Made by a program: the position numbers and the translations under genes. The notes under the pieces are model-generated. The model saw only the letters and a program-made list of their open reading frames with translations. It was not told the origin of the DNA and ran no database searches. From an uncultured Actinomycetes bacterium (GTDB lineage Bacteria; Actinomycetota; Thermoleophilia; Gaiellales; Gaiellaceae): a DNA stretch of 64,000 nt. Location: positions 4,881-68,880 of the forward strand of contig CAVVQY010000005.1 in the NCBI GenBank assembly GCA_963750545.1, in the 5' to 3' direction. Positions within the stretch are counted from its first letter, which is position 1. Each line of letters begins with the position of its first letter. Positions 1-64,000 of the stretch are shown piece after piece.

Positions 1-1738
1 TGACGCTCATCGCGATCCGGATCGTCGACCGTCCGCGGGGAAGGGCGCTCGCTTGGAAGATCGCGGACGACTTGGCATTCAGCCGTCCGCGTTTCACGGT
101 CACCCAGCGGCCGTTCGACAGGCGCTGGAGCTGAACGAAGCGGCCGGCAAAGGACGTCCCGGCGACGATCCTGGTGGACAGCCGGGCCTTGGTGATCACC
201 CGCAGGGAGACGGCAGGCCGGACGCCGATCACGATCGGCGGGCTCGCTCCGCCGCTGGCGCTCGCCTGATAGGCGGTGCGGATCGCGGGCCGAGCCATGT
301 AGCTCCACGTCCCGTCCGCACCCGTCAAGACCGTGGAGACAGGCGTGGGCGAGCTCTGGCCGAACGGCTGTCCGAGGATCGTCACGGTGACGCCCGTCTG
401 CTTGCTGGAGACGGCTCCCGAGAGCGTCACGAAGTGCCCGTAGACGGACTGCAGGCTCGATTGCGTCAGCGTCACGGCCTGCAACGTCGTGAACGCGACG
501 TCCGCGCCTCGACTCGTGCCGGCGCTGCTCGATGCGACCAGACGGTAGTGGTAGGTCGCACCCGCACCGAGGTTCGAGACGACGACGCTGACGGCCTGGG
601 TCCCGACGCTCGACCCGGTGTTGGTGGACGACGTCCGCGAGCCGTAGGACACGGTCGTCCCGTACTCGAAGTACCAGGTCGTAGCCCGCCCCTTCGGATC
701 GAGCGAGCCGGTGAGAGTCGCGGTGGTCGGGCCGACACCCTGCACGGCGCCGGTCTGCACGGCGGGTGGGCCGGTCGTCGAGAAGGCCTGGTCGCCGCCG
801 ACGCTCGGCCCGGAGGCGTTCGTCGCCACGAGGCGAACGTGGTACGTCGTCCCGGCTGCCAACCCGGAGATTGACGTGGAAACGCTGGTCGAGCTCGTGC
901 CCGAGCCGGCGTTCCGGACGGACGTCTTCGTGCCGTAGCTCGTGCTCGTGCCGTACTCGAAGTACCAGCTCGTCGTCTGGCCGTTCGGGTTGACGGTGCC
1001 GTTCAGCCTCGCCGTCGAGGTCGAGACCGAGCTCGGGGAACCTGTGACGGCGCTCGGCGCTCCGGCGAGCAAGACGGTCTTGTCCGCACCGCGGCTCGTG
1101 CCCGCGTCGCTCGTCGCCACCAGGCGGAAGTGATACGTGCGGCCAGTCTGGAGCCCCGAGACCGGCGCAGAGACGTTGAGCGTGCCTGTGCCGGCGCCGG
1201 CATTCTGCGCGGGTGTCTTCGACCCGTAGCTCGCGCTCGTGCCGTACTCGAAGTACCAGGACGTCGGGCGTCCGTTCGGGTTGACGGTTCCCAACAGGTC
1301 GGCGGAGGTCGCGGTGACGTTGCCCGCCGTGCTCGTGACGACCGAAGGCGTCGCGGATGTCGTGACGATTCCGTCCGCGCCCCTGCTCGTGCCCGTCCCG
1401 TTCGATGCGACGAGGCGGTAGTGGTACGTCGTCCCCGCCTCGAGGCCGCTCAGCGTCGCGGTGACGTCGACGTTGGTCGTGCCTGACCCGGCGTTCACGG
1501 ACGCGCTCTTCGAGCCGTACGTCGTGCTCTTTCCGTACTCGACGTACCAGGTCGTCGCCTCGCCGTTCGGATTGAGCGTGCCGGCGACGGTGGCGGCGGT
1601 CGGCCCGTATGTCGTCACGGGGCCGGTGATCGCTGCAGGCGCTGACGCCGCGGCCGCGACTCCGACGGCGATCGAGAGGAACGCGCTCCCTGTCACGAGA
1701 GCGCCGACGAGATAGCTAATGCCACTCCGAACGATCAT
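1..1738 (-). CDS. Secreted repeat protein: signal peptide, four tandem ~97-aa FN3-like repeats, then a distinct C-terminal domain; the 3' end runs off the window
   Basis: Hand translation of the minus strand; this open-ended ORF is missing from the supplied track. ATG at 1738 gives MIVRSGISYLVGALVTGSAFLSIAVGVAAAASAPA..., and I saw no stop down to position 2. The Trp codons of the WYFEYG motif at 1549, 1258, 967 and 676 are all in the same frame. The listed + strand ORFs here (PYSKYQ..PFGLTVP) are antisense shadows. Confidence 0.8.
   Translation of the reverse strand, partial: MIVRSGISYLVGALVTGSAFLSIAVGVAAAASAPAAITGPVTTYGPTAATVAGTLNPNGEATTWYVEYGKSTTYGSKSASVNAGSGTTNVDVTATLSGLEAGTTYHYRLVASNGTGTSRGADGIVTTSATPSVVTSTAGNVTATSADLLGTVNPNGRPTSWYFEYGTSASYGSKTPAQNAGAGTGTLNVSAPVSGLQTGRTYHFRLVATSDAGTSRGADKTVLLAGAPSAVTGSPSSVSTSTARLNGTVNPNGQTTSWYFEYGTSTSYGTKTSVRNAGSGTSSTSVSTSISGLAAGTTYHVRLVATNASGPSVGGDQAFSTTGPPAVQTGAVQGVGPTTATLTGSLDPKGRATTWYFEYGTTVSYGSRTSSTNTGSSVGTQAVSVVVSNLGAGATYHYRLVASSSAGTSRGADVAFTTLQAVTLTQSSLQSVYGHFVTLSGAVSSKQTGVTVTILGQPFGQSSPTPVSTVLTGADGTWSYMARPAIRTAYQASASGGASPPIVIGVRPAVSLRVITKARLSTRIVAGTSFAGRFVQLQRLSNGRWVTVKRGRLNAKSSAIFQASALPRGRSTIRIAMSV
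480..1650 (-). repeat. Four in-frame tandem copies of a 291-bp (97-codon) coding repeat inside the secreted-protein gene
   Basis: The WYFEYG Trp codon recurs at 1549, 1258, 967 and 676, exactly 291 nt apart each time. Each unit reads ..T..L.GTVNPNG..T.WYFEYGT..SYGS.T......G......V...SGL..G(T/A)TYH.RLVA.....G.S.G.D. The copies have diverged at nucleotide level. Confidence 0.85.
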
Positions 1739-1800
1739 GGTCAGTGTCTAGATACACCGAGCTCGTGAAGACGCTGTTTAGAAGGCGGAAGGGTTTTCTG

Positions 1801-2442
1801 TCACCGGCCCACGGCCCCGGCGACGACCAGCACGACCAGCGTGCGCGGCCCGTGGACGCCCTCGACGCGGCTGAGCTCGATGTCGGAGGTCGCCGACGGG
1901 CCCGAGACGAACGTCAGCGGGCGCCGCTTCGCGTCGCCTCGGCGAGCGCGACGATCGCCTCCGGCACGAGCTCGACGACTCGGTGCTCCTCGACGACGCA
2001 GACGTGCAGGTCGGGCACGAGCGTGAGCGCGCGGCGGCCCTCCGTGCGGCGCCGCCGTGAGGACGATCGTGCCCGTCTCGGCGATCGCGACCGTGCAGCC
2101 GGTGAGGACGCCGTCGAGCGCGTCGAGCTCGGCCGCGCTGAGCCCGTCGTCGTCGACGAGGTCGGCACCGTCGGGACGCCAGTCGGCCGGGAGCCCGGCC
2201 GGGACGACGAGACGCCCGCGCCGTGCGCGGGCAGACGTCTCGATCGCCGCGGCGACCGTATCGGCCGGAACGCGCCGCACCTCGGCCCGGTACTCGCCGA
2301 CGCGCTCGCAGAAGAGCGCGACCCGCGCGGCCGGCGTCGCAGCTGCCGGTCGCCGGTAGTCGCGCGCGACGCTCGGCACGGGGCGCGGCGCCTCCGATCG
2401 CGCGTCCGCACGCGCTCCGAGGATCTCGTCGCGCGCGCTCAT
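1801..2442 (-). CDS. lutC: Lactate utilization protein C (LutC/YkgG family); frame disrupted as sequenced
   Basis: ATG at 2442 ([14 protein letters not shown]...). Fragments lie in ORF 1801..3168 ([27 protein letters not shown]; [33 protein letters not shown], stop at 1801) and ORF 1914..2411 ([26 protein letters not shown]). ATGA start/stop overlap with lutB at 2439-2442. Confidence 0.75.
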
Positions 2443-3846
2443 CCGCGCTCCTGCCTCCACCAGTCGCGGAAGCTCTGCGCGCGCGATCGGCTTCAGGTCG
2501 CGCGTCCGCGTCCAGCCGGCGAGCGGGCCGGGCAGCCGGCGGATCGTGCCGGCGCGCACGAGCGGGCGCTGCGCGAGCCGGCCGAGGCGCTGCGCCGAGC
2601 GCGAAGCGACGCGCGCCGCCGAACATCCACGCGACGAGCGCGCATCGCCGCCCGCTCGCTCCGCGGCGCCTTCGCCTCGACCGCCTTGCCGCGCAGGTGC
2701 AGCAGCACGCGTCGGGATGTCGATCTTGACCGGGCAGACCTCGTAGCAGGCGCCGCAGAGGCTCGACGCGAACGGCAGCGAGGCGGCGTTCTCGATCCCG
2801 ATCGAGCTGCGGCGTGAGGATCGCGCCGATCGGGCCCGGGTAGACCGAGCCGTACGCGTGGCCGCCGGTGCGCGAGTAGACCGGGCAGACGTTGAGGCAG
2901 GCGCTGCAGCGGATGCAGTGGAGCGCCTGGCGGCCGACCTCGTCGCGCGAGCACGCGCGTGCGGCCGTTGTCGAGCAGCACGACGTGGAACTCCTGCGGC
3001 CCGTCGCCGTCGCGTCACGCCGGTCCAGAGCGAGGTGTACGGGTTCATCCGCTCGCCGGTCGCGGAGCGCGGCAGCAGCTGGAGGAAGACCTCGAGGTCG
3101 GCGAACGTCGGCACGAGCTTCTCGATCCCGAGCACGGTGACGAGCACCGGCGGCAGCGTCGTGCACATGCGGCCGTTGCCCTCGGACTCGACGACGCACG
3201 ACCGTGCCCGTCTCGGCGACGCCGAAGTTCGCGCCGCTGACGCCGACCTGCGCGCGTCGAGGAAGCGCTCGCGCAGGTAGAGGCGCGCCGCCTCGGCGAG
3301 GTCGCGCGGGTCGTCGGAGGTCGATCCCGGGCGCGATCGTGCGCGCGAAGAGGTCGCGGATCTCGCGTGCGGTTGCGGTGGATCGCCGGGACGAGGATGT
3401 GCGACGACCAGTCGCCGTCGAGCTGGAGGATCAGCTCGGCGAGGTCGGTCTCGAGCGCGTGGATGCCCGCCGCGGCGAGCGCGTCGTTGAGCCGGATCTC
3501 GTCGGTCGTCAGCGACTTCACCTTCACGACCTCGTCGGCGCCGTGGGCGCGCGCGACGTCGGCGACGACCGCGTTCGCCTCGGCCGCGTCGCGCGCCCAG
3601 TGCACGTGCCCGCCGGCCGCCTCGACCGCCGCCTCGAACTGGACGCAGGTAGCTCGTCGAGGCGCGCGAGCACGTCGGCCTTGATCGCGCGGCCCGCCTC
3701 GCGCAGCTCCTCCCAGTCGGGCAGCTCGGCGACGACGCGCGCGCGCTTGGCGCGGATCGTGTCGGTCGCGTTGCGCGAGGTTCGCGCGCAGCTGCGCGTT
3801 CGCGAGCTCCTCGCGGGCGGCGTCGGGGAAGCTCCGGATCGCGTCA
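2439..3846 (-). CDS. lutB: Lactate utilization iron-sulfur protein LutB (LldF-like); frame disrupted as sequenced
   Basis: Fragments in ORF 3045..4451 are [45 protein letters not shown] and [14 protein letters not shown] 3524..3940 gives [33 protein letters not shown] 1778..3199 gives [42 protein letters not shown] 1801..3168 gives [17 protein letters not shown]. Together these carry the two 4Fe-4S Cys motifs. The gene ends ...RDWWRQERG* at 2439. Confidence 0.8.
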
Positions 3847-4587
3847 TGCGGCTCCGTCGCGGCGAGGATCTCGGCGAGGTGCATCGTGCGCACGCGCGTC
3901 GCCGCGCCGCGAGAGCCCGCCGCCGATCTGGAGCAGGCACGAGCCGTCGACGGCGGTGCAGACCTCGGCGCCGCGTCGCCTCGATCGCGCGCGCACTTGT
4001 CGGCGAGCATCGCGCTCGACGTGTCGGCGTTCTTCAGCGCGAACGTGCCGCCGAAGCCGCAGCACTCCTCGGCGCGCGCGCAGCTCGACGCAGCTCGAGC
4101 CCGCGGACCGCCGCGAGCAGCTCGCAGCGGCGCGTCGCCGACGCGCGTCACGCGCAGCGAGTGGCAGGTCGGGTGGTAGGCGACGCGATGCGGGAACGAC
4201 GCGCCGACGTCCGTCGACCCCGAGCCGGCCGACGAGGAGCTCCGACAGCTCGAAGACGCGAGTGGCGAGCTCGCGCGCCCGGCTCGCGAGCCGTCGTCGC
4301 CGCTCCGGCGGCGAGCTCGGGGTAGAGCTCGCGCACCGCACCGACGCACGACGACGACGGCGAGACGACGACCTCGTACGGCGTCGAAGATCTCGACGAA
4401 CCGGCGCGCGAGACCGAGCGCCTCGCGACGGTAGCCGCTGTTCAGGTGCATCTGGCCGCAGCAGGTCTGCTCCGGCGGGAAAGACGACCTCGTGGCCGAG
4501 CCGCTCGAGCACCTGCACGACCGCCCTCGGCGACCTCGGGCGAGATCGTGTCGCCGATGCAGGTGACGAACAGCGCGATCTGCGCAC
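3843..4587 (-). CDS. lutA: Lactate utilization protein A (CCG-domain Fe-S oxidoreductase LutA); frame disrupted as sequenced
   Basis: Fragments are IALFVTCIGDTISPEV (ORF 4442..5914) and AVVQVLERLGHEVVFP (ORF 3844..5799). ORF 3045..4451 adds MHLNSGYRREALGLARRFVEIFD, VAYHPTCHSLRV and EECCGFGGTFALKNADTSSAMLADK. The start is probably the GTG at 4587, 5 nt after the rhaI stop. The stop overlaps the lutB ATG (ATGA at 3843-3846). Confidence 0.75.
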
Positions 4588-4592
4588 AGAGC

Positions 4593-5799
4593 TCAGAGCT
4601 GCTCGTAGGCGCTCTCGACGCTGGCCGTGCCGCGCTCCTGCGGCGAGCCGCTCCGCGTGGCCCTGGCGCGGAACGCCGCGACGGGATCGGCCTCGACGCC
4701 GAGCCTCCTCGCGCAGGCGCGCGAGCAGCGGGCGCACGTCGGTCTCGAACGCCTCGAGCAGGAGCCGGTGCGCGCCGAGCACGTCGCCGTCGCGCTGCGC
4801 CGCGGCGACCGCGTCCTCGTCGACGAGCAGCGCCTTGGCGTACGCCGTCTGGATGTTCATCACCGACTGGACCATCGCGTCGATCTTGCCCTCGACGTTG
4901 TGCGACTGGTCGATCATGAACGCGACCGCGCCGGCCGTCTCGGCGGTCGCGGGATCGGCCTGCGCGAGCGCGATCTCGCGCATGATCCGGAAGAGCTCGA
5001 AGGGGTCGATCGCGCCGACGATCAGGTCGTCGTCGGCGTACTTGCGGTTGTTGAAGTGGAAGCCGCCGAGCAGTCCCTCGGCGAGCAGGAGCGCGACGAT
5101 CTGCTCGATGTTCGTGCCCTGCGCGTGGTGGCCGGTGTCGACGAGCACCTGGGCCTGCGGCCCGAGCCGGCGGCAGACGAGCGCGGCCGTGCCCCAGTCG
5201 GGCAGGTCGGTGCTGTAGAAGCGCCGGCTCGAAGAACTTGTACTCGACGAGCAGGCGCATGCCGGGCGGCAGCGCGCGCGTAGAGCTCGCTCGAGGCTCG
5301 CCGTCAGCCGCGCGTACCGTCGCGCGCAGGTCGTCCTGACCCGGGTAGTTCGTGCCGTCGGCGAGCCAGAGGCTGATCGCGGTCGAGCCGACCTCGCCCG
5401 GCGATCTCGACGCACTCGAGGCAGTGCTCGAGCGCGCGGCGGCGGACCGCCGCGTCGGGGTGGCAGAGGCTGCCGAGCCGGTAGTCGTCCTCGCCGAAGA
5501 GGTTCGGGTTGATCGCGCCGATGCGCACGCCTTGCTCCTCGGCGTAGGCGCCGGAGCTCGCGCCAGTCGTCGACGCGGTCCCACGGGATGTGGAGCGCGA
5601 CGGTCGGGCAGCAGCCGGTGAGCCGGTGCACGAGTGCCGCGTCGTCGACACGCTCCCAGACGTCGCGCGCCGCGCCCGGCCACGGGTAGACGTGGAAGCG
5701 CGTGCCCGAGTTGCCGTAGCCCCACGACGGCGTCTCGATCTCGAGGCCGCGAAGCCGTCCGAGCAGCGCGTCGTCGTCCATGGCGGGAGTCTGACGCAT
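4593..5799 (-). CDS. rhaI: L-rhamnose isomerase (actinobacterial/Pseudomonas-type RhaI, xylose-isomerase-like TIM barrel); frame disrupted as sequenced
   Basis: ORF 3844..5799 gives [71 protein letters not shown] 5304..5831 gives [51 protein letters not shown] 4442..5914 gives [20 protein letters not shown] and [16 protein letters not shown] 3844..5799 then gives [46 protein letters not shown]...[22 protein letters not shown]. Alternative start at 5781; stop TGA at 4593-4595. Confidence 0.85.
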
Positions 5800-5819
5800 T
5801 TCGCGTCGAGATTACGAAT

Positions 5820-5850
5820 CGGCTTTCGCAACGCGGAGAAACGAAAGCCG
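5820..5850. promoter_or_regulatory. Perfect 9-bp inverted repeat (CGGCTTTCG-N13-CGAAAGCCG) in the divergent rhaI / regulator intergenic region; candidate operator or hairpin
   Basis: Read directly from the sequence: cggctttcg at 5820-5828 and cgaaagccg at 5842-5850. It lies between divergently transcribed rhaI (start 5799/5781) and the DeoR-type regulator gene. Confidence 0.3.
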
Positions 5851-5862
5851 CACGACAGTCAT

Positions 5863-5891
5863 TGACAAGCGCGCCGGCAAGGTCGTATGGT
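5863..5891 (+). promoter_or_regulatory. Sigma-70-like promoter candidate for the DeoR-type regulator / rhaB operon
   Basis: TTGACA at 5863-5868 and TATGGT at 5886-5891 with a 17-nt spacer, about 45 nt upstream of the candidate GTG start at 5935. Pattern match only. Confidence 0.35.
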
Positions 5892-5934
5892 CGCCGAATT
5901 CGCGCGATCGTCACGTAGAGATGCCGCTTTGAGC

Positions 5935-6796
5935 GTGCACACGCCGATTCCGACGCAGGACGAGCGGATGCAGGAGGTCCTGCGAGCTGCTCGAGACGCG
6001 CGATTCTCTTTCGGTTACGGAACTTGCGAAAGCGTTTCGCGTTTCCGAGGTGACGGTCCGCAGCGACCTCGCCGAGCTGGCGCGAGCAGGGTCTCGTGGC
6101 CCGCGTCCGCGGCGGCGTGCGGGCCGCTCCAGCGCGGCCAGTCCGAGGTCGGGTTCGACCTGCGCCTGCGCCTCGAGGTCGAGCGGAAGCAGGCGATCGC
6201 CCGGGCTGCGGCCGCGCTCGTCGACGAGGGCGAGGCGATCGCGCTCGACTCGAGCACGACCGCGTACTACCTCGCGCTCGAGCTGCGCGCGAAGCGCGAG
6301 CTCGTCGTCGTCACGAACGGCCTGCTGATCGCGGCCGCGCTCGCGGACGCGCCCGGCATCACCGTGCTCGTCACCGGCGGGATGCTCCGGCTCTCGGCGA
6401 TGTCGCTCGTCGGCGACCTCGGCGCCGACGTGCTGCGCACGACCGCGGATCAACAAGGGCTTCCTCGGCGCGCGCGGCCTCAGCCTCGAGCGCGGCCTGA
6501 TGGACCTGAACCCGGACGAGGTGCGGATCAAGCAGGAGATGGCCGACGCCTGCGAGCAGGTGATCGGGATCATCGACGGCACGAAGTGGCACCGCAGCGC
6601 GCTGCTCTCGTTCGTCGCCGCCGACGACGTGCACGGGATCGTCACCGACGCGAGCGCGCCGGCCGACGAGGTGCGAGGCGTGGCGCGAGCGCGGCGTCGA
6701 GGTGATCGTCGCCGAGGCGAGGCGCGGCGACGCAGCCGCGCCGTCCGCCCGCGCGACCTGCGCCGCGGCCCGCGCGATCACGGGAGCGCCGGCTGA
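5935..6796 (+). CDS. DeoR-family transcriptional regulator (likely rhamnose regulon repressor); frame disrupted as sequenced
   Basis: The HTH segment [32 protein letters not shown] is in the ORF 6050..6328 frame, followed by [12 protein letters not shown]. The effector domain [53 protein letters not shown]...VLVTGGMLR is in ORF 5887..6705. [32 protein letters not shown] is in ORF 6500..6796. Alternative ATG at 5968. The stop overlaps the rhaB ATG (TGATG at 6794-6798). Confidence 0.75.
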
Positions 6797-8291
6797 TGGC
6801 GACGATGGCCGCCGTCGACCTCGGCGCCCAGAGCGGCCGCGTCGCCGTCGGCCGCTTCGACGGCGAGCGTCTGGAGCTCGACCGAGGTGCACCGCTTCCC
6901 GAACGAGCCGGTGCGAGTTGCGCGGCACGCTCCACTGGGACGTCCTCGGCCTCTACCGCGAGGTGCTCGACGGGCTCCGCGCCGCCGGCGCCGCGGCGGA
7001 GACGATCGACTCGGTCGGCGTCGACTCCTGGGGCGTCGACTTCGGGCTGCTCGACCGGCGCGGCCGGCTCCTCGGTAACCCCGTCCACTACCGCGACCAC
7101 CGGCGGGCCGCAGCGTTCGAGCCGCGTGCTCGCGCGGGTGCCGGCGCGCGAGCTGTACGAGCGCACCGGCATCCAGCTCCTGCCGATCAACACGCTGTTC
7201 GAGCTCGGCGGCGATGGCCGCCGAGGGCGACCCGGCGCTCGACGCCGCCGAGACGCTGCTGCTGATCCCCGACCTGCTCCACTACTGGCTCTGCGGCGAC
7301 GCGCGTGGGCGAGCGGACGAACGCGACCACGACGCAGTGCCTCGACCCGCGCAGCGGCGCCTGGGCCGACGGACCTGCTCGAGCGGCTCGGCATCCCGTC
7401 GCGAGCTGCTGCCGCGAAGTCGTCGATCCGGGGACGCCGCTCGGGCGCGCTCGCGGCCGACGTCGCCGCCGACACCGGCGTCGGCACGCCGACCGTCGTC
7501 GCCGTCGGCGACGCACGACACCGCCTCGGCGGTCGCGGCCGTGCCGTTCCGCGTCGCCCGGCTCGGCCTACATCAGCGCCGGCACGTGGTCGCTCGTCGG
7601 CGTCGAGGTGGCCGAGCCGCTGATCACCGACGAGAGCTTCGCCGCGAACCTCACGAACGAGGGCGGCGTCGGCGGCACGTTCCGGCTGCTCCGCAACGTC
7701 ACCGGCCTCTGGCTGCTGCACGAGTGCCGCCGCGCCTGGGCGCTCGACGGGCAGGAGTACACGTTCGACGAGCTCGTCGCGCTCGCCGAGGAGGCGCCGC
7801 CGCTTCGCTCGCTTCGTCGACCCGAACGACCCGTCGCTTCGCCGCAGCCCGGCGACATGCCGGCGCGCATCCGCGCGTTCTGCGCTGAGACCGGCCAGCC
7901 CGAGCCCGGGCGACCCGGGCGCGATCGTGCGCTGCATCCTCGAGAGCCTCGCGCTGAAGCACGCCGAGACGGTCGACATGCTCGGCGCGGTCACCGGCGC
8001 GGCGCCGGCCGAGATCCACATCGTCGGCGGCGGCGCGCGCAACGCGCTGCTCTGCCGCTGGACGGCCGAGCGCCGCCGGGCTGCCGGTGCTCGCCGGCCC
8101 GGACGAGGCGACGCTGCTCGGCAACCTGCTCGTGCAGGCGATCGCGCTCGGCGAGCTCGGCTCGCTCGCCGAGGCGCGCGAGGTCGTCCGCGCGTCGTTC
8201 GCGCCGGTCGTCTACGAGCCGCGAGGCGCCGAGTGCGCTGGCAGGAGGCGCGCTCGACCGGCTCGCGCGTCGACGGTCGGCACGGAGGTGA
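6796..8291 (+). CDS. rhaB: Rhamnulokinase (FGGY sugar kinase family); at least 10 frame shifts as sequenced
   Basis: The motifs rotate through all three + frames. They are [84 protein letters not shown] and [19 protein letters not shown]. They continue with [93 protein letters not shown] and [19 protein letters not shown]. Confidence 0.85.
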
Positions 8292-10439
8292 TGGGCATGA
8301 CGGAGAGCCGACGAGCGTGCTGCACGGCATCGCCGCGCCCGAGGACCGCTGGGAGCGAGGAGCGCGCGGCGGGGCTCGACGACGCTCGACGCGCTCGTCT
8401 ACCGCTCGAACCTGCTCGGCGCCGACCGCGCGCTCGCGAACCTCGGCGGCGGCAACACGTCCGCGAAGGGCACGGTCGTCGACCACACCGGCCGCGAGAT
8501 GCGCGTGCTCTGGGTCAAGGGCTCGGGCACCGACCTCGCGACGATCACGCCCGCGGGCTTCGCCGGCGCTCCGCCTCGACGAGGTGCTGCCGCTGCGCGA
8601 GCGGGAGGAGATGGACGACGCGGCGATGGTCGACTACCTCGTCCGCTGCGCCGTGCTCGCCCGACCAGCCGCGGCCGTCGATCGAGACGCTGCTGCACGC
8701 GTTCGTCCGCGCGCCGCAGGTCGACCACACCCATCCCGACGCGGTGATCGCGCTCACCTCGTCGCCCGACGGGCGCGCGGCTCGCCGAGGAGGCGTTCGG
8801 CGACGAGGCCGTCTGGCTCGACTACCAGCGGCCCGGGTTCGACATGTCGCGGCGGATCGCCGAGCTGCTCGAGGAGAACCCGCGCGCGCGGGCCGTGCTG
8901 CTCGAGAAGCACGGGCTCGTCACCTGGGGCGAGACGCGGCGAGGAGAGCTACCGCGCGACGATCGAGTTCGTCACGCGCGCCGCGCGAGGCGATCGACGG
9001 CGCGGCGAGCGGCGGCTTCGGGCTCGGCGGCCCGAAGGTCGCCGCGATCGGCGACGACGAGCGCCGAGCGCCTGCTGCTCGCCGGCGCTGCCCGCGCTCC
9101 GCGGCGCGCTGCTCGCGGACGCCGACGGCGTCGTGCTCGAGGTCGACCGCAGCCCGGAGGCGGTCGCGTTCGCCTCGGCCGCGCGCACGCCCGAGGTGAG
9201 CCAGGTCGGCGCGCCGTGCCCGGACCACCTGATCAACACGAAGCACAAGCCGCTCGTCGTCGACTTCGACCCGTCGCGCGACGACGGCGCCGACGAGCTC
9301 GCGCGGCGCGTTCCGGACGCGGCGTCGTCGAGTACGCGCGACTGGTACCGCGACTACTACGAGCGCAACCTCGACGACGAGAGCCGGCCGTTCCCGATCG
9401 ACCCGGCCGGGCCGCGCGTCGTGCTCGTGCCCGGGCGTCGGCATCGTCACGAGCGGCCGCGACGCGGCCAGGGCGCGCGTCGCGCGCGACCTCTACCACC
9501 GCGCGATCGCGGTCGAGGACGCGGCCGACGCGATCGGCGGCTTCCGCTCGCTGAGCGAGGCGGAGGCGTTCGCGATCGAGTACTGGCCGCTCGAGCGCTA
9601 CAAGCTCGCGCAGGCGCCGCCGCCGCGGCGAGCTGCGCCGGCCGGATCGCGCTGATCACCGGCGGCGCGAGCGGGATCGGCCGCGCCACCGCGCGCCTGC
9701 TCGCCGACCGCGGCGCGCACGTCGTCGTCGCCGACCTGAACGCGGACGGCGCGCAGCCGAGGTCGCCGACGAGATCGTCGCCACGCACGGCGCGCGCCGC
9801 GCGATCGCCGTCGCCGTCGACGTCACCGACGAGGCCGCGGTCGCGGACGATGCCGCGGCGGACCGTGCTCGCCTACGGCGGCCTCGACATCCTCGTCGCC
9901 TCGGCCGGCCTCGCCACGAGCGCGCCGATCACCGAGACGACGCTCGAGCGACTGGGAGCGGAACTACGCCGTGCTCGCCCGCGGCTACTTCCTCGCGGCG
10001 CGCGAGGCGTTCCGCGTGCTGCTCGAGCAGGGCCGCGGCGGCTCGGTCGTCTTCGTCGGCTCGAAGAACGCGCTCGTCGCGGGCGCGAACGCGGCCGCGT
10101 ACTCGTCGGCGAAGGCCGCCTCGCTCCACCTCGGCACGCTGCCTCGCCGAGGAGGGCGGCGCGCACGGCATCCGCGTCAACACCGTCAACCCGGACGCGG
10201 TGATCGAGGGCTCGAGCATCTGGTCGTCCGACTGGAAGGCCGAGCGCGCCAGCACGTACGGCGTCGACGAGCCGAGGATCTGCCGGCCTTCTACCGCAAG
10301 CCGGACGCGGCTCGGCGTGAACGTCTACCCCGAGGACGTCGCCGAGGCGATCGCGTTCTTCGCCGGGCCGCGCTCCGCGAAGTCCACCGGCAACGTCTTC
10401 AACGTCGACGGCGGCGTCACCGCCGCCTACCCGCGATGA
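8291..10439 (+). CDS. rhaEW: Bifunctional rhamnulose-1-phosphate aldolase / short-chain dehydrogenase (RhaEW type); frame disrupted as sequenced
   Basis: The aldolase half carries YRSNLLGADRALANLGGGNTSAKG, RVLWVKGSGTDLATITPAGF, SIETLLHAFVRAPQVDHTHPDAVIALTSSPDG, LLEKHGLVTWGET and APCPDHLINTKHKPLVV. The SDR half carries IALITGGASGIGRATARLLADRGAHVVVADLN, YSSAKAA, GIRVNTVNPDAV and NVFNVDGGVTAAYPR* (stop 10439). The start is uncertain: ATG 8291 or 8297, or GTG 8317. Confidence 0.85.
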
Positions 10440-10542
10440 CCGCGCGACAGCGGAGAGGCGCAGGACGACCAAGGCCGTGAGCTCATGCCCGCACGTAAGG
10501 AGAGGACCCGTTGCTCTTATCCCGCAGCGAAAGGAAGGTGAC

Positions 10543-11580
10543 ATGCGCACGAGAGTCTCCGCCGTCCGCCTTGCTCGGCATGCTGGTCATCACGGCGCTG
10601 TCGCGACGTCGCTGTCGTCGCCGCGTCGCGGCCTCCGCGTCGACCGGCCTGAAGTCGGGGCAAGACCTTCTACTTCATCCCGAAGGACACGCTGAACCCG
10701 TACGAGGTGATCGCCGACCACGGCGGCAAGCTCGCGCTCGACGAGCAGAAGAACAAGCAGGTCGTCTCGTCCGGCACGCAGGACACGGCGGCCGCCCAGC
10801 TGCCGTCGATCCAGGCCGCGATCCAGTCGAACGCGGCCGGCATCGTGATCGCCGGCAACGACCCCGATGCCGTCTGTCCGTCGCTGAAGCAGGCGATGGC
10901 GAAGGGGATCGCGGTCGTGGCGTTCGACTCCGACACGAACTGCCGCCAGCTCTTCATCAACCAGGCCGACACCGAGACGATCGGCCGCAGCCAGATCCAG
11001 CTGCTCGCGAAGCAGATGGGCTACAAGGGCGAGTTCGCGATCCTCTCGGCCGCGTCCACGGCGACGAACCAGAACGCGTGGATCGACTACATGAAGAAGG
11101 AGCTGAAGAAGCCGGCCTACAAGAACATGAAGCTGGTCAAGATCTACTACGGCAACGACAACCCGGCCCAGTCGCTCCAGGCGACGGAGGCGATGCTCCA
11201 GGCCTACCCGAACCTGAAGGGCATCGAGTCGCCGACCACGGTCGGGATCTCGTCCGCCGCGCAGTACCTCTCGACCTCGAAGTACAAGGGCAAGGTCGTG
11301 CTGCAGGGCCTCGGCCTGCCGAGCCAGATGAAGAAGTACGTGCTCAACGGCACCGTGAAGAGCTTCGCGCTCTGGAACCCGGAGGACCTCGGGTACCTCG
11401 CGGGCTACGCCGTCGCGGCGATCGCCGTCCGGCGACATCACGGGCAAGGTCGGCGAGACGTTCAAGGCCGGCAAGCTCGGCACCTACAAGATCATCCTCG
11501 GCCCGGACAAGCGGCCGCAGGTGATCCTCGGGCCGCCGTTCGTCTTCAACAAGTCGAACGTGGCGAAGTTCAACTTCTAG
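10543..11580 (+). CDS. Rhamnose/sugar ABC transporter substrate-binding protein (periplasmic-binding-protein type I); frame disrupted near both ends
   Basis: The RBS aaggaagg sits upstream of the ATG at 10543 (MRTRVSAV..LLGMLVITALS signal-like N-terminus). The core lies in ORF 10707..13040: KTFYFIPKDTLNPYEVIADHGGK...AAGIVIAGNDPDAVCPSLKQAMAKGIAVVAFDSD...GEFAILSAASTATNQNAWIDYMKKEL...SFALWNPEDLGYLAGYA. The C-terminus is GPPFVFNKSNVAKFNF* (TAG 11578-11580). Confidence 0.85.
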
Positions 11581-11645
11581 AGCCTGACGTCCGCGGGGCG
11601 CCGCCGTCGGCGGCGCCCCGCGAGCCTCGGCCAGCGGAGGTGCGC

Positions 11646-11968
11646 ATGCCACGCGTCTGCTTTCAGCTTCAGGTCAAGCCCGACCGGATCGCGGAGTACC
11701 GCGCGCGGCACGAGGAGGTCTGGCGCGACATGCTCGAGGCGCTCGAGGCGACGGGCTGGCGCAACTACTCGCTCTTCATCTCCGACACCGGGATGGTCAT
11801 CGGCTACGTCGAGTGCGAGGATTTCGACGCATCGAGGCGCGGCGATGGAGGAGACCGAGGTGAACGCACGCTGGCAGGCAGAGATGGCGCGAGTTCTTCG
11901 TGGGCCTCGAGGGCCGGCGCCCCGACGAGGGCCTGCTGCTGCTCGACGAGATCTTCCACCTCGACTGA
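11646..11968 (+). CDS. rhaM: L-rhamnose mutarotase; frame disrupted as sequenced
   Basis: MPRVCFQLQVKPDRIAEYRARHEEVWRDMLEALEATGWRNYSLFISDTGMVIGYVECEDF is within ORF 10707..13040. EETEVNARWQAEMA is in the ORF 11845 frame. The end is FFVGLEGRRPDEGLLLLDEIFHLD* (TGA 11966-11968). RBS ggagg upstream. Confidence 0.8.
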
Positions 11969-11970
11969 GC

Positions 11971-13489
11971 ATGGCCGCCGCGCCCGAGCCGGTGCTCGTG
12001 CTCGAGCACGCCGACAAGTCCTTCGGCGCCGTCCGCGCGCTCGAGGACGCGCACATCGAGCTGTACGCCGGCGAGGCGCACGCGCTCGTGGGCGAGAACG
12101 GCGCCGGCAAGTCGACGCTCGTGAAGATCCTCGCCGGCGTCCACCGGCCCGAGCGCGGCCGGCTGCTGCTCGACGGCGAGGAGGTGATCTTCGACGGCGC
12201 CAAGCAGTCGCAGGAGGCGGGGATCGCGATCATCTTCCAGGAGCCGACGCTCTTCCCCGACCTCAGCGTCGCGGAGAACATCTTCATCGGCGCGCAGCCG
12301 CTCAAGCGCGGGCATCGGATCGACCGGCGCAAGATGCGCCGCGACGCGGCCGCGCTCTTCGAGCAGCTCGGCGTGCGCGTCGATCCCGACCGCCTGGCGC
12401 GCGGGCTCTCGATCGCCGACCAGCAGCTGGTCGAGATCGTGAAGGCGCTGACGGCGAACGCGCGCGTGATCGTGATGGACGAGCCGACGGCGGCGCTCAC
12501 GACCACCGAGGTCGAGCGGCTGTTCGGCATCGCCGAGACGCTGCGCGCGCGCGGCGCCGCCGTGCTCTTCATCTCGCACCGGCTCGAGGAGGTGTTCGCG
12601 CTCTGCCAGCGGGTCACGGTCATGCGCGACGGCCGGCACGTACTGACGCTCCCGATCGGAGAGGTGACCACCCAGTCGATCATCCGCGCGATGGTCGGGC
12701 GCGACATGGCGGCGCTGTTCCCGAAGGTGCCGACCGAGCCGGGCCGCGTCGTGCTCAAGGTCGACCGGCTGACGCGCGAGGGCGTCTTCACCGACGTCTC
12801 GTTCGACGTGCGCGCGCGGCGAGATCGTCGCCCTCGCCGGCCTCGTCGGCGCCGGCCGCAGCGAGGTCGCGCGCGCGATCTTCGGCATCGACCGCTGGGA
12901 CGCGGGTGCGGTCGAGATCGACGGCCGCCGGCTTCCGCCCGGCTCGCCGACCGGCGCGATGGCGGCGGGCGTCGGGCTCGTCCCCGAGGACCGCCGGCAG
13001 CAGGGGCTCGTCATGGACTTCGCGATCGAGCGCAACGTGACGCTCGCCTCGCTCTGGCGCGTGCAGCGCTTCGGCCTGATCCCGCCGGGCGCCGAGCGGC
13101 GCTTCGCCGCCGACTGGGCGCTGCGGCTGCAGCTCAGGTACGGCCGGCTGACGAACCCGGTGTGGACGCTCTCCGGCGGCAACCAGCAGAAGGTCGTGCT
13201 CGCGAAGTGGCTCGCCCGCAGGCCGGCGGTGCTGATCGTCGACGAGCCGACCCGCGGGATCGACGTCGCGACGAAGGCCGAGGTGCACCGGCTGCTCTCC
13301 GACCTCGCGGCCGACGGCGTCGCCGTGCTGATGATCTCGTCCGAGCTGCCCGAGGTGCTCGGCATGGCCGACCGCATCGTCGTCCTCTTCGAGGGCCGCG
13401 TCTCGCGCTCGTTCACGCGCGCCGAGGCCGACGAGGACGCGATCATGCGCGCCGCGACCGGGCTCGTCGAGGAGGAGGCCGCAGCGTGA
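11971..13489 (+). CDS. Sugar (rhamnose) ABC transporter ATP-binding protein with two ABC domains; one frame shift near 12817
   Basis: Domain 1 is in ORF 11845..14073 from [13 protein letters not shown]: Walker [10 protein letters not shown], signature [11 protein letters not shown], Walker [12 protein letters not shown]. Domain 2 is in ORF 12959..13489: GLVGAGRSE just upstream, [27 protein letters not shown]. Deleting the C at 12817 restores [22 protein letters not shown]. Confidence 0.9.
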
Positions 13490-14561
13490 GCGCGTCACGC
13501 TCGAGCGCGCCGCGCGCTCGGCCGCGCGCCCTCGGAGCCCGAGGCGCCGAGCTCGCACTCGCTCGCCGAGCTCGTGTTCCGCTTCCGCGAGCTCGGGATC
13601 GTGCTGGCGCTCGCGCTCGTCGTGTTCGTGACCGCGGTCAACAACCCGAACTTCGTGAGCGCGACGAACCTCCAGCAGATCGTCGGCGGCGCGTCGATCA
13701 TCGGCCTGCTCGCGATCGGCGAGACGATGGTGATCGTCACGCGCAACGTCGACCTCTCGGTCGGCTCCGTGCTCGGCCTGTCCGCCTACGCGGCCGGCCT
13801 GCTCTTCGAGAGGCATCCGGACGTTCCGATCCTGGTCGTCGTGCTCGCCGGGCTCGGCATCGGCATGGCCTGCGGGATCGTCAACGGCGCGATCGTCACC
13901 ATCGCCCGCGTGCCGAGCCTCGTGGTCACGCTCGGAACGCTGTACGTGATCCGCGGCATCGACGGCGCCTGGGCCGGCGGGCACCAGGTCGGTGCGTTCG
14001 CCCTGCCCGACAGCTTCAACAAGCATCGGCTTCGAGACGTTCCTCGGCGTTCCCTACCTCGGGTGGATCCTGATCGGCGCCGTGGTGATCGCGGCGTACT
14101 GGATGCGGAGCTACCGCACGGGGCGCGACCTCTACGCGATCGGCTCCAACCCCGAGGCCGCGCGGCTCGCGGGCGTGCCGGTCGGCAGCCGTGTCTTCCT
14201 GGCCTTCGTCCTCTCCGGCGGGATCGCCGGGGTCACCGGCGTGCTCTGGCTCTCGAAGTACGGCTCGGTCGACGCGATCGCCGGCCAGGGCTACGAGTTC
14301 CAGGTGATCGCGGCGGTCGTCGTCGGCGGCGTCGCGATCTTCGGCGGCAGCGGCACCGTCGTCGGCGCGGCGCTCGGCGCGCTGCTCCTCAACACGATCG
14401 ACAGCGCCCTCGTCGTCATCAACTTCGGGGGAGTCACCCTCTCCTCGAGCTGGACGTCGGCCGTGGCCGGCGCGCTGCTCCTGGGCGCGATCGCGTTCGA
14501 CCGGCTGATCTCGATCCGGGTCCAGCCGGCCCTCAGCACCCGGAGGAGACGCCGTGGTTGA
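13486..14561 (+). CDS. Sugar ABC transporter permease (first of two); frame disrupted as sequenced
   Basis: GTGA overlap with the ATPase stop at 13486-13489. The TM core is in ORF 13574..14779 ([64 protein letters not shown]...) and ORF 13992..14561 (...[20 protein letters not shown]...[30 protein letters not shown]). Confidence 0.85.
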
Positions 14562-15622
14562 GGCGCCCAGCTCGCCTGCCGACTACGCGGCGCCGGTCGA
14601 GACGCGGCGCTCGCCGCTCCGGGCGCTCGTCCGCTGGGAGACGTTGCTGGTGGGCGTCCTGGTCGGAACGATCCTGTACGGGATCTCGGTCTCGCCCGCG
14701 TTCTGGACGTCGACCACCGCGTTCTACGTCGGGCTCAACATGGGCGAGGTCGCGATCATGGCGCTGCCGGTCGCGCTGATCGTGATCACCGGCGAGATCG
14801 ACCTCTCGATCGCCGCCATCGCTCGGCCTCACGGGCGTCGTGATGGCGGAGGCGTTCATGCACGGCTGGTCGATCTGGCTGTCGATGGCCGCCGCGCTCG
14901 TGGTCGGGGGCCTGTGCGGGGCGTTCAACGGCTTCCTCGTCACCGGCCTCGGCCTGCCGTCGCTCGCGGTCACGATCGGCACGCTGACGCTCTTCCGCGG
15001 CATCTCCCAGGGGATCCTCCCGACCGACACGATCCAGGTCTTCGAGGCGCCCTTCTCGAACATCGGCGTGCTCCCGATTCAGGGCACCCAGATCGCGTGG
15101 TCGGTCCTGTTCTTCGCGATCCTCGCGGTCGTGATCGGCGTCGTCCTGCACGCGACGCCGCTCGGGCGCTCGATCTACGCGATCGGCGCCGGACGCGAGG
15201 CGGCGTTCTTCGCGGGGATTCGCGTGAAGCGGATCAAGTTCTGGCTCTTCGTCCTCTCGGGGGTGCTGAGCGGCTTCGCGGGAATCCTCTGGACGCTCCG
15301 GTTCGCCTCGGCGCGCTACGACTCGGGCGCGGGGCAGGAGCTGCTCGTCGTCACGATCGTGCTGCTCGGCGGCATCTCGATCTTCGGCGGACGCGGGACG
15401 ATCGTCGGTGTCGTGCTCGCCGCGGCGATCCTCGGCTGCCTCCAGACGTCGATGACGCTCGACCAGATCTCGGCCCAGAACCAGAACATCGTCGTCGGCA
15501 GCCTCTTGATCGTGAGCGTGGTCGTGCCCAGCGCCGGGGACCTCTACCGGCGCGGACGCCTGAGACTGCGCAGCGCGCTGGCGCGACGGCGGCGAGACGA
15601 GGCCGCCGCGGAGGCCGCATGA
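14554..15622 (+). CDS. Sugar ABC transporter permease (second of two); one frame shift near 14825
   Basis: GTG at 14554 overlaps the previous stop. Fragments are in ORF 14554..15912 (LVGVLVGTILYGISVSPAFW..MGEVAIMALPVALIVITGEIDLSIAAI) and ORF 14840..15622 (SLAVTIGTLTLFRGISQGI..RSIYAIGAGREAAFFAGIRVKR..VVTIVLLGGISIFGGRGTIVGVVLAA). Confidence 0.85.
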
Positions 15623-17050
15623 CGAAGCCGCGGATCGGCGTCTTCGGGATCGGCCTGGCCGCGTACTGGCCGCAGTTCGAGGGGCTGCGCGAGCGGCTCG
15701 AGGGCTACCAGCGCGGGCTCGAGGCGAAGCTCGCCGGAGCTCGGCGCCGACGTCGTCTCGGCCGGGCTCGTCGACACGCCCGAGGGAGCGCGCGAGGCGG
15801 GCGAGCGGCTCGCGGCCGGCCGCGTCGAGCTCGTGCATGCTCTACACGGCGACGTACGCGACCTCGTCGCAGGTGCTGCCGGCGGTGCAGGCGGCGAAGG
15901 CGCCGGTCGTGATCCTCAACCTCCAGCCGACGCGGTCGCTCGACTACGAGGGGATGACGACGGGCGAGTGGCTCGCGAACTGCTCGGCCTGCTGCGTGCC
16001 CGAGCTCGCCGGCGCGTTCACGCGCGCGCGCGTCCCGTACCGCACCGTGACCGGCACGCTGCTCGACGGCGACCCCGCCTGGGACGCGATCCGCGACTGG
16101 GTCGACGCGGCCGCGCGCCGTCCGCAGCCTGCGCGCCGCGCGCTTCGGCTTCCTCGGCCACACCTACCCGGGGATGCTCGACATGTACTCCGACTTCACG
16201 CAGGTGCACGCGCAGACGGGCGCGCACGTCGAGGTGCTCGAGATCGACGACCTCGTCGCGCGCGTCGAGGCGGCCGGACGCGGACGCGATCGAGCGCAAG
16301 GGCGCCGAGATCCGCGAGCTGTTCGACCTCGCCGACCCGGGCGACGACCCGATCGCCGACGAGATCACGCCCGAGCGGCTTCGAGTGGTCGGCGCGCGTC
16401 GCGGTCGGGCTCGACCGCCTCGTCGACGACTTCGCGCTCGACGGCCTCACCTACTACTACCGCGGCGTCGGCGACAACGTGAACGAGCGCGTCGCGCGCC
16501 GGCCTGATCGTCGGCAACTCGCTGCTCACCGCGCGCGGCGTCCCGACCTCCGGCGAGGGCGACCTGAAGACGAACGTCGCGATGTTCCTGCTCGACCGCC
16601 TCGGCGCGGGCGGCTCGTACACCGAGTTCTACGCGCTCGACTTCGACGAGGAGTTCGTGCTGATGGGCCACGACGGGCCCGGCCACGTCGCGATCGCCGA
16701 CGAGCGGCCGGTGCTGCGCGCGCTCAAGCTCTACCACGGCAAGGCGGGCGCCGGGCTCTCGGTCGAGTTCAAGGTGCGACTCGGCCCGGTCACGATCCTC
16801 GGCGTCTCGCAGACCGCCGACGGCCGGCTGAAGCTGCTCGCCGCCGAGGGCGAGTCGATCGCCGGGCCGACCTTCCGGATCGGCAACACGAACTCGCGCA
16901 TCCGCTTCGCGAAGGGCCCGGCCGCGTTCATGGACGCGTGGTGCGCCGAGGGGCCCGACGCACCACGTCGCGCTCGGCGTCGGCCACCAGCTCGGCCGGA
17001 TCCGCAAGGTCGCCGACCTGCTCGGACTCGAGCTCGCGGTCGTCTCGTGA
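15619..17050 (+). CDS. L-arabinose isomerase-family (AraA / L-fucose-isomerase-like) protein; frame disrupted as sequenced
   Basis: ATGA overlap with the permease stop. The N-terminus is MTKPRIGVFGIGLAAYWPQFEGL... Fragments in ORF 15837..17420 are LYTATYATSSQVLPAVQAAKAPVVILNLQP and CSACCVPELAGAF. ORF 16174..16482 gives MLDMYSDFTQVHAQTGAHVEVLEIDDLV. ORF 16582..18645 gives FLLDRLGAGGSYTEFYALDFDEEFVLMGHDGPGHV...FRIGNTNSRIRF. GEGDLKTN and HHVALGVGH resemble AraA motifs. Stop TGA 17048-17050. Confidence 0.7.
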
Positions 17051-18280
17051 CGCGTTCGCTTTCTCGGCCCGGACACCGACGCCTACGTCGCGAGCGTCGA
17101 GCGCCACGCCGCCGAGTTCGAGGAGTCGACCGGGATCGAGCTCGAGGTCCAGATCGTGCCCGAGCGACCTCTACTACTCGAACCGGATCCATCACCTGCT
17201 CGACGGCGACGGACGCGGCCGACGTCTACATGTCGGGCCCGGTGCTCGTCTGGGAGCACCTCGCCGCCGGCTTCGTCGCAGCCGCTCGACGAGTTCCTCG
17301 CGCGCGCGGGCGACGGCTACGACGCGGCCGACTTCGTCGAGCCGCTGCTGCGCTGCAACCGCTGGAGCGGCCGCTTCGGCGACCCGCTCGGCGAGGGGCC
17401 GCTGCTCGAGATCCCCGTGAACTGCGAGTCGTACAACCTCGCCTACGTGCCTGCGGTGCTCGAGCGCGCCGGCGTCGAGGTGCCGACGACGTGGGACGAG
17501 TACTTCGCGGCCGCGCGGACGATCGTCGAGAGACGGCAGGCGGCGTCCGCGGCTTCGGCCAGCGCGGCACCGATGCCTGGCACACGATGTACACGGGCTT
17601 CGCCACCCAGCTCTGGTCGTACGGCGGCTCCGACTTCGTGGACGGCCGCTGCGGCGCTCGCCGCGCCCGCGTCGGTGCGGGCGACCGCGGATTTCGTCGC
17701 CGCGCTCCACGACGCTGGTCCGACCGGACTGGCCCGAGCAGCGCTGGTACGAGCTCGCGCTCGACTTCGCCCGCGGCCGCTACGGCCTCATGGTCGACTC
17801 CGACCACTACGTCGCCTACTTCGAGGACCCGGCGACCTCCGAGCTCGTCGGCGAGATCGCGTACGCGCTGCCGCCGCTCGGCCCGACCGGCGACGCGCCG
17901 GCCGAATCTCTGGACGTGGTCGGTCGTCATGAACACCCGCGCGCGCGACACGGAGGCGGCCTGGCGGTTCGTCGAGTGGGCGACCGGGCGGGAGTTCCTG
18001 CTGCGCTCGACCTTCGAGGGCAACATGAACCCGACCCGCGCGAGCATCTGGGACGACGACGCGCTTCCGCGCGCACACGTCCGGCTGGGGCGCCTTCTAC
18101 GACGTCGCGCGGACGCTGATCGAGCGCGACGCGTTCGTGCTCGTCACGCCGGCTTCGAACTACCTCGCCGTCGCAAGCCGTTGGGTCGAGGCGCTGCTCG
18201 ACGTCTACGCCGGCCGCGCGGAGACCGCCGAGGCGCTCGAGCTGGCCGCGGCCGACATCGACGCGCTCGTGGCCAGGTAG
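17047..18280 (+). CDS. Extracellular-solute-binding-protein-family 1-like protein with no recognisable signal peptide or lipobox; heavily frame-shifted as sequenced
   Basis: GTGA overlap with the upstream stop. Hand translation gives VT.VRFLGPDTDAYVASVERHAAEFEESTGIELEVQIVP and AADVYMSGPVLVWEHLAAGFV. It continues with QPLDEFLARAGDGYDAADFVEPLLRCNRWSGRFGDPLGEGPLLEIPVNCESYNLAYVPAVLERAGVEVPTTWDEYFAAARTIVE (ORF 17156..17932). Next come GFGQRGTDAWHTMYTGFATQLWSYGGSDFVDG (ORF 16582 frame) and WSVVMNTRARDTEAAWRFVEWATGREFLLRS. Stop TAG 18278-18280. Confidence 0.65.
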
Positions 18281-18330
18281 GACGCGCGACCCTCCGGCGC
18301 GGCGGAACGTCCGCGTGCGAAGGTTTCCTT

Positions 18331-18952
18331 GTGGAGCTCATCGATCCCCGAATCCAGGAGTACATCGAGCGGTTCAGCTCGCCGCACGATCCTCTGCTCG
18401 CCGAGGTGGCCGACGAGACGCAGCGAACGCTGAGCTCGCCGGGGATGCTGACCGGGCCGATCGCCGGGCGGTTGCTCGAGATGCTCGTCTGGTTCGGGCA
18501 GCCGCGGCGGGTGCTCGAGATCGGCACCTACAGTGGGCATTCGGCGCTCGCGATGGCGGCGGCGCTGCCGGCGGACGGGCGGATCGACACCTGCGAGCTC
18601 GACCCGGTTCGTGCCGAAGTGGCGCGTCGCTATTTCGACCGCTAGCCCGTGGGGCGCCCGGATCACGCTCCACCTCGGGCCGGCGCTCGAGACGATCGAA
18701 CGGCTCCAGGGTGAGTTCGACTTCGTCTTCATCGACGCCGACAAGGACGGCTACGTCGACTACTACGAAGCCGTGCTGCCGCGACTGACACCGCATGGGC
18801 TGATCGCGGCCGACAACACGCTCTGGAGCGGCGCCGTGCTCGACCGCGAAGGCCCGATCCCGCGCTTCAACGAGCACGTCCGGGGCGACCCGCGCGCGGT
18901 CTGCGTCATCCTCAGCGTCCGCGACGGCGTGACGCTGATCCGCCGCCGTTGA
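18331..18952 (+). CDS. Class I SAM-dependent O-methyltransferase (caffeoyl-CoA OMT-like family 3); one frame shift near 18640
   Basis: GTG at 18331. [91 protein letters not shown] is in the ORF 16582..18645 frame. [57 protein letters not shown] is in ORF 18533..18952. Confidence 0.8.
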
Positions 18953-18954
18953 CG

Positions 18955-19782
18955 ATGGAGATCGGCGTCTACACGTTCGCGGAGCTCTACCCCGATCCGT
19001 CCAGCGGCCGGGCGATCAGCGCCGAGCAGCGGCTGCAGAACCTGTTGGAGGAGGTCGAGCTCGCAGACCAGCTCGACCTCGACGTCTTTGGGCTCGGCGA
19101 GCACCACCGGCCCGACTTCGTCGTCTCGGCGCCGGCCGTCGTGCTCGGCGCGGCCGCTGCGCGCACGAACCGCATCCGCCTGACGAGCGCGGTCTCGATC
19201 CTGAGCTCCGACGACCCGGTGCGCGTGTTCCAGGACTTCGCCACGCTCGACCTGCTCTCGGGCGGCCGTGCCGAGATCATGGCGGGCCGCGGCTCGTTCA
19301 TCGAGTCGTTCCCGCTCTTCGGCTACGACCTCGACGAGCTACGACGAGCTCTTCGCCGAGAAGCTCGGGCTCTTGCTCGAACTACGAGCGACCGAGCACG
19401 TGACCTGGTCCGGGAAGCACCGATCGGCTCTGGACGATCTTGCCGTCTACCCTCGCCCGCTCCAGGACCCGCTGCCAGTCTGGGTCGCCGTCGGCGGCAA
19501 CCCCGACTCGGCGATCCGTGCCGGCACGCTCGGCCTGCCGATGGCGCTCGCGATCATCGGCGGCATGCGCGGCGCGAACTTCGTCGGCAGCCCGCAGCAG
19601 GTGGTCGAGAAGATCCTCTTCCAGGCCGAGCTCTTCGACCACGACCGCTTCCTCGTGCAGTTCAGCCTCGGAACGCTGCCGCACAAGCGCCGCGCTCGAT
19701 CGAGCTGCTCGGCACCGAGGTCGTCCCGGTCGTGCGCGCCGCACTCGCGCGGCGCGACTCGGCTGGCGCGACGGCAGCCTGA
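18955..19782 (+). CDS. LLM-class (luciferase-like) flavin/F420-dependent oxidoreductase, apparently lacking an internal segment; also one frame shift near 19335
   Basis: ORF 18949..19782 gives [15 protein letters not shown]...[88 protein letters not shown] 19268..19945 gives [15 protein letters not shown]...[69 protein letters not shown]. The total is ~276 aa, against my expectation of ~330-350 for this family. Confidence 0.75.
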
Positions 19783-19790
19783 GCCCGCGC

Positions 19791-20063
19791 TTACGCGAAG
19801 CGCGCGCGCAGACGCGGCGCGCGCTGTCCGCAAGCGCGCAGGCCGTCGAGGAAAGACCGGACGCCGCGCGGCAGCCGCCGGGAGGCGGTCGCAGTCGCAC
19901 CGAGCAGCGCCAACATCGTCATCGCCCAGGGAAGGTGAGACGTGACGGAGGCACCAGGCTCGAGGTCGACGAAGGCGGCGTCGACGAGGACGGCTGCGAC
20001 GAGCGCGGCGCCGAGGATGAAGAGCCTGCGCTTGTTCCTGGAGGAGATCTTCGGTGCAGCCAT
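19791..20063 (-). CDS. Hypothetical small membrane protein (90 aa)
   Basis: Intact ORF 19791..20063 with ATG start, TAA stop and GC3-rich codons. It has two hydrophobic stretches ([14 protein letters not shown]; [12 protein letters not shown]). I recognise no family. Confidence 0.35.
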
Positions 20064-20415
20064 GTCCTGGAGTCTGCGCCGCCGGCGTCGCCGCGGGAAG
20101 GCGGACAGCCCGCCTCTCTCGGTACGGCCAGCCGTACCTCAGCCCTCGACGAGCGGGCGCTGGAAAACGCCGACGACGCGCTGCTCGTACCGCCTCGGGA
20201 ACGACTGGAGCGCATGTGTGTGGCCGGTCTGCGCCAGCCATCGTCTTGACTGGGAGGAGCGTCGCGGAAAAGCCTCGCCGAGCCCAACCGGCTTGCCGGT
20301 GCGGGCGTTACGGCTAGCACTACGTCGCGTCGACGGCCTGGCGCCGGAGACGGGCTCGCTGCCCGCCTCCGGACGCTCTTTGAGTCGGACGTCGGGCCGG
20401 CCGACGGAAGCGGCG

Positions 20416-20754
20416 TCAGCCTTCTTCGGCTTCGAGCTCCGCTTCGAGCTCGGCGGCAATCGCGGCGATTGCGAAGCCGAGGGCCTCGGTGATGTTGGCC
20501 GCCGCGGAGATGGTGCGCGCGGTACCGATGATCGGGGCAACCGCGATGAGGATGCCCTGCACGTCGTCCAGGGTGATCCCGGAGTCGGCGGCTGCGCCGA
20601 CGTTCAGGAGGTAGGACACGGCCGGCGCGTCGACGGCCGCGAGTGCCGCGATGCGGCAGATCATCAGCTCGCGGGGGTCGAGATCGCTGTTCTCGAGCGA
20701 CACAGCGGTGATCTCGGCGAGCGTGTCGAGCACGGGCGTTTCTTCGTCAGTCAT
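20416..20754 (-). CDS. Carboxymuconolactone decarboxylase (CMD/AhpD-like) family protein
   Basis: Intact ORF 20416..20754: MTDEETPVLDTLAEITAVSLENSDLDPRELMICRIAALAAVDAPAVSYLLNVGAAADSGITLDDVQGILIAVAPIIGTARTISAA... has a typical CMD helical-domain pattern. Confidence 0.7.
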   Translation of the reverse strand: MTDEETPVLDTLAEITAVSLENSDLDPRELMICRIAALAAVDAPAVSYLLNVGAAADSGITLDDVQGILIAVAPIIGTARTISAAANITEALGFAIAAIAAELEAELEAEEG

Positions 20755-20898
20755 GGAGTACTCCTCGTCTCTTCGGAAACGTTCTGATCTGCCCGGCGAT
20801 CATCGCATAGCCCGGTAAGGCGACCCGTTGGTTCCCGGCAGGCGTCAGCCAGGCCGGACCGTACCGAAGAGGAATCGTGGCAGGTTCGATGCTTCAAG

Positions 20899-21835
20899 AT
20901 GCGCCACGGGATGACCGGGTTCACGCTGCCGCAGTTCGGGATCTTCGCGCAGGGAACCCACGCGCATCACTTCCTCGAGTTCGACCTGCGGCCGGGCGTG
21001 ACGCCGACGCAAGCCGTCGCCTCGTTCCGGCGGCTGCGCGCGCCCGAGGTCTCGTCGGGCGGCGTCAACGTCGTGATCGCCTTCGGCGCCGACGCCTGGC
21101 GCGAGGTCGCTCCGTCGATGGCACCGGCGTCGCTCGCGCCCTTCCGCGGCAGTCGCCGGGCCGACGGCCGCGGCGCGCCGGCGACCCAGCACGACGCCTG
21201 GCTCTGGATCAGCGGCAGCGACCCGGACGTGACCTGGGAGCACGCGCGCGCGGCCACGGCCGCGGTCGACGACGTGCGCTGCTCGCCGCCGAGCGGCCGG
21301 CCTTCACCTACCGCGACGGCCGCGACCTGACCGGCTTCGTCGACGGCACCGAGAACCCGCCGATCCGCCGCGCCGCCGACGTCGCGCTCGTCCCGCCCGG
21401 CCGGCCGGGGGCGGGCGGCAGCCATGTGCTCGCGATGCGCTGGGTTCACGACCTCGATTCGTTCCACCGCCTCCCGGTCGCCGATCAGGAGCGCGTGATC
21501 GGGCGGACGAAGGCCGACAGCGTCGAGCTGCTCGGACGCCGAGAAGCCGCCGACCGCGCACATCGCGCGCGTCACGATCGAGGAGGACGGCGAGGAGCTC
21601 GAGCTCTTCCGACGCAGCGTCCCATATGCGACCGTGGAGGAGTACGGGCTCTACTTCGTCGCCTTCAGCGCCGACCCGTCGCGGTACGACCGCATGCTCG
21701 CGCGCATGTTCGGCACCGACGGCGACGGCGTGCACGACCGGCTGCATCGAGTTCTCGCGCCCGGTGAGCGGGGCCTACTACTTCGCGCCGTCGCTCAACG
21801 ACCTGCGCGAGCTGGCCGGCCCCGAGGACGACTGA
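20899..21835 (+). CDS. Dyp-type (dye-decolorizing) haem peroxidase, YfeX-like; frame disrupted as sequenced
   Basis: ORF 20899..21330 gives MTGFTLPQFGIFAQGTHAHHFLEFDLRPG...VNVVIAFGADAWREV...GAPATQHDAWLWISGSDPDV. ORF 20877..21767 gives AFTYRDGRDLTGFVDGTENPP...GGSHVLAMRWVHDLDSFHRLPVADQERVIGRTKADSVEL. The end is VEEYGLYFVAFSADPSRYDRMLARMFG and IEFSRPVSGAYYFAPSLNDL (ORFs 21634.. and 21626..21835). Confidence 0.8.
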
Positions 21836-23963
21836 AGGCGCAGCCCGCCGGTTCCGCCAGATTCGCTCTCGTGCGGCCGCGCCGGCCACCACGCGCGTTC
21901 TCGCCGAGCAGCCACGTCCCCGACGGGCACGAGGATCGTCCTGACGACGAACGTGTCGAGCAGGACGCCGACCCCGACCGCGAAGCCGATCTCGAACAGG
22001 TCGTACACCGGCAGCACGGCGAGAACGCTGAACGTGCCGGCGAGGATCAGCCCGGCGCTCGTGATCACCGGACCCGTGGCCGTGAGCGCGCGCAGCATGC
22101 CCTCGCTCGTGCCGTGCAGCGCGGCCTCCTCGCGCACGCGGCTCATCAGGAAGATGTTGTAGTCCGACCCGAGCGCGACGAGGAAGATGAAGACGATCAG
22201 CGGCAGGACGGGGTCGTAGGCGTGCTGGTCGAAGCCGTACCGGAACACGAGCAGGCACAGACCGCACGTGGCGAGGAACGACAGGATCACCGTCGCGATC
22301 AGGAACAGCGGCATCACGAGCGCGCGCAGCAGGACGATCAGGGTGAGGAGCACGAGCGCGAGGACGAGCGGCGCGACCACCTTCAGGTCGCGACTCGCGG
22401 CGTCCTCCAGATCGACGCGGGCCGCCGTGCCGTCGCCGGTGATCGCGCCGCAGGCCGGGCGGTAGCGCGGCGAGGCGCTCGCGGATCAGCCGGATACGGT
22501 CGAGCGCCGGGCGAGCGCGTACGGATTGTCGGCGAACACGATCGAGAAGGTGGCCGCGCGGCCGTCGGTCGAGCGGCGGCTGACCGTCGTGACGGCTGCG
22601 ACGCCGGGCACGGCGCGGATCTGCTCGCGACACGAGCGCGACGTCGGCGGCCCGTAGCGGGCCGTCGGTCCGCTCGACGACCACCGCCGACGGGCCGAGC
22701 ACGCCGGGCGGGAACGCGGTCAGCAGCGCGGTCGCGCCCGGGTCGAGTCCGTCGGGGAGCGGAAGACGTTGAGGATGTTCGCGTTCACGTGGTAGAGGCT
22801 GAGGCCGAGCGCGCACAGCGACGAGCGCCGCGACGACCCCGCTGAGGTAGCGCGCCGGCGGGCCCGGATGCGGCGCCCGATCCGGCCCCAGAGCGGCCTG
22901 CCGCTCGTCCTCGCGCGCGCCGCGTCTCGCCCAGCCACGCGCTTCGGCGGCCCGAGCACCGAGAGCAATCGCCGGCAGCAGCGTCAGGCTCGCGACGAGG
23001 ACGATCGCGATCCCGATCGCGTTGACCGGCCCGAGCGCGCGGTTGATCCCCGAGACGCCGGCGAGCATCGCGACGAGCGCGGCGATCACGGTCAGGCCGC
23101 TCGCGATCATCGCGGGCGCCGCGAGCGGCAGGGCGGTCGCCACTGCCGATCGCGGTGCCCGATCCGTGCGCGCAACGCGCTCGCGGTACCGCGCCACGAG
23201 CAGAAGGCAGTAGTCGGTGCCCGCGCCGAACATGAGCACCGGCAGGAGCGAGGTCGCGGTGCTGTCGACGGTGAGCCCGGCGCGGGCGAGCAGGTAGATG
23301 ACGCCGGTGGCGACCATGAACGCGACGCGCCACGTTCGTCAGCGGCACGAGCGCGAGCTTGACCGAGCGGTAGACGGCCAGCAGCAGGACGAGCACGAGC
23401 GCGCCGGTCGCGAGCAGGAGCTTGCCGTCGGCGCTCTTCACCGCCGTGTCGAAGTCGCTGCTGAACGCGGGCGTGCCGGTGACGTGGACGTCGAGCGCGC
23501 CGCCGCTCGTCGCGATCTCGCGCAGCGCGTCGATCGACGGCGTGACGCGGTACGGCGTCTTCGCGGTCAGCGGCACGACCGTGAACGCGACGTCGCCGTT
23601 TGCCGACACCTGGCCGGGCGCCGCTCGGAGGCCGAACGGCACCAGCGGCCGCACCGCGAGCGGCACCCGCGCCGGCGCGCTGCGCGTCGGCGACGATGCG
23701 CGCCCGGTCGGCCGGCGTCAGCCCGCCTTCGCGGCGGTAGACGAGCAGCACCGGCCGCAGGTCGCCGCCGGGAAAGCGCTCGTGCAGGATCCGGCTCACC
23801 TGGACGGACTGCGACGACGCCGGGAAGCAGGAACTCCTGGCTCGTCTCGTCGGGGAGCTTCAGCCCGAGCGGCCCGAGGACGACGGCGAGCAACGCCCAG
23901 GCTCGCGATCACGACCCACCGGGAACGGCGCCCGGAGACCAGGGCCGCCAGCCGCCGCAGCAC
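21778..23963 (-). CDS. MMPL-family (RND superfamily) membrane transporter; frame disrupted as sequenced
   Basis: GTG at 23963 (VLRRLAALVSGRRSRWVVIAS...). ORF 22785..23666 gives ...AFSSDFDTAVKSADGKLLLATGALVLVLLLAVYRS. ORF 21665..23317 gives MVATGVIYLLARAGLTVDSTATSLLPVLMFGAGTDYCLLLVARYRE...GPVNAIGIAIVLVASLTLLPA. ORF 21778..22380 gives LFLIATVILSFLATCGLCLLVF...IVFIFLVALGSDYNIFLMSRVREEA...GPVITSAGLILAGTFSVLA...VGVLLDTFVVRTILVP. Confidence 0.8.
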
Positions 23964-23970
23964 GGGAGGC

Positions 23971-24342
23971 CTACTCGGGGTCGAGCTTCGTCGTCAGCGC
24001 GAAGAAGAGCTCGCTCGACATCGCGAACGTCTGCGGCGCCCAGTAGTTCCAGCCCTTGCGCCAGGTGCCGAAGATCCAAGGCGAGAGCCCGATCGTGAGC
24101 GCGAATGCGGCGTCGAGCTGAGGTGCGTCTTCATCGACAGCACGCGGGCGCTGCCGAAGCCGTTGTCGGAGCCGTAGTCGGTGAGCATGCTGTAGAAGGC
24201 GACCGACGGCCCCATCACCTGCGACGGGATCGTCGACGCCGGGGCATCCTTGACGCGGAAGAGATCTCCGCCGGCGATGAAGATGCCCGACGGTGAGGAA
24301 ATCGAGATAGCCGTGAAGCTTGGCCGGGACGAACCGTTCCAC
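23971..24342 (-). CDS. Hypothetical small membrane protein; frame disrupted as sequenced
   Basis: AGGAGG sits 6 nt upstream of the GTG at 24342. Stitched from ORFs 23971..24402 and 23994..24218, it reads VERFVPAKLHGYLDFLTVG.FIAGGDLFRVKDAPASTIPSQVMGPSVAFYSMLTDYGSDNGFGSARVLSMKTHL.LDAAFALTIGLSPWIFGTWRKGWNYWAPQTFAMSSELFFALTTKLDPE*. I cannot name the family with confidence. Confidence 0.5.
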   Translation of the reverse strand: MERFVPAKLHGYLDFLTVGHLHRRRRSLPRQGCPGVDDPVAGDGAVGRLLQHAHRLRLRQRLRQRPRAVDEDAPQLDAAFALTIGLSPWIFGTWRKGWNYWAPQTFAMSSELFFALTTKLDPE

Positions 24343-24344
24343 CC

Positions 24345-26045
24345 TCACCCTCCTTGCGCTCGACGACGAGAGCGCACTGTACGACCGTCGCCGCAGCCGC
24401 ACAAGCGGCTTCGGTCAGGGATCGCGGCGTCAAGGTCGGGATCGACCCCGTCCGCGCGCGGAGGCGGCCGGTCGAGGCGAGCACGTCCTGGAGCTGGTTC
24501 GCCTGGTCCTCGCGCAGGGAGAGCGTGCGCACGCGGGTGAGCGCACGCGCCTCGTCCGCCCCTCGCAGCTCGAGCACCTTGCGGCCGAAGTGGCCGCCGG
24601 ATGCAGCACGGCCGACGACCTCGCCTTCCGCGGACGAGCTCGACGTCACCCTCCAGGATCACGTGCACCTCCCGGACCGGCCGGTCGGCACGGGCGAGCA
24701 CCTCACCGCGCCGAACACCTGATGGCGGACGTCGTACTCGCTGCGCGCCTCGTGGTCGAGCTCGACGACGTCGCGACCGACCACGGGCCAGATCAGCCAG
24801 TCGGCGAGCAGCCGCAGCCGCCGGTCCCAGGTCGGGAGGAAGTAGACGAGGATCGCGCGCCAGAGAACCCAGCCGAGCTTGCCGCGCAGCGGGACGCCGA
24901 GCACCTCGCCGACCGCCGTGCGGCGGCCGATCGAGACGCCGAGGCGAACGCCGAGTAGGTGAACGGCTCGAGCGGCTGTCCCGTACAGCCGCGCGCTGGA
25001 TGTTGTCGCCGATCCGCGTGCCGTGCTTGAGCGCGTAGAGGCCGACCGGCGGGCAGGTGCCGCCGTGCGGATGCGGCACCGCCGCGCAGTCGCCGCCGGC
25101 CCACACGTTCTCGAGGCCCTCGACGCGCAGGTAGCGGTCGGTCACGATGCGTCCGCGTTCGTCGGTCGGCAGGTCGAGCCCGTCGGAGGATCGGCTGCGG
25201 GCGCGTGCCGACGGCGGAGACGATCGTCCGTGTCGGGACGTGCATCCCGTTCGAGAGGAAGACCTCGTTCGGGGTCGCGCCGGCGACCCTCGTCTCGGTC
25301 AGCAGCTCGACGCCGAGCCCGCGCGCATGGGCCGTCGCGTACGCAACGAGGCGCGGGTGCGCGCGGGCGCCGCGCTCGAAGCTCGACGTGCCGTGGAGCT
25401 CGGGCATGATCGTCGCGCCGGGGTGGACGAGCACGACGCGCCACTCGTCGCGGCGGATGCGCGAGAACTCGCGCCCAGTGAGCAGGCGCGCGAAGTCGGC
25501 GAGCTCGCCCGCGAGCTCGGTGCCGGCGTAGCCGCCGCCCGCAACGACGAACGTGAGCAGCCGCCGCCGCTCGTCAGGGTCGCTCTCGATCTCGGCCAGC
25601 TCGAACATCTCGAGCAGGTGGTTCCGCAGTCGCAGGCAGTCGGCGAAGGCCTTCAGCTTGAACGCGTGCTCGGCGAGGCCCGGGTAGACCTCGAGGTTCT
25701 CGGTCGTGCCGACGCCGATCACGAGGTGGTCGTAGACGAGCTCGGTGCGCGCGCCGTCGAGGTGGCGGCTCGTGATCACGCGCCGCGCGTCGAGGTCGAT
25801 CGCCTCGATCTCCGCCACGTGCACCGCAGCGGGCGGGAAGATCCGCCGCGCCGGGCTGAGCATGTTCCCGACGCCGATGCGTCCGGTGACCATCTCGCCG
25901 ACGAACCCGTGGAAGGTGTGGAAGTTCTCGCGGCTGACGACGGTCGCGCTGAGCTCGCCGCGCTTGACGGCGTCGCGCAGGGCCGCGCGATGGTGACCGC
26001 GACGTAGCCGCCGCCGAGCTGGAGGACGTGCGGTGGAGTCGTCAC
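24345..26045 (-). CDS. Type II NADH dehydrogenase-like FAD/NAD(P) oxidoreductase fused to a C-terminal cyclic-nucleotide-binding domain; frame disrupted as sequenced
   Basis: GTG at 26045: TTPPHVLQLGGGYVAVTIAR (first Rossmann GxGxxG). ORF 24793..25893 gives HTFHGFVGEMVTGRIGVGNMLSPARRIF...LLTFVVAGGGYAGTELAGELADF...IVSAVGTRP. ORF 24345..25145 gives VWAGGDCAAVPHPHGGTCPPVGLYALKHG. ORF 24659..24904 gives LGVPLRGKLGWVLWRAILVYFLPTWDRRLRLLADWLIWPVVGRDVVEL. The CNB part reads HQVFGAGEVLARADRPVREVHVILEGDVELV..GEVVGRAASGGHFGRKVLELRGADEARALTRVRTLSLREDQANQL. Confidence 0.75.
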
Positions 26046-26064
26046 GAGCCGATCGTAGAGACGG

Positions 26065-26739
26065 TCACGCGTCCGCGCGACGAATCGCCGCCCAGCGCGC
26101 GGTGAGCACGGCTGCGTCGAGTCGCTCGGCGGCATCCAGGGCCTTCGCCGCCTGCTTCGACGTGTTGCGGCTGAAGGCTCCGCTCAGCACCCACTTGCGG
26201 CTGAGCCGGACGAGGCGCAGCCGGTCGTCGGCCAGGTCGGGAGCCCGTTTCGGCTCGAGGTACAGATCGATCGCCAGCTTCTTGACGAGCGCCGGCTCGG
26301 CGGGCGCGCCCGTCGCCTGCTCGAGCCGGTGAGCGACGAGCGAGGCAAGCATCTGTAGCTCGCGCACGCCCGTGCGCACGGCAACGCCGACCGAGAGGAC
26401 GCTCGAGGCGACCATCACCCACGGCACACGCGTGAAGCGGGCGCCGCGAGCAAGGACGCGGACTGCGGGCACGGCGACCACGACGGCGCGCTGGATCCTG
26501 TCCGTGCGTGCCTCGAGGTCGGCCTCACCCGCGAGCAGCCGCTTGCCCTCGGCGGCCGACGTGACTCGCTCGCCGGTGAGCAAGACGCGGTCGATCGCTG
26601 GTCCGCGAGCGCGCCGACGGCGTCGACGAGCGCGTCGCCAGCCTTCCGGGCGCCGGCGCCGCCGCCCTTCCCCGCCGACGTAGCGCGGTCGCGCACGGAG
26701 CGCGGCGGCGTCTCTCGGCGCGTGGTCCTCGCTCGTCAT
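26065..26739 (-). CDS. Hypothetical protein (possibly membrane-associated); N-terminal region may be frame-shifted
   Basis: ORF 26065..26739 (224 aa) has a hydrophobic segment VPWVMVASSVLSVGVAV and a helical C-terminal half. The alternative-frame fragment KGGGAGARKAGDALVDAVGALADQ (ORF 26415..26696) suggests a shift near 26600. I recognise no family. Confidence 0.45.
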   Translation of the reverse strand: MTSEDHAPRDAAALRARPRYVGGEGRRRRRPEGWRRARRRRRRARGPAIDRVLLTGERVTSAAEGKRLLAGEADLEARTDRIQRAVVVAVPAVRVLARGARFTRVPWVMVASSVLSVGVAVRTGVRELQMLASLVAHRLEQATGAPAEPALVKKLAIDLYLEPKRAPDLADDRLRLVRLSRKWVLSGAFSRNTSKQAAKALDAAERLDAAVLTARWAAIRRADA

Positions 26740-26822
26740 GTGGTTCTCAGACTAGGTGCCCTCGCGGCGCGAGGCGGCTGAGGACGTTTGCCGATCGCGC
26801 GCCGTTCACGAACAATCCCGAG

Positions 26823-27632
26823 ATGGCCCTGCGAATCTGGATCACGGACGGCTCTGTGCCGGTGTTCTCCGACACGGTCCGGCTGACCGCATCGCATCGC
26901 GGGTCGTTCGGCCTGCCGACCCGCTACGAGGGCTTTGTCGACCCGGCCGTCGAGCTCGGCGAGGCCACGATCTCGCCCGAAAGCGACGACGACGTGCTCG
27001 TGGTCGAGGCCGAGTGGACGATCTCCTTCCCCGACGGCGTGCCGGCCGAGGTCGACCCGAGCACGCCGGTGGTCCTCCAGGGCCTCGCCGAGGGCAAGTG
27101 GCTGAACCGCCTGATCGGCACGCGCGCCTGGCAGCCGGCGAGCCTGGGCAACAACCTCCTCGCCGCCGGCTCGGGCATCCGCACGTCGTTGGGCGCGCTG
27201 GAAATGGGCCGGCCCGGGACGGTGCAGCTCTCGTACGAGCGCGCCGACGGCGGGCGGCAAACACACTCCTCCCCGCTCGAGGCCGTGAGCGGCTCGAACG
27301 TGCTCGACCTCGTGCGCGAGGTACTCCGCGTCGCGGCCGAGAGCGGAGGCGTCGACGCGATCGACCTGGGCGCGCTCGGCGAGCAGGCGGCGATCGTCAA
27401 CGAGCCGGCGCGGATCAAGGCGAGTGCGAAGCCGTTCCCGGCGCCGCACCGCGTGAAGGAGCGCCTCGCCCGACAGGCGATCGCCGACGCGGTCGCCGTC
27501 CCGCCGGGCGGCACGGTCGAGCTGGTCGTGCTCGACGGCTCAGGCGCCGTCGTCGGCGAGGGCGAGTTGCACCTCGGCGCGCCTCCTGCGTCGTCGGACT
27601 CGTCCGGCGCGCAGGCCTCGAAGGTCGGCTGA
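26823..27632 (+). CDS. Hypothetical protein (269 aa), intact, 30 nt upstream of the AAA-TPR-cyclase gene
   Basis: Intact ORF 26823..27632 (MALRIWITDGSVPVFSDTVRLTASHRGSFGLPTRYEGFVDP...). Codon usage looks typical for the window. I can recognise no motif. Confidence 0.6.
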   Translation: MALRIWITDGSVPVFSDTVRLTASHRGSFGLPTRYEGFVDPAVELGEATISPESDDDVLVVEAEWTISFPDGVPAEVDPSTPVVLQGLAEGKWLNRLIGTRAWQPASLGNNLLAAGSGIRTSLGALEMGRPGTVQLSYERADGGRQTHSSPLEAVSGSNVLDLVREVLRVAAESGGVDAIDLGALGEQAAIVNEPARIKASAKPFPAPHRVKERLARQAIADAVAVPPGGTVELVVLDGSGAVVGEGELHLGAPPASSDSSGAQASKVG

Positions 27633-27662
27633 CGCGTCGCCGGCCGCCGCCACCGCGCGTCG

Positions 27663-30600
27663 GTGGCGCGCGAGGGAGCGAGCGACGACAATCGCGAGAT
27701 GCTGAAGCAGGCGCTCTGCGACGCCCTCGTCGCACGTGACGTCGAGCTCTCGGCGCTCGAGGACGCGCTGCTCTCAGTCGAGCGCGACCGGAGTGGCGGG
27801 CTCGTGCTCATCGAGGGCGAGGCGGGGATGGGCAAGACGCGACTCGCGCACGAGTTCGCCGACCGAGCACGCGGGCTGGGGTGGGACGTCCTCTGGGGGA
27901 GCTGCTCGGAAACGGAGATGGCGCCGGCGTACCTGCCGTTCGTCGAGGCGGTCGGCAACCACTTCGCCGGGCGTGCGCCCGAACAGATCCATGCCGAGCT
28001 CGGCGGAGCGGCGCGAGAGCTCAGCCTGCTCTTCCCCCAGCTCGCGCTGCCCGATTCCGCGCCGCCAGCTGGTGATCCCGCACAGGCGAAGCTTCGACTG
28101 TTCGAGTCCTTCGTCGCCGTGCTCCAGGCCGCCGCGCGCGACGGCGGCGTGCTGCTCGTCGTCGACGATATTCACTGGGCCGACGCATCGACCCGGCGAG
28201 CTGATCGACCATCTCGCTCGGCGGCTGAAGGGCGTGCCGGCGCTCGTCCTCTGCACGTACCGCAGCGACGAACTGCAGCGTCGCCATCCACTGCTGCCGA
28301 CGCTGCAGGCCTGGCGGCGATCGAGTCTGGCGGAGACGGTGACGCTGACCCCGCTGCCGCCTCTCGGCGTCGCAGAGATGATCGCGTCGATCTTCGACGC
28401 CGACGAGGTCGCCGACGACTTCCGCGACCTGATCGCCGGTCGCGCCGAGGGCAACCCGTTCGTGGTCGAGGAAATGCTGCGCGAGGCGGTCGAGCGCGGT
28501 GACGTCTACCTCGCGGGCGGACGGTGGGAGCGGCGCGCAATCGAGGAGCTCGGGATTCCCGCGAACGTGCGCGAGACGATCCTGGTGCGCATCGGCCGAC
28601 TCGACGACCGGCACGTCGACGTCCTGCGCGCCGCCGCCGTCCTCGGCCGCTCGTTCTCCTACTCGGCGTTGCTCGCACTCGCCGAGGTGGACGAGGAAGT
28701 CGTTCAGGGGGCGCTCGAGGACGCGGTCGGCGCTCAGCTGATCGTCGAGGTGGGCGGAGCGGCGCCCGGCTTCGCAGTGGCGGCACGCGCTCACCCAGGA
28801 GGCCGTCTACACCGACACCGTGGGCCCTCGCCGGCAGCGCCTGCACGAGCGTGCCGCGGCGGCGCTCTCAGCCGCCGGCGCACCGCCCGTCGAGATCGCC
28901 CGGCACCTCCTCGAGGCCGGCGCACCCGAACGCGCTGTCCCGGCGTGCCTCGCCGCGGCCGACGACGCCGAACGCGCGCTCGCTCTGGACGAGGCGGCCG
29001 AGCTGCTCGAGCGCGTGCTCCCCTACCTCGGCGAGCTGGAGCAGGCGCGCGACCGTTTGCCGGGTCGCACGGCTCCGGTGGCTGAATGGCCACCCGGAGG
29101 CGGCGGTGCAACTCCTCCCGGACGGGATCGACCAGCTCGCGCGCGGCGCGCCGACCGAGGTGCCGGCGTACCGGATCGTGCTTGGACGGGCGTACTGGGA
29201 AACCGACTCTCCCGATCGGGCGCTTCGGGAGTACGAGCTGGCGCGCGAGGCGCTGGAGCCGCTCGGGCCTTCCGCCGACCTCGCGATGTCGCTCCTGCGG
29301 ATCTCCGGGATGCGCACCTTCGCGTTCGACTTTTCGGACGCGCGCGACGCGGCCGAGCGAGCAATCGCCGTGGCGGATGCGTCGGGCGCTGAGCTCGAGC
29401 GCACGTGGGCGGGGCTCTTCCTCGCGATCGCCCTCGTCGGGCTCGGCGAGCAGGAGCAAGGGTTCGAGCTGATGGCGGAGTGTTTCGACGACGCCGTAGC
29501 CGGTGGCTGGTCGCACATCGCGGTGAACGCCGTGCACAACGACGTCTGGACGCGCGTCCACCTGCCGGCCGGAGGGCTCGACCTCGCGCTCGACCGGCTC
29601 GAGCGCTGCCCCTTCCACCCGATGCAGGTCGGGTTGTTCGAGCTCTGCCGCTCCTGGGCCGCGCTTTCGGCTGGGAAGCCGAGGCTCGCGCTCGAGCAGG
29701 CCGAGGCGGCGCTCGCGATCTTCGCCGGCCGCGCGCAGAAGTTCGAGTGGCGGGCGCGGGTCGCGGTCGCGGACGCACTGCTCGACCTCGACCGCGTCGA
29801 CGAAGCAGCCGCGGTCCTGCCCCCGACCTCCAGTCGCGCCGAGCTCCAGGACGTGGTCTACGACAGCTCGGCCCGCGTCGGGATCGCCCTCGCGCTCGGG
29901 CGGCTCGACGAGGCGGACGAGCTCGGGGAGGAGATCGCGGCCTCCGATCGGCTCCGCTATCCCGCGACGGTCGCGATCGCCGTGGAGGCCCTGGTCGCAA
30001 ACGGCAGGCTCGACCGGGCCGAGTCGATCGTGGCCGGCGCGCCGGGGCGAACGGAGAACGTCGCGATCCTCGAGGCCTCTGCACGTATCGCCCTCGCCCG
30101 AGGAAGACCGCAGCGGGCCGCGGCGATGCTCGAGGCGGCGGTGGAGCAGGCTGCGTCGACGGAGCTCGAGCGCTGGAAGCGCCGGGCGCAGCTTCTGCAG
30201 GGGGAGGCACTTGCGACCGCTGGCGACCGTCAGCGCGCGAGTGCCGTGCTCCAGGAGCTTTGCGACGAGGCGCTCGGGGCGGGGGCGCTCAGAGTCGCCC
30301 GGGCCGCGGAGGCGCTCGGCGGGCAGGTCGGGCTCCGCGTGTCGTTGCCGCCCGAACGGAACGAGGCCGCCGTCGCGCCGGAGCTCCTGCCGCTCGGCGA
30401 GCGTCTCGTGACGAGCCTGTTCGCCGACGTCCGCGACTACACGGGCATGGCGCAGGCCGCGTCGCCCGCGGCGACGGCGGAGTCCCTCGCGACGCTCCAC
30501 CGTCTCGCGGTCACCGAGGTCGGCCGCCGCCACGGCATCGTCGACAAGTTCGCGGGCGACGCAGTGATGGCGACGTTCAACGCCACCGGAGCCCGGCTCG

Positions 30601-30932
30601 ACCACACCGAGCTCGCGGCCGAGGCCGCGCTCGCGCTTCGCGACAAGGCAGCCCTGCTCGAGATCCCGATCGGCATCGGCATCGCGGTGGGCCCGGCCGT
30701 CGTCGGCCGCTCGGTCGCGGGTGCGAACGTGAGCGTTCTCGGCTCGACGACCAACCTCGCGGCTCGCCTCCAGTCGGCGGCGGAAACAGGCGAGATCGTG
30801 CTCGCCGAAGAGGCCCACCGAAGGCTCGCCGCCTGGCTGGCCGACCGCGGACTCACCGCGCACCCCGATCTGCTCGAGCTGAGGGGATTCTCCGAGGCGC
30901 AACCCGCGTACCGCCTCGCCGCAGGCCGATGA
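27663..30932 (+). CDS. Large multidomain signalling protein: N-terminal AAA/STAND-type ATPase, central TPR-like helical repeats, C-terminal class III adenylate/guanylate cyclase domain; two to three frame shifts as sequenced
   Basis: ORFs 27663..28502 and 27736..29085 give Walker A LVLIEGEAGMGKTRLAHEF and Walker B VLLVVDDIHWADAS, then LVLCTYRSDELQRRHPL and AEGNPFVVEEMLRE. ORF 28524..30932 gives a long helical repeat region. It then gives LVTSLFADVRDYTGMAQ...IVDKFAGDAVMATFN...IGIGIAVGPAVVG...VSVLGSTTNLAARLQSAAETGEIVLAEE, which carries the metal Asp, GD, Asn and Arg cyclase motifs. Confidence 0.8.
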
Positions 30933-30998
30933 GCGTCGAAGGCCCCGGGCTCACGCACGGCGCATCGAGGCGCCGGGTCTCGTTCGTCTCGGCGGACC

Positions 30999-31476
30999 CT
31001 AGACCTCCACCGAGCGAGCCGCTTGCGCAGCCGTGAGCTGAGCGTCGAGCCAGCGGATGCGCGAGTGCAGGATCGGCAGGAGCGCCAGCGCGATCTCGGG
31101 GTCGTCGCGCAGTTCGCGCTGGAAGTCCCACTTCGCGAGCAGCGCGCACTCGGTGGGCTCGTCGGCGATCACCGTGACCTCGCGCGGCTGGTCGTCGATC
31201 AGGCCCATCTCGCCGAAGAAGCCTCCCGGGCCGGACTCGGTCACGTCCACGTGCACACCGCCCTCGCCCTCGCGGGCGATCCGGACGCGCCCGGAGAGGA
31301 CGACGTAGAACGACATGCTCGTGTCGCCCTGCTTCACGACGGTCGCGCCCGCGCGGTAGGAGCGCTTCGCGGTGTGGCGGGCGAGGTCGGCGCGGTGCCT
31401 CTCGCTCAGCCGCCGGAACAGCGGCACGGCGCGCCAGCGCCTCGGCGACCGCGTCGTGATGCTCAGTGGCCGTCAT
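30999..31476 (-). CDS. Stand-alone cyclic-nucleotide-binding (CAP/Crp effector-type) domain protein; one frame shift near the 5' end
   Basis: ORF 30999..31427 gives PLFRRLSERHRADLARHTAKRSYRAGATVVKQGDTSMSFYVVLSGRVRIARE....GPGGFFGEMGLIDDQPREVTVIADEPTECALLAKWDFQREL. The likely ATG at 31476 (MTATEHHDAVAEALARRA) overlaps the GH3 stop by 14 nt. Confidence 0.75.
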
Positions 31477-33149
31477 CGATCCGCACCTCCTCGATGACGG
31501 TGAGGCCCTCGCCAAATTGCATGTTGGGCGAGAGCTGCGGCAGCTTGACCTGCGCCTCCGGCGCGCCCTCGGCGACGCGCTTCTGGCGCAGCGCCTGGTA
31601 CGTCCCGGGCGCGACGCGCTTGAGCACCGGCGGGCCGAGGCGCAGCGACTCGCGCTTCGCCTCGTACTCGATGTTCCGGCCGGAGATCGAGCTGTCCATC
31701 GCCCGCAGGAACGCGCGCTCGCGGTCGGGCGTCATCGCGTCGCCGAGCTCGGCGTAGAACGCGTAGTGCGGCGGGTCGTCCCACTCGACCGCGGCGGTGA
31801 AGTGCTCGACGTCGAAGCCGCCGGAGTCGACGACCTCGACGAGCGCGCCCGTCACCTGCGACTCGGTCAGCTTCTCGCCGGTGATCGACGTCATGCCCTG
31901 GCCCTTGCGGACGAACTGGATCACCGGCGTGTTGCGGTACAAGTCGACCACGCGGACGACGTCGTTGATGTCGTAGCGGTAGAGGCCGGCCGAGCGTCGT
32001 GAAGTAGATGAAGTACTCGCGGTTCGACTCGAGCTGGTCGCAGGTGAGGAACTGCGCGTCGGGGTTGTCGCGCTCCTCCTCGGGGACGAACTCGAAGAAG
32101 TGGCTCGTGACGTTCAGGACGCCCGCCGAGCCGGCGTTGACGAGCGGCGTCGAGCCGCGACCCTCGCTCGCCATGTAGCCGAGGTCGCGGATCGGCGCGT
32201 CGCCGTAGACCTCCGGCAGCTTGCGCAGGTAGAGCGGCATCGTCCCGCCCTTCCAGCAGGAGAGGAGCTGCAGGTTCGGCCAGGCCTCGATCGGGATCAG
32301 CCTGCCGGTCGACCGCGACGATGCGCTGCGAGCTCGTCGGCGCGGCGCGGGTCGGGCTTCAGGCCGGCGCTGAGCTCGGGCGGCGCCCCTTCGGGCAGGT
32401 AGGCCGGGTTGACCGTGCCGTTGCGGATGTCGTCGATCAGCTCGTCGGCGTGCACTGCCATCTTCTCGCCGAGGAGGACCATGCTCGACGGGTTCGGCAT
32501 CACGATCAGGCGGATGTCGGCCGGAAGCGCGTGGCGGAGCGTGAGGTAGTACTTGGCCTCGACGTCCTTGACCTTGCAGAGCTCGTACGGCAGCGCGTAG
32601 AAGCGCTTGATCGCGCCCGGCTGCTGCTTCGTCAGGTAGCCGGAGATCGCGCCGTAGGGGAGGCCGCCTTCGGAGTGGCCCTCGACGTCGTTCGACGTCG
32701 GGACGAGGAACTTGCCGTCGAGCAGGTGGCCGAAGTCGGCGAACATCCGGTAGAGGTGGACGTGGACGCCGTGGCTGTACTCGTGCAGGTAGCTGCGAGG
32801 TCACGGGGATGTACTTCGCCTTGCCGGTCGTGCCGCTCGTCGTCGCGAACATGAGCGGGTCGTCGTCGGTGAGCACGGTTCTTCTCGCCGCGAAGCGTGC
32901 GCTCGATGTACGGCTCGAGCGTCTCGTAGGAGTTCGGCGGCACGGCCTTCTGGTAGTCCTCGATCGAGCGGATCTTGTCGAAGCCGTGCTCGCGCCCGTA
33001 GGCGGTGTCGGCGTTCCGCTTCATCGAGCTCGACCAGATACTCCTCCTGCACCTCGCGGGCCTTCCAGGTCGCGTCGTCGAAACGGTGCGCGTCGCTGAA
33101 GTCGAGGAACGTCTTGATGAAGCGCTGCGATCGGAGACGTCTTCGCCAC
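31463..33149 (-). CDS. GH3-family (auxin-responsive-promoter-like) acyl-acid amido synthetase homologue; frame disrupted as sequenced
   Basis: GTG at 33149 is preceded by GGAGG. FIKTFLDFSDAHRFDDATWKAREVQEEYL and NADTAYGREHGFDKIRSIEDYQKAVPPNSYETLEPYIERTLRGE lie in ORF 32632..33900. The adenylation motif PLMFATTSGTTGKAKYIPVT is in ORF 31473..32876. MFADFGHLLDGKFLVPTSNDVEGHSEGGLPYGAISGYL...RLIVMPNPSSMVLL is in ORF 32297..32746. Next come LQLLSCWKGGTMPLYLRKL and VLNVTSHFFEFVPEEE. The C-terminus is in ORF 31463..31951 (NTPVIQFVRKGQGMTSITGEKLTESQV...). Confidence 0.8.
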
Positions 33150-33154
33150 TCGCT

Positions 33155-34357
33155 CTACCTCCGCCTTCTCGATCGTCCGACTCGAGGCCGTGTGCCGTTC
33201 GAGCACGTCCGGCCTGACACGCACGCCGAGCCCCGGGCCGTCGAGGGGTCGCGCCCAGCCACCGTATCCGGGCAGCACCCGCTCCGCGGTCAGGTCCTCC
33301 TTCAGCAGCAGGCTGCCGCCCGAGCCCTCGACGTAGCGCGGGGAGCCGATCGCGGCCGCGAGATGCCGCCCGGCCGCCGAGAGCAGGCCGCTTTCGCCGA
33401 CCTGGGCGCCGACGACGACGTCGAGCCCGGCGGCCTGCGCGATCTCGTGCGATCCGCATCGACGCGAGCAGGCCGCCGCACTTCGAGACGCGGATGTTGA
33501 AGGCATCGCAGGCACGCGCCTCGACGAGCCGTTCGGCCTCCTCGACGGTGCGCAGCGACTCGTCGACGATGATCGTCTCCGGCACCTCGGCCGTGAGCCG
33601 GGCGAGACCGGCGAGATCGTCCGCAGCGAGCGGCTGCTCGACGGCGCTGATCCCGAACACGCGCATGCGCTCGATCGCCGCCAGAGCCTCGTCGACGCGT
33701 CCAGGCGCAGTTCGCGTCGACGCGGAGGTCGACCGTCGGGCCGAGCAGGCGCCGGAGGATCGCGAGCGAGCGCCAGCTCGCGCTCGAGGTCGTCGCCGAC
33801 CTTGACCTTCACCTGCCGGATGCCGTAGCGTGCTGATCACGCGAGCGAGGAGGCCGACCTTGCGCGGGCTCTCGAACGGCAGCACGGCGTCGTACCGCAC
33901 CCGCGGCGCCGCCTCGCCGCCGAGCCACGCGCTGCACGGAGAGGCCGAAGCGCCGGCCGAAGGCGTCGAGGAGCCCGAGCTCGAGCGCGCAGCGCGCCGC
34001 CGTCTCGAGCGACCCGTCGGGCCCGACGGGCGGCGCCGCCTCGTCGATCGCCGCCTCGAGCTCCTCCGGCGAGGTCGGATCGAGCCCGAGCAGCGCCGGG
34101 ACCTGCCGCTCGGCGAGCGCCGCGAGCGCGCTCTCGACGGTCTCGCCCGTGACGTACTCGCGCGGGACGCCCTCGCCGTAGCCGACGGTGCCGTCGTCGA
34201 GCACGAGCGCGCGTGACGACGTTCGTCGACGAGCTGCGCGCCGCGAGCGCATGACCGAACGAGAAGCGGAACGGCAGCTCGACGGTCGCACGTCGATCGC
34301 GGCGATCGCGCCGAAGTGCGCCGCGACGCGCGCCGCGCACGGCCGGCTCGACGTCAC
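33155..34357 (-). CDS. Enolase-superfamily enzyme, muconate-lactonizing-enzyme subgroup (N-acylamino-acid racemase / dipeptide epimerase / OSBS-like); frame disrupted as sequenced, 3' end uncertain
   Basis: GTG at 34357 (GTGA overlap with the upstream stop). ATVELPFRFSFGHA and LVLDDGTVGYGEGVPREYVTGET form the capping domain. The KxK motif is QVKVKVGDD (ORF 33021..33812). Metal ligands and bases are DLRVDANCAW, ISAVEQPL, IIVDESL and AFNIRVSKCGG (ORF 32632..33900). GLDVVVGAQVGESGLLSAAGRHLAAA follows. Confidence 0.75.
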
Positions 34358-35190
34358 GCCGTCGAGCCAGCCGACGAGGTCGTCCCAGTAGCGCTGCCGA
34401 TCGGGCTCGAAGTCGAGGAGGTGACCGAAGTCGGGGTAGCGCACGTACCGCTTGTCGGGCGACGCGCAGCCGCTCGAACCAGGCGCCGGACGGCCTCGAC
34501 GTCGACGATCGGGTCGCTGCCCGGACTGGAGCAGCAGCAGCGGCACGGCGAGCGCCTCGGTCGCGAGCAGGCGGCGGTCCCAGAGGAACTGCTGGAAGAA
34601 GAAGCGCGGCGGTGACCTCGTGCAGGCTCGAGCGGGTCGTTCCGGATGAACTCGAGGTAGGGCGGGTTCGCCGTGAACAGCTCCGGCTCGAGCGGGATGC
34701 GGATGCGGCGGCCGCGGATCGAGCGAACGCGGCCGGCGAAGACGTTCAGCTTCTCGTTCGGCTCGCAGGTCGACCTTGGCCTTCAGCGCCGGGCAGACGA
34801 GCGCGAGGCCGGCGATCTCGTACCGGTGCTCGAGCGCGTACGCGATCGCCGGGCGCGCGCCCCAGCAGCCGCCGCGAGCACGACCGGCGCGTCCGGGTGC
34901 TCGCGCCTCGCGCGAGCCGGACGAAGCGCCGCACGTCGTCGACGAGCTGCTCCGGCCGCTCGAAGTCGCCGCGCGGCGCGAGGCTGTAGCCCGGAGCCGC
35001 GGCGGTCGGGGAGGTAGACGGCGTAGCCGCGCCGGGCGAGCTCCGCCGCCGTCTCGACGTACCAGGCGCCGTGGCTCTGGATCGCCGTGCAGGTAGACGA
35101 ACGACGCCGCGCGCCTCGCCGGCCGGCGCGAACGAGCCGGTAGGGACAGCTCGAGCCCGTCGTCGCGCGGAGATCTCGAGCGCGGGCCGC
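34354..35190 (-). CDS. Alpha/beta hydrolase (lysophospholipase / monoacylglycerol-lipase-like); frame disrupted as sequenced, start not resolved
   Basis: Hand-stitched fragments are VYLHGIQSHGAWYVETAAELARRGYAVYLPDRRGSG, PRGDFERPEQLVDDVRRFVRLA and ARPAIAYALEHRYEIAGLALVCPALKAKVDL. Further fragments are FTANPPYLEFIRNDPL and PLLLLQSGSDPIVD...PDKRYVRYPDFGHLLDFEPDRQRYWDDLVGWL. They lie in ORFs 34746..36158 and 33809..34546 and in unlisted frames. Confidence 0.6.
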
Positions 35191-35191
35191 G

Positions 35192-36131
35192 TCAGCCGAG
35201 CGCCTCGTCGGTCATCGGGCGCAGCCACGGCAGCGTGCCGGCGATGCGCGGCATCGCCGCCGCGCGCCGCCTCGACGCCGTTCTCGAAGTAGCGGCGCCC
35301 CTCGCGCGAAGTGGCGCAGCTTCGTCGTCGGGACGTGCTCGAAGGACGGCGCGATCGTGATCGCTCGTGACGCCGGCGAGTCGTGCGGCGAGGCGGGTCT
35401 GCATGATCTCGAACGACCGCATGATGACGGCCACCGCCGAGGGCGGCCGGCCCTGCGCAGGACTCGCCTCCGCGAACGTCGTCCGGCATGTCGCGCGGCG
35501 TGACGAGCGCGGACGCCGAGCACGACGTCGGCGCCCATGTCGGCCGCGACCGTGACGCGGGACCGGGTTGAGCACGGCGCCGTCGACGAGCGTGTACGGC
35601 CCATCCGCTGCGCGGGGTAGACGCCGGGAATCGAGATGCTGGCGAGCACCGCGAGCCAGACGAGGCCACGACGCAGCACGACCTCGGCGTGGCTGTCGAT
35701 GTCGGCCGCGACGAGCGCGAGCGGCGTCTCCAGGTCCTCGATCTGGACGTCACCCGGCGACCTTGCGTAGCAGCGACCGGATCCCGGTATTCGAGAGCAG
35801 GCCGCGGCCGGGCAGCGTGAAGCGGAGCATCTGCTCGGCGAACTGGTCGAGCATCGCCACGCCCTCCTCGGCGTCTTGCCCATGGCGTGGAGAGCTGGCC
35901 GCGGCCGCGCCGACGCTCGTCGCCGGCGGCGAAGTCGACCTCGACGCCGGCGCTCTCGAGGCTCTTCAGCACGCCGAAGTGGGCGTAGCCGCGCAGGCTC
36001 CCGGACCCGAGCGCGAGCCCGACCGTCAGGGCCCCTGCCGCAAACTGCCGCCGCTCGAGCCGATCGAGTTCCTCGTCGAGCTCCTCGGGCGGGAGGCCAT
36101 CGAAGATGGACGGTCCGCCGACTACCTGCAT
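35192..36131 (-). CDS. Patatin-like phospholipase; frame disrupted as sequenced
   Basis: MQVVGGPSIFDGLPPEELDEELDRLERRQF..LALGSGSLRGYAHFGVLKSLESAGVEVDF carries the oxyanion GxGxxRG motif (ORF 34746..36158). The nucleophile elbow GTSVGAAAA comes from hand translation. DVQIEDLETPLALVAADIDSHAEVVLRRGLVWLAVLASISIPGVYP is in ORF 35212..35883. The catalytic Asp is in LVDGAVLNPVP. The stop is at 35192. Alternative start at 36158. Confidence 0.75.
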
Positions 36132-36479
36132 CGACCGAAGGTATCGCGCCCGTGACATGGCATCAAATGCGCCAAGCGTTCCTCGGGCCGCGCGCTAGTG
36201 TGGGCCGGTGCTCGCGGTTCCCTGCGGCCTTCCGTCCTACGTCGGTGCCTGGCCACCCGTCGTGGCCGGCGCCGCGATGATCGAGCCGCTGGCCGAGCTC
36301 GCCGGCTCGACTCCCCATTCGGCCTGCGCGTGCGGAGGAGGCGGTCAGTACGGCCGGAGCACCGAGTCTCCCGAGGAACCGCAAGACAAACGCTGATCCG
36401 GGCCCGCTGTCCCTTGCGCGGCCGCGGCCCGCCCGTCATCCTCTGCCAGTCGCCGCTTCGCCCGCACACTCCTCGCCCG

Positions 36480-37864
36480 CACCGCCTGCGTCGACCTTCT
36501 CGCTCCGGGATACGTACTGGCCGCTGACGCTGCTGCTGCCGCTCGCGCTGATCGCGCTCCTGCGCGGCGACTCCCAACATCGACGAGCGGTGGGAGAACC
36601 ACGCCGCACACTTCTGGATCGTCCTGGTAGCCGCGCTCGTCTGCCTGGGGCTCGCGCTCGCGATCAGCGAGGGGGCTCGGCGGCGGCGCGACGCGAGGCT
36701 CCTCCTGATCGGCCTCGCCTTCGTGGTCAGCGCCGGCTTCCTCGGCCTCCACGCCCTCGCAACCCCGACGGTGTTCATCGCCGGGAAGAACGCCGGCTTC
36801 GTGCTCGCCACGCCGGTCGGCCTCATCCTGGCCGGCTGCTTCGCAGCCGCCTCGGCGGTCGAGTACCGGCTCGAGACCTCGCTCTGGATCGTCCGGCACG
36901 GGCGCCTGCTGCTCGCGCTCGTGCTCGCCCTGATCGCAGCCTGGGCCTTGGTCTCCCTCGCCGACCTCCCGCCGCTCCACGAGGCCGTGAAGCCGCAGGA
37001 CGTCGACGCGCCGCTCGGGGCCGTGGCCGCGGTCGGCGTCGTGGCCTACGCCTACGCCGCGTTCGCCTACTTCCGCGTCTACCACCGGCGCGGCAGCGGG
37101 CTCGCCTTCGCCGTCGCGTTCGCGTTCGCGCTCCTCGCCGAGGCACTCGTCATCGCCGTCCTCTCGCTCGCCACGAGTTGGCAGCTGAGTTGGTGGGAGT
37201 GGCACGGGCTGATGGTGATCGGGTTCGTCTCGATCGGCGTCGCCGCCGGGCGGGAGTGGCACGAGGAGCGGTTCAGCGCGCTCTACCTCGACGAGACGCT
37301 GCGGGGGCACAAGGAGGTGAGCGTCCTGTTCGCCGACCTCGCCGGGTTCACGCCGTTCACCGAGAAACACGGCTCCGCCGGGGTGCACACGATGCTCGTG
37401 ACCTACTTCGGCCGGCTCGCGCCGATGATCCGAGACGAATTCGGCGGCGAGGTGGCCGAGTTCGTCGGCGACCAGATCTTCGCCGTCTTCAACAAGGCGG
37501 GCGACCAGCCCGACCACGCGGTCCGTGCCGCGAGGGCAGGTCTCGCGCTACAGCGCGTCGCAGCGGAGATCCGGCCGACCGGGCATCCCGACTGGCCGCC
37601 ACTTCCGCGGTCGGCATCAACAGCGGCGAGGTGCTCGCGGGCGTCGTCGGCGACCGCGGCCACCGGATCCACGGCGTCTTCGGCGACACGGTCAACCTCG
37701 GCTCGCGGCTCGAGGGACAGTCGCCCGTCGACGGCGTGATGATCGGCGCCGCCACCTACGAGCAGCTCCCGCCCGGGCACGGTCGCCGAGCGCCAGCCCG
37801 ACCTGCACGTCAAGGGCAAGACCGAGCCGGTCGTCGCCTACGTGCTCCGAGAGCGTGCCCTCAT
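36480..37864 (+). CDS. Membrane-anchored class III nucleotidyl cyclase (multi-TM N-terminus plus cyclase homology domain) with Glu/Gly at the purine-specificity positions; frame disrupted, start approximate
   Basis: YWPLTLLLPLALIALL...ERWENHAAHFWIVLVAALVCLGLALAIS comes from hand translation. ORF 36723..37739 gives six or so hydrophobic helices, then VSVLFADLAGFTPFTEKHG...GGEVAEFVGDQIFAVFN. The ORF 36590..38269 frame gives VGINSGEVLAGVVGDRGHRIHGVFGDTVNLGSRLEG. The likely stop is TGA 37862-37864, overlapping the next ATG (ATGA). Confidence 0.7.
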
Positions 37865-38269
37865 GACGCGAGCTCGCTCTTCGAGTCGCTCGACTACGTC
37901 TACGTGCCGACCGCGGACGTCGACGCGAGCCGCGCGCCGCTACGTCGACGAGCTCGGCGCGGAGCTCGTCTGGCAAGGTGCGCGGGATGGGAACCGTGGT
38001 CGCGTGCCTGCGCGTCGCGGAGGCCGGCCCGGCGATCCTGCTCAGCGGCCACCTCGAGGGCGACGCGCCGATCCTCGATCTACCGCGTCGCCGACTACGA
38101 CGCGGCGATCGCGCGCCTGCGCGAGGCCGGGATCGGCGACATCCACGAGCTCGAGATCCCGCACGGCCCGTGTGCGAGCTTCGACGTGCCCGACGGGCAG
38201 CGGCTCGCGATCTACGAGCTCACGCGCCCGGGCGCCGCCGACAGCTTCGTCGGCCGCATCGACGACTGA
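37863..38269 (+). CDS. VOC (glyoxalase/bleomycin-resistance/dioxygenase) family protein; frame disrupted as sequenced
   Basis: LFESLDYVYVPTADVD and IYRVADYDAAIARLREAGIGDIHELEIPHGPCASFDVPDGQRLAIYELTRPG..* are in the ORF 36590..38269 frame. YVDELGAELVW (ORF 37842) and MGTVVACLRVAEAGPAILLSGHLEGDAPIL (ORF 37978) also belong to it. Confidence 0.6.
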
Positions 38270-38358
38270 GCAAAGCCGTGTGCACGCTCGATTCGCGGGC
38301 TACCGATCCGGTACGCTCGTCCCCCGTTCAGGAGCATGAGTCAGGAGCAGGAGGAACC

Positions 38359-38677
38359 ATGGACAGCACCATGACCGTCAAGGAATTCTTCGAGGGGTTG
38401 CCGGCTCGCGTCCCGGCCGAGAACACCGCCGGCATCACCAACTCCTACCTCTTCGAGATCAAGGAGGTCGGCACCTGGCTCGTGGCCGTCGACGACGGCA
38501 AGGTGACCGTGACGGAAGGCGACGCGGAGGCCGACGTGCGCATCGGCATGTCCGAGGAGATCTTCCGCAAGCTGATCTCCGGCGAGCAGAACGCAATGCG
38601 GGGCGTCATGACCGGGAAGATCAAGGTCAAGGGCAACATGGGCGCCGCCTCGAAGCTCGGGCAAGATCCTCGGGTAG
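38359..38677 (+). CDS. SCP2 sterol/lipid-carrier domain protein; one frame shift at the extreme 3' end
   Basis: AGGAGG lies upstream of the ATG at 38359. MDSTMTVKEFFEGLPARVPAENTAGITNSYLFEIKEVGTWLVAVDDGKVTVTEGDAEADVRIGMSEEIFRKLISGEQNAMRGVMTGKIKVKGNMGAASKLG is the typical SCP2 C-terminal pattern. Removing one base near 38661 gives ...KLGKILG* (TAG 38675-38677). Confidence 0.7.
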
Positions 38678-38729
38678 ACGCGCCGAAGTCTCGAACACGT
38701 ATCCGCACTCGATCGAAGGGGAACCCGAA

Positions 38730-39143
38730 TTGGCTGAACATCCCAACGTCGCACGGCTTCGCCGAGGCTTCGAGATCCGCACCGGAGGGAACTACGGAGA
38801 CGAAGAGCTGGCATTCATGGACGACCTGTTCGACGAGGACATCTTCTGGCACGGCAGCGGCCACGGCCAGTTCGCCGCCGGAGCGCAGGGGAAGCAGAAC
38901 GTCTTCATGATGTTCGGCCTCGTCGCGGAGGAGACCGGCGGCACGTTCGCGATGACCGTCGACGACATCTACGCCGACGACACGCACGGCATCGTCACGA
39001 CCCACGTCGTCGCCGACCGCAAGGGCAAGCACTACGAGTGGAAGGAAGTCGACATCTTCCATCTGACACCGGAAGGACGGATCAAGGAGTTCTGGGGGAT
39101 CCCGGAAGACCAGGACGCGCTCGACGCGTTCTTCAACGACTGA
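38730..39143 (+). CDS. NTF2-like (nuclear transport factor 2 / SnoaL-superfamily) protein, 137 aa, intact
   Basis: ORF 38730..39143 has a TTG start after GAAGGGG. MAEHPNVARLRRGFE...DIFWHGSG...DDIYADDTHGIVTTHVVADRKGKHYEWKEVDIFHLTPEGRIKEFWGIPEDQDALDAFFND is a clear paralogue of both N-terminal domains of the 39205..40518 protein. Confidence 0.75.
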   Translation: MAEHPNVARLRRGFEIRTGGNYGDEELAFMDDLFDEDIFWHGSGHGQFAAGAQGKQNVFMMFGLVAEETGGTFAMTVDDIYADDTHGIVTTHVVADRKGKHYEWKEVDIFHLTPEGRIKEFWGIPEDQDALDAFFND

Positions 39144-39160
39144 CCACAGGACGGCGGACT

Positions 39161-39187
39161 GAGGGCCGCGCTCTACCGCGCGCCCTC
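39161..39187. terminator. GC-rich hairpin between convergent genes (candidate bidirectional terminator)
   Basis: GAGGGCCGCG-CTCTAC-CGCGCGCCCTC forms a ~10-bp stem with one bulge. It sits between the stop at 39143 (+) and the stop at 39205 (-). There is no U-tract, which I take as usual for high-GC genomes. Confidence 0.35.
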
Positions 39188-39204
39188 AACAGACCGCACG
39201 TCGC

Positions 39205-40518
39205 CTACATCCCGATCTGCCGCACGCCGTACTTCTCGCCGAGCACGCCGATGCTGGAGTAGTCGGATTCGATCCCGTGCTTGGCCGCGATCTCGGCGAT
39301 CCGCTTGAAGTCGGGCGGGCCACCGCTCGAGAGCACGACCGCCATGTCCTCGAGATAGTCGTCGAGCCCGCCCGGCCAGCAGAACTCGATGAAGCGGGCG
39401 GGCGCGTCGGTGTCGTTGAAGATCGTGTGCGGGACGCCCTTGGGCTTGAACGCGAACTGCCCCGCCTTGAACCGGTGCACGTCGCCGTCGAGATAGAACG
39501 ACAGCTCGCCCTCGAGGATGTACGAGGCTTCGTCCTGGTTGATATGCGTGTGGACCGGCGCGAGCAGCTTTCCCGGCGGCAGGTGGACCTCCAGCATCGA
39601 GATCGCGCCGCCGGTGCCTCTCGACGTGAGCAGCGCCGGTAGCCCGAGCGCCGTCTTCGCGGCTTCCAGCTTCTGCTCGGCCGTCCGGTCGTCCGCCCAG
39701 AACGCGTCCCGCTCGGCCTCGTCTTCCGGGATCCCCCAGAACTCGTAGGCCCGGCCGTCGGCGTCCAGGTGGAAGATGTTCACCTCTTTGACGTTCATGT
39801 GCCGATCGGGGTGGTCGGGATGGTCGGCCGTGAGCGTCACGAACGAGGCGGCATGCGTGTCGTCCGCGTAGACCTCGTGAATGTCGAAGAAGAGCGTCCC
39901 GCCGGTCGCCTGCTTGAACATCTTGAACTTGCCGAGCACCTCGTCGATCGTGTTCGTGGGAGGCGCCTTGGCAAACTCGCTCTGGCCGCCCATGTGCCAG
40001 ACGACGCCGTCTGCGAGAAACCGTCCGATCGTGGCCGTGTCGTCCGGCCCGAACTCGCTTCGCTGCCGGGCCTCCTCGGCCGCAAGGAACACGGCGACGT
40101 TTGGATGCTCGGGTACCGGCTCACCCTTCGCGGCGGATTCGGCGATCGCACGGTCCGTCGGAAGTCCCCAGAGCTCGGTGACCTTCCCCTCCGAGTTCAT
40201 GTGCAAGAGGTTCGCCTGCCGCACCTTGCCAACCCCTACCGCCGAGAGCTCCAGCAACGCGGCTCCGTGCTCCCCGTCCGCGTAGACCTCGGCCACGTCT
40301 ATGCTCGGCGCGCCGTCGCCCGCCTTCGCGAACGCGTTCCAGAGCTCGATCACGTCCGCTTTGCCTGTCGCGTCGCCCGAACCGGTCGCGGCGCCGTGCC
40401 AGACGACATCGGCGGCGAAGAGCCCATCGAGCAGCGCCGCGTCATCGCCACTCGTCGTCGCTTCGCGGCGGGCGTTCAGAGCGCGGCGGAGACGCGCCAC
40501 ATCCGGATGCTCAGCCAC
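39205..40518 (-). CDS. Three-domain fusion protein: NTF2-like + NTF2-like + cupin, 437 aa, intact
   Basis: ORF 39205..40518 has a GTG start. Domain 1 is MAEHPDVARLRRALN...VVWHGAATGSG...NLLHMNSEGKVTELWGLPTD. Domain 2 is PEHPNVAVFLAAEEARQ...VVWHMGGQSE...HEVYADDTHAASFVTLTADHPDHPDRHMNVKEVNIFHLDADGRAYEFWGIPEDEAERDAFWAD. The cupin domain is ISMLEVHLPPGKLLAPVHTHINQDEASYILEGELSFYLDGDVHRFKAGQFAFKPKGVPHTIFN. Confidence 0.8.
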   Translation of the reverse strand: MAEHPDVARLRRALNARREATTSGDDAALLDGLFAADVVWHGAATGSGDATGKADVIELWNAFAKAGDGAPSIDVAEVYADGEHGAALLELSAVGVGKVRQANLLHMNSEGKVTELWGLPTDRAIAESAAKGEPVPEHPNVAVFLAAEEARQRSEFGPDDTATIGRFLADGVVWHMGGQSEFAKAPPTNTIDEVLGKFKMFKQATGGTLFFDIHEVYADDTHAASFVTLTADHPDHPDRHMNVKEVNIFHLDADGRAYEFWGIPEDEAERDAFWADDRTAEQKLEAAKTALGLPALLTSRGTGGAISMLEVHLPPGKLLAPVHTHINQDEASYILEGELSFYLDGDVHRFKAGQFAFKPKGVPHTIFNDTDAPARFIEFCWPGGLDDYLEDMAVVLSSGGPPDFKRIAEIAAKHGIESDYSSIGVLGEKYGVRQIGM

Positions 40519-40539
40519 ACCGGTCTCCTGTCCGAGCCA

Positions 40540-40989
40540 TCAAAGGCAAGGCCGCGCCTCGGCGCTCGCCTGAGACGGAACCGCGCCGACCTGCTGCAAC
40601 ATCCCGAGCATGTCCGATTCGCTCCACTCCTCGGCGATCATGCCGTCTTCGATCCGAAAAACCGTGATCCCGGAGGTCACCAAGCGCTTGCCGGTCGGCG
40701 GGATTCCCATGAAGTCGCCGCTGTGCGTCCCGACCGACGTCCAGCGGGCCACGACCCTGTCGTCCTCGGCGACCAGGTCCTCAACGGGACGCTGGAGGTC
40801 CGGAAAAGCGTCGAATGTCGCCAGCCCGAACTGCCGGTGCATGTCGATCGTCACCGGCGGCATGCCGGAGAAGTGGCCGACGAGGCCAGCGCTGTAGATC
40901 CGATCATGCTCGGCGAGGAAAGCCTCGCGGCCTTCGCTCATCGACTCGAATGCGCGGCGGACGATCCGCTTGTTCTCCTCGAGCGTCAT
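40540..40989 (-). CDS. SnoaL-like 'ester cyclase' family protein (NTF2 superfamily), 149 aa, intact
   Basis: ORF 40540..40989 gives MTLEENKRIVRRAFESMSEG...DAFPDLQRPVEDLVAEDDRVVARWTSVGTHSGDFMGIPPTGKRLVTSGITVFRIEDGMIAEEWSESDMLGMLQQVGAVP. Confidence 0.85.
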   Translation of the reverse strand: MTLEENKRIVRRAFESMSEGREAFLAEHDRIYSAGLVGHFSGMPPVTIDMHRQFGLATFDAFPDLQRPVEDLVAEDDRVVARWTSVGTHSGDFMGIPPTGKRLVTSGITVFRIEDGMIAEEWSESDMLGMLQQVGAVPSQASAEARPCL

Positions 40990-41022
40990 CCGCGATCTCC
41001 GATCCGGAGGGATCGCATGCTC

Positions 41023-41433
41023 CTACTTCCACTCGTAGTACTTGATCTCCATGTTTCGTGCCGTCTCGTCGATCTCGAACTCGAACAGCACGGCGATGCT
41101 GTTCAGTTGGGCGAAGTGCGGTGAGGCGCTGAAGAAGTACAGGGCTCCGCGCCAGGAGGCGGCGCCGCCGCGGCCGAGCATGTGGCCGACGCCGGTTCCC
41201 GTGTACGAGGCGGCCTCGGCCTCTTGCGTGAAGATCACGCCGTCCGCCGACCCGGTGAAGTTCCCGTCCGGCCGATACACCGACGCGTACGTCGCGTAGT
41301 CGACGAAGGGCACGCCGAGCATCGTGCCCTGGCCCTGGAACTGGCTTTCCACCTTGACTCCGAAGCCGTCCTTGACGACACGAAACGCGGTGACAGACCC
41401 TGTCTCCTCGCCGATGAGCTCTCCAAATGCCAC
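41023..41433 (-). CDS. Hypothetical protein (137 aa from the GTG at 41433), embedded in the ester-cyclase array
   Basis: ORF 41023..41613 is the longest version. GGGAGGTGGAGAA-GTG at 41433 gives a well-placed RBS. The product is VAFGELIGEETGSVTAFRVVKDGFGVKVESQFQGQGTMLGVPFVDYATYASVYRPDGNFTGSADGVIFTQEAEAASYTGTGVGHMLGRGGAASWRGALYFFSASPHFAQLNSIAVLFEFEIDETARNMEIKYYEWK. It looks beta-rich, and I recognise no family. Confidence 0.5.
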   Translation of the reverse strand: MAFGELIGEETGSVTAFRVVKDGFGVKVESQFQGQGTMLGVPFVDYATYASVYRPDGNFTGSADGVIFTQEAEAASYTGTGVGHMLGRGGAASWRGALYFFSASPHFAQLNSIAVLFEFEIDETARNMEIKYYEWK

Positions 41434-41611
41434 TTCTCCACCTCCCGGTCGTTGACCCGTGGTGGGGGAATACACGGCGGGACGAGGCGTGTCAACCGAG
41501 TGCCGTTGCCGTTTGCCAAGCGCGCGAGCGCCGAAGTAGGATCGGTCCGACCGTGTGGCGCGCGAGGCCGCGCCGGCGGGATCCATTGCCGCCGACCCGA
41601 GGAGGGATGCC

Positions 41612-42043
41612 ATGCCCGAAGCCGAGAACCGCCTTCTCTTCCAGCGCTACTTCGATGACGCCGCGAACGGGGGCAACCTCGACCTGCTCGACGAGATCTT
41701 CGCGACCGATTACCTGCATCACGATCCGGCGAATCCCGATCCGCGACCGGTGGTCGGCCCGCAGGGGGTCCGCGACCACCTGATCTCGCTCATGGGCGCG
41801 TTCCCCGACCTCAAGTTCGAGATCGACGACACCGTCGCGCAGGGAGAGGAGATCGTCGTCCGCTGGACGGCCCGCGGGACGAACACCGGTGACTACTTCG
41901 GGATGCCCGCCACGGGCAAGCCGATCGAGATCACCGGGATGAACACGTGGAACGTGCGAGACGGCAAGGCGATCGAGGGTTGGGTCAACCGCGACGACAT
42001 GGGCCTTCTGCAGCAGCTCGGCGTGGTTCCGACACCCGGTTGA
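41612..42043 (+). CDS. SnoaL-like 'ester cyclase' family protein, intact
   Basis: GGAGGG lies upstream of the ATG at 41612, within ORF 41555..42043. The product is MPEAENRLLFQRYFDDAANGGNLDLLDEIFATDYLHHDP...GAFPDLKFEIDDTVAQGEEIVVRWTARGTNTGDYFGMPATGKPIEITGMNTWNVRDGKAIEGWVNRDDMGLLQQLGVVP. Confidence 0.85.
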   Translation: MPEAENRLLFQRYFDDAANGGNLDLLDEIFATDYLHHDPANPDPRPVVGPQGVRDHLISLMGAFPDLKFEIDDTVAQGEEIVVRWTARGTNTGDYFGMPATGKPIEITGMNTWNVRDGKAIEGWVNRDDMGLLQQLGVVPTPG

Positions 42044-42075
42044 CTCCGTAACTATCGGCAGCAGAGGAGAGAACG

Positions 42076-43035
42076 ATGGGCTTGGAAGCAGATCGCACGA
42101 GAGACCTCGTCCTACGCATGTACGACGAGGTCTGGAACAAGGGGAACATGGCGGCCGCGGACGACGCCGTCTCTCCCGACTTCGACGACCACCCGCCGAC
42201 CCGCTTCTTCGACGTCGGCCGCACGGGCCCCGGGGCGCTGACGGAGGCTGCGGAGTCCTTCCGCAACGCGATCCCCGACTTCCACGACACGCCCGAGCTC
42301 GTCGTGGTCGAGGGCGACCGCGCCGCCTACCTGGGGATGATCTCCGGCGTCCAGACAGGCGAGATGTTCGGCTTCCCGCCGAAGAACCGGCGGATGCGCG
42401 TCTGGGGCATCAACATCTTCGCGCTGCGCGACGGACTCATCTCCGAGCGCTGGGGCCAGTTCGACGTGCTGAGCATGATGCAGCAGCTCGGCGTCGCCCC
42501 GGGGCCCCCGATGCCGGAGGCGCCCGAGCAGGGGCCGGAGTACGGCGACCCGCACCGCTCGGGCCAGGACCCTCCGACCGACATCGAGGCGAACAAGGCC
42601 GTCTACCGCCGCATGGTCGACGAGGTCGTGAACCAGGGGAACTTCGACGTCATTCCGGAGCTCTTTCATCCCGACTACGTCGACCACGTCGCGCCGCCGG
42701 GCTCGCCGCCCGGGCTCGCCGGCGTCGAGGCGATCTTTCGTATGTTCCGCACGGGCTTCCCCGACGTGAAGTTCACGATCGACCAGATGATCGGCGAGGG
42801 GAACTACGTCGCCACGCTCGTCCACGGCGAGGGCACGCATACCGGCCAGTTCATCGAGTTCCCGCCGAGTGGCAAGCACGCAGTCTGGCGCTCGGTCGGC
42901 TTCTTCCGCATCGAGGACGGGAAGATCCGCGAGCACTGGGGCATCCCGGACCTGCTCGGGCTCCTGATCCAGATCGGCGTCATCCCTCCGCCGCAGGCCG
43001 CGAGCGCCGCGGGCACGGTGGAGGCACAGGTCTGA
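42076..43035 (+). CDS. Di-domain protein: two tandem SnoaL-like 'ester cyclase' domains joined by a Pro-rich linker, 319 aa, intact
   Basis: ORF 42076..43035. Domain 1 ends ...MFGFPPKNRRMRVWGINIFALRDGLISERWGQFDVLSMMQQLGVAPGPP. The linker is MPEAPEQGPEYGDPHRSGQDPP. Domain 2 is NKAVYRRMVDEVVNQGNFDVIPELFHPDYVDH...FIEFPPSGKHAVWRSVGFFRIEDGKIREHWGIPDLLGLLIQIGVIP. Confidence 0.85.
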   Translation: MGLEADRTRDLVLRMYDEVWNKGNMAAADDAVSPDFDDHPPTRFFDVGRTGPGALTEAAESFRNAIPDFHDTPELVVVEGDRAAYLGMISGVQTGEMFGFPPKNRRMRVWGINIFALRDGLISERWGQFDVLSMMQQLGVAPGPPMPEAPEQGPEYGDPHRSGQDPPTDIEANKAVYRRMVDEVVNQGNFDVIPELFHPDYVDHVAPPGSPPGLAGVEAIFRMFRTGFPDVKFTIDQMIGEGNYVATLVHGEGTHTGQFIEFPPSGKHAVWRSVGFFRIEDGKIREHWGIPDLLGLLIQIGVIPPPQAASAAGTVEAQV

Positions 43036-43454
43036 TGGGCGTCGAAGCGAACAGGGCACTCATCCAGCGCTTCTACGACGAGGGCTGGAACGCCAACAAC
43101 CTCGACGTCTACGACGAGCTCGTGACCGACGACTTCGTCGATCACCAGGCGATCCCGGGCCTCGAGCCCGGACGCGAGGGCTTCAAGATGCTGAACGTGA
43201 TGTTCCGCTCGGCGTTCCCGGACGTCTGGGTGGACGTCGATCAGATCGTCGCAGAGGACGACAAGGTCGGCTGCCGGTGGACCTCGACGGGGACGCACCA
43301 GGGCGACCTGTTCGGCATCCCACCGACCGGCAACAAAGTGAAGATCACCGCGACGGTCTGGTATCGGGTCGAGAACGGCCGGCTTGCAGAGGGCTGGATC
43401 AACCGGGACGACGTCGGCCTGATGCGCCAGCTCGGCGTCATCCCCTCCGGGTAG
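43035..43454 (+). CDS. SnoaL-like 'ester cyclase' family protein, 139 aa, intact
   Basis: ORF 43035..43454 has a TGATG overlap with the upstream stop. The product is MGVEANRALIQRFYDEGWNANNLDVYDELVTDDFVDHQ...SAFPDVWVDVDQIVAEDDKVGCRWTSTGTHQGDLFGIPPTGNKVKITATVWYRVENGRLAEGWINRDDVGLMRQLGVIP. Confidence 0.85.
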   Translation: MGVEANRALIQRFYDEGWNANNLDVYDELVTDDFVDHQAIPGLEPGREGFKMLNVMFRSAFPDVWVDVDQIVAEDDKVGCRWTSTGTHQGDLFGIPPTGNKVKITATVWYRVENGRLAEGWINRDDVGLMRQLGVIPSG

Positions 43455-43468
43455 CCGGAGCGGCTCTC

Positions 43469-43507
43469 GAGGAAGCGGCGGCGGGCGCCGGCCGCCGCCG
43501 CTTCCTC
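43469..43507. terminator. Perfect 16-bp GC-rich hairpin between convergent genes (candidate bidirectional intrinsic terminator)
   Basis: GAGGAAGCGGCGGCGG (43469-43484), a 7-nt loop GCGCCGG, then CCGCCGCCGCTTCCTC (43492-43507). It lies between the + stop at 43454 and the - stop at 43550. Confidence 0.55.
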
Positions 43508-43549
43508 AGCTCGTCGACGCCGGCGCCTCAGATGCGGCGTCGCCGAAGA

Positions 43550-45067
43550 TCAGCGTCGAGATGGCGCCCGTCGCCGCGCGGTTGGGACGAACGGCGAGAC
43601 GACGTGGGTCTCGACGTGCTCCGTCACCGGCTCGTGCGCGGCCCTCACGCCGTGCAGGAGCGCGAACGTGAGCCCGACGCCGATGAAGGCGATGACCGCA
43701 AGCGTCCAGTAGGCGAGGGTGAAGCCGCTCACCATCGCCTGCTGCGTGGCGAGCTGCTGCGGCACGCCCTGCTGCAGCAGGTGCGGAAGCTCGTGCGAGA
43801 GACGTGTGCTGAAGATCGTCGCTGCGATCGCGAGGCCGACGGCCCCTCCGACCTGCTGTGTCGTGTTCATCAGGCCGGAGGCGAGGCCGGTGTCGCGCTC
43901 GGAGACGCCCGCCAGAGCGAGAATCGAGATCGGCACGAACGTGAAGCCGGTGCCGAGGCCGATCAGGAGCAGCGGGCCGAAGAGGTTCTTGAAGTACACG
44001 CCCTCGACCGGGATCTGCGCGAACCAGACGAGCCCGACGCCCATCGCCGTCAGGCCCGTCACCACCACGTACTTCGGGCCGATCCGCGTCACGAGCGTCT
44101 CCGCGATGCCGGCCGAGATCACGGCCATCAGCGCCGTCGCGAGCATCGCGATCCCGGTCTGGAGCGATGAGTACCCGAGTACCTCCTGCGTGTACAGCGT
44201 CAGCAGGAAGAAGGTGCTGAACATGACCGCGCCGACGACGACGCCGACCACGTTCGCAGTCGTCACGGTGCGCAGCCGCCAGATCTTCAGGGGCATCAGA
44301 GGCGCCGTCACCCTGCTCTCGATGAAGACGAACAGCCCCAGCAGCGCGGCCGAGGCGATCAGGAGACCGATCGTCCGGGCCGATGTCCAGCCGACGTCCG
44401 GCGCCTTCGAGATCGCGTAGACGAGCAGGATGATCGAGCCGGTGACCGTGAATGCGCCGAGGGGGTCGTAGCGCCGTTTGTCGACCTCGACACGGCTCTC
44501 GCGAACGAAGAACGGGGTCAGCATGAGCACGACCGCACCGATCGGGATGTTGACGAAGAAGATCCACTCCCACCCCGCGTACTTGGTCAGGAAGCCGCCG
44601 AGGATGACGCCGATCGCGGCGCCGCTCCCGCCGAGCGCTCCCCAGACCCCGAGCGCCTTGTTGCGCTCGGCGCCCTCCGGGAATGCGGTACTGACGATCG
44701 AGAGCGCGGCCGGTGCGATGATCGCGGCGCCGACGCCCTGGACGCCGCGCATCGCGATCAGGAAGCCCTCCGACTGCGCGAGCCCGCAGGCGAGCGAGGC
44801 GAGCACGAAGACCCCCACGCCGACGAGGAAGACGATGCGCCGCCCGAGCAGGTCGGCCGCACGACCGCCGAGAAGGAGGAAGCCGCCGAACGTGATCGCG
44901 TAGGCCGTGACGACCCACTGGAGGTTCTCCGGCGAGAAGTCGAGCTCCTCGCCGATCGTCGGCAGCGCGACGTTCACGATCGAGATGTCGAGCACGGTCA
45001 TCAGGAAGGCGGCCCCGACGATCGCAAGCGCTTTCCACCGGTTCGGGTCTGGGAGGGCTTGGTTCAT
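43550..45067 (-). CDS. MFS transporter, DHA2 (EmrB/QacA-like, 14-TMS) drug:H+ antiporter family, 505 aa, intact
   Basis: ORF 43550..45067 gives NRWKALAIVGAAFLMTVLDISIVNVALPTIGEELDFSPENLQWVVTAYAITFGGFLLLGGRAADLLGRRIVFLVGVGVFVLASLACG...MRGVQGVGAAIIAPAALSIV. These are characteristic DHA2 motifs, with many hydrophobic helices. Confidence 0.9.
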   Translation of the reverse strand: MNQALPDPNRWKALAIVGAAFLMTVLDISIVNVALPTIGEELDFSPENLQWVVTAYAITFGGFLLLGGRAADLLGRRIVFLVGVGVFVLASLACGLAQSEGFLIAMRGVQGVGAAIIAPAALSIVSTAFPEGAERNKALGVWGALGGSGAAIGVILGGFLTKYAGWEWIFFVNIPIGAVVLMLTPFFVRESRVEVDKRRYDPLGAFTVTGSIILLVYAISKAPDVGWTSARTIGLLIASAALLGLFVFIESRVTAPLMPLKIWRLRTVTTANVVGVVVGAVMFSTFFLLTLYTQEVLGYSSLQTGIAMLATALMAVISAGIAETLVTRIGPKYVVVTGLTAMGVGLVWFAQIPVEGVYFKNLFGPLLLIGLGTGFTFVPISILALAGVSERDTGLASGLMNTTQQVGGAVGLAIAATIFSTRLSHELPHLLQQGVPQQLATQQAMVSGFTLAYWTLAVIAFIGVGLTFALLHGVRAAHEPVTEHVETHVVSPFVPTARRRAPSRR

Positions 45068-45224
45068 CGCGCGACCCTAGCGACCCGTCTCGCGACGCGA
45101 CGGTACGACCCGGCGGGACCGCCACCCATCGATCTTCCCGACCGGCGCGAGAGCCGCCCCTGACGGAGCGGCGGTCTCGCGATGTGGTCGACGCCGACCG
45201 CCGGGGCGGCGCGCCGCGGCTTCC

Positions 45225-46699
45225 CTAGACGTCGGCCGCCGGAACGGCTTCTTTGGCGACCGCGATGTGCTGCACGTCCACCGGTACGCAACTCCCCATG
45301 CCGGCGAAGGACGGAACGCCCGCGTCGTCCCGCTGGCGTGCTGCTTTCGGGATCAGCAGGGCGATCAGCGCCCCGACGGCGAGCACGGTCGCGCCGACCC
45401 AGAGCGCCGGCACGAGACCGTCGAGGTACGCCTGGCCGGGCGGCGGGTAGTGGCCGTACTCCGCGAAGATCGCGGCCAGCACGGCGACACCGAAGACGCC
45501 GCCGACCTCACGCAGGGCGTTGTTGGCGCCCGAGGCCTGCCCCTCTTCCTCCGGCCGGACCGCCGAGAGGACGACGTTCGCGACCGGCGCGAAGAAGAGG
45601 CCCATGCCCACGCCCGCGATGATGAACGGGCCGACCAGGGACACGAACCCGAGGTCGGGCGTCACGATCGCCGCCATCCATCCGAGCGCGACCGCCTGCA
45701 GCGCGAGGCCGAGCGCCATCAACGGCCGCCCACCGACCCGGTCCGACATCGCGCCGGCGACCGGCGCCACGAACATGGTCACCCCGGTCCACGCGAGCAT
45801 GCGGAGGCCGGCCTCGAACGGCGTGTACTGGAGCACTATCTGCAGGTACTGCGTCAGCAGGAAGATCGAGCCGAACATCCCGAAGTACATGCACACGGAG
45901 ACGGCGTTCGTGGCCGCGAACGCCCGATTGCGGAAAAAGCGAAGCGGCAGCATCGGCTCCGGCGTGCGGTTCTCCCACCAGAGGAAGATGCCGATGAGGA
46001 TGAGGCCGATCGAGCATCGACGCCGATCACCTCGGACGAGCCCCAGCCCTGGGTCTCCGAGCGGACGACGCCCCAAACGAGGCCGAAGAGCCCGAAGCCG
46101 CTGAGGACGAGACCGACGAGGTCGAGCTTGTCGTTCGGGCCGGTCGTCTCGTTCAGGTGCCTCAGGGCGAGCGGAATCGCGACGATGCCGATCGGGACGT
46201 TCAGCCAGAAGATCCACTGCCAGCTGATGCCGTCGACGATCGCGCCGCCCACGACCGGGCCGATCGCGACCGCCAGGCCGGCGATGCCGCCCCAGGCGCC
46301 CAGGATCGCGCCGCGCTTCTCGCGCGGCGCCGCGGCGGCGAGGATCGTGAGCGTGAGCGGCGTGACGATCGCAGCGCCCATGCCCTGGAGTGCACGGGCA
46401 ACGATCAGCGATTCGATCCCGCTCGAGAGCGCGGCCAGGACGGAGGCGGCCGTGAAGATCGTCATCCCGATCACGAACATGCGCTTGCGCCCGAAGCGGT
46501 CGCCCAGCGCGGCCCCGGTCAGGAGCAGGACGGCGAAGGTCAGCGTGTAGGCGTTCACCGTCCAGACGAGCTCGGTCGGAGACGCGTCCAGGTCCACCTT
46601 GATCACGGGTAGGGCGGTCACCACGACGAGGTTGTCGAGCGCCGTCATGAACAGCGCGATCGTGGTGATGCCGAACGTCCAAGCCAGCTTGTTCTCCAC
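45225..46699 (-). CDS. Second MFS DHA2-family transporter; one frame disruption near 46020
   Basis: GAGGAGG lies upstream of the GTG at 46699. ORF 45854..46699 gives MENKLAWTFGITTIALFMTALDNLVVVTALPVIKVDLDASPTELVWTVNAYTLTFAVLLLTGAALGDRFGRKRMFVIGMTIF...ARALQGMGAAIVTPLTL. The C-terminal half is in ORF 45225..47165 (SIGLILIGIFLWWENRTPEPMLPLRFFRNRAFAATN...). Confidence 0.85.
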
Positions 46700-46715
46700 C
46701 TGTGCCTCCTCGTGG

Positions 46716-46727
46716 GTAGGCGCCTAC
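46716..46727. promoter_or_regulatory. Perfect 12-bp palindrome GTAGGCGCCTAC just upstream of the MFS gene start (candidate operator)
   Basis: Read directly from the sequence. It lies 17-28 nt upstream of the GTG at 46699, between the RBS and the upstream gene's stop (46763). No adjacent TetR/MarR-type regulator gene is visible. Confidence 0.25.
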
Positions 46728-46762
46728 TCTAGAACGAAAGCGGCGCTCGCGGAACCGACAGG

Positions 46763-47521
46763 CTACGCGGTGCCGTCGGGCGCGTCGGGACCGCCCTCGA
46801 GCCCCGGCAGGCTCTGCCCGGCGAGCGCCTTGGCGATCTCTTCCGGCGTCTGGGCGCGGATCGCGCCGGTGAACTGGCGGGTGCGCGCAACCCTGGTCGG
46901 GCGTTGCGGAGCGCCGACGATCTGCTCGACCTGAGGGTTGACGATCTGCTCGCGAACCTGCTCGAGCAGCACGTCGACCGCTTCGGCCATCTGGGCGACG
47001 AAGGTCGCGATGATCGGGTTCACGACGGCCTCGTCGACCGAGGCGTCGGCCTTGAAGCGGAGCCGCCAGCGAAGCTCCTCGACGTGTCCGTAGAAGGTCG
47101 CGAGGTCGGCCATCAGCTCGTAGTCGGAGACGATCACTCCGAGCGGACCGCTCGCAGCGGCCCACGAGCCGGCGGGTAGATCGGGGAAGAAGTGCTTGTA
47201 GTTGTGCGCTTCGCGCTTCGTGCGCTCGATGCTCGCCTTCAGGCGCTCCAGCTCGAGCTCGAGGGCGCCGAAGCGCCGCTTGGCCTCGACGACGCGCCGC
47301 TCCTGCTCGTGCTGGAGCCGTTCGGCCGCACGGCGGCGCTCAGCCTCGTTCTGGCGCACCTCGTCCTGGAGGCGCGAGTGGCGGTCCCAGAAGAGCGCGG
47401 TCGTGAAGGCGAGTGCGGCGCCCGAGTAGCCGCCGATCACGAGCGGCCACATGATCTCGCCGGTGTAGTAGTGCGCGCCGACGATCGGCGCGACCACCGC
47501 GGCGACGAGCGACAACGTCAA
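46763..47521 (-). CDS. Hypothetical membrane-anchored coiled-coil protein (252 aa), intact
   Basis: ORF 46763..47521. The N-terminus has two hydrophobic helices (LSLVAAVVAPIVGAHYY; MWPLVIGGYSGAALAFTTALFW). A charged heptad-like segment follows (RLQDEVRQNEAERRRAAERLQHEQERRVVEAKRRFGALELELERLKASIERTKRE). I recognise no family. Confidence 0.6.
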   Translation of the reverse strand: MTLSLVAAVVAPIVGAHYYTGEIMWPLVIGGYSGAALAFTTALFWDRHSRLQDEVRQNEAERRRAAERLQHEQERRVVEAKRRFGALELELERLKASIERTKREAHNYKHFFPDLPAGSWAAASGPLGVIVSDYELMADLATFYGHVEELRWRLRFKADASVDEAVVNPIIATFVAQMAEAVDVLLEQVREQIVNPQVEQIVGAPQRPTRVARTRQFTGAIRAQTPEEIAKALAGQSLPGLEGGPDAPDGTA

Positions 47522-47635
47522 GAGCTGGAGCGGCCGGGTGTTGTGCAGCCCTTCGTACCAGTGCCGCTTGCTCGAGCCTCACTCCCCGGTGCCATGCGCG
47601 CCGAGTCTATCGAGGGTCGGCGACGGCTCTGCCGC

Positions 47636-50600
47636 TCAGGCGGCCACGAGACCCGACCCCGGCGCAGCCACCGCGAGGGCGAGCTCGATCGCCTCATCGG
47701 GCGGCTCGGCGCGCCCGGCGACCCACTCGACCGTGAAGCTGCTCCTCGCCGAGACTCGTCCGAACCGGCGGAACGAACTGCTCGTTCAACGCCACCTCGA
47801 TCGAGGTCGGCGTCGCGCCGATCGTCTCGAGCAGCGCCTCGGAGGCGCCGAACAGGCGCGCGGCCTGCGCGCCGTCGCTCCCGGTCGCGATGACCGCGCC
47901 GAGGCCCTGGAGGCACTCGGCGGCGACGCGCTTGTCGCCGCGCTCCTTCGCCAGCTTGAGCCCGTCGGCGAAGAGCTTTGCGGCCTCGGCGGCGTCGCCC
48001 CCGTCGAGAAGCGCGACGCGGCCGAGGTTCGTGAGCGCGAGCGACATGCTCCAGGTGTCGCCCAGCTCGCGCGCGAGCGCGAAGCCCTCCTGGAGGTGGG
48101 CCGTCGCGTTCTCGTAGTCGCCCCGCGTGAGCTCGGCGCGGCCGAGCGTGAGCACGGAGTTCGCGATCAGCCGCTTGTCGCCGAGCTCGCGGCGCAGCGC
48201 AAGGCTCTGCTCGTAGAGCTCGTTCGCGGTCGCCTCGTCGCCCTCCTCGGCCGAGAGCTCGGCAAGGATGTTGAGCGAGCCCGACTGCACGAGCTTGTCG
48301 CCGATCGACCGCGCCAGCTCGAGCGCCCGGCCGGCGAGCTCGCGTGCCCGCTCGCCGTGGGCCTCCTCGTACTGGCCGCGCGTCATCACGAGCCAGCCGA
48401 TCTGCTGGAGCGCCTGCGCCTCGAGGCGCGTCGTCGCCGGCCTGCGCGAGCGAGCTCGAGGCTCTGCTCGAAGCACGGCTTCGCCTGCGGGTAGTCGCCC
48501 TGACCGAGCGCCGCGAAGCCGGCGGCGAAGTGCGCCTTGCGCGAGCACGGCCGGCTCGACGCCCTCGGAGGCGGCGAGCGCCTCGGCCAGCCAGCGGCGG
48601 CCCTCGGTCATCAGGCCGCGGATGCTCCAGAAGCGGACGAGCGCGCCGGCGAGCCGCAGCCCGAGCTCGACCTGGCCGGACTCGAACGACCAGGCGAGCG
48701 CGGCGCGGATGTTGTCGTTCTCCTCGCTCAGCCGCTCGAGCCACACTGCCTGGCCTGCGCGGGTCAGCTCGGGCTCGGCGGTCTCGGCGAGCTCGACGTA
48801 GCGGTTCAGGTGCCGGTTGCGCGCGTCCTCGAGCTGGCCCTGCTCCGAGAGGCGCTCGAGCGCGTACTCGCGGATCGTCTCGAGCATCTTGAACCGCGGC
48901 TCGCCCTCGGCGCTCTCGCCCTGGCGGACGAGGCCGTTGTCGACGAGCGCCGCGACGCCGTCCAGCACCTCGCCGAACTCGAGCCCGAGCGGCTAGCCCG
49001 GCGACCGTCTCGGCCGTCTCGAGCGACGCCCCGCCGACGAAGACGCCGAGGCGCGCGAAGAGCGACTTGCCGAGGTCGTCGAGCAGGTTGTAGCTCCACT
49101 CGATCGCGTCGCGGAGCGAGTCCTGCCCGCCGCCGCCGCCGGTGAGGAACGACGAGGCGCTTCTCGCCGAGGCGGGCGACGATCTGCTCCGGCGTCATCA
49201 GCTTGACGCGCGCCGCCGCCAGCTCGATCGCGAGCGGGATGCCCTCGAGCCGGCGGCAGATCTCGGCGACGGCCTCGAGGTTGTCGTCGGTCAGCTCGAA
49301 GCTCGGCTTGGCCTCCTGCGCCCGCTCGACGAACAGCTGCACGGCGGCCGAGTCGGCGGCTCGCGGCCCCCACCGTGGGCACGTCGAGCGGCGGCACTGC
49401 GTACTCGCGCTCGCCGCGGACGCGAAGCGGCGTCCGGCTCGTCGCGATGATCTTCAGGCTCGGGCACCGCGGCGAGCAGCTCGCCGACCAACGCCGCCGC
49501 CGGCAGCACTTGCTCGAAGTGGTCGAGCACGATCAGCGTCGTCCGGTCGCCGAGACGCTCGGCGATCGCGTCGACGAGCGGCCGGTTCGGCGCCTCGCGG
49601 ACACCGAGCACGTCCGCGATCGCCGAGCCGACGAGGTCAGGATCCTGCACCGGCGACGAGGTCGACGAAGTGGACCTCTCGCGAACTCCTCCTGCAGCTT
49701 CGTCGCCGCCTCGAGCGCGAGGCGCGTCTTGCCCGTGCCGCCGAGCCCGGTCAGCGTGACGAGTCGCGCGGCGGGCTGCTCGATCAGCGAGATGACCTCG
49801 CGCAAGCTCATCGTCGCGCCCGACCAGCGGCGTCGCGAGCACCGGCAGGTTCGAGCCGGGCCGCGGCAGCCGGCGGCTCGTCGGCGAGGAGCGCAGTCGC
49901 GACCGAGACCGCAGCCGCGGCTGCCGCCGAGCGCGGCGCGCGCGGCCTCGATCATCTCGCGGCAGGTCGGGAAGCGCTCAGCCGGTGACTTCGCCATCGC
50001 GCGCGCGATCACCGCGTCGAGCGCCTCGGGCAGATCGGGCCGGACCTTCGACACCGCCGGAGGCGGCTCGGTGATGTGCGCGAACATCACCGCCACGTCG
50101 GTGTCGCGCTCGTAGGGCTTCTTGCCCGGTCAGCGCCTCGTAGAGGACGCCGCCGAAGGCGTAGATGTCCGCGGCGTTCGTGATCTCCTTGGCCTCGATC
50201 TGCTCGGGCGCCGCGTAGTCGACCGTGCCGACGAACACGCCCGCCTGCGTCAGCCCGCGCTCGCTGCGCCGCCGCTCTGCTTCGCGATCCCGAAGTCCAT
50301 CAGGTAGATGCGCCCCGACTCGTCCTCGATCATCACGTTCGCGGGCTTCACGTCGCGGTGGATCACCTCGCGCTGTGGGCCGCGTCGAGCGCACCCGCGA
50401 CCTGCTCGAGGATCGACAGCGCCTCGTGCGGGTCGTGGGTGCCGCCCTCCTTGATCAGCTTCTCGAGGTCGGGGCCCTTCACGTAGCGCATGGCGATGTA
50501 GACGAGGCCCTCGTGGTCGCCCGCGTCGTAGATCGGGATGATGTTCGGGTGGTCGATCGAGGCGACCGTCTGCGACTCGCGGATGAAGCGCTCGCGGAAG

Positions 50601-50866
50601 TCGGCGCCGCCGCCGAGCTCGGGCGCGAGGGTCTTCAGCGCCGCCTTGCGCCGGAGCAGCAGGTGCTCGGCCTCGTAGACGAAGCCCATGCCGCCGCGCC
50701 CGAGCAGGCCGGTGACGCGGTAGCCGGCGAGGACGGAGTCGGCCTCGAGCGCGCCGCTCACGTCGAGCTCGATTCGGATCCAGGAGCGGCCGAGCGAGTG
50801 CGGTAGGGCGCGTCCCGGCTGCAGCGCCGCGTCGTCTATCGAACCCACGCTCTGAATCGCGCTCAT
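47636..50866 (-). CDS. Ser/Thr protein kinase fused to a STAND/NB-ARC-like P-loop NTPase and C-terminal TPR repeats (~1075 aa); many frame shifts as sequenced
   Basis: The kinase is in ORF 50363..50938 (YRVTGLLGRGGMGFVYEAEH...AALKTL...SIDHPNIIPIYDAG), ORF 49978..50394 (VGTVDYAAPEQIEAKEITNAADIYAFGGVLYEALTG) and ORF 49533..50096. The NTPase carries LVTLTGLGGTGKTRLALEAA, TLIVLDHFEQVLPAA and LFVERAQEAKPSFELTDDNLEAVAEICRRLEGIPLAIELAAARVK (ORF 48806..49342). The TPR region is in ORF 47694..48968 (RFKMLETIREYALERL...NLGRVALLDGGDAAEA...). ATG at 50866; inferred stop at 47636. Confidence 0.8.
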
Positions 50867-51025
50867 GAGAAGGACCCCACGACCGTTCGCACCTCCCCCG
50901 ATCTCAGCTGCACCGCCGATCGGACCCCGAGGACGCATCCTACTGCCGAAACACGCGTCGATTGGACTGGCTCGCGAGCCGCTCCGGAAACGCGCGCCGC
51001 GACCGGGAAACCGGGATCGGCCGCC

Positions 51026-51871
51026 CTATCCGGCGGTCTGAGCGAGCCGTTCGCCGTACTCGACCGCCGTCTGCGGCCGTTGCTGCGGATCCTTCGCGAG
51101 CGCGCTGAGCACAGCTGCCTCGAACTCGGGCGAGAGGTCGTCGCGGAACTCGGAAAGCGCGGGCGGCGGCTCGGCGACGTGCGCGAGGCCGACCTGGATG
51201 CCCTCCTTGTCGCCGAACGGCGGCTGGCCGGCGATGCACTCGTAGACGGTGCAGCCGAGCGCGTAGATGTCGGTCGCGGGCGACGCCGGCTCGCCCTTGA
51301 CGAGCTCGGGCGCGAGGTAGTCGAGCGTCCCCATCACCTGGCCGGGCTTGGTCAGCACGGTGTAGGCGCGACCCTTCGCGAGCCCGAAGTCGGTGAGCAT
51401 CGCCGTCCCGGTCGAGTCGATGATGATGTTCGACGGCTTGAGGTCGCGGTGGACGATGCCCGCCTCGTGCAGCGCCTGCAGCCCCGCGCCCACGTGCTGC
51501 GTGTACTTGGCGGTGTCCGCGATCTCGAGCGGGCCGTCGTCGAGCATCTCGTCGAGCGTCTTGCCGTCGATGTACTTCGACGCGAGGAAGCGGCGCCCGT
51601 CGGCCTGGCCGGCCTCGAGCACCGGCACGAGGTGCGGCTCGGTCACCTCGGCCGCGGCGCGCGCCTCCTGCTCGAAACGCCGGCCGAAGACCGGGTCCTC
51701 GATCAGCTCGAACCGCATCACCTTGAGCGCGACGACGGCGCCGTCGGACTCGCGGACGGCCTTGAAGACGAGGCCCATCCCGCCCTCGCCGAGCAGCTCG
51801 TCGAGCTTGTACGGACCGAGGGTGTCGCCGGGCTGGAGCTCGCGGCCGGGGGTCTCGCTCATGAACGACAT
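51026..51871 (-). CDS. Stand-alone Ser/Thr protein kinase (Hanks-type catalytic domain only, ~281 aa), intact
   Basis: Within ORF 51026..52018, with the likely ATG at 51871 (MSFMSETPG...). Motifs are LGEGGMGLVFKA, VALKVM, IVHRDLKPSNIIID, LTDFGLAK, GTLDYLAPE and DIYALGCTVYECIAGQPPF. Confidence 0.85.
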   Translation of the reverse strand: MSFMSETPGRELQPGDTLGPYKLDELLGEGGMGLVFKAVRESDGAVVALKVMRFELIEDPVFGRRFEQEARAAAEVTEPHLVPVLEAGQADGRRFLASKYIDGKTLDEMLDDGPLEIADTAKYTQHVGAGLQALHEAGIVHRDLKPSNIIIDSTGTAMLTDFGLAKGRAYTVLTKPGQVMGTLDYLAPELVKGEPASPATDIYALGCTVYECIAGQPPFGDKEGIQVGLAHVAEPPPALSEFRDDLSPEFEAAVLSALAKDPQQRPQTAVEYGERLAQTAG

Positions 51872-52017
51872 GGCGGGAGGATATGTACCGCCGTCGGGTC
51901 GGGCAAACGGCCACCGGCGGCCTGCGCGAATTCGGGCCGGAGACACGCGAAGACCCGTGACGGCGAATCGCGATCTCGAACCATCTAGTACGCTCCGAGC
52001 CCTCCACGGGAGTGGCA

Positions 52018-52751
52018 ATGCGCGTCGGCTTCATCTCGGACATCCACGGCAACCTGCTCGCGCTCGACGCCGTCCTCGCCGACCTCGAACAGCAGGACGT
52101 CGACCGCGTCGTCTGCCTCGGCGACATCTGCTTCGGGCCGCAGGCGCACGAGTGCCTCGAGCGGGTGCGCGGAGCTCGGCTGCCCGGTCGATCCTCGGCA
52201 ACTGGGACTCGTGGTCGATCGACGGCTTCCCGCCGGCCGACGATCCCGGTCGGGATCATGCTCTACGAGATCGGCCGCTGGTGGGCGAAGCTCCTGACCG
52301 CGGACGACGACGCGTTCGTGCGCACGTTCGTGCCGACGCTCGAGGTGCCGCTCGAGAACGGGTCGACGGCTGCTCTGCTTCCACGGCTCGCCGCACTCGT
52401 TCTCGGACTGGATCTTCTCGACAACGCCCGACGACGACGTCGAGAAGATGTTCGCGGGGTTCGAGGCGCCGGTGCTCGTCGGCGGCCACACGCACCTGCA
52501 GATGCTGCGCCGGTTCGGGCCGTCGGTGATCGTCAACCCGGGCAGCGTCGGCCAGCCGTTCAGCCAGTGGTGGCCGCAGGGAGATCCGCGTCGCGCACTG
52601 GGCCGAGTACGGCGTGATCGACAGCGCGGGCGGCCGCGTGAAGATCGACCTGCGGCGGATCCCCTACGACGTCGACGGCCTGCTCGAGCTGCTGCGCGGG
52701 AGCGACATGCCGCACTGCTCCTGGTGGATCGACTCCTGGAACGCCTGCTAG
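52018..52751 (+). CDS. Metallophosphoesterase (calcineurin-like, YfcE/MJ0936-type) family protein; frame disrupted as sequenced
   Basis: MRVGFISDIHGNLLALDAVLADLEQQDVDRVVCLGDICFGPQ is in ORF 52012..52617. VILGNWDSW comes from hand translation. FEAPVLVGGHTHLQMLRRFGPSVIVNPGSVGQPF is in ORF 52448..52804. The inferred end is ...SWWIDSWNAC* (TAG 52749-52751). Confidence 0.7.
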
Positions 52752-52758
52752 ACGGCCG

Positions 52759-53791
52759 CTACGGGAGGATCAGCTGGCTGTCGCCGAACTCGTGCCAGAG
52801 GTAGCCGCGCTCGAGCGCCGCGAGGTACGACCGTTCGAGCAGCTCCTCCCCGGCGGCGGCTTCGAGCAGTTCGAGATGCGACGCTCGCGGCTCGTGCCAG
52901 CCGGTCAACAGGCCGTCGACCGCGCTCAGGCCGGCGTCCGGCGTGACGACCAGTGACGTCCAGCCTTCGTCCGGCTCGACGGTGCCGTCCCGCGCTGCGA
53001 CGGTCTCGAGCGCGCGCACGACCGTCGTGCCGACGGCGACGACGCGCCCACCCCAGCCGCGGGCGGCGTTGACGAGCTGCGCGGTGTGCGCGGGCACGCG
53101 GTACCACTCGGGGTACGGCAGCTCGCCGCTCTCCAGCGATGACACGCCCGTGTGGAGCGTGAGCGGAGCGACGAGAACGCCCTTGGCGACGAGCCGTGTC
53201 AGCAGCTCGCGCGTGAACGGGCGCCCTGCGCTCGGAGGCTCGACGCTCCCGGGCTCGAGCGCGTAGACGTTCTTGTAGGTCTCGAGCGGCCAGGGCCTCG
53301 ACACATAGCCGTAGCGAATCGGCCTACCGTGCTCGGCGAGGTACCGGTCGAGCTGCTTCGGCAGACGGAAGTCGGCGACCCACAGTCGCCTGCTGTGCGC
53401 GTAACGGCTCAGGAGCTCGGCATGCGCGCCGTTCGGCAGAGTGAGGCGCTCGCCCTCTTCTCCGCCGGTGAAGCGCGCGGGGCCTAGCCGAAGCTCGACC
53501 AGCCAGCGACCGTCCGGCATCGGCGTCGAGAGACGTAGCTCGAGCGCCGTGCCGTCCGGTCGACTGGCAGGGAGCGCCGCAGGAATCTGGGCCGAAACGT
53601 TGACCACGAGCACGTCACCGGCGGAGAGGAAGCGCGGCAGCTCGTTGAAGCGGGCGTGGATCAGTTTCCCGTCGCTGCGGGTCGCGACCATGAGCCGGAC
53701 CTCGTCACGGGCGAGGCCACGCGCCTCCGGCGGCTCGTGCGCTTCGCACGCCTGCGGGCACCTCGAAGTCGAAGGCGACGACCGCGGCCAT
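52759..53791 (-). CDS. queA: S-adenosylmethionine:tRNA ribosyltransferase-isomerase (queuosine biosynthesis); one frame shift near the 5' end
   Basis: ORF 52759..53691 gives LSAGDVLVVNVSAQIPA...YKNVYALEPGSVEPPSAGRPFTRELLTRLVAKGVLVAPLTLHTGVSS...RVVAVGTTVVRALE...DGLLTGWHEPRASHLELLEAAAG...YLWHEFGDSQLILP. The N-terminal extension MAAVVAFDFEVPAG starts at the ATG at 53791 after one shift. Confidence 0.8.
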
Positions 53792-53873
53792 CGCCCTTAG
53801 CCTCTCCGAAAGAGGCGCCGAGAGAACCCGCGCACCGAGCCCCAGCTCCAGCCGTGCCGCACGCGAAGCGCGG

Positions 53874-54560
53874 TCACGCCTCGACCCGGACGAGGTCGCG
53901 GGTGCGGTAGCGACCGCTCGGCAGGTCGCCCTGGATCAGCGCGATGAGGCCCGGGACGGATTCCTCCGGCTCCGGCCGGTCGGAGATGTCCTCGCCCGGA
54001 AACGCCTCCTGGTGGAGCCGCGTTCGCATGTCGCCCGGGTCGACGGTGTAGACGAGCAGCTCGGGGTGCTCAGCCGCGAGCACGTTCCCGAGCTGCTCGA
54101 GCGCCGCCTTCGAGGAGCCGTAACCCCCCCAGCCCGCGTACGGCTCCACGGCGGCATCTGACGTCACGTTGACGATCCGGCCGCCGGGCGGCAGCTGCGG
54201 GACCGCGAGCTGGATCAGTGCGAGCGGCGCAAGGACGTTCACCTCGTAGACGCGCTCGAGCTCGTGCGAGCGGATAGGTCGCGAGCGGAGGCTGCGGGCT
54301 CGGCCCGAGCACGCTCGCGTTGTTCACGAGCACGTCGAGCCGGCCGGCCAGCGCCATCGAGCCGGCGCCGGTGCGCGTCGTCGGCGACGTCGCCCGGCAA
54401 GCGCGACGACGTCGGTCCGCTGCGCGAGCTCCGCGCGCGCCTTCTCGAGCGCGTCGGCTTCGCGCGCGTCGATCACGAGCCGCCAGCCGGCGGCGGCGAG
54501 CTCACGCGCGAGCGCGAGTCCGAGGCCTCGCGAAGCCCCGGTGATCAGTGCGGTCGGCAT
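53874..54560 (-). CDS. SDR-family oxidoreductase; frame disrupted as sequenced
   Basis: MPTALITGASRGLGLALARELAAAGWRLVIDAR is in ORF 54324..54560. LDVLVNNASVLGP is in ORF 54070..54357. IVNVTSDAAVEPYAGWGGYGSSKAALEQLGNVLAAE...VYTVDPGDMRT is in ORF 53874..54242. Confidence 0.75.
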
Positions 54561-54622
54561 CAGGCCCTGAACGCTATGGGCGCACCAGGGTCTCGACGCA
54601 ATCGGACCTTGGTCCTACGACC

Positions 54623-55266
54623 TCAGCACTCGGTGATACCCTCGCGCACCGCGAGCAGCGCCGCCTGCGTGCGGTCGGTGACGCCGAGCTTCGCGAGGAT
54701 GTGGCCGACGTGCGCCTTCACGGTCTTCTCGGAGAGGCCGAGCTCGCGCGGCGATCCGCTTGTTCGACATGCCGCGGCAGACGCATCGCCAGCACCTCGA
54801 GCTCGCGCGGGGTCAGCGCCTGCGATCCGTGTGGAGATCTGGCGAGCGCGTCGAGGAGGCGCCCGGCGGCCTTCGGGTCGATCACGGCCTCGCCCTCGTG
54901 AGCCGCCCGGATCGCCCGGACGACCTCGTCGCGGCTCGGCCGACTTGAGGATGTAGCCGGACGCGCCCGCGCGCACCGCGGGCAGGAGCTTCTCGTCGTC
55001 GCCGAAGCTCGTCAGCACGATCACACGGCGTCTGCGCACGTTGCGGCGCGGATGCGCTGCATCGCCTCGACGCCGTCGAGCTTCGGCATCACGAGGTCCA
55101 TCAGGACGACGTCGGGCGCGAGCCGCTCTGCCTCGGCGACCGCCTCCTCGCCGTCGCCCGCCTCGCCGATCACCTCGATCCCCTCCTGGAGGCGCAGGAA
55201 GGTTCGCAGCCCTTCACGGACGACCGCGTGGTCGTCCACCACGAGGACACGGATCGAGCTAGGCAA
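54623..55266 (-). CDS. LuxR/NarL-family two-component response regulator; frame disrupted as sequenced
   Basis: The receiver domain IRVLVVDDHAVVREGLRTFLRLQEGIEVIGEAGDGEEAVAEAERLAPDVVLMDLVMPKLDGVEAMQRIR is in ORF 55021..55266. VIVLTSFGDDEKLLPAVRAGASGYILKS and the HTH ELGLSEKTVKAHVGHILAKLGVTDRTQAALLAVREGI are in ORF 54623..55039. Confidence 0.8.
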
Positions 55267-56398
55267 CCGGCGCCTCCAGCCGCACGATTGTCCCGGCCCC
55301 GGCGGTCGAGGTGATCGCGAGCTCCCCGTCGAGGCGGCGCGCGCGCTCCTCCATCGAGGAGAGGCCGAGCCGCCGGCCGCGCACGGCGGTCGCCTGCGGG
55401 TCGAAGCCGATGCCGTCGTCGCGGACCTCGAGCACGATCTGGCCGTCGACCGTCTGGAGGTGGAGGACGATCCTCGTCGCGCCCGAGTGGCGAATTGCGT
55501 TTTGCAACGCCTCCTGCGCGATCCGGAGCAACTCTCGGTCTCGACTCGCGTCGGCCGGGGGCTCTCCGTCGAGCTCGAGCTCGACGTCGGGCGCGCCTCC
55601 CTGCACGCGGCGAAGCACCTCGACGTGCTTGCGCAGAGTGCCGGCGAGCCCGTCGCGCTCGAGCTCGGGCGGCCGCAGTTCGAGGATCAGGTAGCGGAGT
55701 TCCTCGAGCGCCTCCTGCGACAGCTGCCGCAGCCGGTCGACCTGAGCCCGCGCCGCCTCCTCGTCGACCCCGAGCAATGCATCGGCCGACTCGGCGGCCA
55801 GCGCGAGCGCGAAGAGCTTCTGGCTGATCACGTCGTGCAACTCGAGGGCGAGGCGGTTCCGCTCGTCGAGGATCGAGAGCTCGCGGCTTCGCTCGTACAG
55901 ACGTGCGTTCGTCACTGCGATCGCCGCGTGGGCTGCGAGCAACTCGATCAGCTCCTGGTCGGCGGGCGAGAACTCGGGTGCGTCCTCCTTGTCTGTGAGG
56001 TAGAACGCGCCGATCACCTCTCCGCCAGCACAGATCGGAACGCCCAGAAAGGAACGCATGTCGGGATGCCCTTCCGGCCACCAGCCGCGGAACCGCGGGT
56101 CGCGCTGGATGTCGGCCGTGCGGTACGAGTCAGAACCTTCGAGCATCGCGCCGAGCAGCCCGTGCGTCTCGGGCAACTGGCCGAGCCGCGAGATCAGCTC
56201 CTCACTCATTCCCGCCGTGAGGAACTGGGCGAAGCCGCCGTCCCCGTTAGGAATCCCGAGAGCAGCGTATTTCGCGTGTACGAGGCCGCGTGAGACGTCC
56301 ACGAGTCGCTGGAGCACCTGCTCGACACCGAGGTTCGACGCTACCGCCAGCACCGCGTCGCTCATCTCGCGCAGCGCAGGACTGAATCCCTCGGACAT
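55259..56398 (-). CDS. GAF-domain sensor histidine kinase (HisKA_3 / NarX-DevS-like), 379 aa, intact
   Basis: ORF 55259..56398. The GAF domain reads LQRLVDVSRGLVHAKYAALGIPNGDGG...SFLGVPICAGGEVIGAFYLTDKE. The H-box is ERNRLALELHDVISQKLFAL. The ATPase part reads LRIAQEALQNAIRHSGA...LEVRDDGIGF...GLSSMEERARRLDGELAITSTAGAGT. It overlaps the response-regulator start by 8 nt. Confidence 0.9.
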   Translation of the reverse strand: MSEGFSPALREMSDAVLAVASNLGVEQVLQRLVDVSRGLVHAKYAALGIPNGDGGFAQFLTAGMSEELISRLGQLPETHGLLGAMLEGSDSYRTADIQRDPRFRGWWPEGHPDMRSFLGVPICAGGEVIGAFYLTDKEDAPEFSPADQELIELLAAHAAIAVTNARLYERSRELSILDERNRLALELHDVISQKLFALALAAESADALLGVDEEAARAQVDRLRQLSQEALEELRYLILELRPPELERDGLAGTLRKHVEVLRRVQGGAPDVELELDGEPPADASRDRELLRIAQEALQNAIRHSGATRIVLHLQTVDGQIVLEVRDDGIGFDPQATAVRGRRLGLSSMEERARRLDGELAITSTAGAGTIVRLEAPVA

Positions 56399-56466
56399 CT
56401 CGTTTCAAGCGTACGTGACGCTGGAAACGGGACGGGCCGACTCGTAGGATCACCGGCGGGGCCCTC

Positions 56467-57198
56467 TTGCGTATCGCTGTCATCTCTGACATCCACGGCA
56501 ACTGGCACGCGTTCGACGCCGTTCTCGCCGACGCCGATCAGGAGCAGGTGGACGAGCTCTGGTGCCTGGGCGACATCGTCGGTTACGGCCCGCAGCCGAA
56601 CCGCTGCGTCGAGGCGGCCCGCACGCGGTCGGCGATCTGCCTGCTCGGAAATCACGATCTTGCCGCCCTCGGGCAGGTCGACCTGGCGGGCTTCTCGCCC
56701 GATGCCGCCGTGAGTGCGCGCTGGACGATCGACGAGCTCGAGCCGGATGCCCTCGCCTTTCTCGAGACGCTCGAGCCAAAGGGCGAGCGGGAGGGTGTCC
56801 AGCTCTTCCACGCGAGCCCGCGCGACCCGGTCTGGGAGTACGTCCTCAGCGAGTCGGCCGTGCGGAACGCGCTCGAGCTGACGACGGCAGGGCTCGTGCT
56901 CGTGGGTCACAGCCACATTCCGATCGCGCTCCTGCTCTCGAACGGCGATACGCTCGCGGGCGGGCTCGCGAAGGGCGGCAGCGAGATCGAGTTGACCGAG
57001 GGCCGCTGGCTGCTGAACCCCGGCTCGGTCGGGCAGCCTCGCGACGGCGATCCTCGGGCGGCCTACCTGCTGATCGATCTCGAGACCCGGCACGCCCACT
57101 TCCGCCGCGTCCCGTACGACATCGAGGCGACCCAGAGCGAGATCCGCGAGGCCGGGCTGCCCGAGGCGTTGGCCGAGCGGCTCGCCGAAGGCGAGTAG
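56467..57198 (+). CDS. Metallophosphoesterase family protein (paralogue of 52018..52751), 243 aa, intact
   Basis: ORF 56467..57198 gives MRIAVISDIHGNWHAFDAVLAD...LWCLGDIVGYGPQPN...CLLGNHDLAA...LVLVGHSHIPI...LLNPGSVGQPRDGDPRAAYLLIDL. Confidence 0.85.
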   Translation: MRIAVISDIHGNWHAFDAVLADADQEQVDELWCLGDIVGYGPQPNRCVEAARTRSAICLLGNHDLAALGQVDLAGFSPDAAVSARWTIDELEPDALAFLETLEPKGEREGVQLFHASPRDPVWEYVLSESAVRNALELTTAGLVLVGHSHIPIALLLSNGDTLAGGLAKGGSEIELTEGRWLLNPGSVGQPRDGDPRAAYLLIDLETRHAHFRRVPYDIEATQSEIREAGLPEALAERLAEGE

Positions 57199-57237
57199 TC
57201 GACCGGGATTCCGGCTCCAGCCCCGGCCGGACGTAAC

Positions 57238-58626
57238 ATGACCGGCATGGCGACGATTCGTGCGAAGCCGGTGCTTGCGCGCGACCACTGCCTGGCGCCG
57301 GACAGGGTGGTCGACGCTCCGATCTACGGCGGGCGCTACGGCCGGATGTTCGGCGACCTGCCGCCGTTCTCGGCCGACGAGGGGTTTCTGCACATGATCG
57401 GGTCAGCCGGGGGCGCCTGCGACGCAAGCGACGCGGAGGCCGCCGGCGCGGACGACGCGACGGTCGCGGCCGGCTGGCCGTTCTTCGGCCAGTTCATCGC
57501 GCACGACATCACCGCCGACCGCTCGCCGCTGCGCTCGCACGCCGAGGAGGGCGCGCTTCGCAACTTCCGCACGCCGCGCCTGAACCTCGAATGCCTCTAC
57601 GGCGGCGGCCCGGTCGGAAGCCCGTACCTCTACCAGCGCGACGACCCAGCAAAGCTGCTGCTGGGAGTAGGAGCCAACGACGTCCCGCGCAACCAGGAGG
57701 GCCTCGCGCTGATCGGCGACCCGCGCAACGACGTTCATCTCTTCGTCAACCAGCTCCACGTCGCCTTCCTGCGGGCGCACAACCTCGTTGTCGACCGTCT
57801 CCGCGAGGACGGTGTCCTCGAAGCTGACGTCTTCGACGAAGCGCGACGGGCGACGATGTGGCACTACCAGTGGATCCTGCTCCACGACTACTTGCCCGGT
57901 CTTGTCGGACAGGAGTTGGCGACCGAGCTGACCGTGCAAGGCCCGCGCTACTACGCGCTCGGGGGCGAGCCGTACATCCCGTTCGAGTTCGCGGACGCCG
58001 CCTTCCGGTACGGGCACAGCCAGATCCGCCATCGCTACCGCGTCAACGCAGGTAGCGGAGAGCTGACGATGTTTCCCGACCTGATGGGCTTCGGCCACGT
58101 GCCGCCCGAGCGGGCGATCGAGTGGGCGCTGCTCTTCGACCTGCCCGGCTCACCGCCGGCGCAACGGGCCAAGCGCATGGACGGGCGACTGCCCGCGAGC
58201 CTGATCAACCTGCCGGCGCAGATCACGGGCGACGTGGACGACGAGGCCTATCACTCGCTCGCCGCGCGGGACCTGCAACGCGGCCAGGCGATCGGCCTGC
58301 CCTCGGGCGAGGCGGTCGCTCGCAAGATGGGCGCCGATCTCCTGGCGCCGGCGGACATCGGCCTCGCGAGCCACGGCTGGCGCAACGAGACTCCGCTCTG
58401 GTTCTACATCCTCCGCGAAGCCGACATAGTCGGCGACGGCGACCGCCTCGGGCCGGTCGGCGGCCGGATCGTCGGCGAGGTTCTCGTCGGGCTCCTGAAC
58501 GCCGATCCCGAGTCGTACCGGGCAGGCGACCCGAACTGGCGGCCGACGCTGCCTGCCGCGAACGCGGAGCACTACAGTCTGGCCGACCTGCTCGCAATCG
58601 GCGCCTCGACCACGGGAGAGAAATGA
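57238..58626 (+). CDS. Animal-haem-peroxidase-superfamily (peroxidase-cyclooxygenase) protein, 462 aa, intact
   Basis: ORF 57238..58626. The distal-His motif is WPFFGQFIAHDITADRS. Further motifs are RTPRLNLECLYGGGP, GDPRNDVHLFVNQLHVAFLRAHN, WHYQWILLHDYLP, FADAAFRYGHSQIR, LAARDLQRGQAIGLPSGEAV and TPLWFYILREA. Confidence 0.85.
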   Translation: MTGMATIRAKPVLARDHCLAPDRVVDAPIYGGRYGRMFGDLPPFSADEGFLHMIGSAGGACDASDAEAAGADDATVAAGWPFFGQFIAHDITADRSPLRSHAEEGALRNFRTPRLNLECLYGGGPVGSPYLYQRDDPAKLLLGVGANDVPRNQEGLALIGDPRNDVHLFVNQLHVAFLRAHNLVVDRLREDGVLEADVFDEARRATMWHYQWILLHDYLPGLVGQELATELTVQGPRYYALGGEPYIPFEFADAAFRYGHSQIRHRYRVNAGSGELTMFPDLMGFGHVPPERAIEWALLFDLPGSPPAQRAKRMDGRLPASLINLPAQITGDVDDEAYHSLAARDLQRGQAIGLPSGEAVARKMGADLLAPADIGLASHGWRNETPLWFYILREADIVGDGDRLGPVGGRIVGEVLVGLLNADPESYRAGDPNWRPTLPAANAEHYSLADLLAIGASTTGEK

Positions 58627-58910
58627 GCGACTGCACGCATCTGGACTCGATCGACCTCAGCGTGACCCCATCGAGCACGGAAGGCTGCTCCGAGTGCCTT
58701 CGCACGGGCGGCTGGTGGGTTCACCTTCGCGAGTGCATGACCTGTGGCGAGGTCGGCTGCTGCGACAACTCGCCGAACAAGCACGCAACGAAGCACCATC
58801 ACGCAACCGGGCATCCGATCATCCGCTCACGCGAGCCGGGCGAGGACTGGTACTGGTGCTTCGTCGACGAGGTCGCCTTCGCGGTCGACACCGGCGAGTC
58901 AGCATCGTAG
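58623..58910 (+). CDS. UBP-type zinc-finger (zf-UBP) domain protein, 95 aa, translationally coupled to the peroxidase gene
   Basis: The ATG at 58623 overlaps the peroxidase TGA (ATGA). The product is MSDCTHLDSIDLSVTPSSTEGCSECLRTGGWWVHLRECMTCGEVGCCDNSPNKHATKHHHATGHPIIRSREPGEDWYWCFVDEVAF, which has the Cys/His pattern of zf-UBP. It lies within ORF 58122..58910. Confidence 0.8.
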   Translation: MSDCTHLDSIDLSVTPSSTEGCSECLRTGGWWVHLRECMTCGEVGCCDNSPNKHATKHHHATGHPIIRSREPGEDWYWCFVDEVAFAVDTGESAS

Positions 58911-58993
58911 ACTCGCGCGAAGGTGTCGAACGGGCACCTCGAGCATCGATCCAGGAAGGGGGGCCCGATTTGGCCGCGACAGAGACAACGGCA

Positions 58994-59407
58994 ATGCAGG
59001 CCGTCGAGAAGATGTACGACTGCTTCAACCGCGGTGACCTCGAGACGATCAAGACCGAGGTCTTCGCACCTGACATCAAGTGGACTCTCCCGGGCCGTCA
59101 TCCGCTCGGCGGAGTGAAGAACGGCGCCGACGAGGTGCTGGCGTTCTTCCACCAGCTCAACCTCTCCGGCGTCCAGGTCGACCTGATCAACATCGCGCAG
59201 TGGACCGAGGACACAGTCGTCGAGGTCCACCGCGGGCACGGGCAGGTCGGCGACGCGAAGCTCGACGCCCTGAACTGCACGCACTACAAGGTCGTCGACG
59301 GCAAGATCGCCGTCGTGCAGGTGTACATGGGCGACCAGTACGGCGCGGACAACTTCTTCTGGGCCGTCAGCAAGCTCAAGCCGATCCCCGATCGCATCGC
59401 GGACTGA
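58994..59407 (+). CDS. NTF2-like (SnoaL-superfamily) protein, intact
   Basis: Within ORF 58694..59407, ATG at 58994. The product is MQAVEKMYDCFNRGDLETIKTEVFAPDIKWTLPGRHPLGGVKNGADEVLAFFHQLNLSGVQVDLINIAQWTEDTVVEVHRGHGQVGDAKLDALNCTHYKVVDGKIAVVQVYMGDQYGADNFFW. It is a close paralogue of the next gene. Confidence 0.7.
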   Translation: MQAVEKMYDCFNRGDLETIKTEVFAPDIKWTLPGRHPLGGVKNGADEVLAFFHQLNLSGVQVDLINIAQWTEDTVVEVHRGHGQVGDAKLDALNCTHYKVVDGKIAVVQVYMGDQYGADNFFWAVSKLKPIPDRIAD

Positions 59408-59420
59408 AAGGAGCAGAGGA

Positions 59421-59861
59421 ATGGCGACACAAGAGGTAGCGACAGGGCCGATGGCGACGGTCGACCGGATGTACCAGTGCTTCGGCGCCGGCGACATGGA
59501 GACCCTCAAGAACGAGGTCTTCGCGCCCGACATCCAGTGGGCCCTTCCCGGGCATCACCCGCTCTCGGGCGTCAAGCGCGGCGCCGACGAGGTGCTGGCG
59601 TTCTTCGGCGCGCTGATGGCTGTGGGAATCAACGTGGACAACGTCTCGTTCGGGACGATCGGCGACGACCGGGTCGTCGAGACGCACAGCGGGCACGGCA
59701 CCGTCGAGGGCATGGACTACCTCTTCCCGACGTGCAGCGTTTACACGATTCGCGACGGCAAGATCGCCCACGTCCAGGTCTACACGGCCGACCAGCACGG
59801 AGTCGACGACTTCTTCTGGAAGGCGAACGCGCTCAAGCCGCTGCCGGATCGGCTCGCCTAG
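59421..59861 (+). CDS. NTF2-like (SnoaL-superfamily) protein, 146 aa, intact
   Basis: ORF 59421..59861 gives ...MATVDRMYQCFGAGDMETLKNEVFAPDIQWALPGHHPLSGVKRGADEVLAFFGALMAVGINVDNVSFGTIGDDRVVETHSGHGTVEGMDYLFPTCSVYTIRDGKIAHVQVYTADQHGVDDFFW. Confidence 0.75.
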   Translation: MATQEVATGPMATVDRMYQCFGAGDMETLKNEVFAPDIQWALPGHHPLSGVKRGADEVLAFFGALMAVGINVDNVSFGTIGDDRVVETHSGHGTVEGMDYLFPTCSVYTIRDGKIAHVQVYTADQHGVDDFFWKANALKPLPDRLA

Positions 59862-59959
59862 CGGGCCGACTCGGCTGGACGACAAGAGGGGAATCCAGGT
59901 TCGTTGCGAGCAGCCATCCCGGGCGCAGCGCGGCGAACCCTGATCAGAAAGCGAGCGAA

Positions 59960-60259
59960 ATGCCGATCATCAACATCAGGTTCATCAAGGACGTCGTCGC
60001 GACCGAAGAGCAGAAGGCCGAGCTGATCGAGAAGATGACGGACACGTTCGTCGGCGTGCTCGGCGACGTCGTCCGCCCGTTCACCTACTGCATCATCGAC
60101 GAGGTTCCGATCGGGCTGTGGGGCATCGGCGGCGTCCCGATGCCGGATCTGCCGTACCTGGTTGGGGACGAGTTCGCCGAGGTGCGGGAGAAGTCGAATC
60201 AGACGATGCGTGATGCGATCGCGCAGATGGCCGCCGACGCCGACAAGGCCGAGGAGTAG
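59960..60259 (+). CDS. Tautomerase-superfamily (4-oxalocrotonate-tautomerase-like, Pro-1) protein, 99 aa
   Basis: Within ORF 59477..60259, ATG at 59960. The product MPIINIRFIKDVVATEEQKAELIEKMTDTFVGVLGDVVRPFTYCIIDEVP... has an N-terminal Met-Pro and the beta-alpha-beta pattern of 4-OT-family members. Confidence 0.7.
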   Translation: MPIINIRFIKDVVATEEQKAELIEKMTDTFVGVLGDVVRPFTYCIIDEVPIGLWGIGGVPMPDLPYLVGDEFAEVREKSNQTMRDAIAQMAADADKAEE

Positions 60260-60267
60260 CCGCCTCG

Positions 60268-61196
60268 ATGTCGGCTTCCGAAGAAGCGAAAGAGATCATC
60301 CGGCGCTGGAACGAGGAGGGCTGGTCGGGCGGAAAGTACGAGCTCGCCCACGAGATCATCTCGCCGAACATGCAGGTGCACGGCGCCGGCGGCCAGGCCG
60401 TCGGCATGGGCCCGGACGGGCTGATCGACCTGATCAGGACGTGGCGCACCGCCTTTCCGGACGGACGCATGGAGATCGACGACCTGATCGTCGAGGGCGA
60501 CACCGTCGCGATCCGCAACACGTGGTACGGCACGCAGACCGCCGAGTTCTACGGCATCCCGCCGAGCGGCAAGTCGGTCGCGGTCACCTCGGTCGGGATC
60601 GACCGCGTCCAGGAAGGGCTCGTCACCGAGGGCTGGGGCGAGCTCGACATGGTCGGGATGATGCAGCAGATGGGCGCGCTGCCCATCGTCGGCCCGGGCG
60701 CGGTCGCGGCCGGGGCCGACTCGACGTGGGGGCCGACCGCCTCGAGCTACGGCGGCGCCACCGGCATCGCCGGACGAGAACCGGGCCATCCTCCGCCGCT
60801 TCGTCGAGGCGCTCGCGAACGCGGACGGCGACGCAGCCGGCGAGCTCGTCGACGCGGACGCGTTCGTCGACCACAGCCCCGGCTGGGGCACGAGAGCTTC
60901 GACTCGGTGCTCGAGACGCAGGCGACGCTCCGCGCCGCGATGCCCGACCTCGCGCTACGAGGTCGACGCGTCGAACATGGTCTGCGAGGGCGACCAGGTC
61001 GCCGCGCACTCGGTCGTCCGGGGCACGCACACCGGCGAGGCGCTCTACGGCGCCGAGCCGTCGGGCAAGGAGGTCGTCTGGACGCACAGCGACTTCGTCC
61101 GGCTCGCGCGGCGACAAGATCGTCGAGCGCTGGACGGCCACCGACATGCTCACGCTGTTCCAGCAGGCCGGCGTGCTCCCGTCGATGGGCGGGTAG
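60268..61196 (+). CDS. Di-domain SnoaL-like 'ester cyclase' protein; second domain frame-shifted as sequenced
   Basis: ORF 60268..61209 gives domain 1: MSASEEAKEIIRRWNEEGWSGG...TAFPDGRMEIDDLIVEGDTVAIRNTWYGTQTAEFYGIPPSGKSVAVTSVGIDRVQEGLVTEGWGELDMVGMMQQMGALP. Domain 2 is hand-stitched: ENRAILRRFVEALANADGDAAGELVDADAFVDH, then MVCEGDQVAAHSVVRGTHTGEALYGAEPSGKEVVWTHSDFVRLA (ORF 60977), then DKIVERWTATDMLTLFQQAGVLPSMGG* (ORF 60162..61196). Confidence 0.8.
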
Positions 61197-61199
61197 AGC

Positions 61200-62116
61200 T
61201 TGGCGCTGACGACCGAAGAGAAGCGGGACGCTCCTCAGGCGCGTGAGCCGCGAGATCGTCGTGGCGGGAACGTCGACCTCGTCGACGAGCTCTTCGCCGA
61301 GGACTACGTCGACCACGACACGCTGCCCGGCCTGAGCGCCCGACCGCGAGGGTTTCAAGCAGGCCGTGCAGCTCCTCCGCGGCGCGCTTCCCGACCTCGT
61401 GGTCGACATGCTCCACACGGTGGTCGAGGGCGACAAGGTCGCCGACTACCTCGCCTCCACGGGCACTCACCGAGGGCGAGTTCATGGGCATCCCGCCGAC
61501 CGGCAAGCCGGTCGTCACCTCGGCGATCGAGATCCTGCGCAATCGACGAGAGCGGCCGCGTCGCCGAGCGCTGGCAGCGCTTCGGCGCGATGCAGCTGCC
61601 TCCAGCAGCTCGGCGTGATCCCGGGCTGGGAGGAGCCGCCGCCCGTGCCGCCGATCCCGGTCGTGACCGGCGGCCGCGAGACCTCGCTCGAGGAGAACAA
61701 GCGGCTGATGACGAGCCAGCTCGCGATCTGGAACGACGGCGACTACGACCTCGCCGACGAGCTCTTCCATCCCGAGTCGGTCACGCCCGACGCGCCGCAG
61801 CTCCCGCTGCGGGCCCGAGGGCTGCAAGCAGGTGGCGCGCGTCTTCCGTGAGGCGTTCCCCGACTTCCACATGACCGTCGAGGACTCGGTCGCCGAGGAC
61901 GACCTCGTCGTCTGCCGCTTCCGCCAGACCGGCACCCACGAGGGCGAGCTCTTCGGCATCGCGCCGACCGGGCGCACCGTCGACTTCGGCGAGATGGCCA
62001 TCTGCCAGATCGCCGGCGGCCAGATCGTGGCCAGCTGGTTCCAGACGGACATGCTCGCCCTGATGAGCCAGCTCGGCGTCGGCGACGAGCAGCCGGCGGC
62101 ACCCGTCCCTTCCTGA
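61200..62116 (+). CDS. Di-domain SnoaL-like 'ester cyclase' protein; frame disrupted as sequenced
   Basis: TTG at 61200. Domain 1 carries NVDLVDELFAEDYVDHDTLPGL and ALPDLVVDMLHTVVEGDKVADYLASTGTH..FMGIPPTGKPVVTSAIEIL...LLQQLGVIPGWEEPPPVPP (ORFs 61200.. and 61366..61851). Domain 2 carries SLEENKRLMTSQLAIWNDGDYDLADELFHPES and MARVFREAFPDFHMTVEDSVAEDDLVVCRFRQTGTHEGELFGIAPTGRTVDFGEMAICQIAGGQIVASWFQTDMLALMSQLGV (ORF 61832..62116). Confidence 0.8.
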
Positions 62117-62155
62117 AGCCCATATTTCCGAGTCACCGCGCCGAGAGAGGAGACC

Positions 62156-63104
62156 ATGGCGAAGCCCGAGCAAATCACCAATGAAGACAAGGCCAACCAG
62201 TGGGACCGGATCGTCACAGCAGACGACTCCACCGAGATCGCCAACAAGGCGATCATCGCCCGCTACGTCTACGCGACGAACCTGATGGACATGGACACGT
62301 TCGACGGGTACGTCGCGGAGGACTACGTCGAGCACGACCCGATCCCGGGCCAGAAGCCCGGCCGCGACGGCCTCAAGGAGGCCTACAAGATCTTCGCCGG
62401 ACCCTTCTCCGACGCCGTCTTCGTCTTCGCCGACCTGTTCGCGGAAGGCGACCTCGTCTTCGGCCGCGGCGAGATCAGCGGCACGAACGACGGGGACTTC
62501 TTCGGCATCCCGGCGACCAACAAGAAGATCGAGTGGACCGGCACGCGCCTGTTCCGCATGAAGGACAACAAGGTCACCGACGGCTGGTTCAACGCAGACC
62601 TGGCCGGGATCTTCGTCCAGATGGGCGTCGCACCCGCTCCGCCCGGCCCGCCACCGCCCGATCCGCCGCCGACGATGCCGACCGGCGCGCCCGGAACGCG
62701 CGAGGAGTGCAAGGCGATCATGCACAAGCTGATCGACGACGTCTGGGCCAAGGGCAACGTCGACCTCGCCGACGAGCTCTTCCATCCCGAGGCGATCTGC
62801 CCCAGCGCAGCCGTCCCTTCCGGTCGGGCCGGAGGGCACGAAGATGATCGTGAAGATGGTGCGCGACGCGTTCCCGGACTACTGGGTCCGCATCGACCTG
62901 ATCGCCGCCGAGGCCGACCGCGTCGGCGCGCGGATCACGCAGGGCGGCACGCACAACGGCGACTTCTTCGGCATCCCGCCGACCGGCAAGACGGTCGAGT
63001 GGACCGAGATGGCGATCCTCCGCATCGGCGACGGGAAGATCCTCGCCACGTGGTTCGACAGCGACATCGCGGGCCTCATGCAGCAGCTCGGCGTGGCGGG
63101 CTGA
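62156..63104 (+). CDS. Di-domain SnoaL-like 'ester cyclase' protein; one frame shift near 62810
   Basis: Hand translation from the ATG at 62156 (RBS gagaggag); this frame stays open to the window end, so it is absent from the ORF track. Domain 1 reads MAKPEQITNEDKANQWDR...NKAIIARYVYATNLMDMDTFDGYVAEDYVEHDPIPGQ...DFFGIPATNKKIEWTGTRLFRMKDNKVTDGWFNADLAGIFVQMGVAPAPPGPPPPDPPP. Domain 2 starts in the same frame (ECKAIMHKLIDDVWAKGNVDLADELFHPE). It continues in ORF 62844..63104 (MIVKMVRDAFPDYWVRIDLIAAEADRVGARITQGGTHNGDFFGIPPTGKTVEWTEMAILRIGDGKILATWFDSDIAGLMQQLGVAG*). Confidence 0.8.
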
Positions 63105-63106
63105 GC

Positions 63107-64000
63107 TTGGCCACCGAGCGGGTCGAGTTCACGAGTGAGGGGCTGAAGCTCGTCGGGGACCTCCGCGTCCCCGACGACAGCCCATTCGAGGCCGACGGGA
63201 AGCTGCCGGCGCTGACGCTGACCGGCCCGCTCAGCGGCGTGAAGGACCAGGTCGTCGGCAACTACGCCGAGCGGCTCACCGTCGAGGGCTTCGTCACGCT
63301 CGCCTTCGACCACCGCAACTTCGGCGACAGCGAGGGCGAGCCGCGCCAGCACGAGGACTCGGCCGGCAAGCTCGCCGACCTGCGCGACGCGGTCGGCTAC
63401 CTGGCCTCGCGTCCGGAGGTGGATCCCGACCGGATCGCGGTCGTCGGGGTCTGCCTCGGCGGCGGCTACGCGGTACGCGCCGGAGCGTACGACCCGCGCG
63501 TGCGGGCGATCGCCGGCGTAGGCGGCGCATACAACAGCCCGCACCGCCTTCGGGGCATGCTCGGCGCGGACGGCTATCGCGGCATGCTGGCCGGCGCCGT
63601 CGAGAACCTCGAGCGCGAGCGGAGCGGCGGCGAGATCGCCTACGTCCCGGCCGTCGCCACGGACGGCCCGGCGCTGATGCCCGGCCAGGAGCCGTTCGAC
63701 TACTACGGCACCGAGCGCTCGGCGAGCGCCGTCTGGGAGAACCGGATGACGGTCGACTCGCGGTACCAGCTGCTGACGCTCGACTCGCTCTCGGCCGCAG
63801 AGCTGCTCGACCGCACCCCGTTCCTCGTCGTCCACGGCACGGTCGACGCCTACTGCACGCCGGAAGGCGCCCAGGCGGTCTTCGACCGCGCGACGGGCCC
63901 GAAGGAGATCGAGTGGATCGAGACCCCGAACCACATCGACATCTACGACCGCCCCGAGCTCGTCGACCCGGCCGTCAAGCGGGTGGCGAGGTTCCTGGGC
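63107..64000 (+). CDS. Alpha/beta hydrolase, dienelactone-hydrolase-like (GxCxGG nucleophile elbow); 3' end runs off the window
   Basis: Hand translation from the TTG at 63107; the ORF is open-ended and not in the track. It reads LATERVEFTSEGLKLVGDLRVPDD...LPALTLTGPLSGVKDQVVGNYAERLTVEGFVTLAFDHRNFGDSEGEPR...DPDRIAVVGVCLGGGYAVRAGAYDPRVRAIAGV...FLVVHGTVDAYCTPEGAQAVF...IEWIETPNHIDIYD. There is no stop before 64000. Confidence 0.75.
   Translation, partial: MATERVEFTSEGLKLVGDLRVPDDSPFEADGKLPALTLTGPLSGVKDQVVGNYAERLTVEGFVTLAFDHRNFGDSEGEPRQHEDSAGKLADLRDAVGYLASRPEVDPDRIAVVGVCLGGGYAVRAGAYDPRVRAIAGVGGAYNSPHRLRGMLGADGYRGMLAGAVENLERERSGGEIAYVPAVATDGPALMPGQEPFDYYGTERSASAVWENRMTVDSRYQLLTLDSLSAAELLDRTPFLVVHGTVDAYCTPEGAQAVFDRATGPKEIEWIETPNHIDIYDRPELVDPAVKRVARFLG

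Follow-up and report, generated by a model that had tools for sequence, protein, structure and literature searches.

The window, i.e., the whole 64,000-nucleotide stretch of DNA analysed here, from an uncultured Gaiellaceae bacterium, ends in a run of plus-strand genes that is best explained, with somewhat better than even confidence, as two neighbouring units (Table 1). In unit 1 (56467-58910), a metallophosphoesterase gene is followed by the genes for a haem peroxidase and a zf-UBP protein, the latter two translationally coupled; this unit would be a lineage-specific neighbour, i.e., a local add-on. Unit 2 (58994 to past 64000), which carries an array of SnoaL-fold proteins around a tautomerase, would be the 5' half of a metabolic island that is conserved among soil bacteria and has a putative acid/base pathway. 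The same explanation treats the frame breaks in three of the array genes as artefacts. The island has probably moved between phyla.

Table 1. Features of the plus-strand gene run and of its surroundings in the window
Feature	Position	Strand	Evidence
Cluster A: cupin + 2x SnoaL_2 protein, four SnoaL genes	39205-45067		Pfam
Cluster A, rest: 196-aa protein of unknown family, MFS transporter	39205-45067		
Short-chain dehydrogenase (SDR), frame-broken	53892-54599	-	56% match to L078 SDR
NarL/LuxR-type response regulator, frame-broken	54784-55266	-	50% to L078 regulator, partial length
GAF-HisKA_3-HATPase sensor histidine kinase, intact	55259-56398	-	Pfam GAF_2, HisKA_3, HATPase_c
Metallophosphoesterase, calcineurin-like	56467-57198	+	Pfam Metallophos_2, 72 bits
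Haem peroxidase, 462 aa, intact	57238-58626	+	An_peroxidase PF03098, 81 bits
Small zf-UBP zinc-finger protein, 95 aa	58623-58910	+	PF02148, 48 bits
NTF2a, SnoaL_2 protein, 137 aa	58994-59407	+	PF12680, 45 bits
NTF2b, SnoaL_2 protein, 146 aa	59421-59861	+	PF12680, 50 bits
Pro-1 tautomerase, 4-oxalocrotonate tautomerase family, 99 aa	59960-60259	+	PF01361, 36.5 bits
g6, two-domain SnoaL protein, ~308 aa corrected, 4 indels	60268-61196	+	Two SnoaL stretches, 186 bits (corrected)
g7, two-domain SnoaL protein, ~303 aa corrected, 8 indels	61200-62116	+	Two SnoaL stretches, 212 bits (corrected)
g8, two-domain SnoaL protein, 315 aa corrected, 1 indel	62156-63104	+	Two SnoaL stretches, 190 bits (corrected)
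Alpha/beta hydrolase, 3' end beyond window	63107-64000	+	Hydrolase_4 51 bits, DLH 34 bits

The order, strand and protein families given in the first-pass annotation for the genes from 57238 to the window end (cluster B) were borne out by a Pfam search, in which all matches were at or above the gathering scores. The arrangement exceeds what would be expected by chance, given its synteny in close relatives: L001, L003, L004 and L057 are collinear with the window at ~84-87% nucleotide identity, while L002 and L005 match at 74-86% in fragments. The run had been described as nine plus-strand genes with short gaps or overlaps. The common strand holds, and the 4-nt ATGA overlap proposed to couple zf-UBP to the peroxidase can be read directly at 58623-58626, but the spacers upstream of NTF2a (83 nt) and of the tautomerase (98 nt) are not short, and a tenth plus-strand gene, the metallophosphoesterase, ends 39 nt before the peroxidase gene.

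The peroxidase is indeed of the animal type, as had been proposed. Its catalytic His, Arg and His motifs are intact (GQFIAHD, GDPRND and FRYGH align to GQFLDHD, GDVRSN and YRVGH of PDB 8s6c), and its dN/dS relative to L001 is 0.11. With a single domain of ~460 residues and the distal His and Arg and proximal His motifs, it is a candidate member of the short bacterial peroxicins (family 5 of the peroxidase-cyclooxygenase superfamily); where mammalian enzymes have the Asp and Glu that bind haem covalently, other residues are present, as seen directly in the sequence (IAHD, RNDV). The metallophosphoesterase is found upstream of the peroxidase also in L001-L004 and is missing in L005. The zf-UBP gene adjoins peroxidase homologues also in L012 and in three Kitasatospora genomes.

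The peroxidase and zf-UBP genes are located directly before the array in L001-L005, L057 and L071, and in L080 they are found between the cluster A genes and the tautomerase, with SnoaL genes on both flanks. Together with the shared strand, the ATGA coupling and the intact catalytic motifs, these positions would fit a single nine-gene operon in which the peroxidase starts the oxidation of an aromatic or quinonoid substrate and the tautomerase, SnoaL cyclases and dienelactone-type hydrolase follow. Such an operon is unlikely. The peroxidases of this clade are 81-91% identical (dS ~0.5-0.6), i.e., the clade is shallow, and synteny within it therefore carries little weight. No array was found at ~55 other, more distant peroxidase loci, which are flanked by unrelated genes, uvrB among them, and no peroxidase was found within 10 kb of ~10 tautomerase-array loci from six phyla, including the Gaiellaceae MAG L078. 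In addition, the near relatives L089 and L091 (short contigs, tautomerase 94-95% identical) carry other genes immediately upstream of NTF2b, and the spacer that parts zf-UBP and NTF2a is the sole site of a sigma-70-like match. The anticipated co-occurrence of An_peroxidase, zf-UBP and ester-cyclase arrays in other genomes was thus not found as a general pattern; judged from the loci compared, the pair adjoins the array only in the shallow Gaiellaceae-like clade. A local functional link between peroxidase and array may nevertheless exist, because the pair precedes the array throughout this clade and is surrounded by SnoaL genes in L080.

Gene order around the tautomerase is the same in loci labelled Chloroflexota (L067, L082, L083, L084, L087), Bipolaricaulia (L085) and Dormibacterota (L086), in the Gaiellaceae locus L078, in the isolate Corallococcus llansteffanensis CA051B (L081, Myxococcota) and, in part, in the Acidobacteriota-labelled L077. 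Because the array recurs without the peroxidase in six labelled phyla, cluster B would be the truncated 5' half of a widespread island. The original view of the cluster as one set is therefore kept for the tautomerase, NTF2 and SnoaL genes, while the peroxidase and the dienelactone-type hydrolase are not conserved partners.

NTF2a and NTF2b are clear paralogues, as had been suggested, with SnoaL_2 in both and an alignment that extends over their full length; an AAGGAG motif is located 13 nt past the NTF2a stop, ahead of NTF2b. Of the nine distant loci compared, eight have an NTF2a orthologue (46-83% identical), and NTF2b is 44-58% identical to its counterparts in distant loci. The tautomerase (59-78% identical across distant loci) was correctly recognised as a Pro-1 enzyme: it begins with Met-Pro, matches PF01361, carries a C-terminal extension and shares 43 invariant positions, including Pro2 and Arg39, among 20 homologues. 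In L067 and L081-L085 it is fused to a SnoaL domain (69% identity to the window tautomerase and 56% to g6 domain 1), and the fused partner is g6 domain 1, which is next after the tautomerase in the window. This domain is 51-88% identical in distant loci (37% in the partial L077), and single-domain SnoaL genes of distant loci match g8 domain 2 at 43-67% identity.

A BFD-like TPP enzyme and a glyoxalase-fold protein, together with a GMC oxidoreductase and ThiJ/DJ-1 proteins, make up the conserved partners of the array. In the close-relative loci L002, L003, L005 and L071, ThiJ-like and TPP genes are found 0.7-3.7 kb downstream of the hydrolase, and past these genes there is a further NTF2-like protein in L002, L005 and L071. 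Other partners occur in subsets, i.e., a GMC oxidoreductase in L071, DJ-1/PfpI and glyoxalase-fold proteins in L005 and an AGE-like protein in L078. The most collinear close relative, L001, has no ThiJ-like or TPP gene within 6 kb downstream, and continuation of the island beyond position 64000 is therefore uncertain for the window genome.

In Gaiellaceae-like genomes the island adjoins a GAF histidine kinase, a NarL regulator and an SDR, and orthologues of all three are found inside the L078 module. The kinase, which is divergent from the plus-strand genes and 59% identical to the kinase within that module, is a candidate regulator of the island, and the SDR is likely an associated gene. Cluster A, where one of the four SnoaL genes carries two domains, is located directly upstream of the peroxidase in L005 and L080, and the L078, L081 and L087 modules contain orthologues of its A319 domain 2 and A162. 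On these comparisons, cluster A is assigned to the same island as cluster B.

Three consecutive di-domain ester cyclases had been annotated after the tautomerase. Their six SnoaL domains are recovered once the frames are corrected, which also makes the earlier count of eight NTF2-superfamily domains in cluster B right, but these three of the nine genes are not intact. The coding frames of g6, g7 and g8 switch 4, 8 and 1 times, respectively, so that none is open in the window; the raw ORF 60268-61209 encodes one SnoaL domain, after which the sequence is out of frame, and the raw ORF 61200-61874 is without any Pfam match. The indels are found at ~60766 (+1), 60894 (-1), 60952 (+1) and 61108 (+1) in g6; at 61231 (+1), 61262 (+1), 61272 (-2), 61335, 61472, 61534, 61599 and 61809 (the last five +1) in g7; and at ~62814 (+1) in g8. 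All 13, each of 1-2 nt and located between 60766 and 62814, are specific to the window when compared with two or three intact sequences, and 11 are +1 insertions. Orthologues of g6 are intact in L001, L002, L003, L004, L005 and L089, while g7 is intact in L001 and L003 and absent from L002 and L089. The g8 of L001 is 85-91% identical to that of the window.

Such a density of frame-breaking indels (13 in 2 kb, none in a homopolymer run), the dispensability of g7 in some relatives and its slightly higher dN/dS (0.33-0.50 vs 0.23) could be taken to mean that g6-g8 are decaying pseudogenes and the array is defunct in the organism. This reading is improbable. The corrected frames contain no stop codons and have dN/dS values of 0.16-0.33, far below 1. 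Bacterial pseudogenes usually show a deletion bias, which the marked +1 excess opposes. Furthermore, similar +1 insertions are found in unrelated genes (48433-50268, 52173-52578 and 54265-54398), and patches of frame switching extend over much of the contig. The SDR carries +1 insertions at 54265, 54357 and 54398 compared to the intact L001 ORF, leaving a fragment (53874-54242) that matches adh_short. In the response regulator, intact in L001 (Response_reg and GerE), the minus-strand GC3 frame changes again and again across 54435-55260, and a noisy three-way alignment places window-specific +1 insertions at ~54750, 54929, 55029 and 55043. An independent long-read contig (L071) is similarly fragmented, at different positions. 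Because the same type of insertion is found in unrelated genes elsewhere on the contig, assembly error is the likeliest cause, i.e., the 13 frame breaks are most probably consensus errors, and g6-g8 are consequently predicted to be functional in the organism.

No protein of the array reaches an NCBIfam curated cut-off, and nothing relevant to the cluster or its parts was found in the literature searched, in agreement with the initial statement that the cluster matches no known operon. All eight domains score well above the PF07366/PF12680 thresholds of the SnoaL/AknH polyketide methyl-ester cyclases ("ester cyclase" in NCBI naming), and their closest solved structures include the predicted ester cyclase 8ysb, SnoL, AclR, IdmH, AknH and SnoaL. 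In contrast to that family, the array has no polyketide synthase context, its domains are fused in pairs or to the tautomerase, and the L001 g8 orthologue, at 70 bits, falls short of the 200-bit cut-off that NCBIfam sets for SnoaL_meth_ester. The tautomerase resembles 4-oxalocrotonate tautomerase (4-OT) in its Met-Pro start, in a beta-alpha-beta unit that aligns to 4-OT structures and in an invariant Arg near the Arg-39 position, but differs in its length (99-118 aa in the island, the C-terminal extension being conserved), its score (45.6 vs the 56.9-bit cut-off of TIGR00013), the lack of meta-cleavage pathway genes nearby and its fusion to SnoaL in other phyla. The island TPP enzyme, present in related loci but not in the window, has benzoylformate decarboxylase of the mandelate pathway as its nearest relative, both in the PDB (6a50, E 5e-68) and in NCBIfam; however, it reaches 326 bits against an equivalog cut-off of 493, and the island is without a mandelate racemase or dehydrogenase gene.

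For the hydrolase, the proposed Cys nucleophile elbow VGVCLGGGY is present at ~63443-63469 (G-x-C-x-G, Cys codon ~63452-63454). This elbow and a DLH match above threshold on the N-terminal half liken it to dienelactone hydrolase, but the best Pfam model is Hydrolase_4 and there are no chlorocatechol or muconate genes nearby. The closest solved structures, E. coli YcjY (5xb6) and PA2218 (2hdw), both of uncharacterised proteins, align end to end with Cys at the same elbow. Homologues within distant modules are only 30-38% identical, and the hydrolase is a non-constant member of the island.

The polyketide cyclases, hydroxylases and putative polyketide cyclase among the solved SnoaL-fold relatives, the relationship of the hydrolase to the fungal protein GrgF, the 505-aa MFS_1 transporters in or next to the array and a methyltransferase beside the Corallococcus locus could point to biosynthesis, in which a TPP-dependent carboligase would form an acyloin or 2-oxo scaffold, to be tailored by the oxidoreductases, the hydrolase, the tautomerase and the SnoaL-fold cyclases into a small secreted metabolite and exported by the MFS pumps. 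The window, L078 and L080 have EmrB-type MFS genes within the array or next to it, and these genes, like the GrgF-related hydrolase, would also fit biosynthesis with export. This alternative is considered doubtful: no gene that could form a scaffold (PKS, NRPS, terpene synthase or other) was found across the loci examined, the Chloroflexota versions are without MFS genes, and DJ-1/PfpI, ThiJ-like, glyoxalase-fold and BFD-like decarboxylase partners typify degradation or detoxification.

As no protein reaches an NCBIfam equivalog cut-off, all catalytic roles are assigned by superfamily analogy. The substrate of the island would be an enolisable carbonyl compound, on which acid/base chemistry would proceed without cofactors. 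Here, the tautomerase would interconvert enol and keto forms, and the SnoaL-fold domains would catalyse successive isomerisation, dehydration or aldol-type steps, perhaps as fixed hetero-pairs, which their pairwise fusion in the window and fusion to the tautomerase elsewhere suggest. The Cys hydrolase, where present, would open an ester or lactone, and the TPP enzyme would decarboxylate the resulting 2-oxo acid; GMC and SDR enzymes would provide redox steps, and DJ-1 and glyoxalase-fold proteins would handle 2-oxoaldehyde products. A degradative or detoxifying role of the island is favoured over biosynthesis.

Because the G+C content of the window is ~70%, genes were called by third-position G+C and three-frame translations. 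The + strand genes obtained in this way (see the table) run from a metallophosphoesterase to an alpha/beta hydrolase and include two paralogous SnoaL_2 genes, NTF2a and NTF2b, a tautomerase and three consecutive two-domain SnoaL genes, g6, g7 and g8. All of these assignments score above the respective Pfam gathering score, which upholds the families and the single strand that the first-pass annotation had given for this gene run.

Features of the region studied, in window coordinates
Feature	Position	Strand	Basis or remark
GAF-HisKA_3 histidine kinase	55259-56398	-	intact; divergent from the + strand genes
Metallophosphoesterase	56467-57198	+	Pfam
Haem peroxidase, 462 aa	57238-58626	+	Pfam
zf-UBP protein, 95 aa	58623-58910	+	Pfam; start codon and peroxidase stop share ATGA
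NTF2a (SnoaL_2)	58994-59407	+	Pfam
NTF2b (SnoaL_2)	59421-59861	+	Pfam
Pro-1 tautomerase	59960-60259	+	Pfam
g6, g7, g8 (six SnoaL domains)	60268-63104	+	Pfam
Alpha/beta hydrolase, GVCLGG elbow	~63107 to window end	+	Pfam
g6 indels (4)	~60766, 60894, 60952, 61108	+	alignment with L001, L003
g7 indels (8)	~61231, 61262, 61272, 61335, 61472, 61534, 61599, 61809	+	alignment with L001, L003
g8 indel (1)	~62814	+	alignment with L001, L003

The metallophosphoesterase and the peroxidase are separated by 39 nt, the peroxidase and zf-UBP genes overlap by 4 nt, and 83 nt precede NTF2a; the spacers from NTF2a to NTF2b, the tautomerase and g6 are 13, 98 and 8 nt, and those from g6 to g7, g8 and the hydrolase are ~3, 39 and ~2 nt. 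The sole sigma-70-like match, a weak one at 58885-58913, was assigned to the 83-nt spacer 5' of NTF2a. A search of the window and four related loci against Rfam yielded no riboswitch or other RNA family. The G+C content is 0.66-0.69 at 38000-44000 and 56000-60000, i.e., at the SnoaL clusters, as compared to 0.70-0.76 across most of the window, and this mild dip would fit acquired DNA.

The coding frame shifts repeatedly between 60700 and 62850. Indels were located by aligning the window stretch with the intact orthologous ORFs of two Gaiellaceae-like relatives, L001 and L003, which revealed 13 window-specific indels of 1-2 bases in g6-g8. Eleven of these are +1 insertions, none is found in a homopolymer run, and the g6 events are borne out by L089, a soil contig from short reads in which the sequence is intact as well. 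The three di-domain ester cyclase genes contain four, eight and one frame-breaking indels, respectively. Without correction, the ORF at 60268-61209 holds one SnoaL domain and out-of-frame sequence, and no Pfam domain was found in the ORF at 61200-61874. After frame correction, two SnoaL stretches are seen in each of g6, g7 and g8 (186, 212 and 190 bits), in agreement with the earlier proposal of three consecutive genes with two such domains each.

The corrected frames contain no stop codons, and the dN/dS values relative to L001 (0.29, 0.33 and 0.16 for g6, g7 and g8) resemble those between the two intact relatives. Similar +1 insertions are found in unrelated genes with intact L001 orthologues (48433-50268, 52173-52578 and 54265-54398), a reference-free frame analysis displays patches of rapid frame switching across much of the contig, and L071, an independent long-read contig of a relative, is likewise fragmented, at other positions. 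From these observations we infer that the breaks in g6-g8 are probably assembly errors; real breaks, which would reflect very recent decay, are improbable. Programmed frameshifting was rejected as the break sites are not conserved, the frames are unbroken in the relatives and insertions affect unrelated genes as well. Division into separate genes, considered because the second halves of the second domains of g7 and g8 begin with GTG or ATG, was discarded since one continuous frame is present in all relatives. In much of the contig, i.e., in patches at 1800-39100 and at 48433-50268, 52173-52578, 54265-55045 and 60766-62814, the coding frame changes at intervals of 50-300 nt on one strand; where a close relative exists, these changes trace to +1 insertions that are specific to the window, in genes left intact in the relative. 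Because of such patches, automatic annotation would be wrong for the genes of this region and badly fragmented for the contig.

The peroxidase matches PF03098 with 81 bits (cut-off 25 bits) over residues 100-356, and its GQFIAHD, GDPRND and FRYGH segments align with GQFLDHD, GDVRSN and YRVGH of 8s6c, i.e., the distal His and Arg and the proximal His motifs. In vertebrate animal haem peroxidases an Asp and a Glu are ester-linked to the haem, whereas the window protein has Ala in place of the Asp (IAHD) and no Glu after the Arg (RNDV); the -X-R-X-X-E- motif has been described (PMC4420034). The protein may belong to the short bacterial peroxicins, for which no role is known (PMC4420034). The zf-UBP protein scores 48.4 bits against PF02148 (cut-off 22.7).

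A scan for relatives of the peroxidase, with one genome per species, gave 66 loci. The combination of peroxidase, zf-UBP, NTF2, tautomerase, two-domain SnoaL and hydrolase genes was found only in L001-L005, L057 and, from another collection, L071, all of which are Gaiellaceae-like soil MAGs with peroxidases that are 81-91% identical. In the ~55 more distant loci the peroxidase resides amid unrelated genes, so the co-occurrence of peroxidase, zf-UBP and ester cyclases in other genomes, which had been put forward as a check, is confined to the closest loci. Clustering of the neighbours in the 66 loci uncovered lineage synteny only (uvrB, MFS and membrane-protein genes) and no conserved partner save an occasional zf-UBP gene. 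The latter adjoins the peroxidase homologue downstream in locus L012 (~11410) and is found upstream in three Kitasatospora genomes (L035, L039 and L040, ~9723-10000). This adjacency in distant actinomycetes suggests that the peroxidase and zf-UBP proteins work as a pair irrespective of the SnoaL array. Relative to this array, the two are most readily viewed as a lineage-specific neighbour. Neighbourhoods that are restricted to a shallow clade, here that of the peroxidase, can mislead guesses at a pathway.

The array itself varies among close relatives. In L005, NTF2a and NTF2b are missing and the gene order is g6-g8-g7; g7 is absent from L002 and L089. In L089 and L091, two short contigs with tautomerases 94-95% identical to that of the window, NTF2b is preceded by a divergent SnoaL gene in place of NTF2a, zf-UBP and the peroxidase; beyond this gene, L089 harbors a membrane-protein-like ORF without a Pfam record. 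Two different 32-kb contigs of the MAG MFD02809.bin.2.181, L004 and L057, each contain the entire peroxidase-to-hydrolase array, which could be due to a strain mixture in the bin or to a real duplication.

At least 313 metagenome relatives of the tautomerase are 70-95% identical to it. Because the tautomerase sequence on its own retrieved mostly close relatives from the genomes, an alignment served as the query instead; the module was mapped by this alignment-based scan and tblastn, with phylum names taken from record titles. In a Chloroflexi MAG (L067), the order is a ThiJ-like protein, a thiamine-diphosphate (TPP) enzyme, a 152-aa protein without a Pfam match and two SnoaL_2 proteins, followed by a tautomerase-SnoaL fusion, a second tautomerase and three SnoaL genes, and then a GMC oxidoreductase, a DJ-1/PfpI protein, a glyoxalase-fold protein and an AGE-like protein; the peroxidase is absent from this locus. 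The same module, or island, is found with local variations in four further Chloroflexota genomes, a Bipolaricaulia MAG, a Dormibacterota MAG, the isolate Corallococcus llansteffanensis CA051B, an Acidobacteriota MAG (partial) and a second Gaiellaceae MAG, L078. The SnoaL_2, tautomerase and SnoaL genes are in common order in L067, L078 and L081-L087. The NTF2 and tautomerase genes are a real conserved unit, to which neither the peroxidase nor the hydrolase constantly belongs; in the original interpretation of the region, the linkage of NTF2 and tautomerase genes stands, but constant membership of the other two does not.

Across phyla, the identity is 59-78% for the tautomerase, 51-88% for g6 domain 1 (37% in the partial Acidobacteriota locus), 46-83% for NTF2a where present, 43-67% for g8 domain 2, 60-94% for the TPP enzyme and 62-86% for the ThiJ-like protein. 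Together with the G+C dip, these sequence identities would fit a horizontal spread of the island. In the Dormibacterota locus, L086, the NTF2-tautomerase-SnoaL_2-g6-g8 core is present as a tandem duplicate (1364-4923 and 5858-8694).

The ThiJ-like and TPP genes are located 0.7-3.7 kb 3' of the hydrolase in L002, L003, L005 and L071, and none is found within 6 kb in L001. Inside the window, which ends within the hydrolase, there are no genes for ThiJ-like, benzoylformate decarboxylase (BFD)-like TPP, GMC, DJ-1 or glyoxalase-fold proteins; given the position of the ThiJ-like and TPP genes in the four relatives, the island probably continues beyond the window end.

A second SnoaL cluster of the window, cluster A (39205-45067), adjoins the peroxidase in L005/L080, and its SnoaL orthologues are found within the modules of L078, L081 and L087. 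Judged from this gene order and orthology, cluster A and the array are parts of one system. In L005/L080 the adjoining segment (1636-9650; compare window 39205-57238) includes two MFS genes, and in the window ~10.5 kb, including genes for a TPR protein, Ser/Thr kinases, a second metallophosphoesterase and queA, lie between cluster A and the peroxidase. A 196-aa protein of cluster A (41023-41613, - strand) and the 152-aa protein beside the TPP enzyme in L067 (5658-6116) have no Pfam or NCBIfam match; both are conserved in the island.

Directly upstream of the + strand genes, the histidine kinase, a NarL-type response regulator and an SDR are encoded on the - strand (53892-56398), the latter two being frame-broken in the window. 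Orthologues of the three are 58-72% identical between L078 and L001-L004 and 50-59% identical to the copies in the window. In L078 they reside inside the module (5314-7897), between the TPP/NTF2 genes and NTF2a; in the window clade a metallophosphoesterase-peroxidase-zf-UBP unit is interposed between the kinase and NTF2a. Because of their embedding in the L078 tautomerase/NTF2 module, the three proteins are candidate regulators.

No protein attains a curated or equivalog cut-off in NCBIfam. The tautomerase begins with MPIINI and matches PF01361 (36.5 vs 22 bits); Pro2, which becomes Pro-1 after Met removal, is invariant in 20 homologues, as is an Arg near position 39. However, the cut-offs of the 2-hydroxymuconate tautomerases are not reached (TIGR00013, 45.6 vs 56.9 bits; DmpI, 27 vs 70). 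With the model of the SnoaL/DnrD polyketide methyl-ester cyclases (NF033407; cut-off 200 bits), the g8 orthologue of L001 reaches 70 bits, and no PKS gene is found in the window stretch or related loci. For the SnoaL domains, an uncharacterised predicted ester cyclase is the nearest match, followed by anthracycline cyclases/hydroxylases and a putative polyketide cyclase. The hydrolase, with a Cys nucleophile in G-x-C-x-G, matches PF01738 (DLH; 34.2 vs 21 bits) over profile positions 23-129 only and is closest to YcjY and PA2218, uncharacterised Cys-elbow proteins in which the Cys is aligned; the chlorocatechol/muconate genes typical of a dienelactone hydrolase context are absent from the neighbours annotated by Pfam or NCBIfam. 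The island TPP enzyme is closest to BFD. A PDB sequence search gave no match for the AGE-like protein and weak matches only for the ThiJ-like protein.

Based on these families, the island would perform a series of cofactor-free steps on an enolisable carbonyl compound, where enol-keto tautomerisation would be followed by isomerisation, dehydration or aldol-type reactions. The 2-oxo-acid decarboxylase would then act on what these reactions yield, the GMC and SDR proteins would catalyze redox steps, and the DJ-1/glyoxalase-type proteins would handle 2-oxoaldehydes. SnoaL-SnoaL fusions are found in the actinobacterial versions and tautomerase-SnoaL fusions in those of Chloroflexota, Bipolaricaulia and Corallococcus, which suggests that the small island proteins work in fixed pairs or within a complex. 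In the latter fusions the SnoaL part is orthologous to g6 domain 1 (L067 7168-7959, L081 10001-10765, L083 10001-10768, L084 3426-4205 and 4660-5361, L085 8368-9057); in L067 the second tautomerase, after the fusion, is free-standing. The MFS genes and the GrgF-like hydrolase would be in line with a biosynthetic role, but a scaffold-building enzyme is absent from the loci examined, and for this reason degradation or detoxification is preferred.

A literature search yielded nothing on this gene combination, the sole relevant item being a review of the peroxidase superfamily, and the island appears to be undescribed; it is made of known enzyme families. It is tentatively proposed that the Pro-1 tautomerase and at least eight distinct NTF2-fold enzymes, in fixed hetero-pairs or a larger complex, are the catalytic core of an undescribed pathway that has moved between phyla. 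Together with the BFD-like decarboxylase, the GMC oxidase and the DJ-1/glyoxalase-type enzymes, they would convert an enolisable carbonyl compound of relevance in soil, and the chemistry would be one that is as yet unassigned to these folds. The Gaiellaceae-like carriers are known from metagenomes only, but the presence of the island in a cultured myxobacterium, C. llansteffanensis CA051B, makes it testable. NTF2-fold and tautomerase-superfamily proteins are rich in unusual cofactor-free chemistry, and a conserved island in which a single tautomerase is accompanied by eight to sixteen NTF2-fold domains, with natural tautomerase-SnoaL fusions, offers a lead to new activities and to a pathway missed by annotation.
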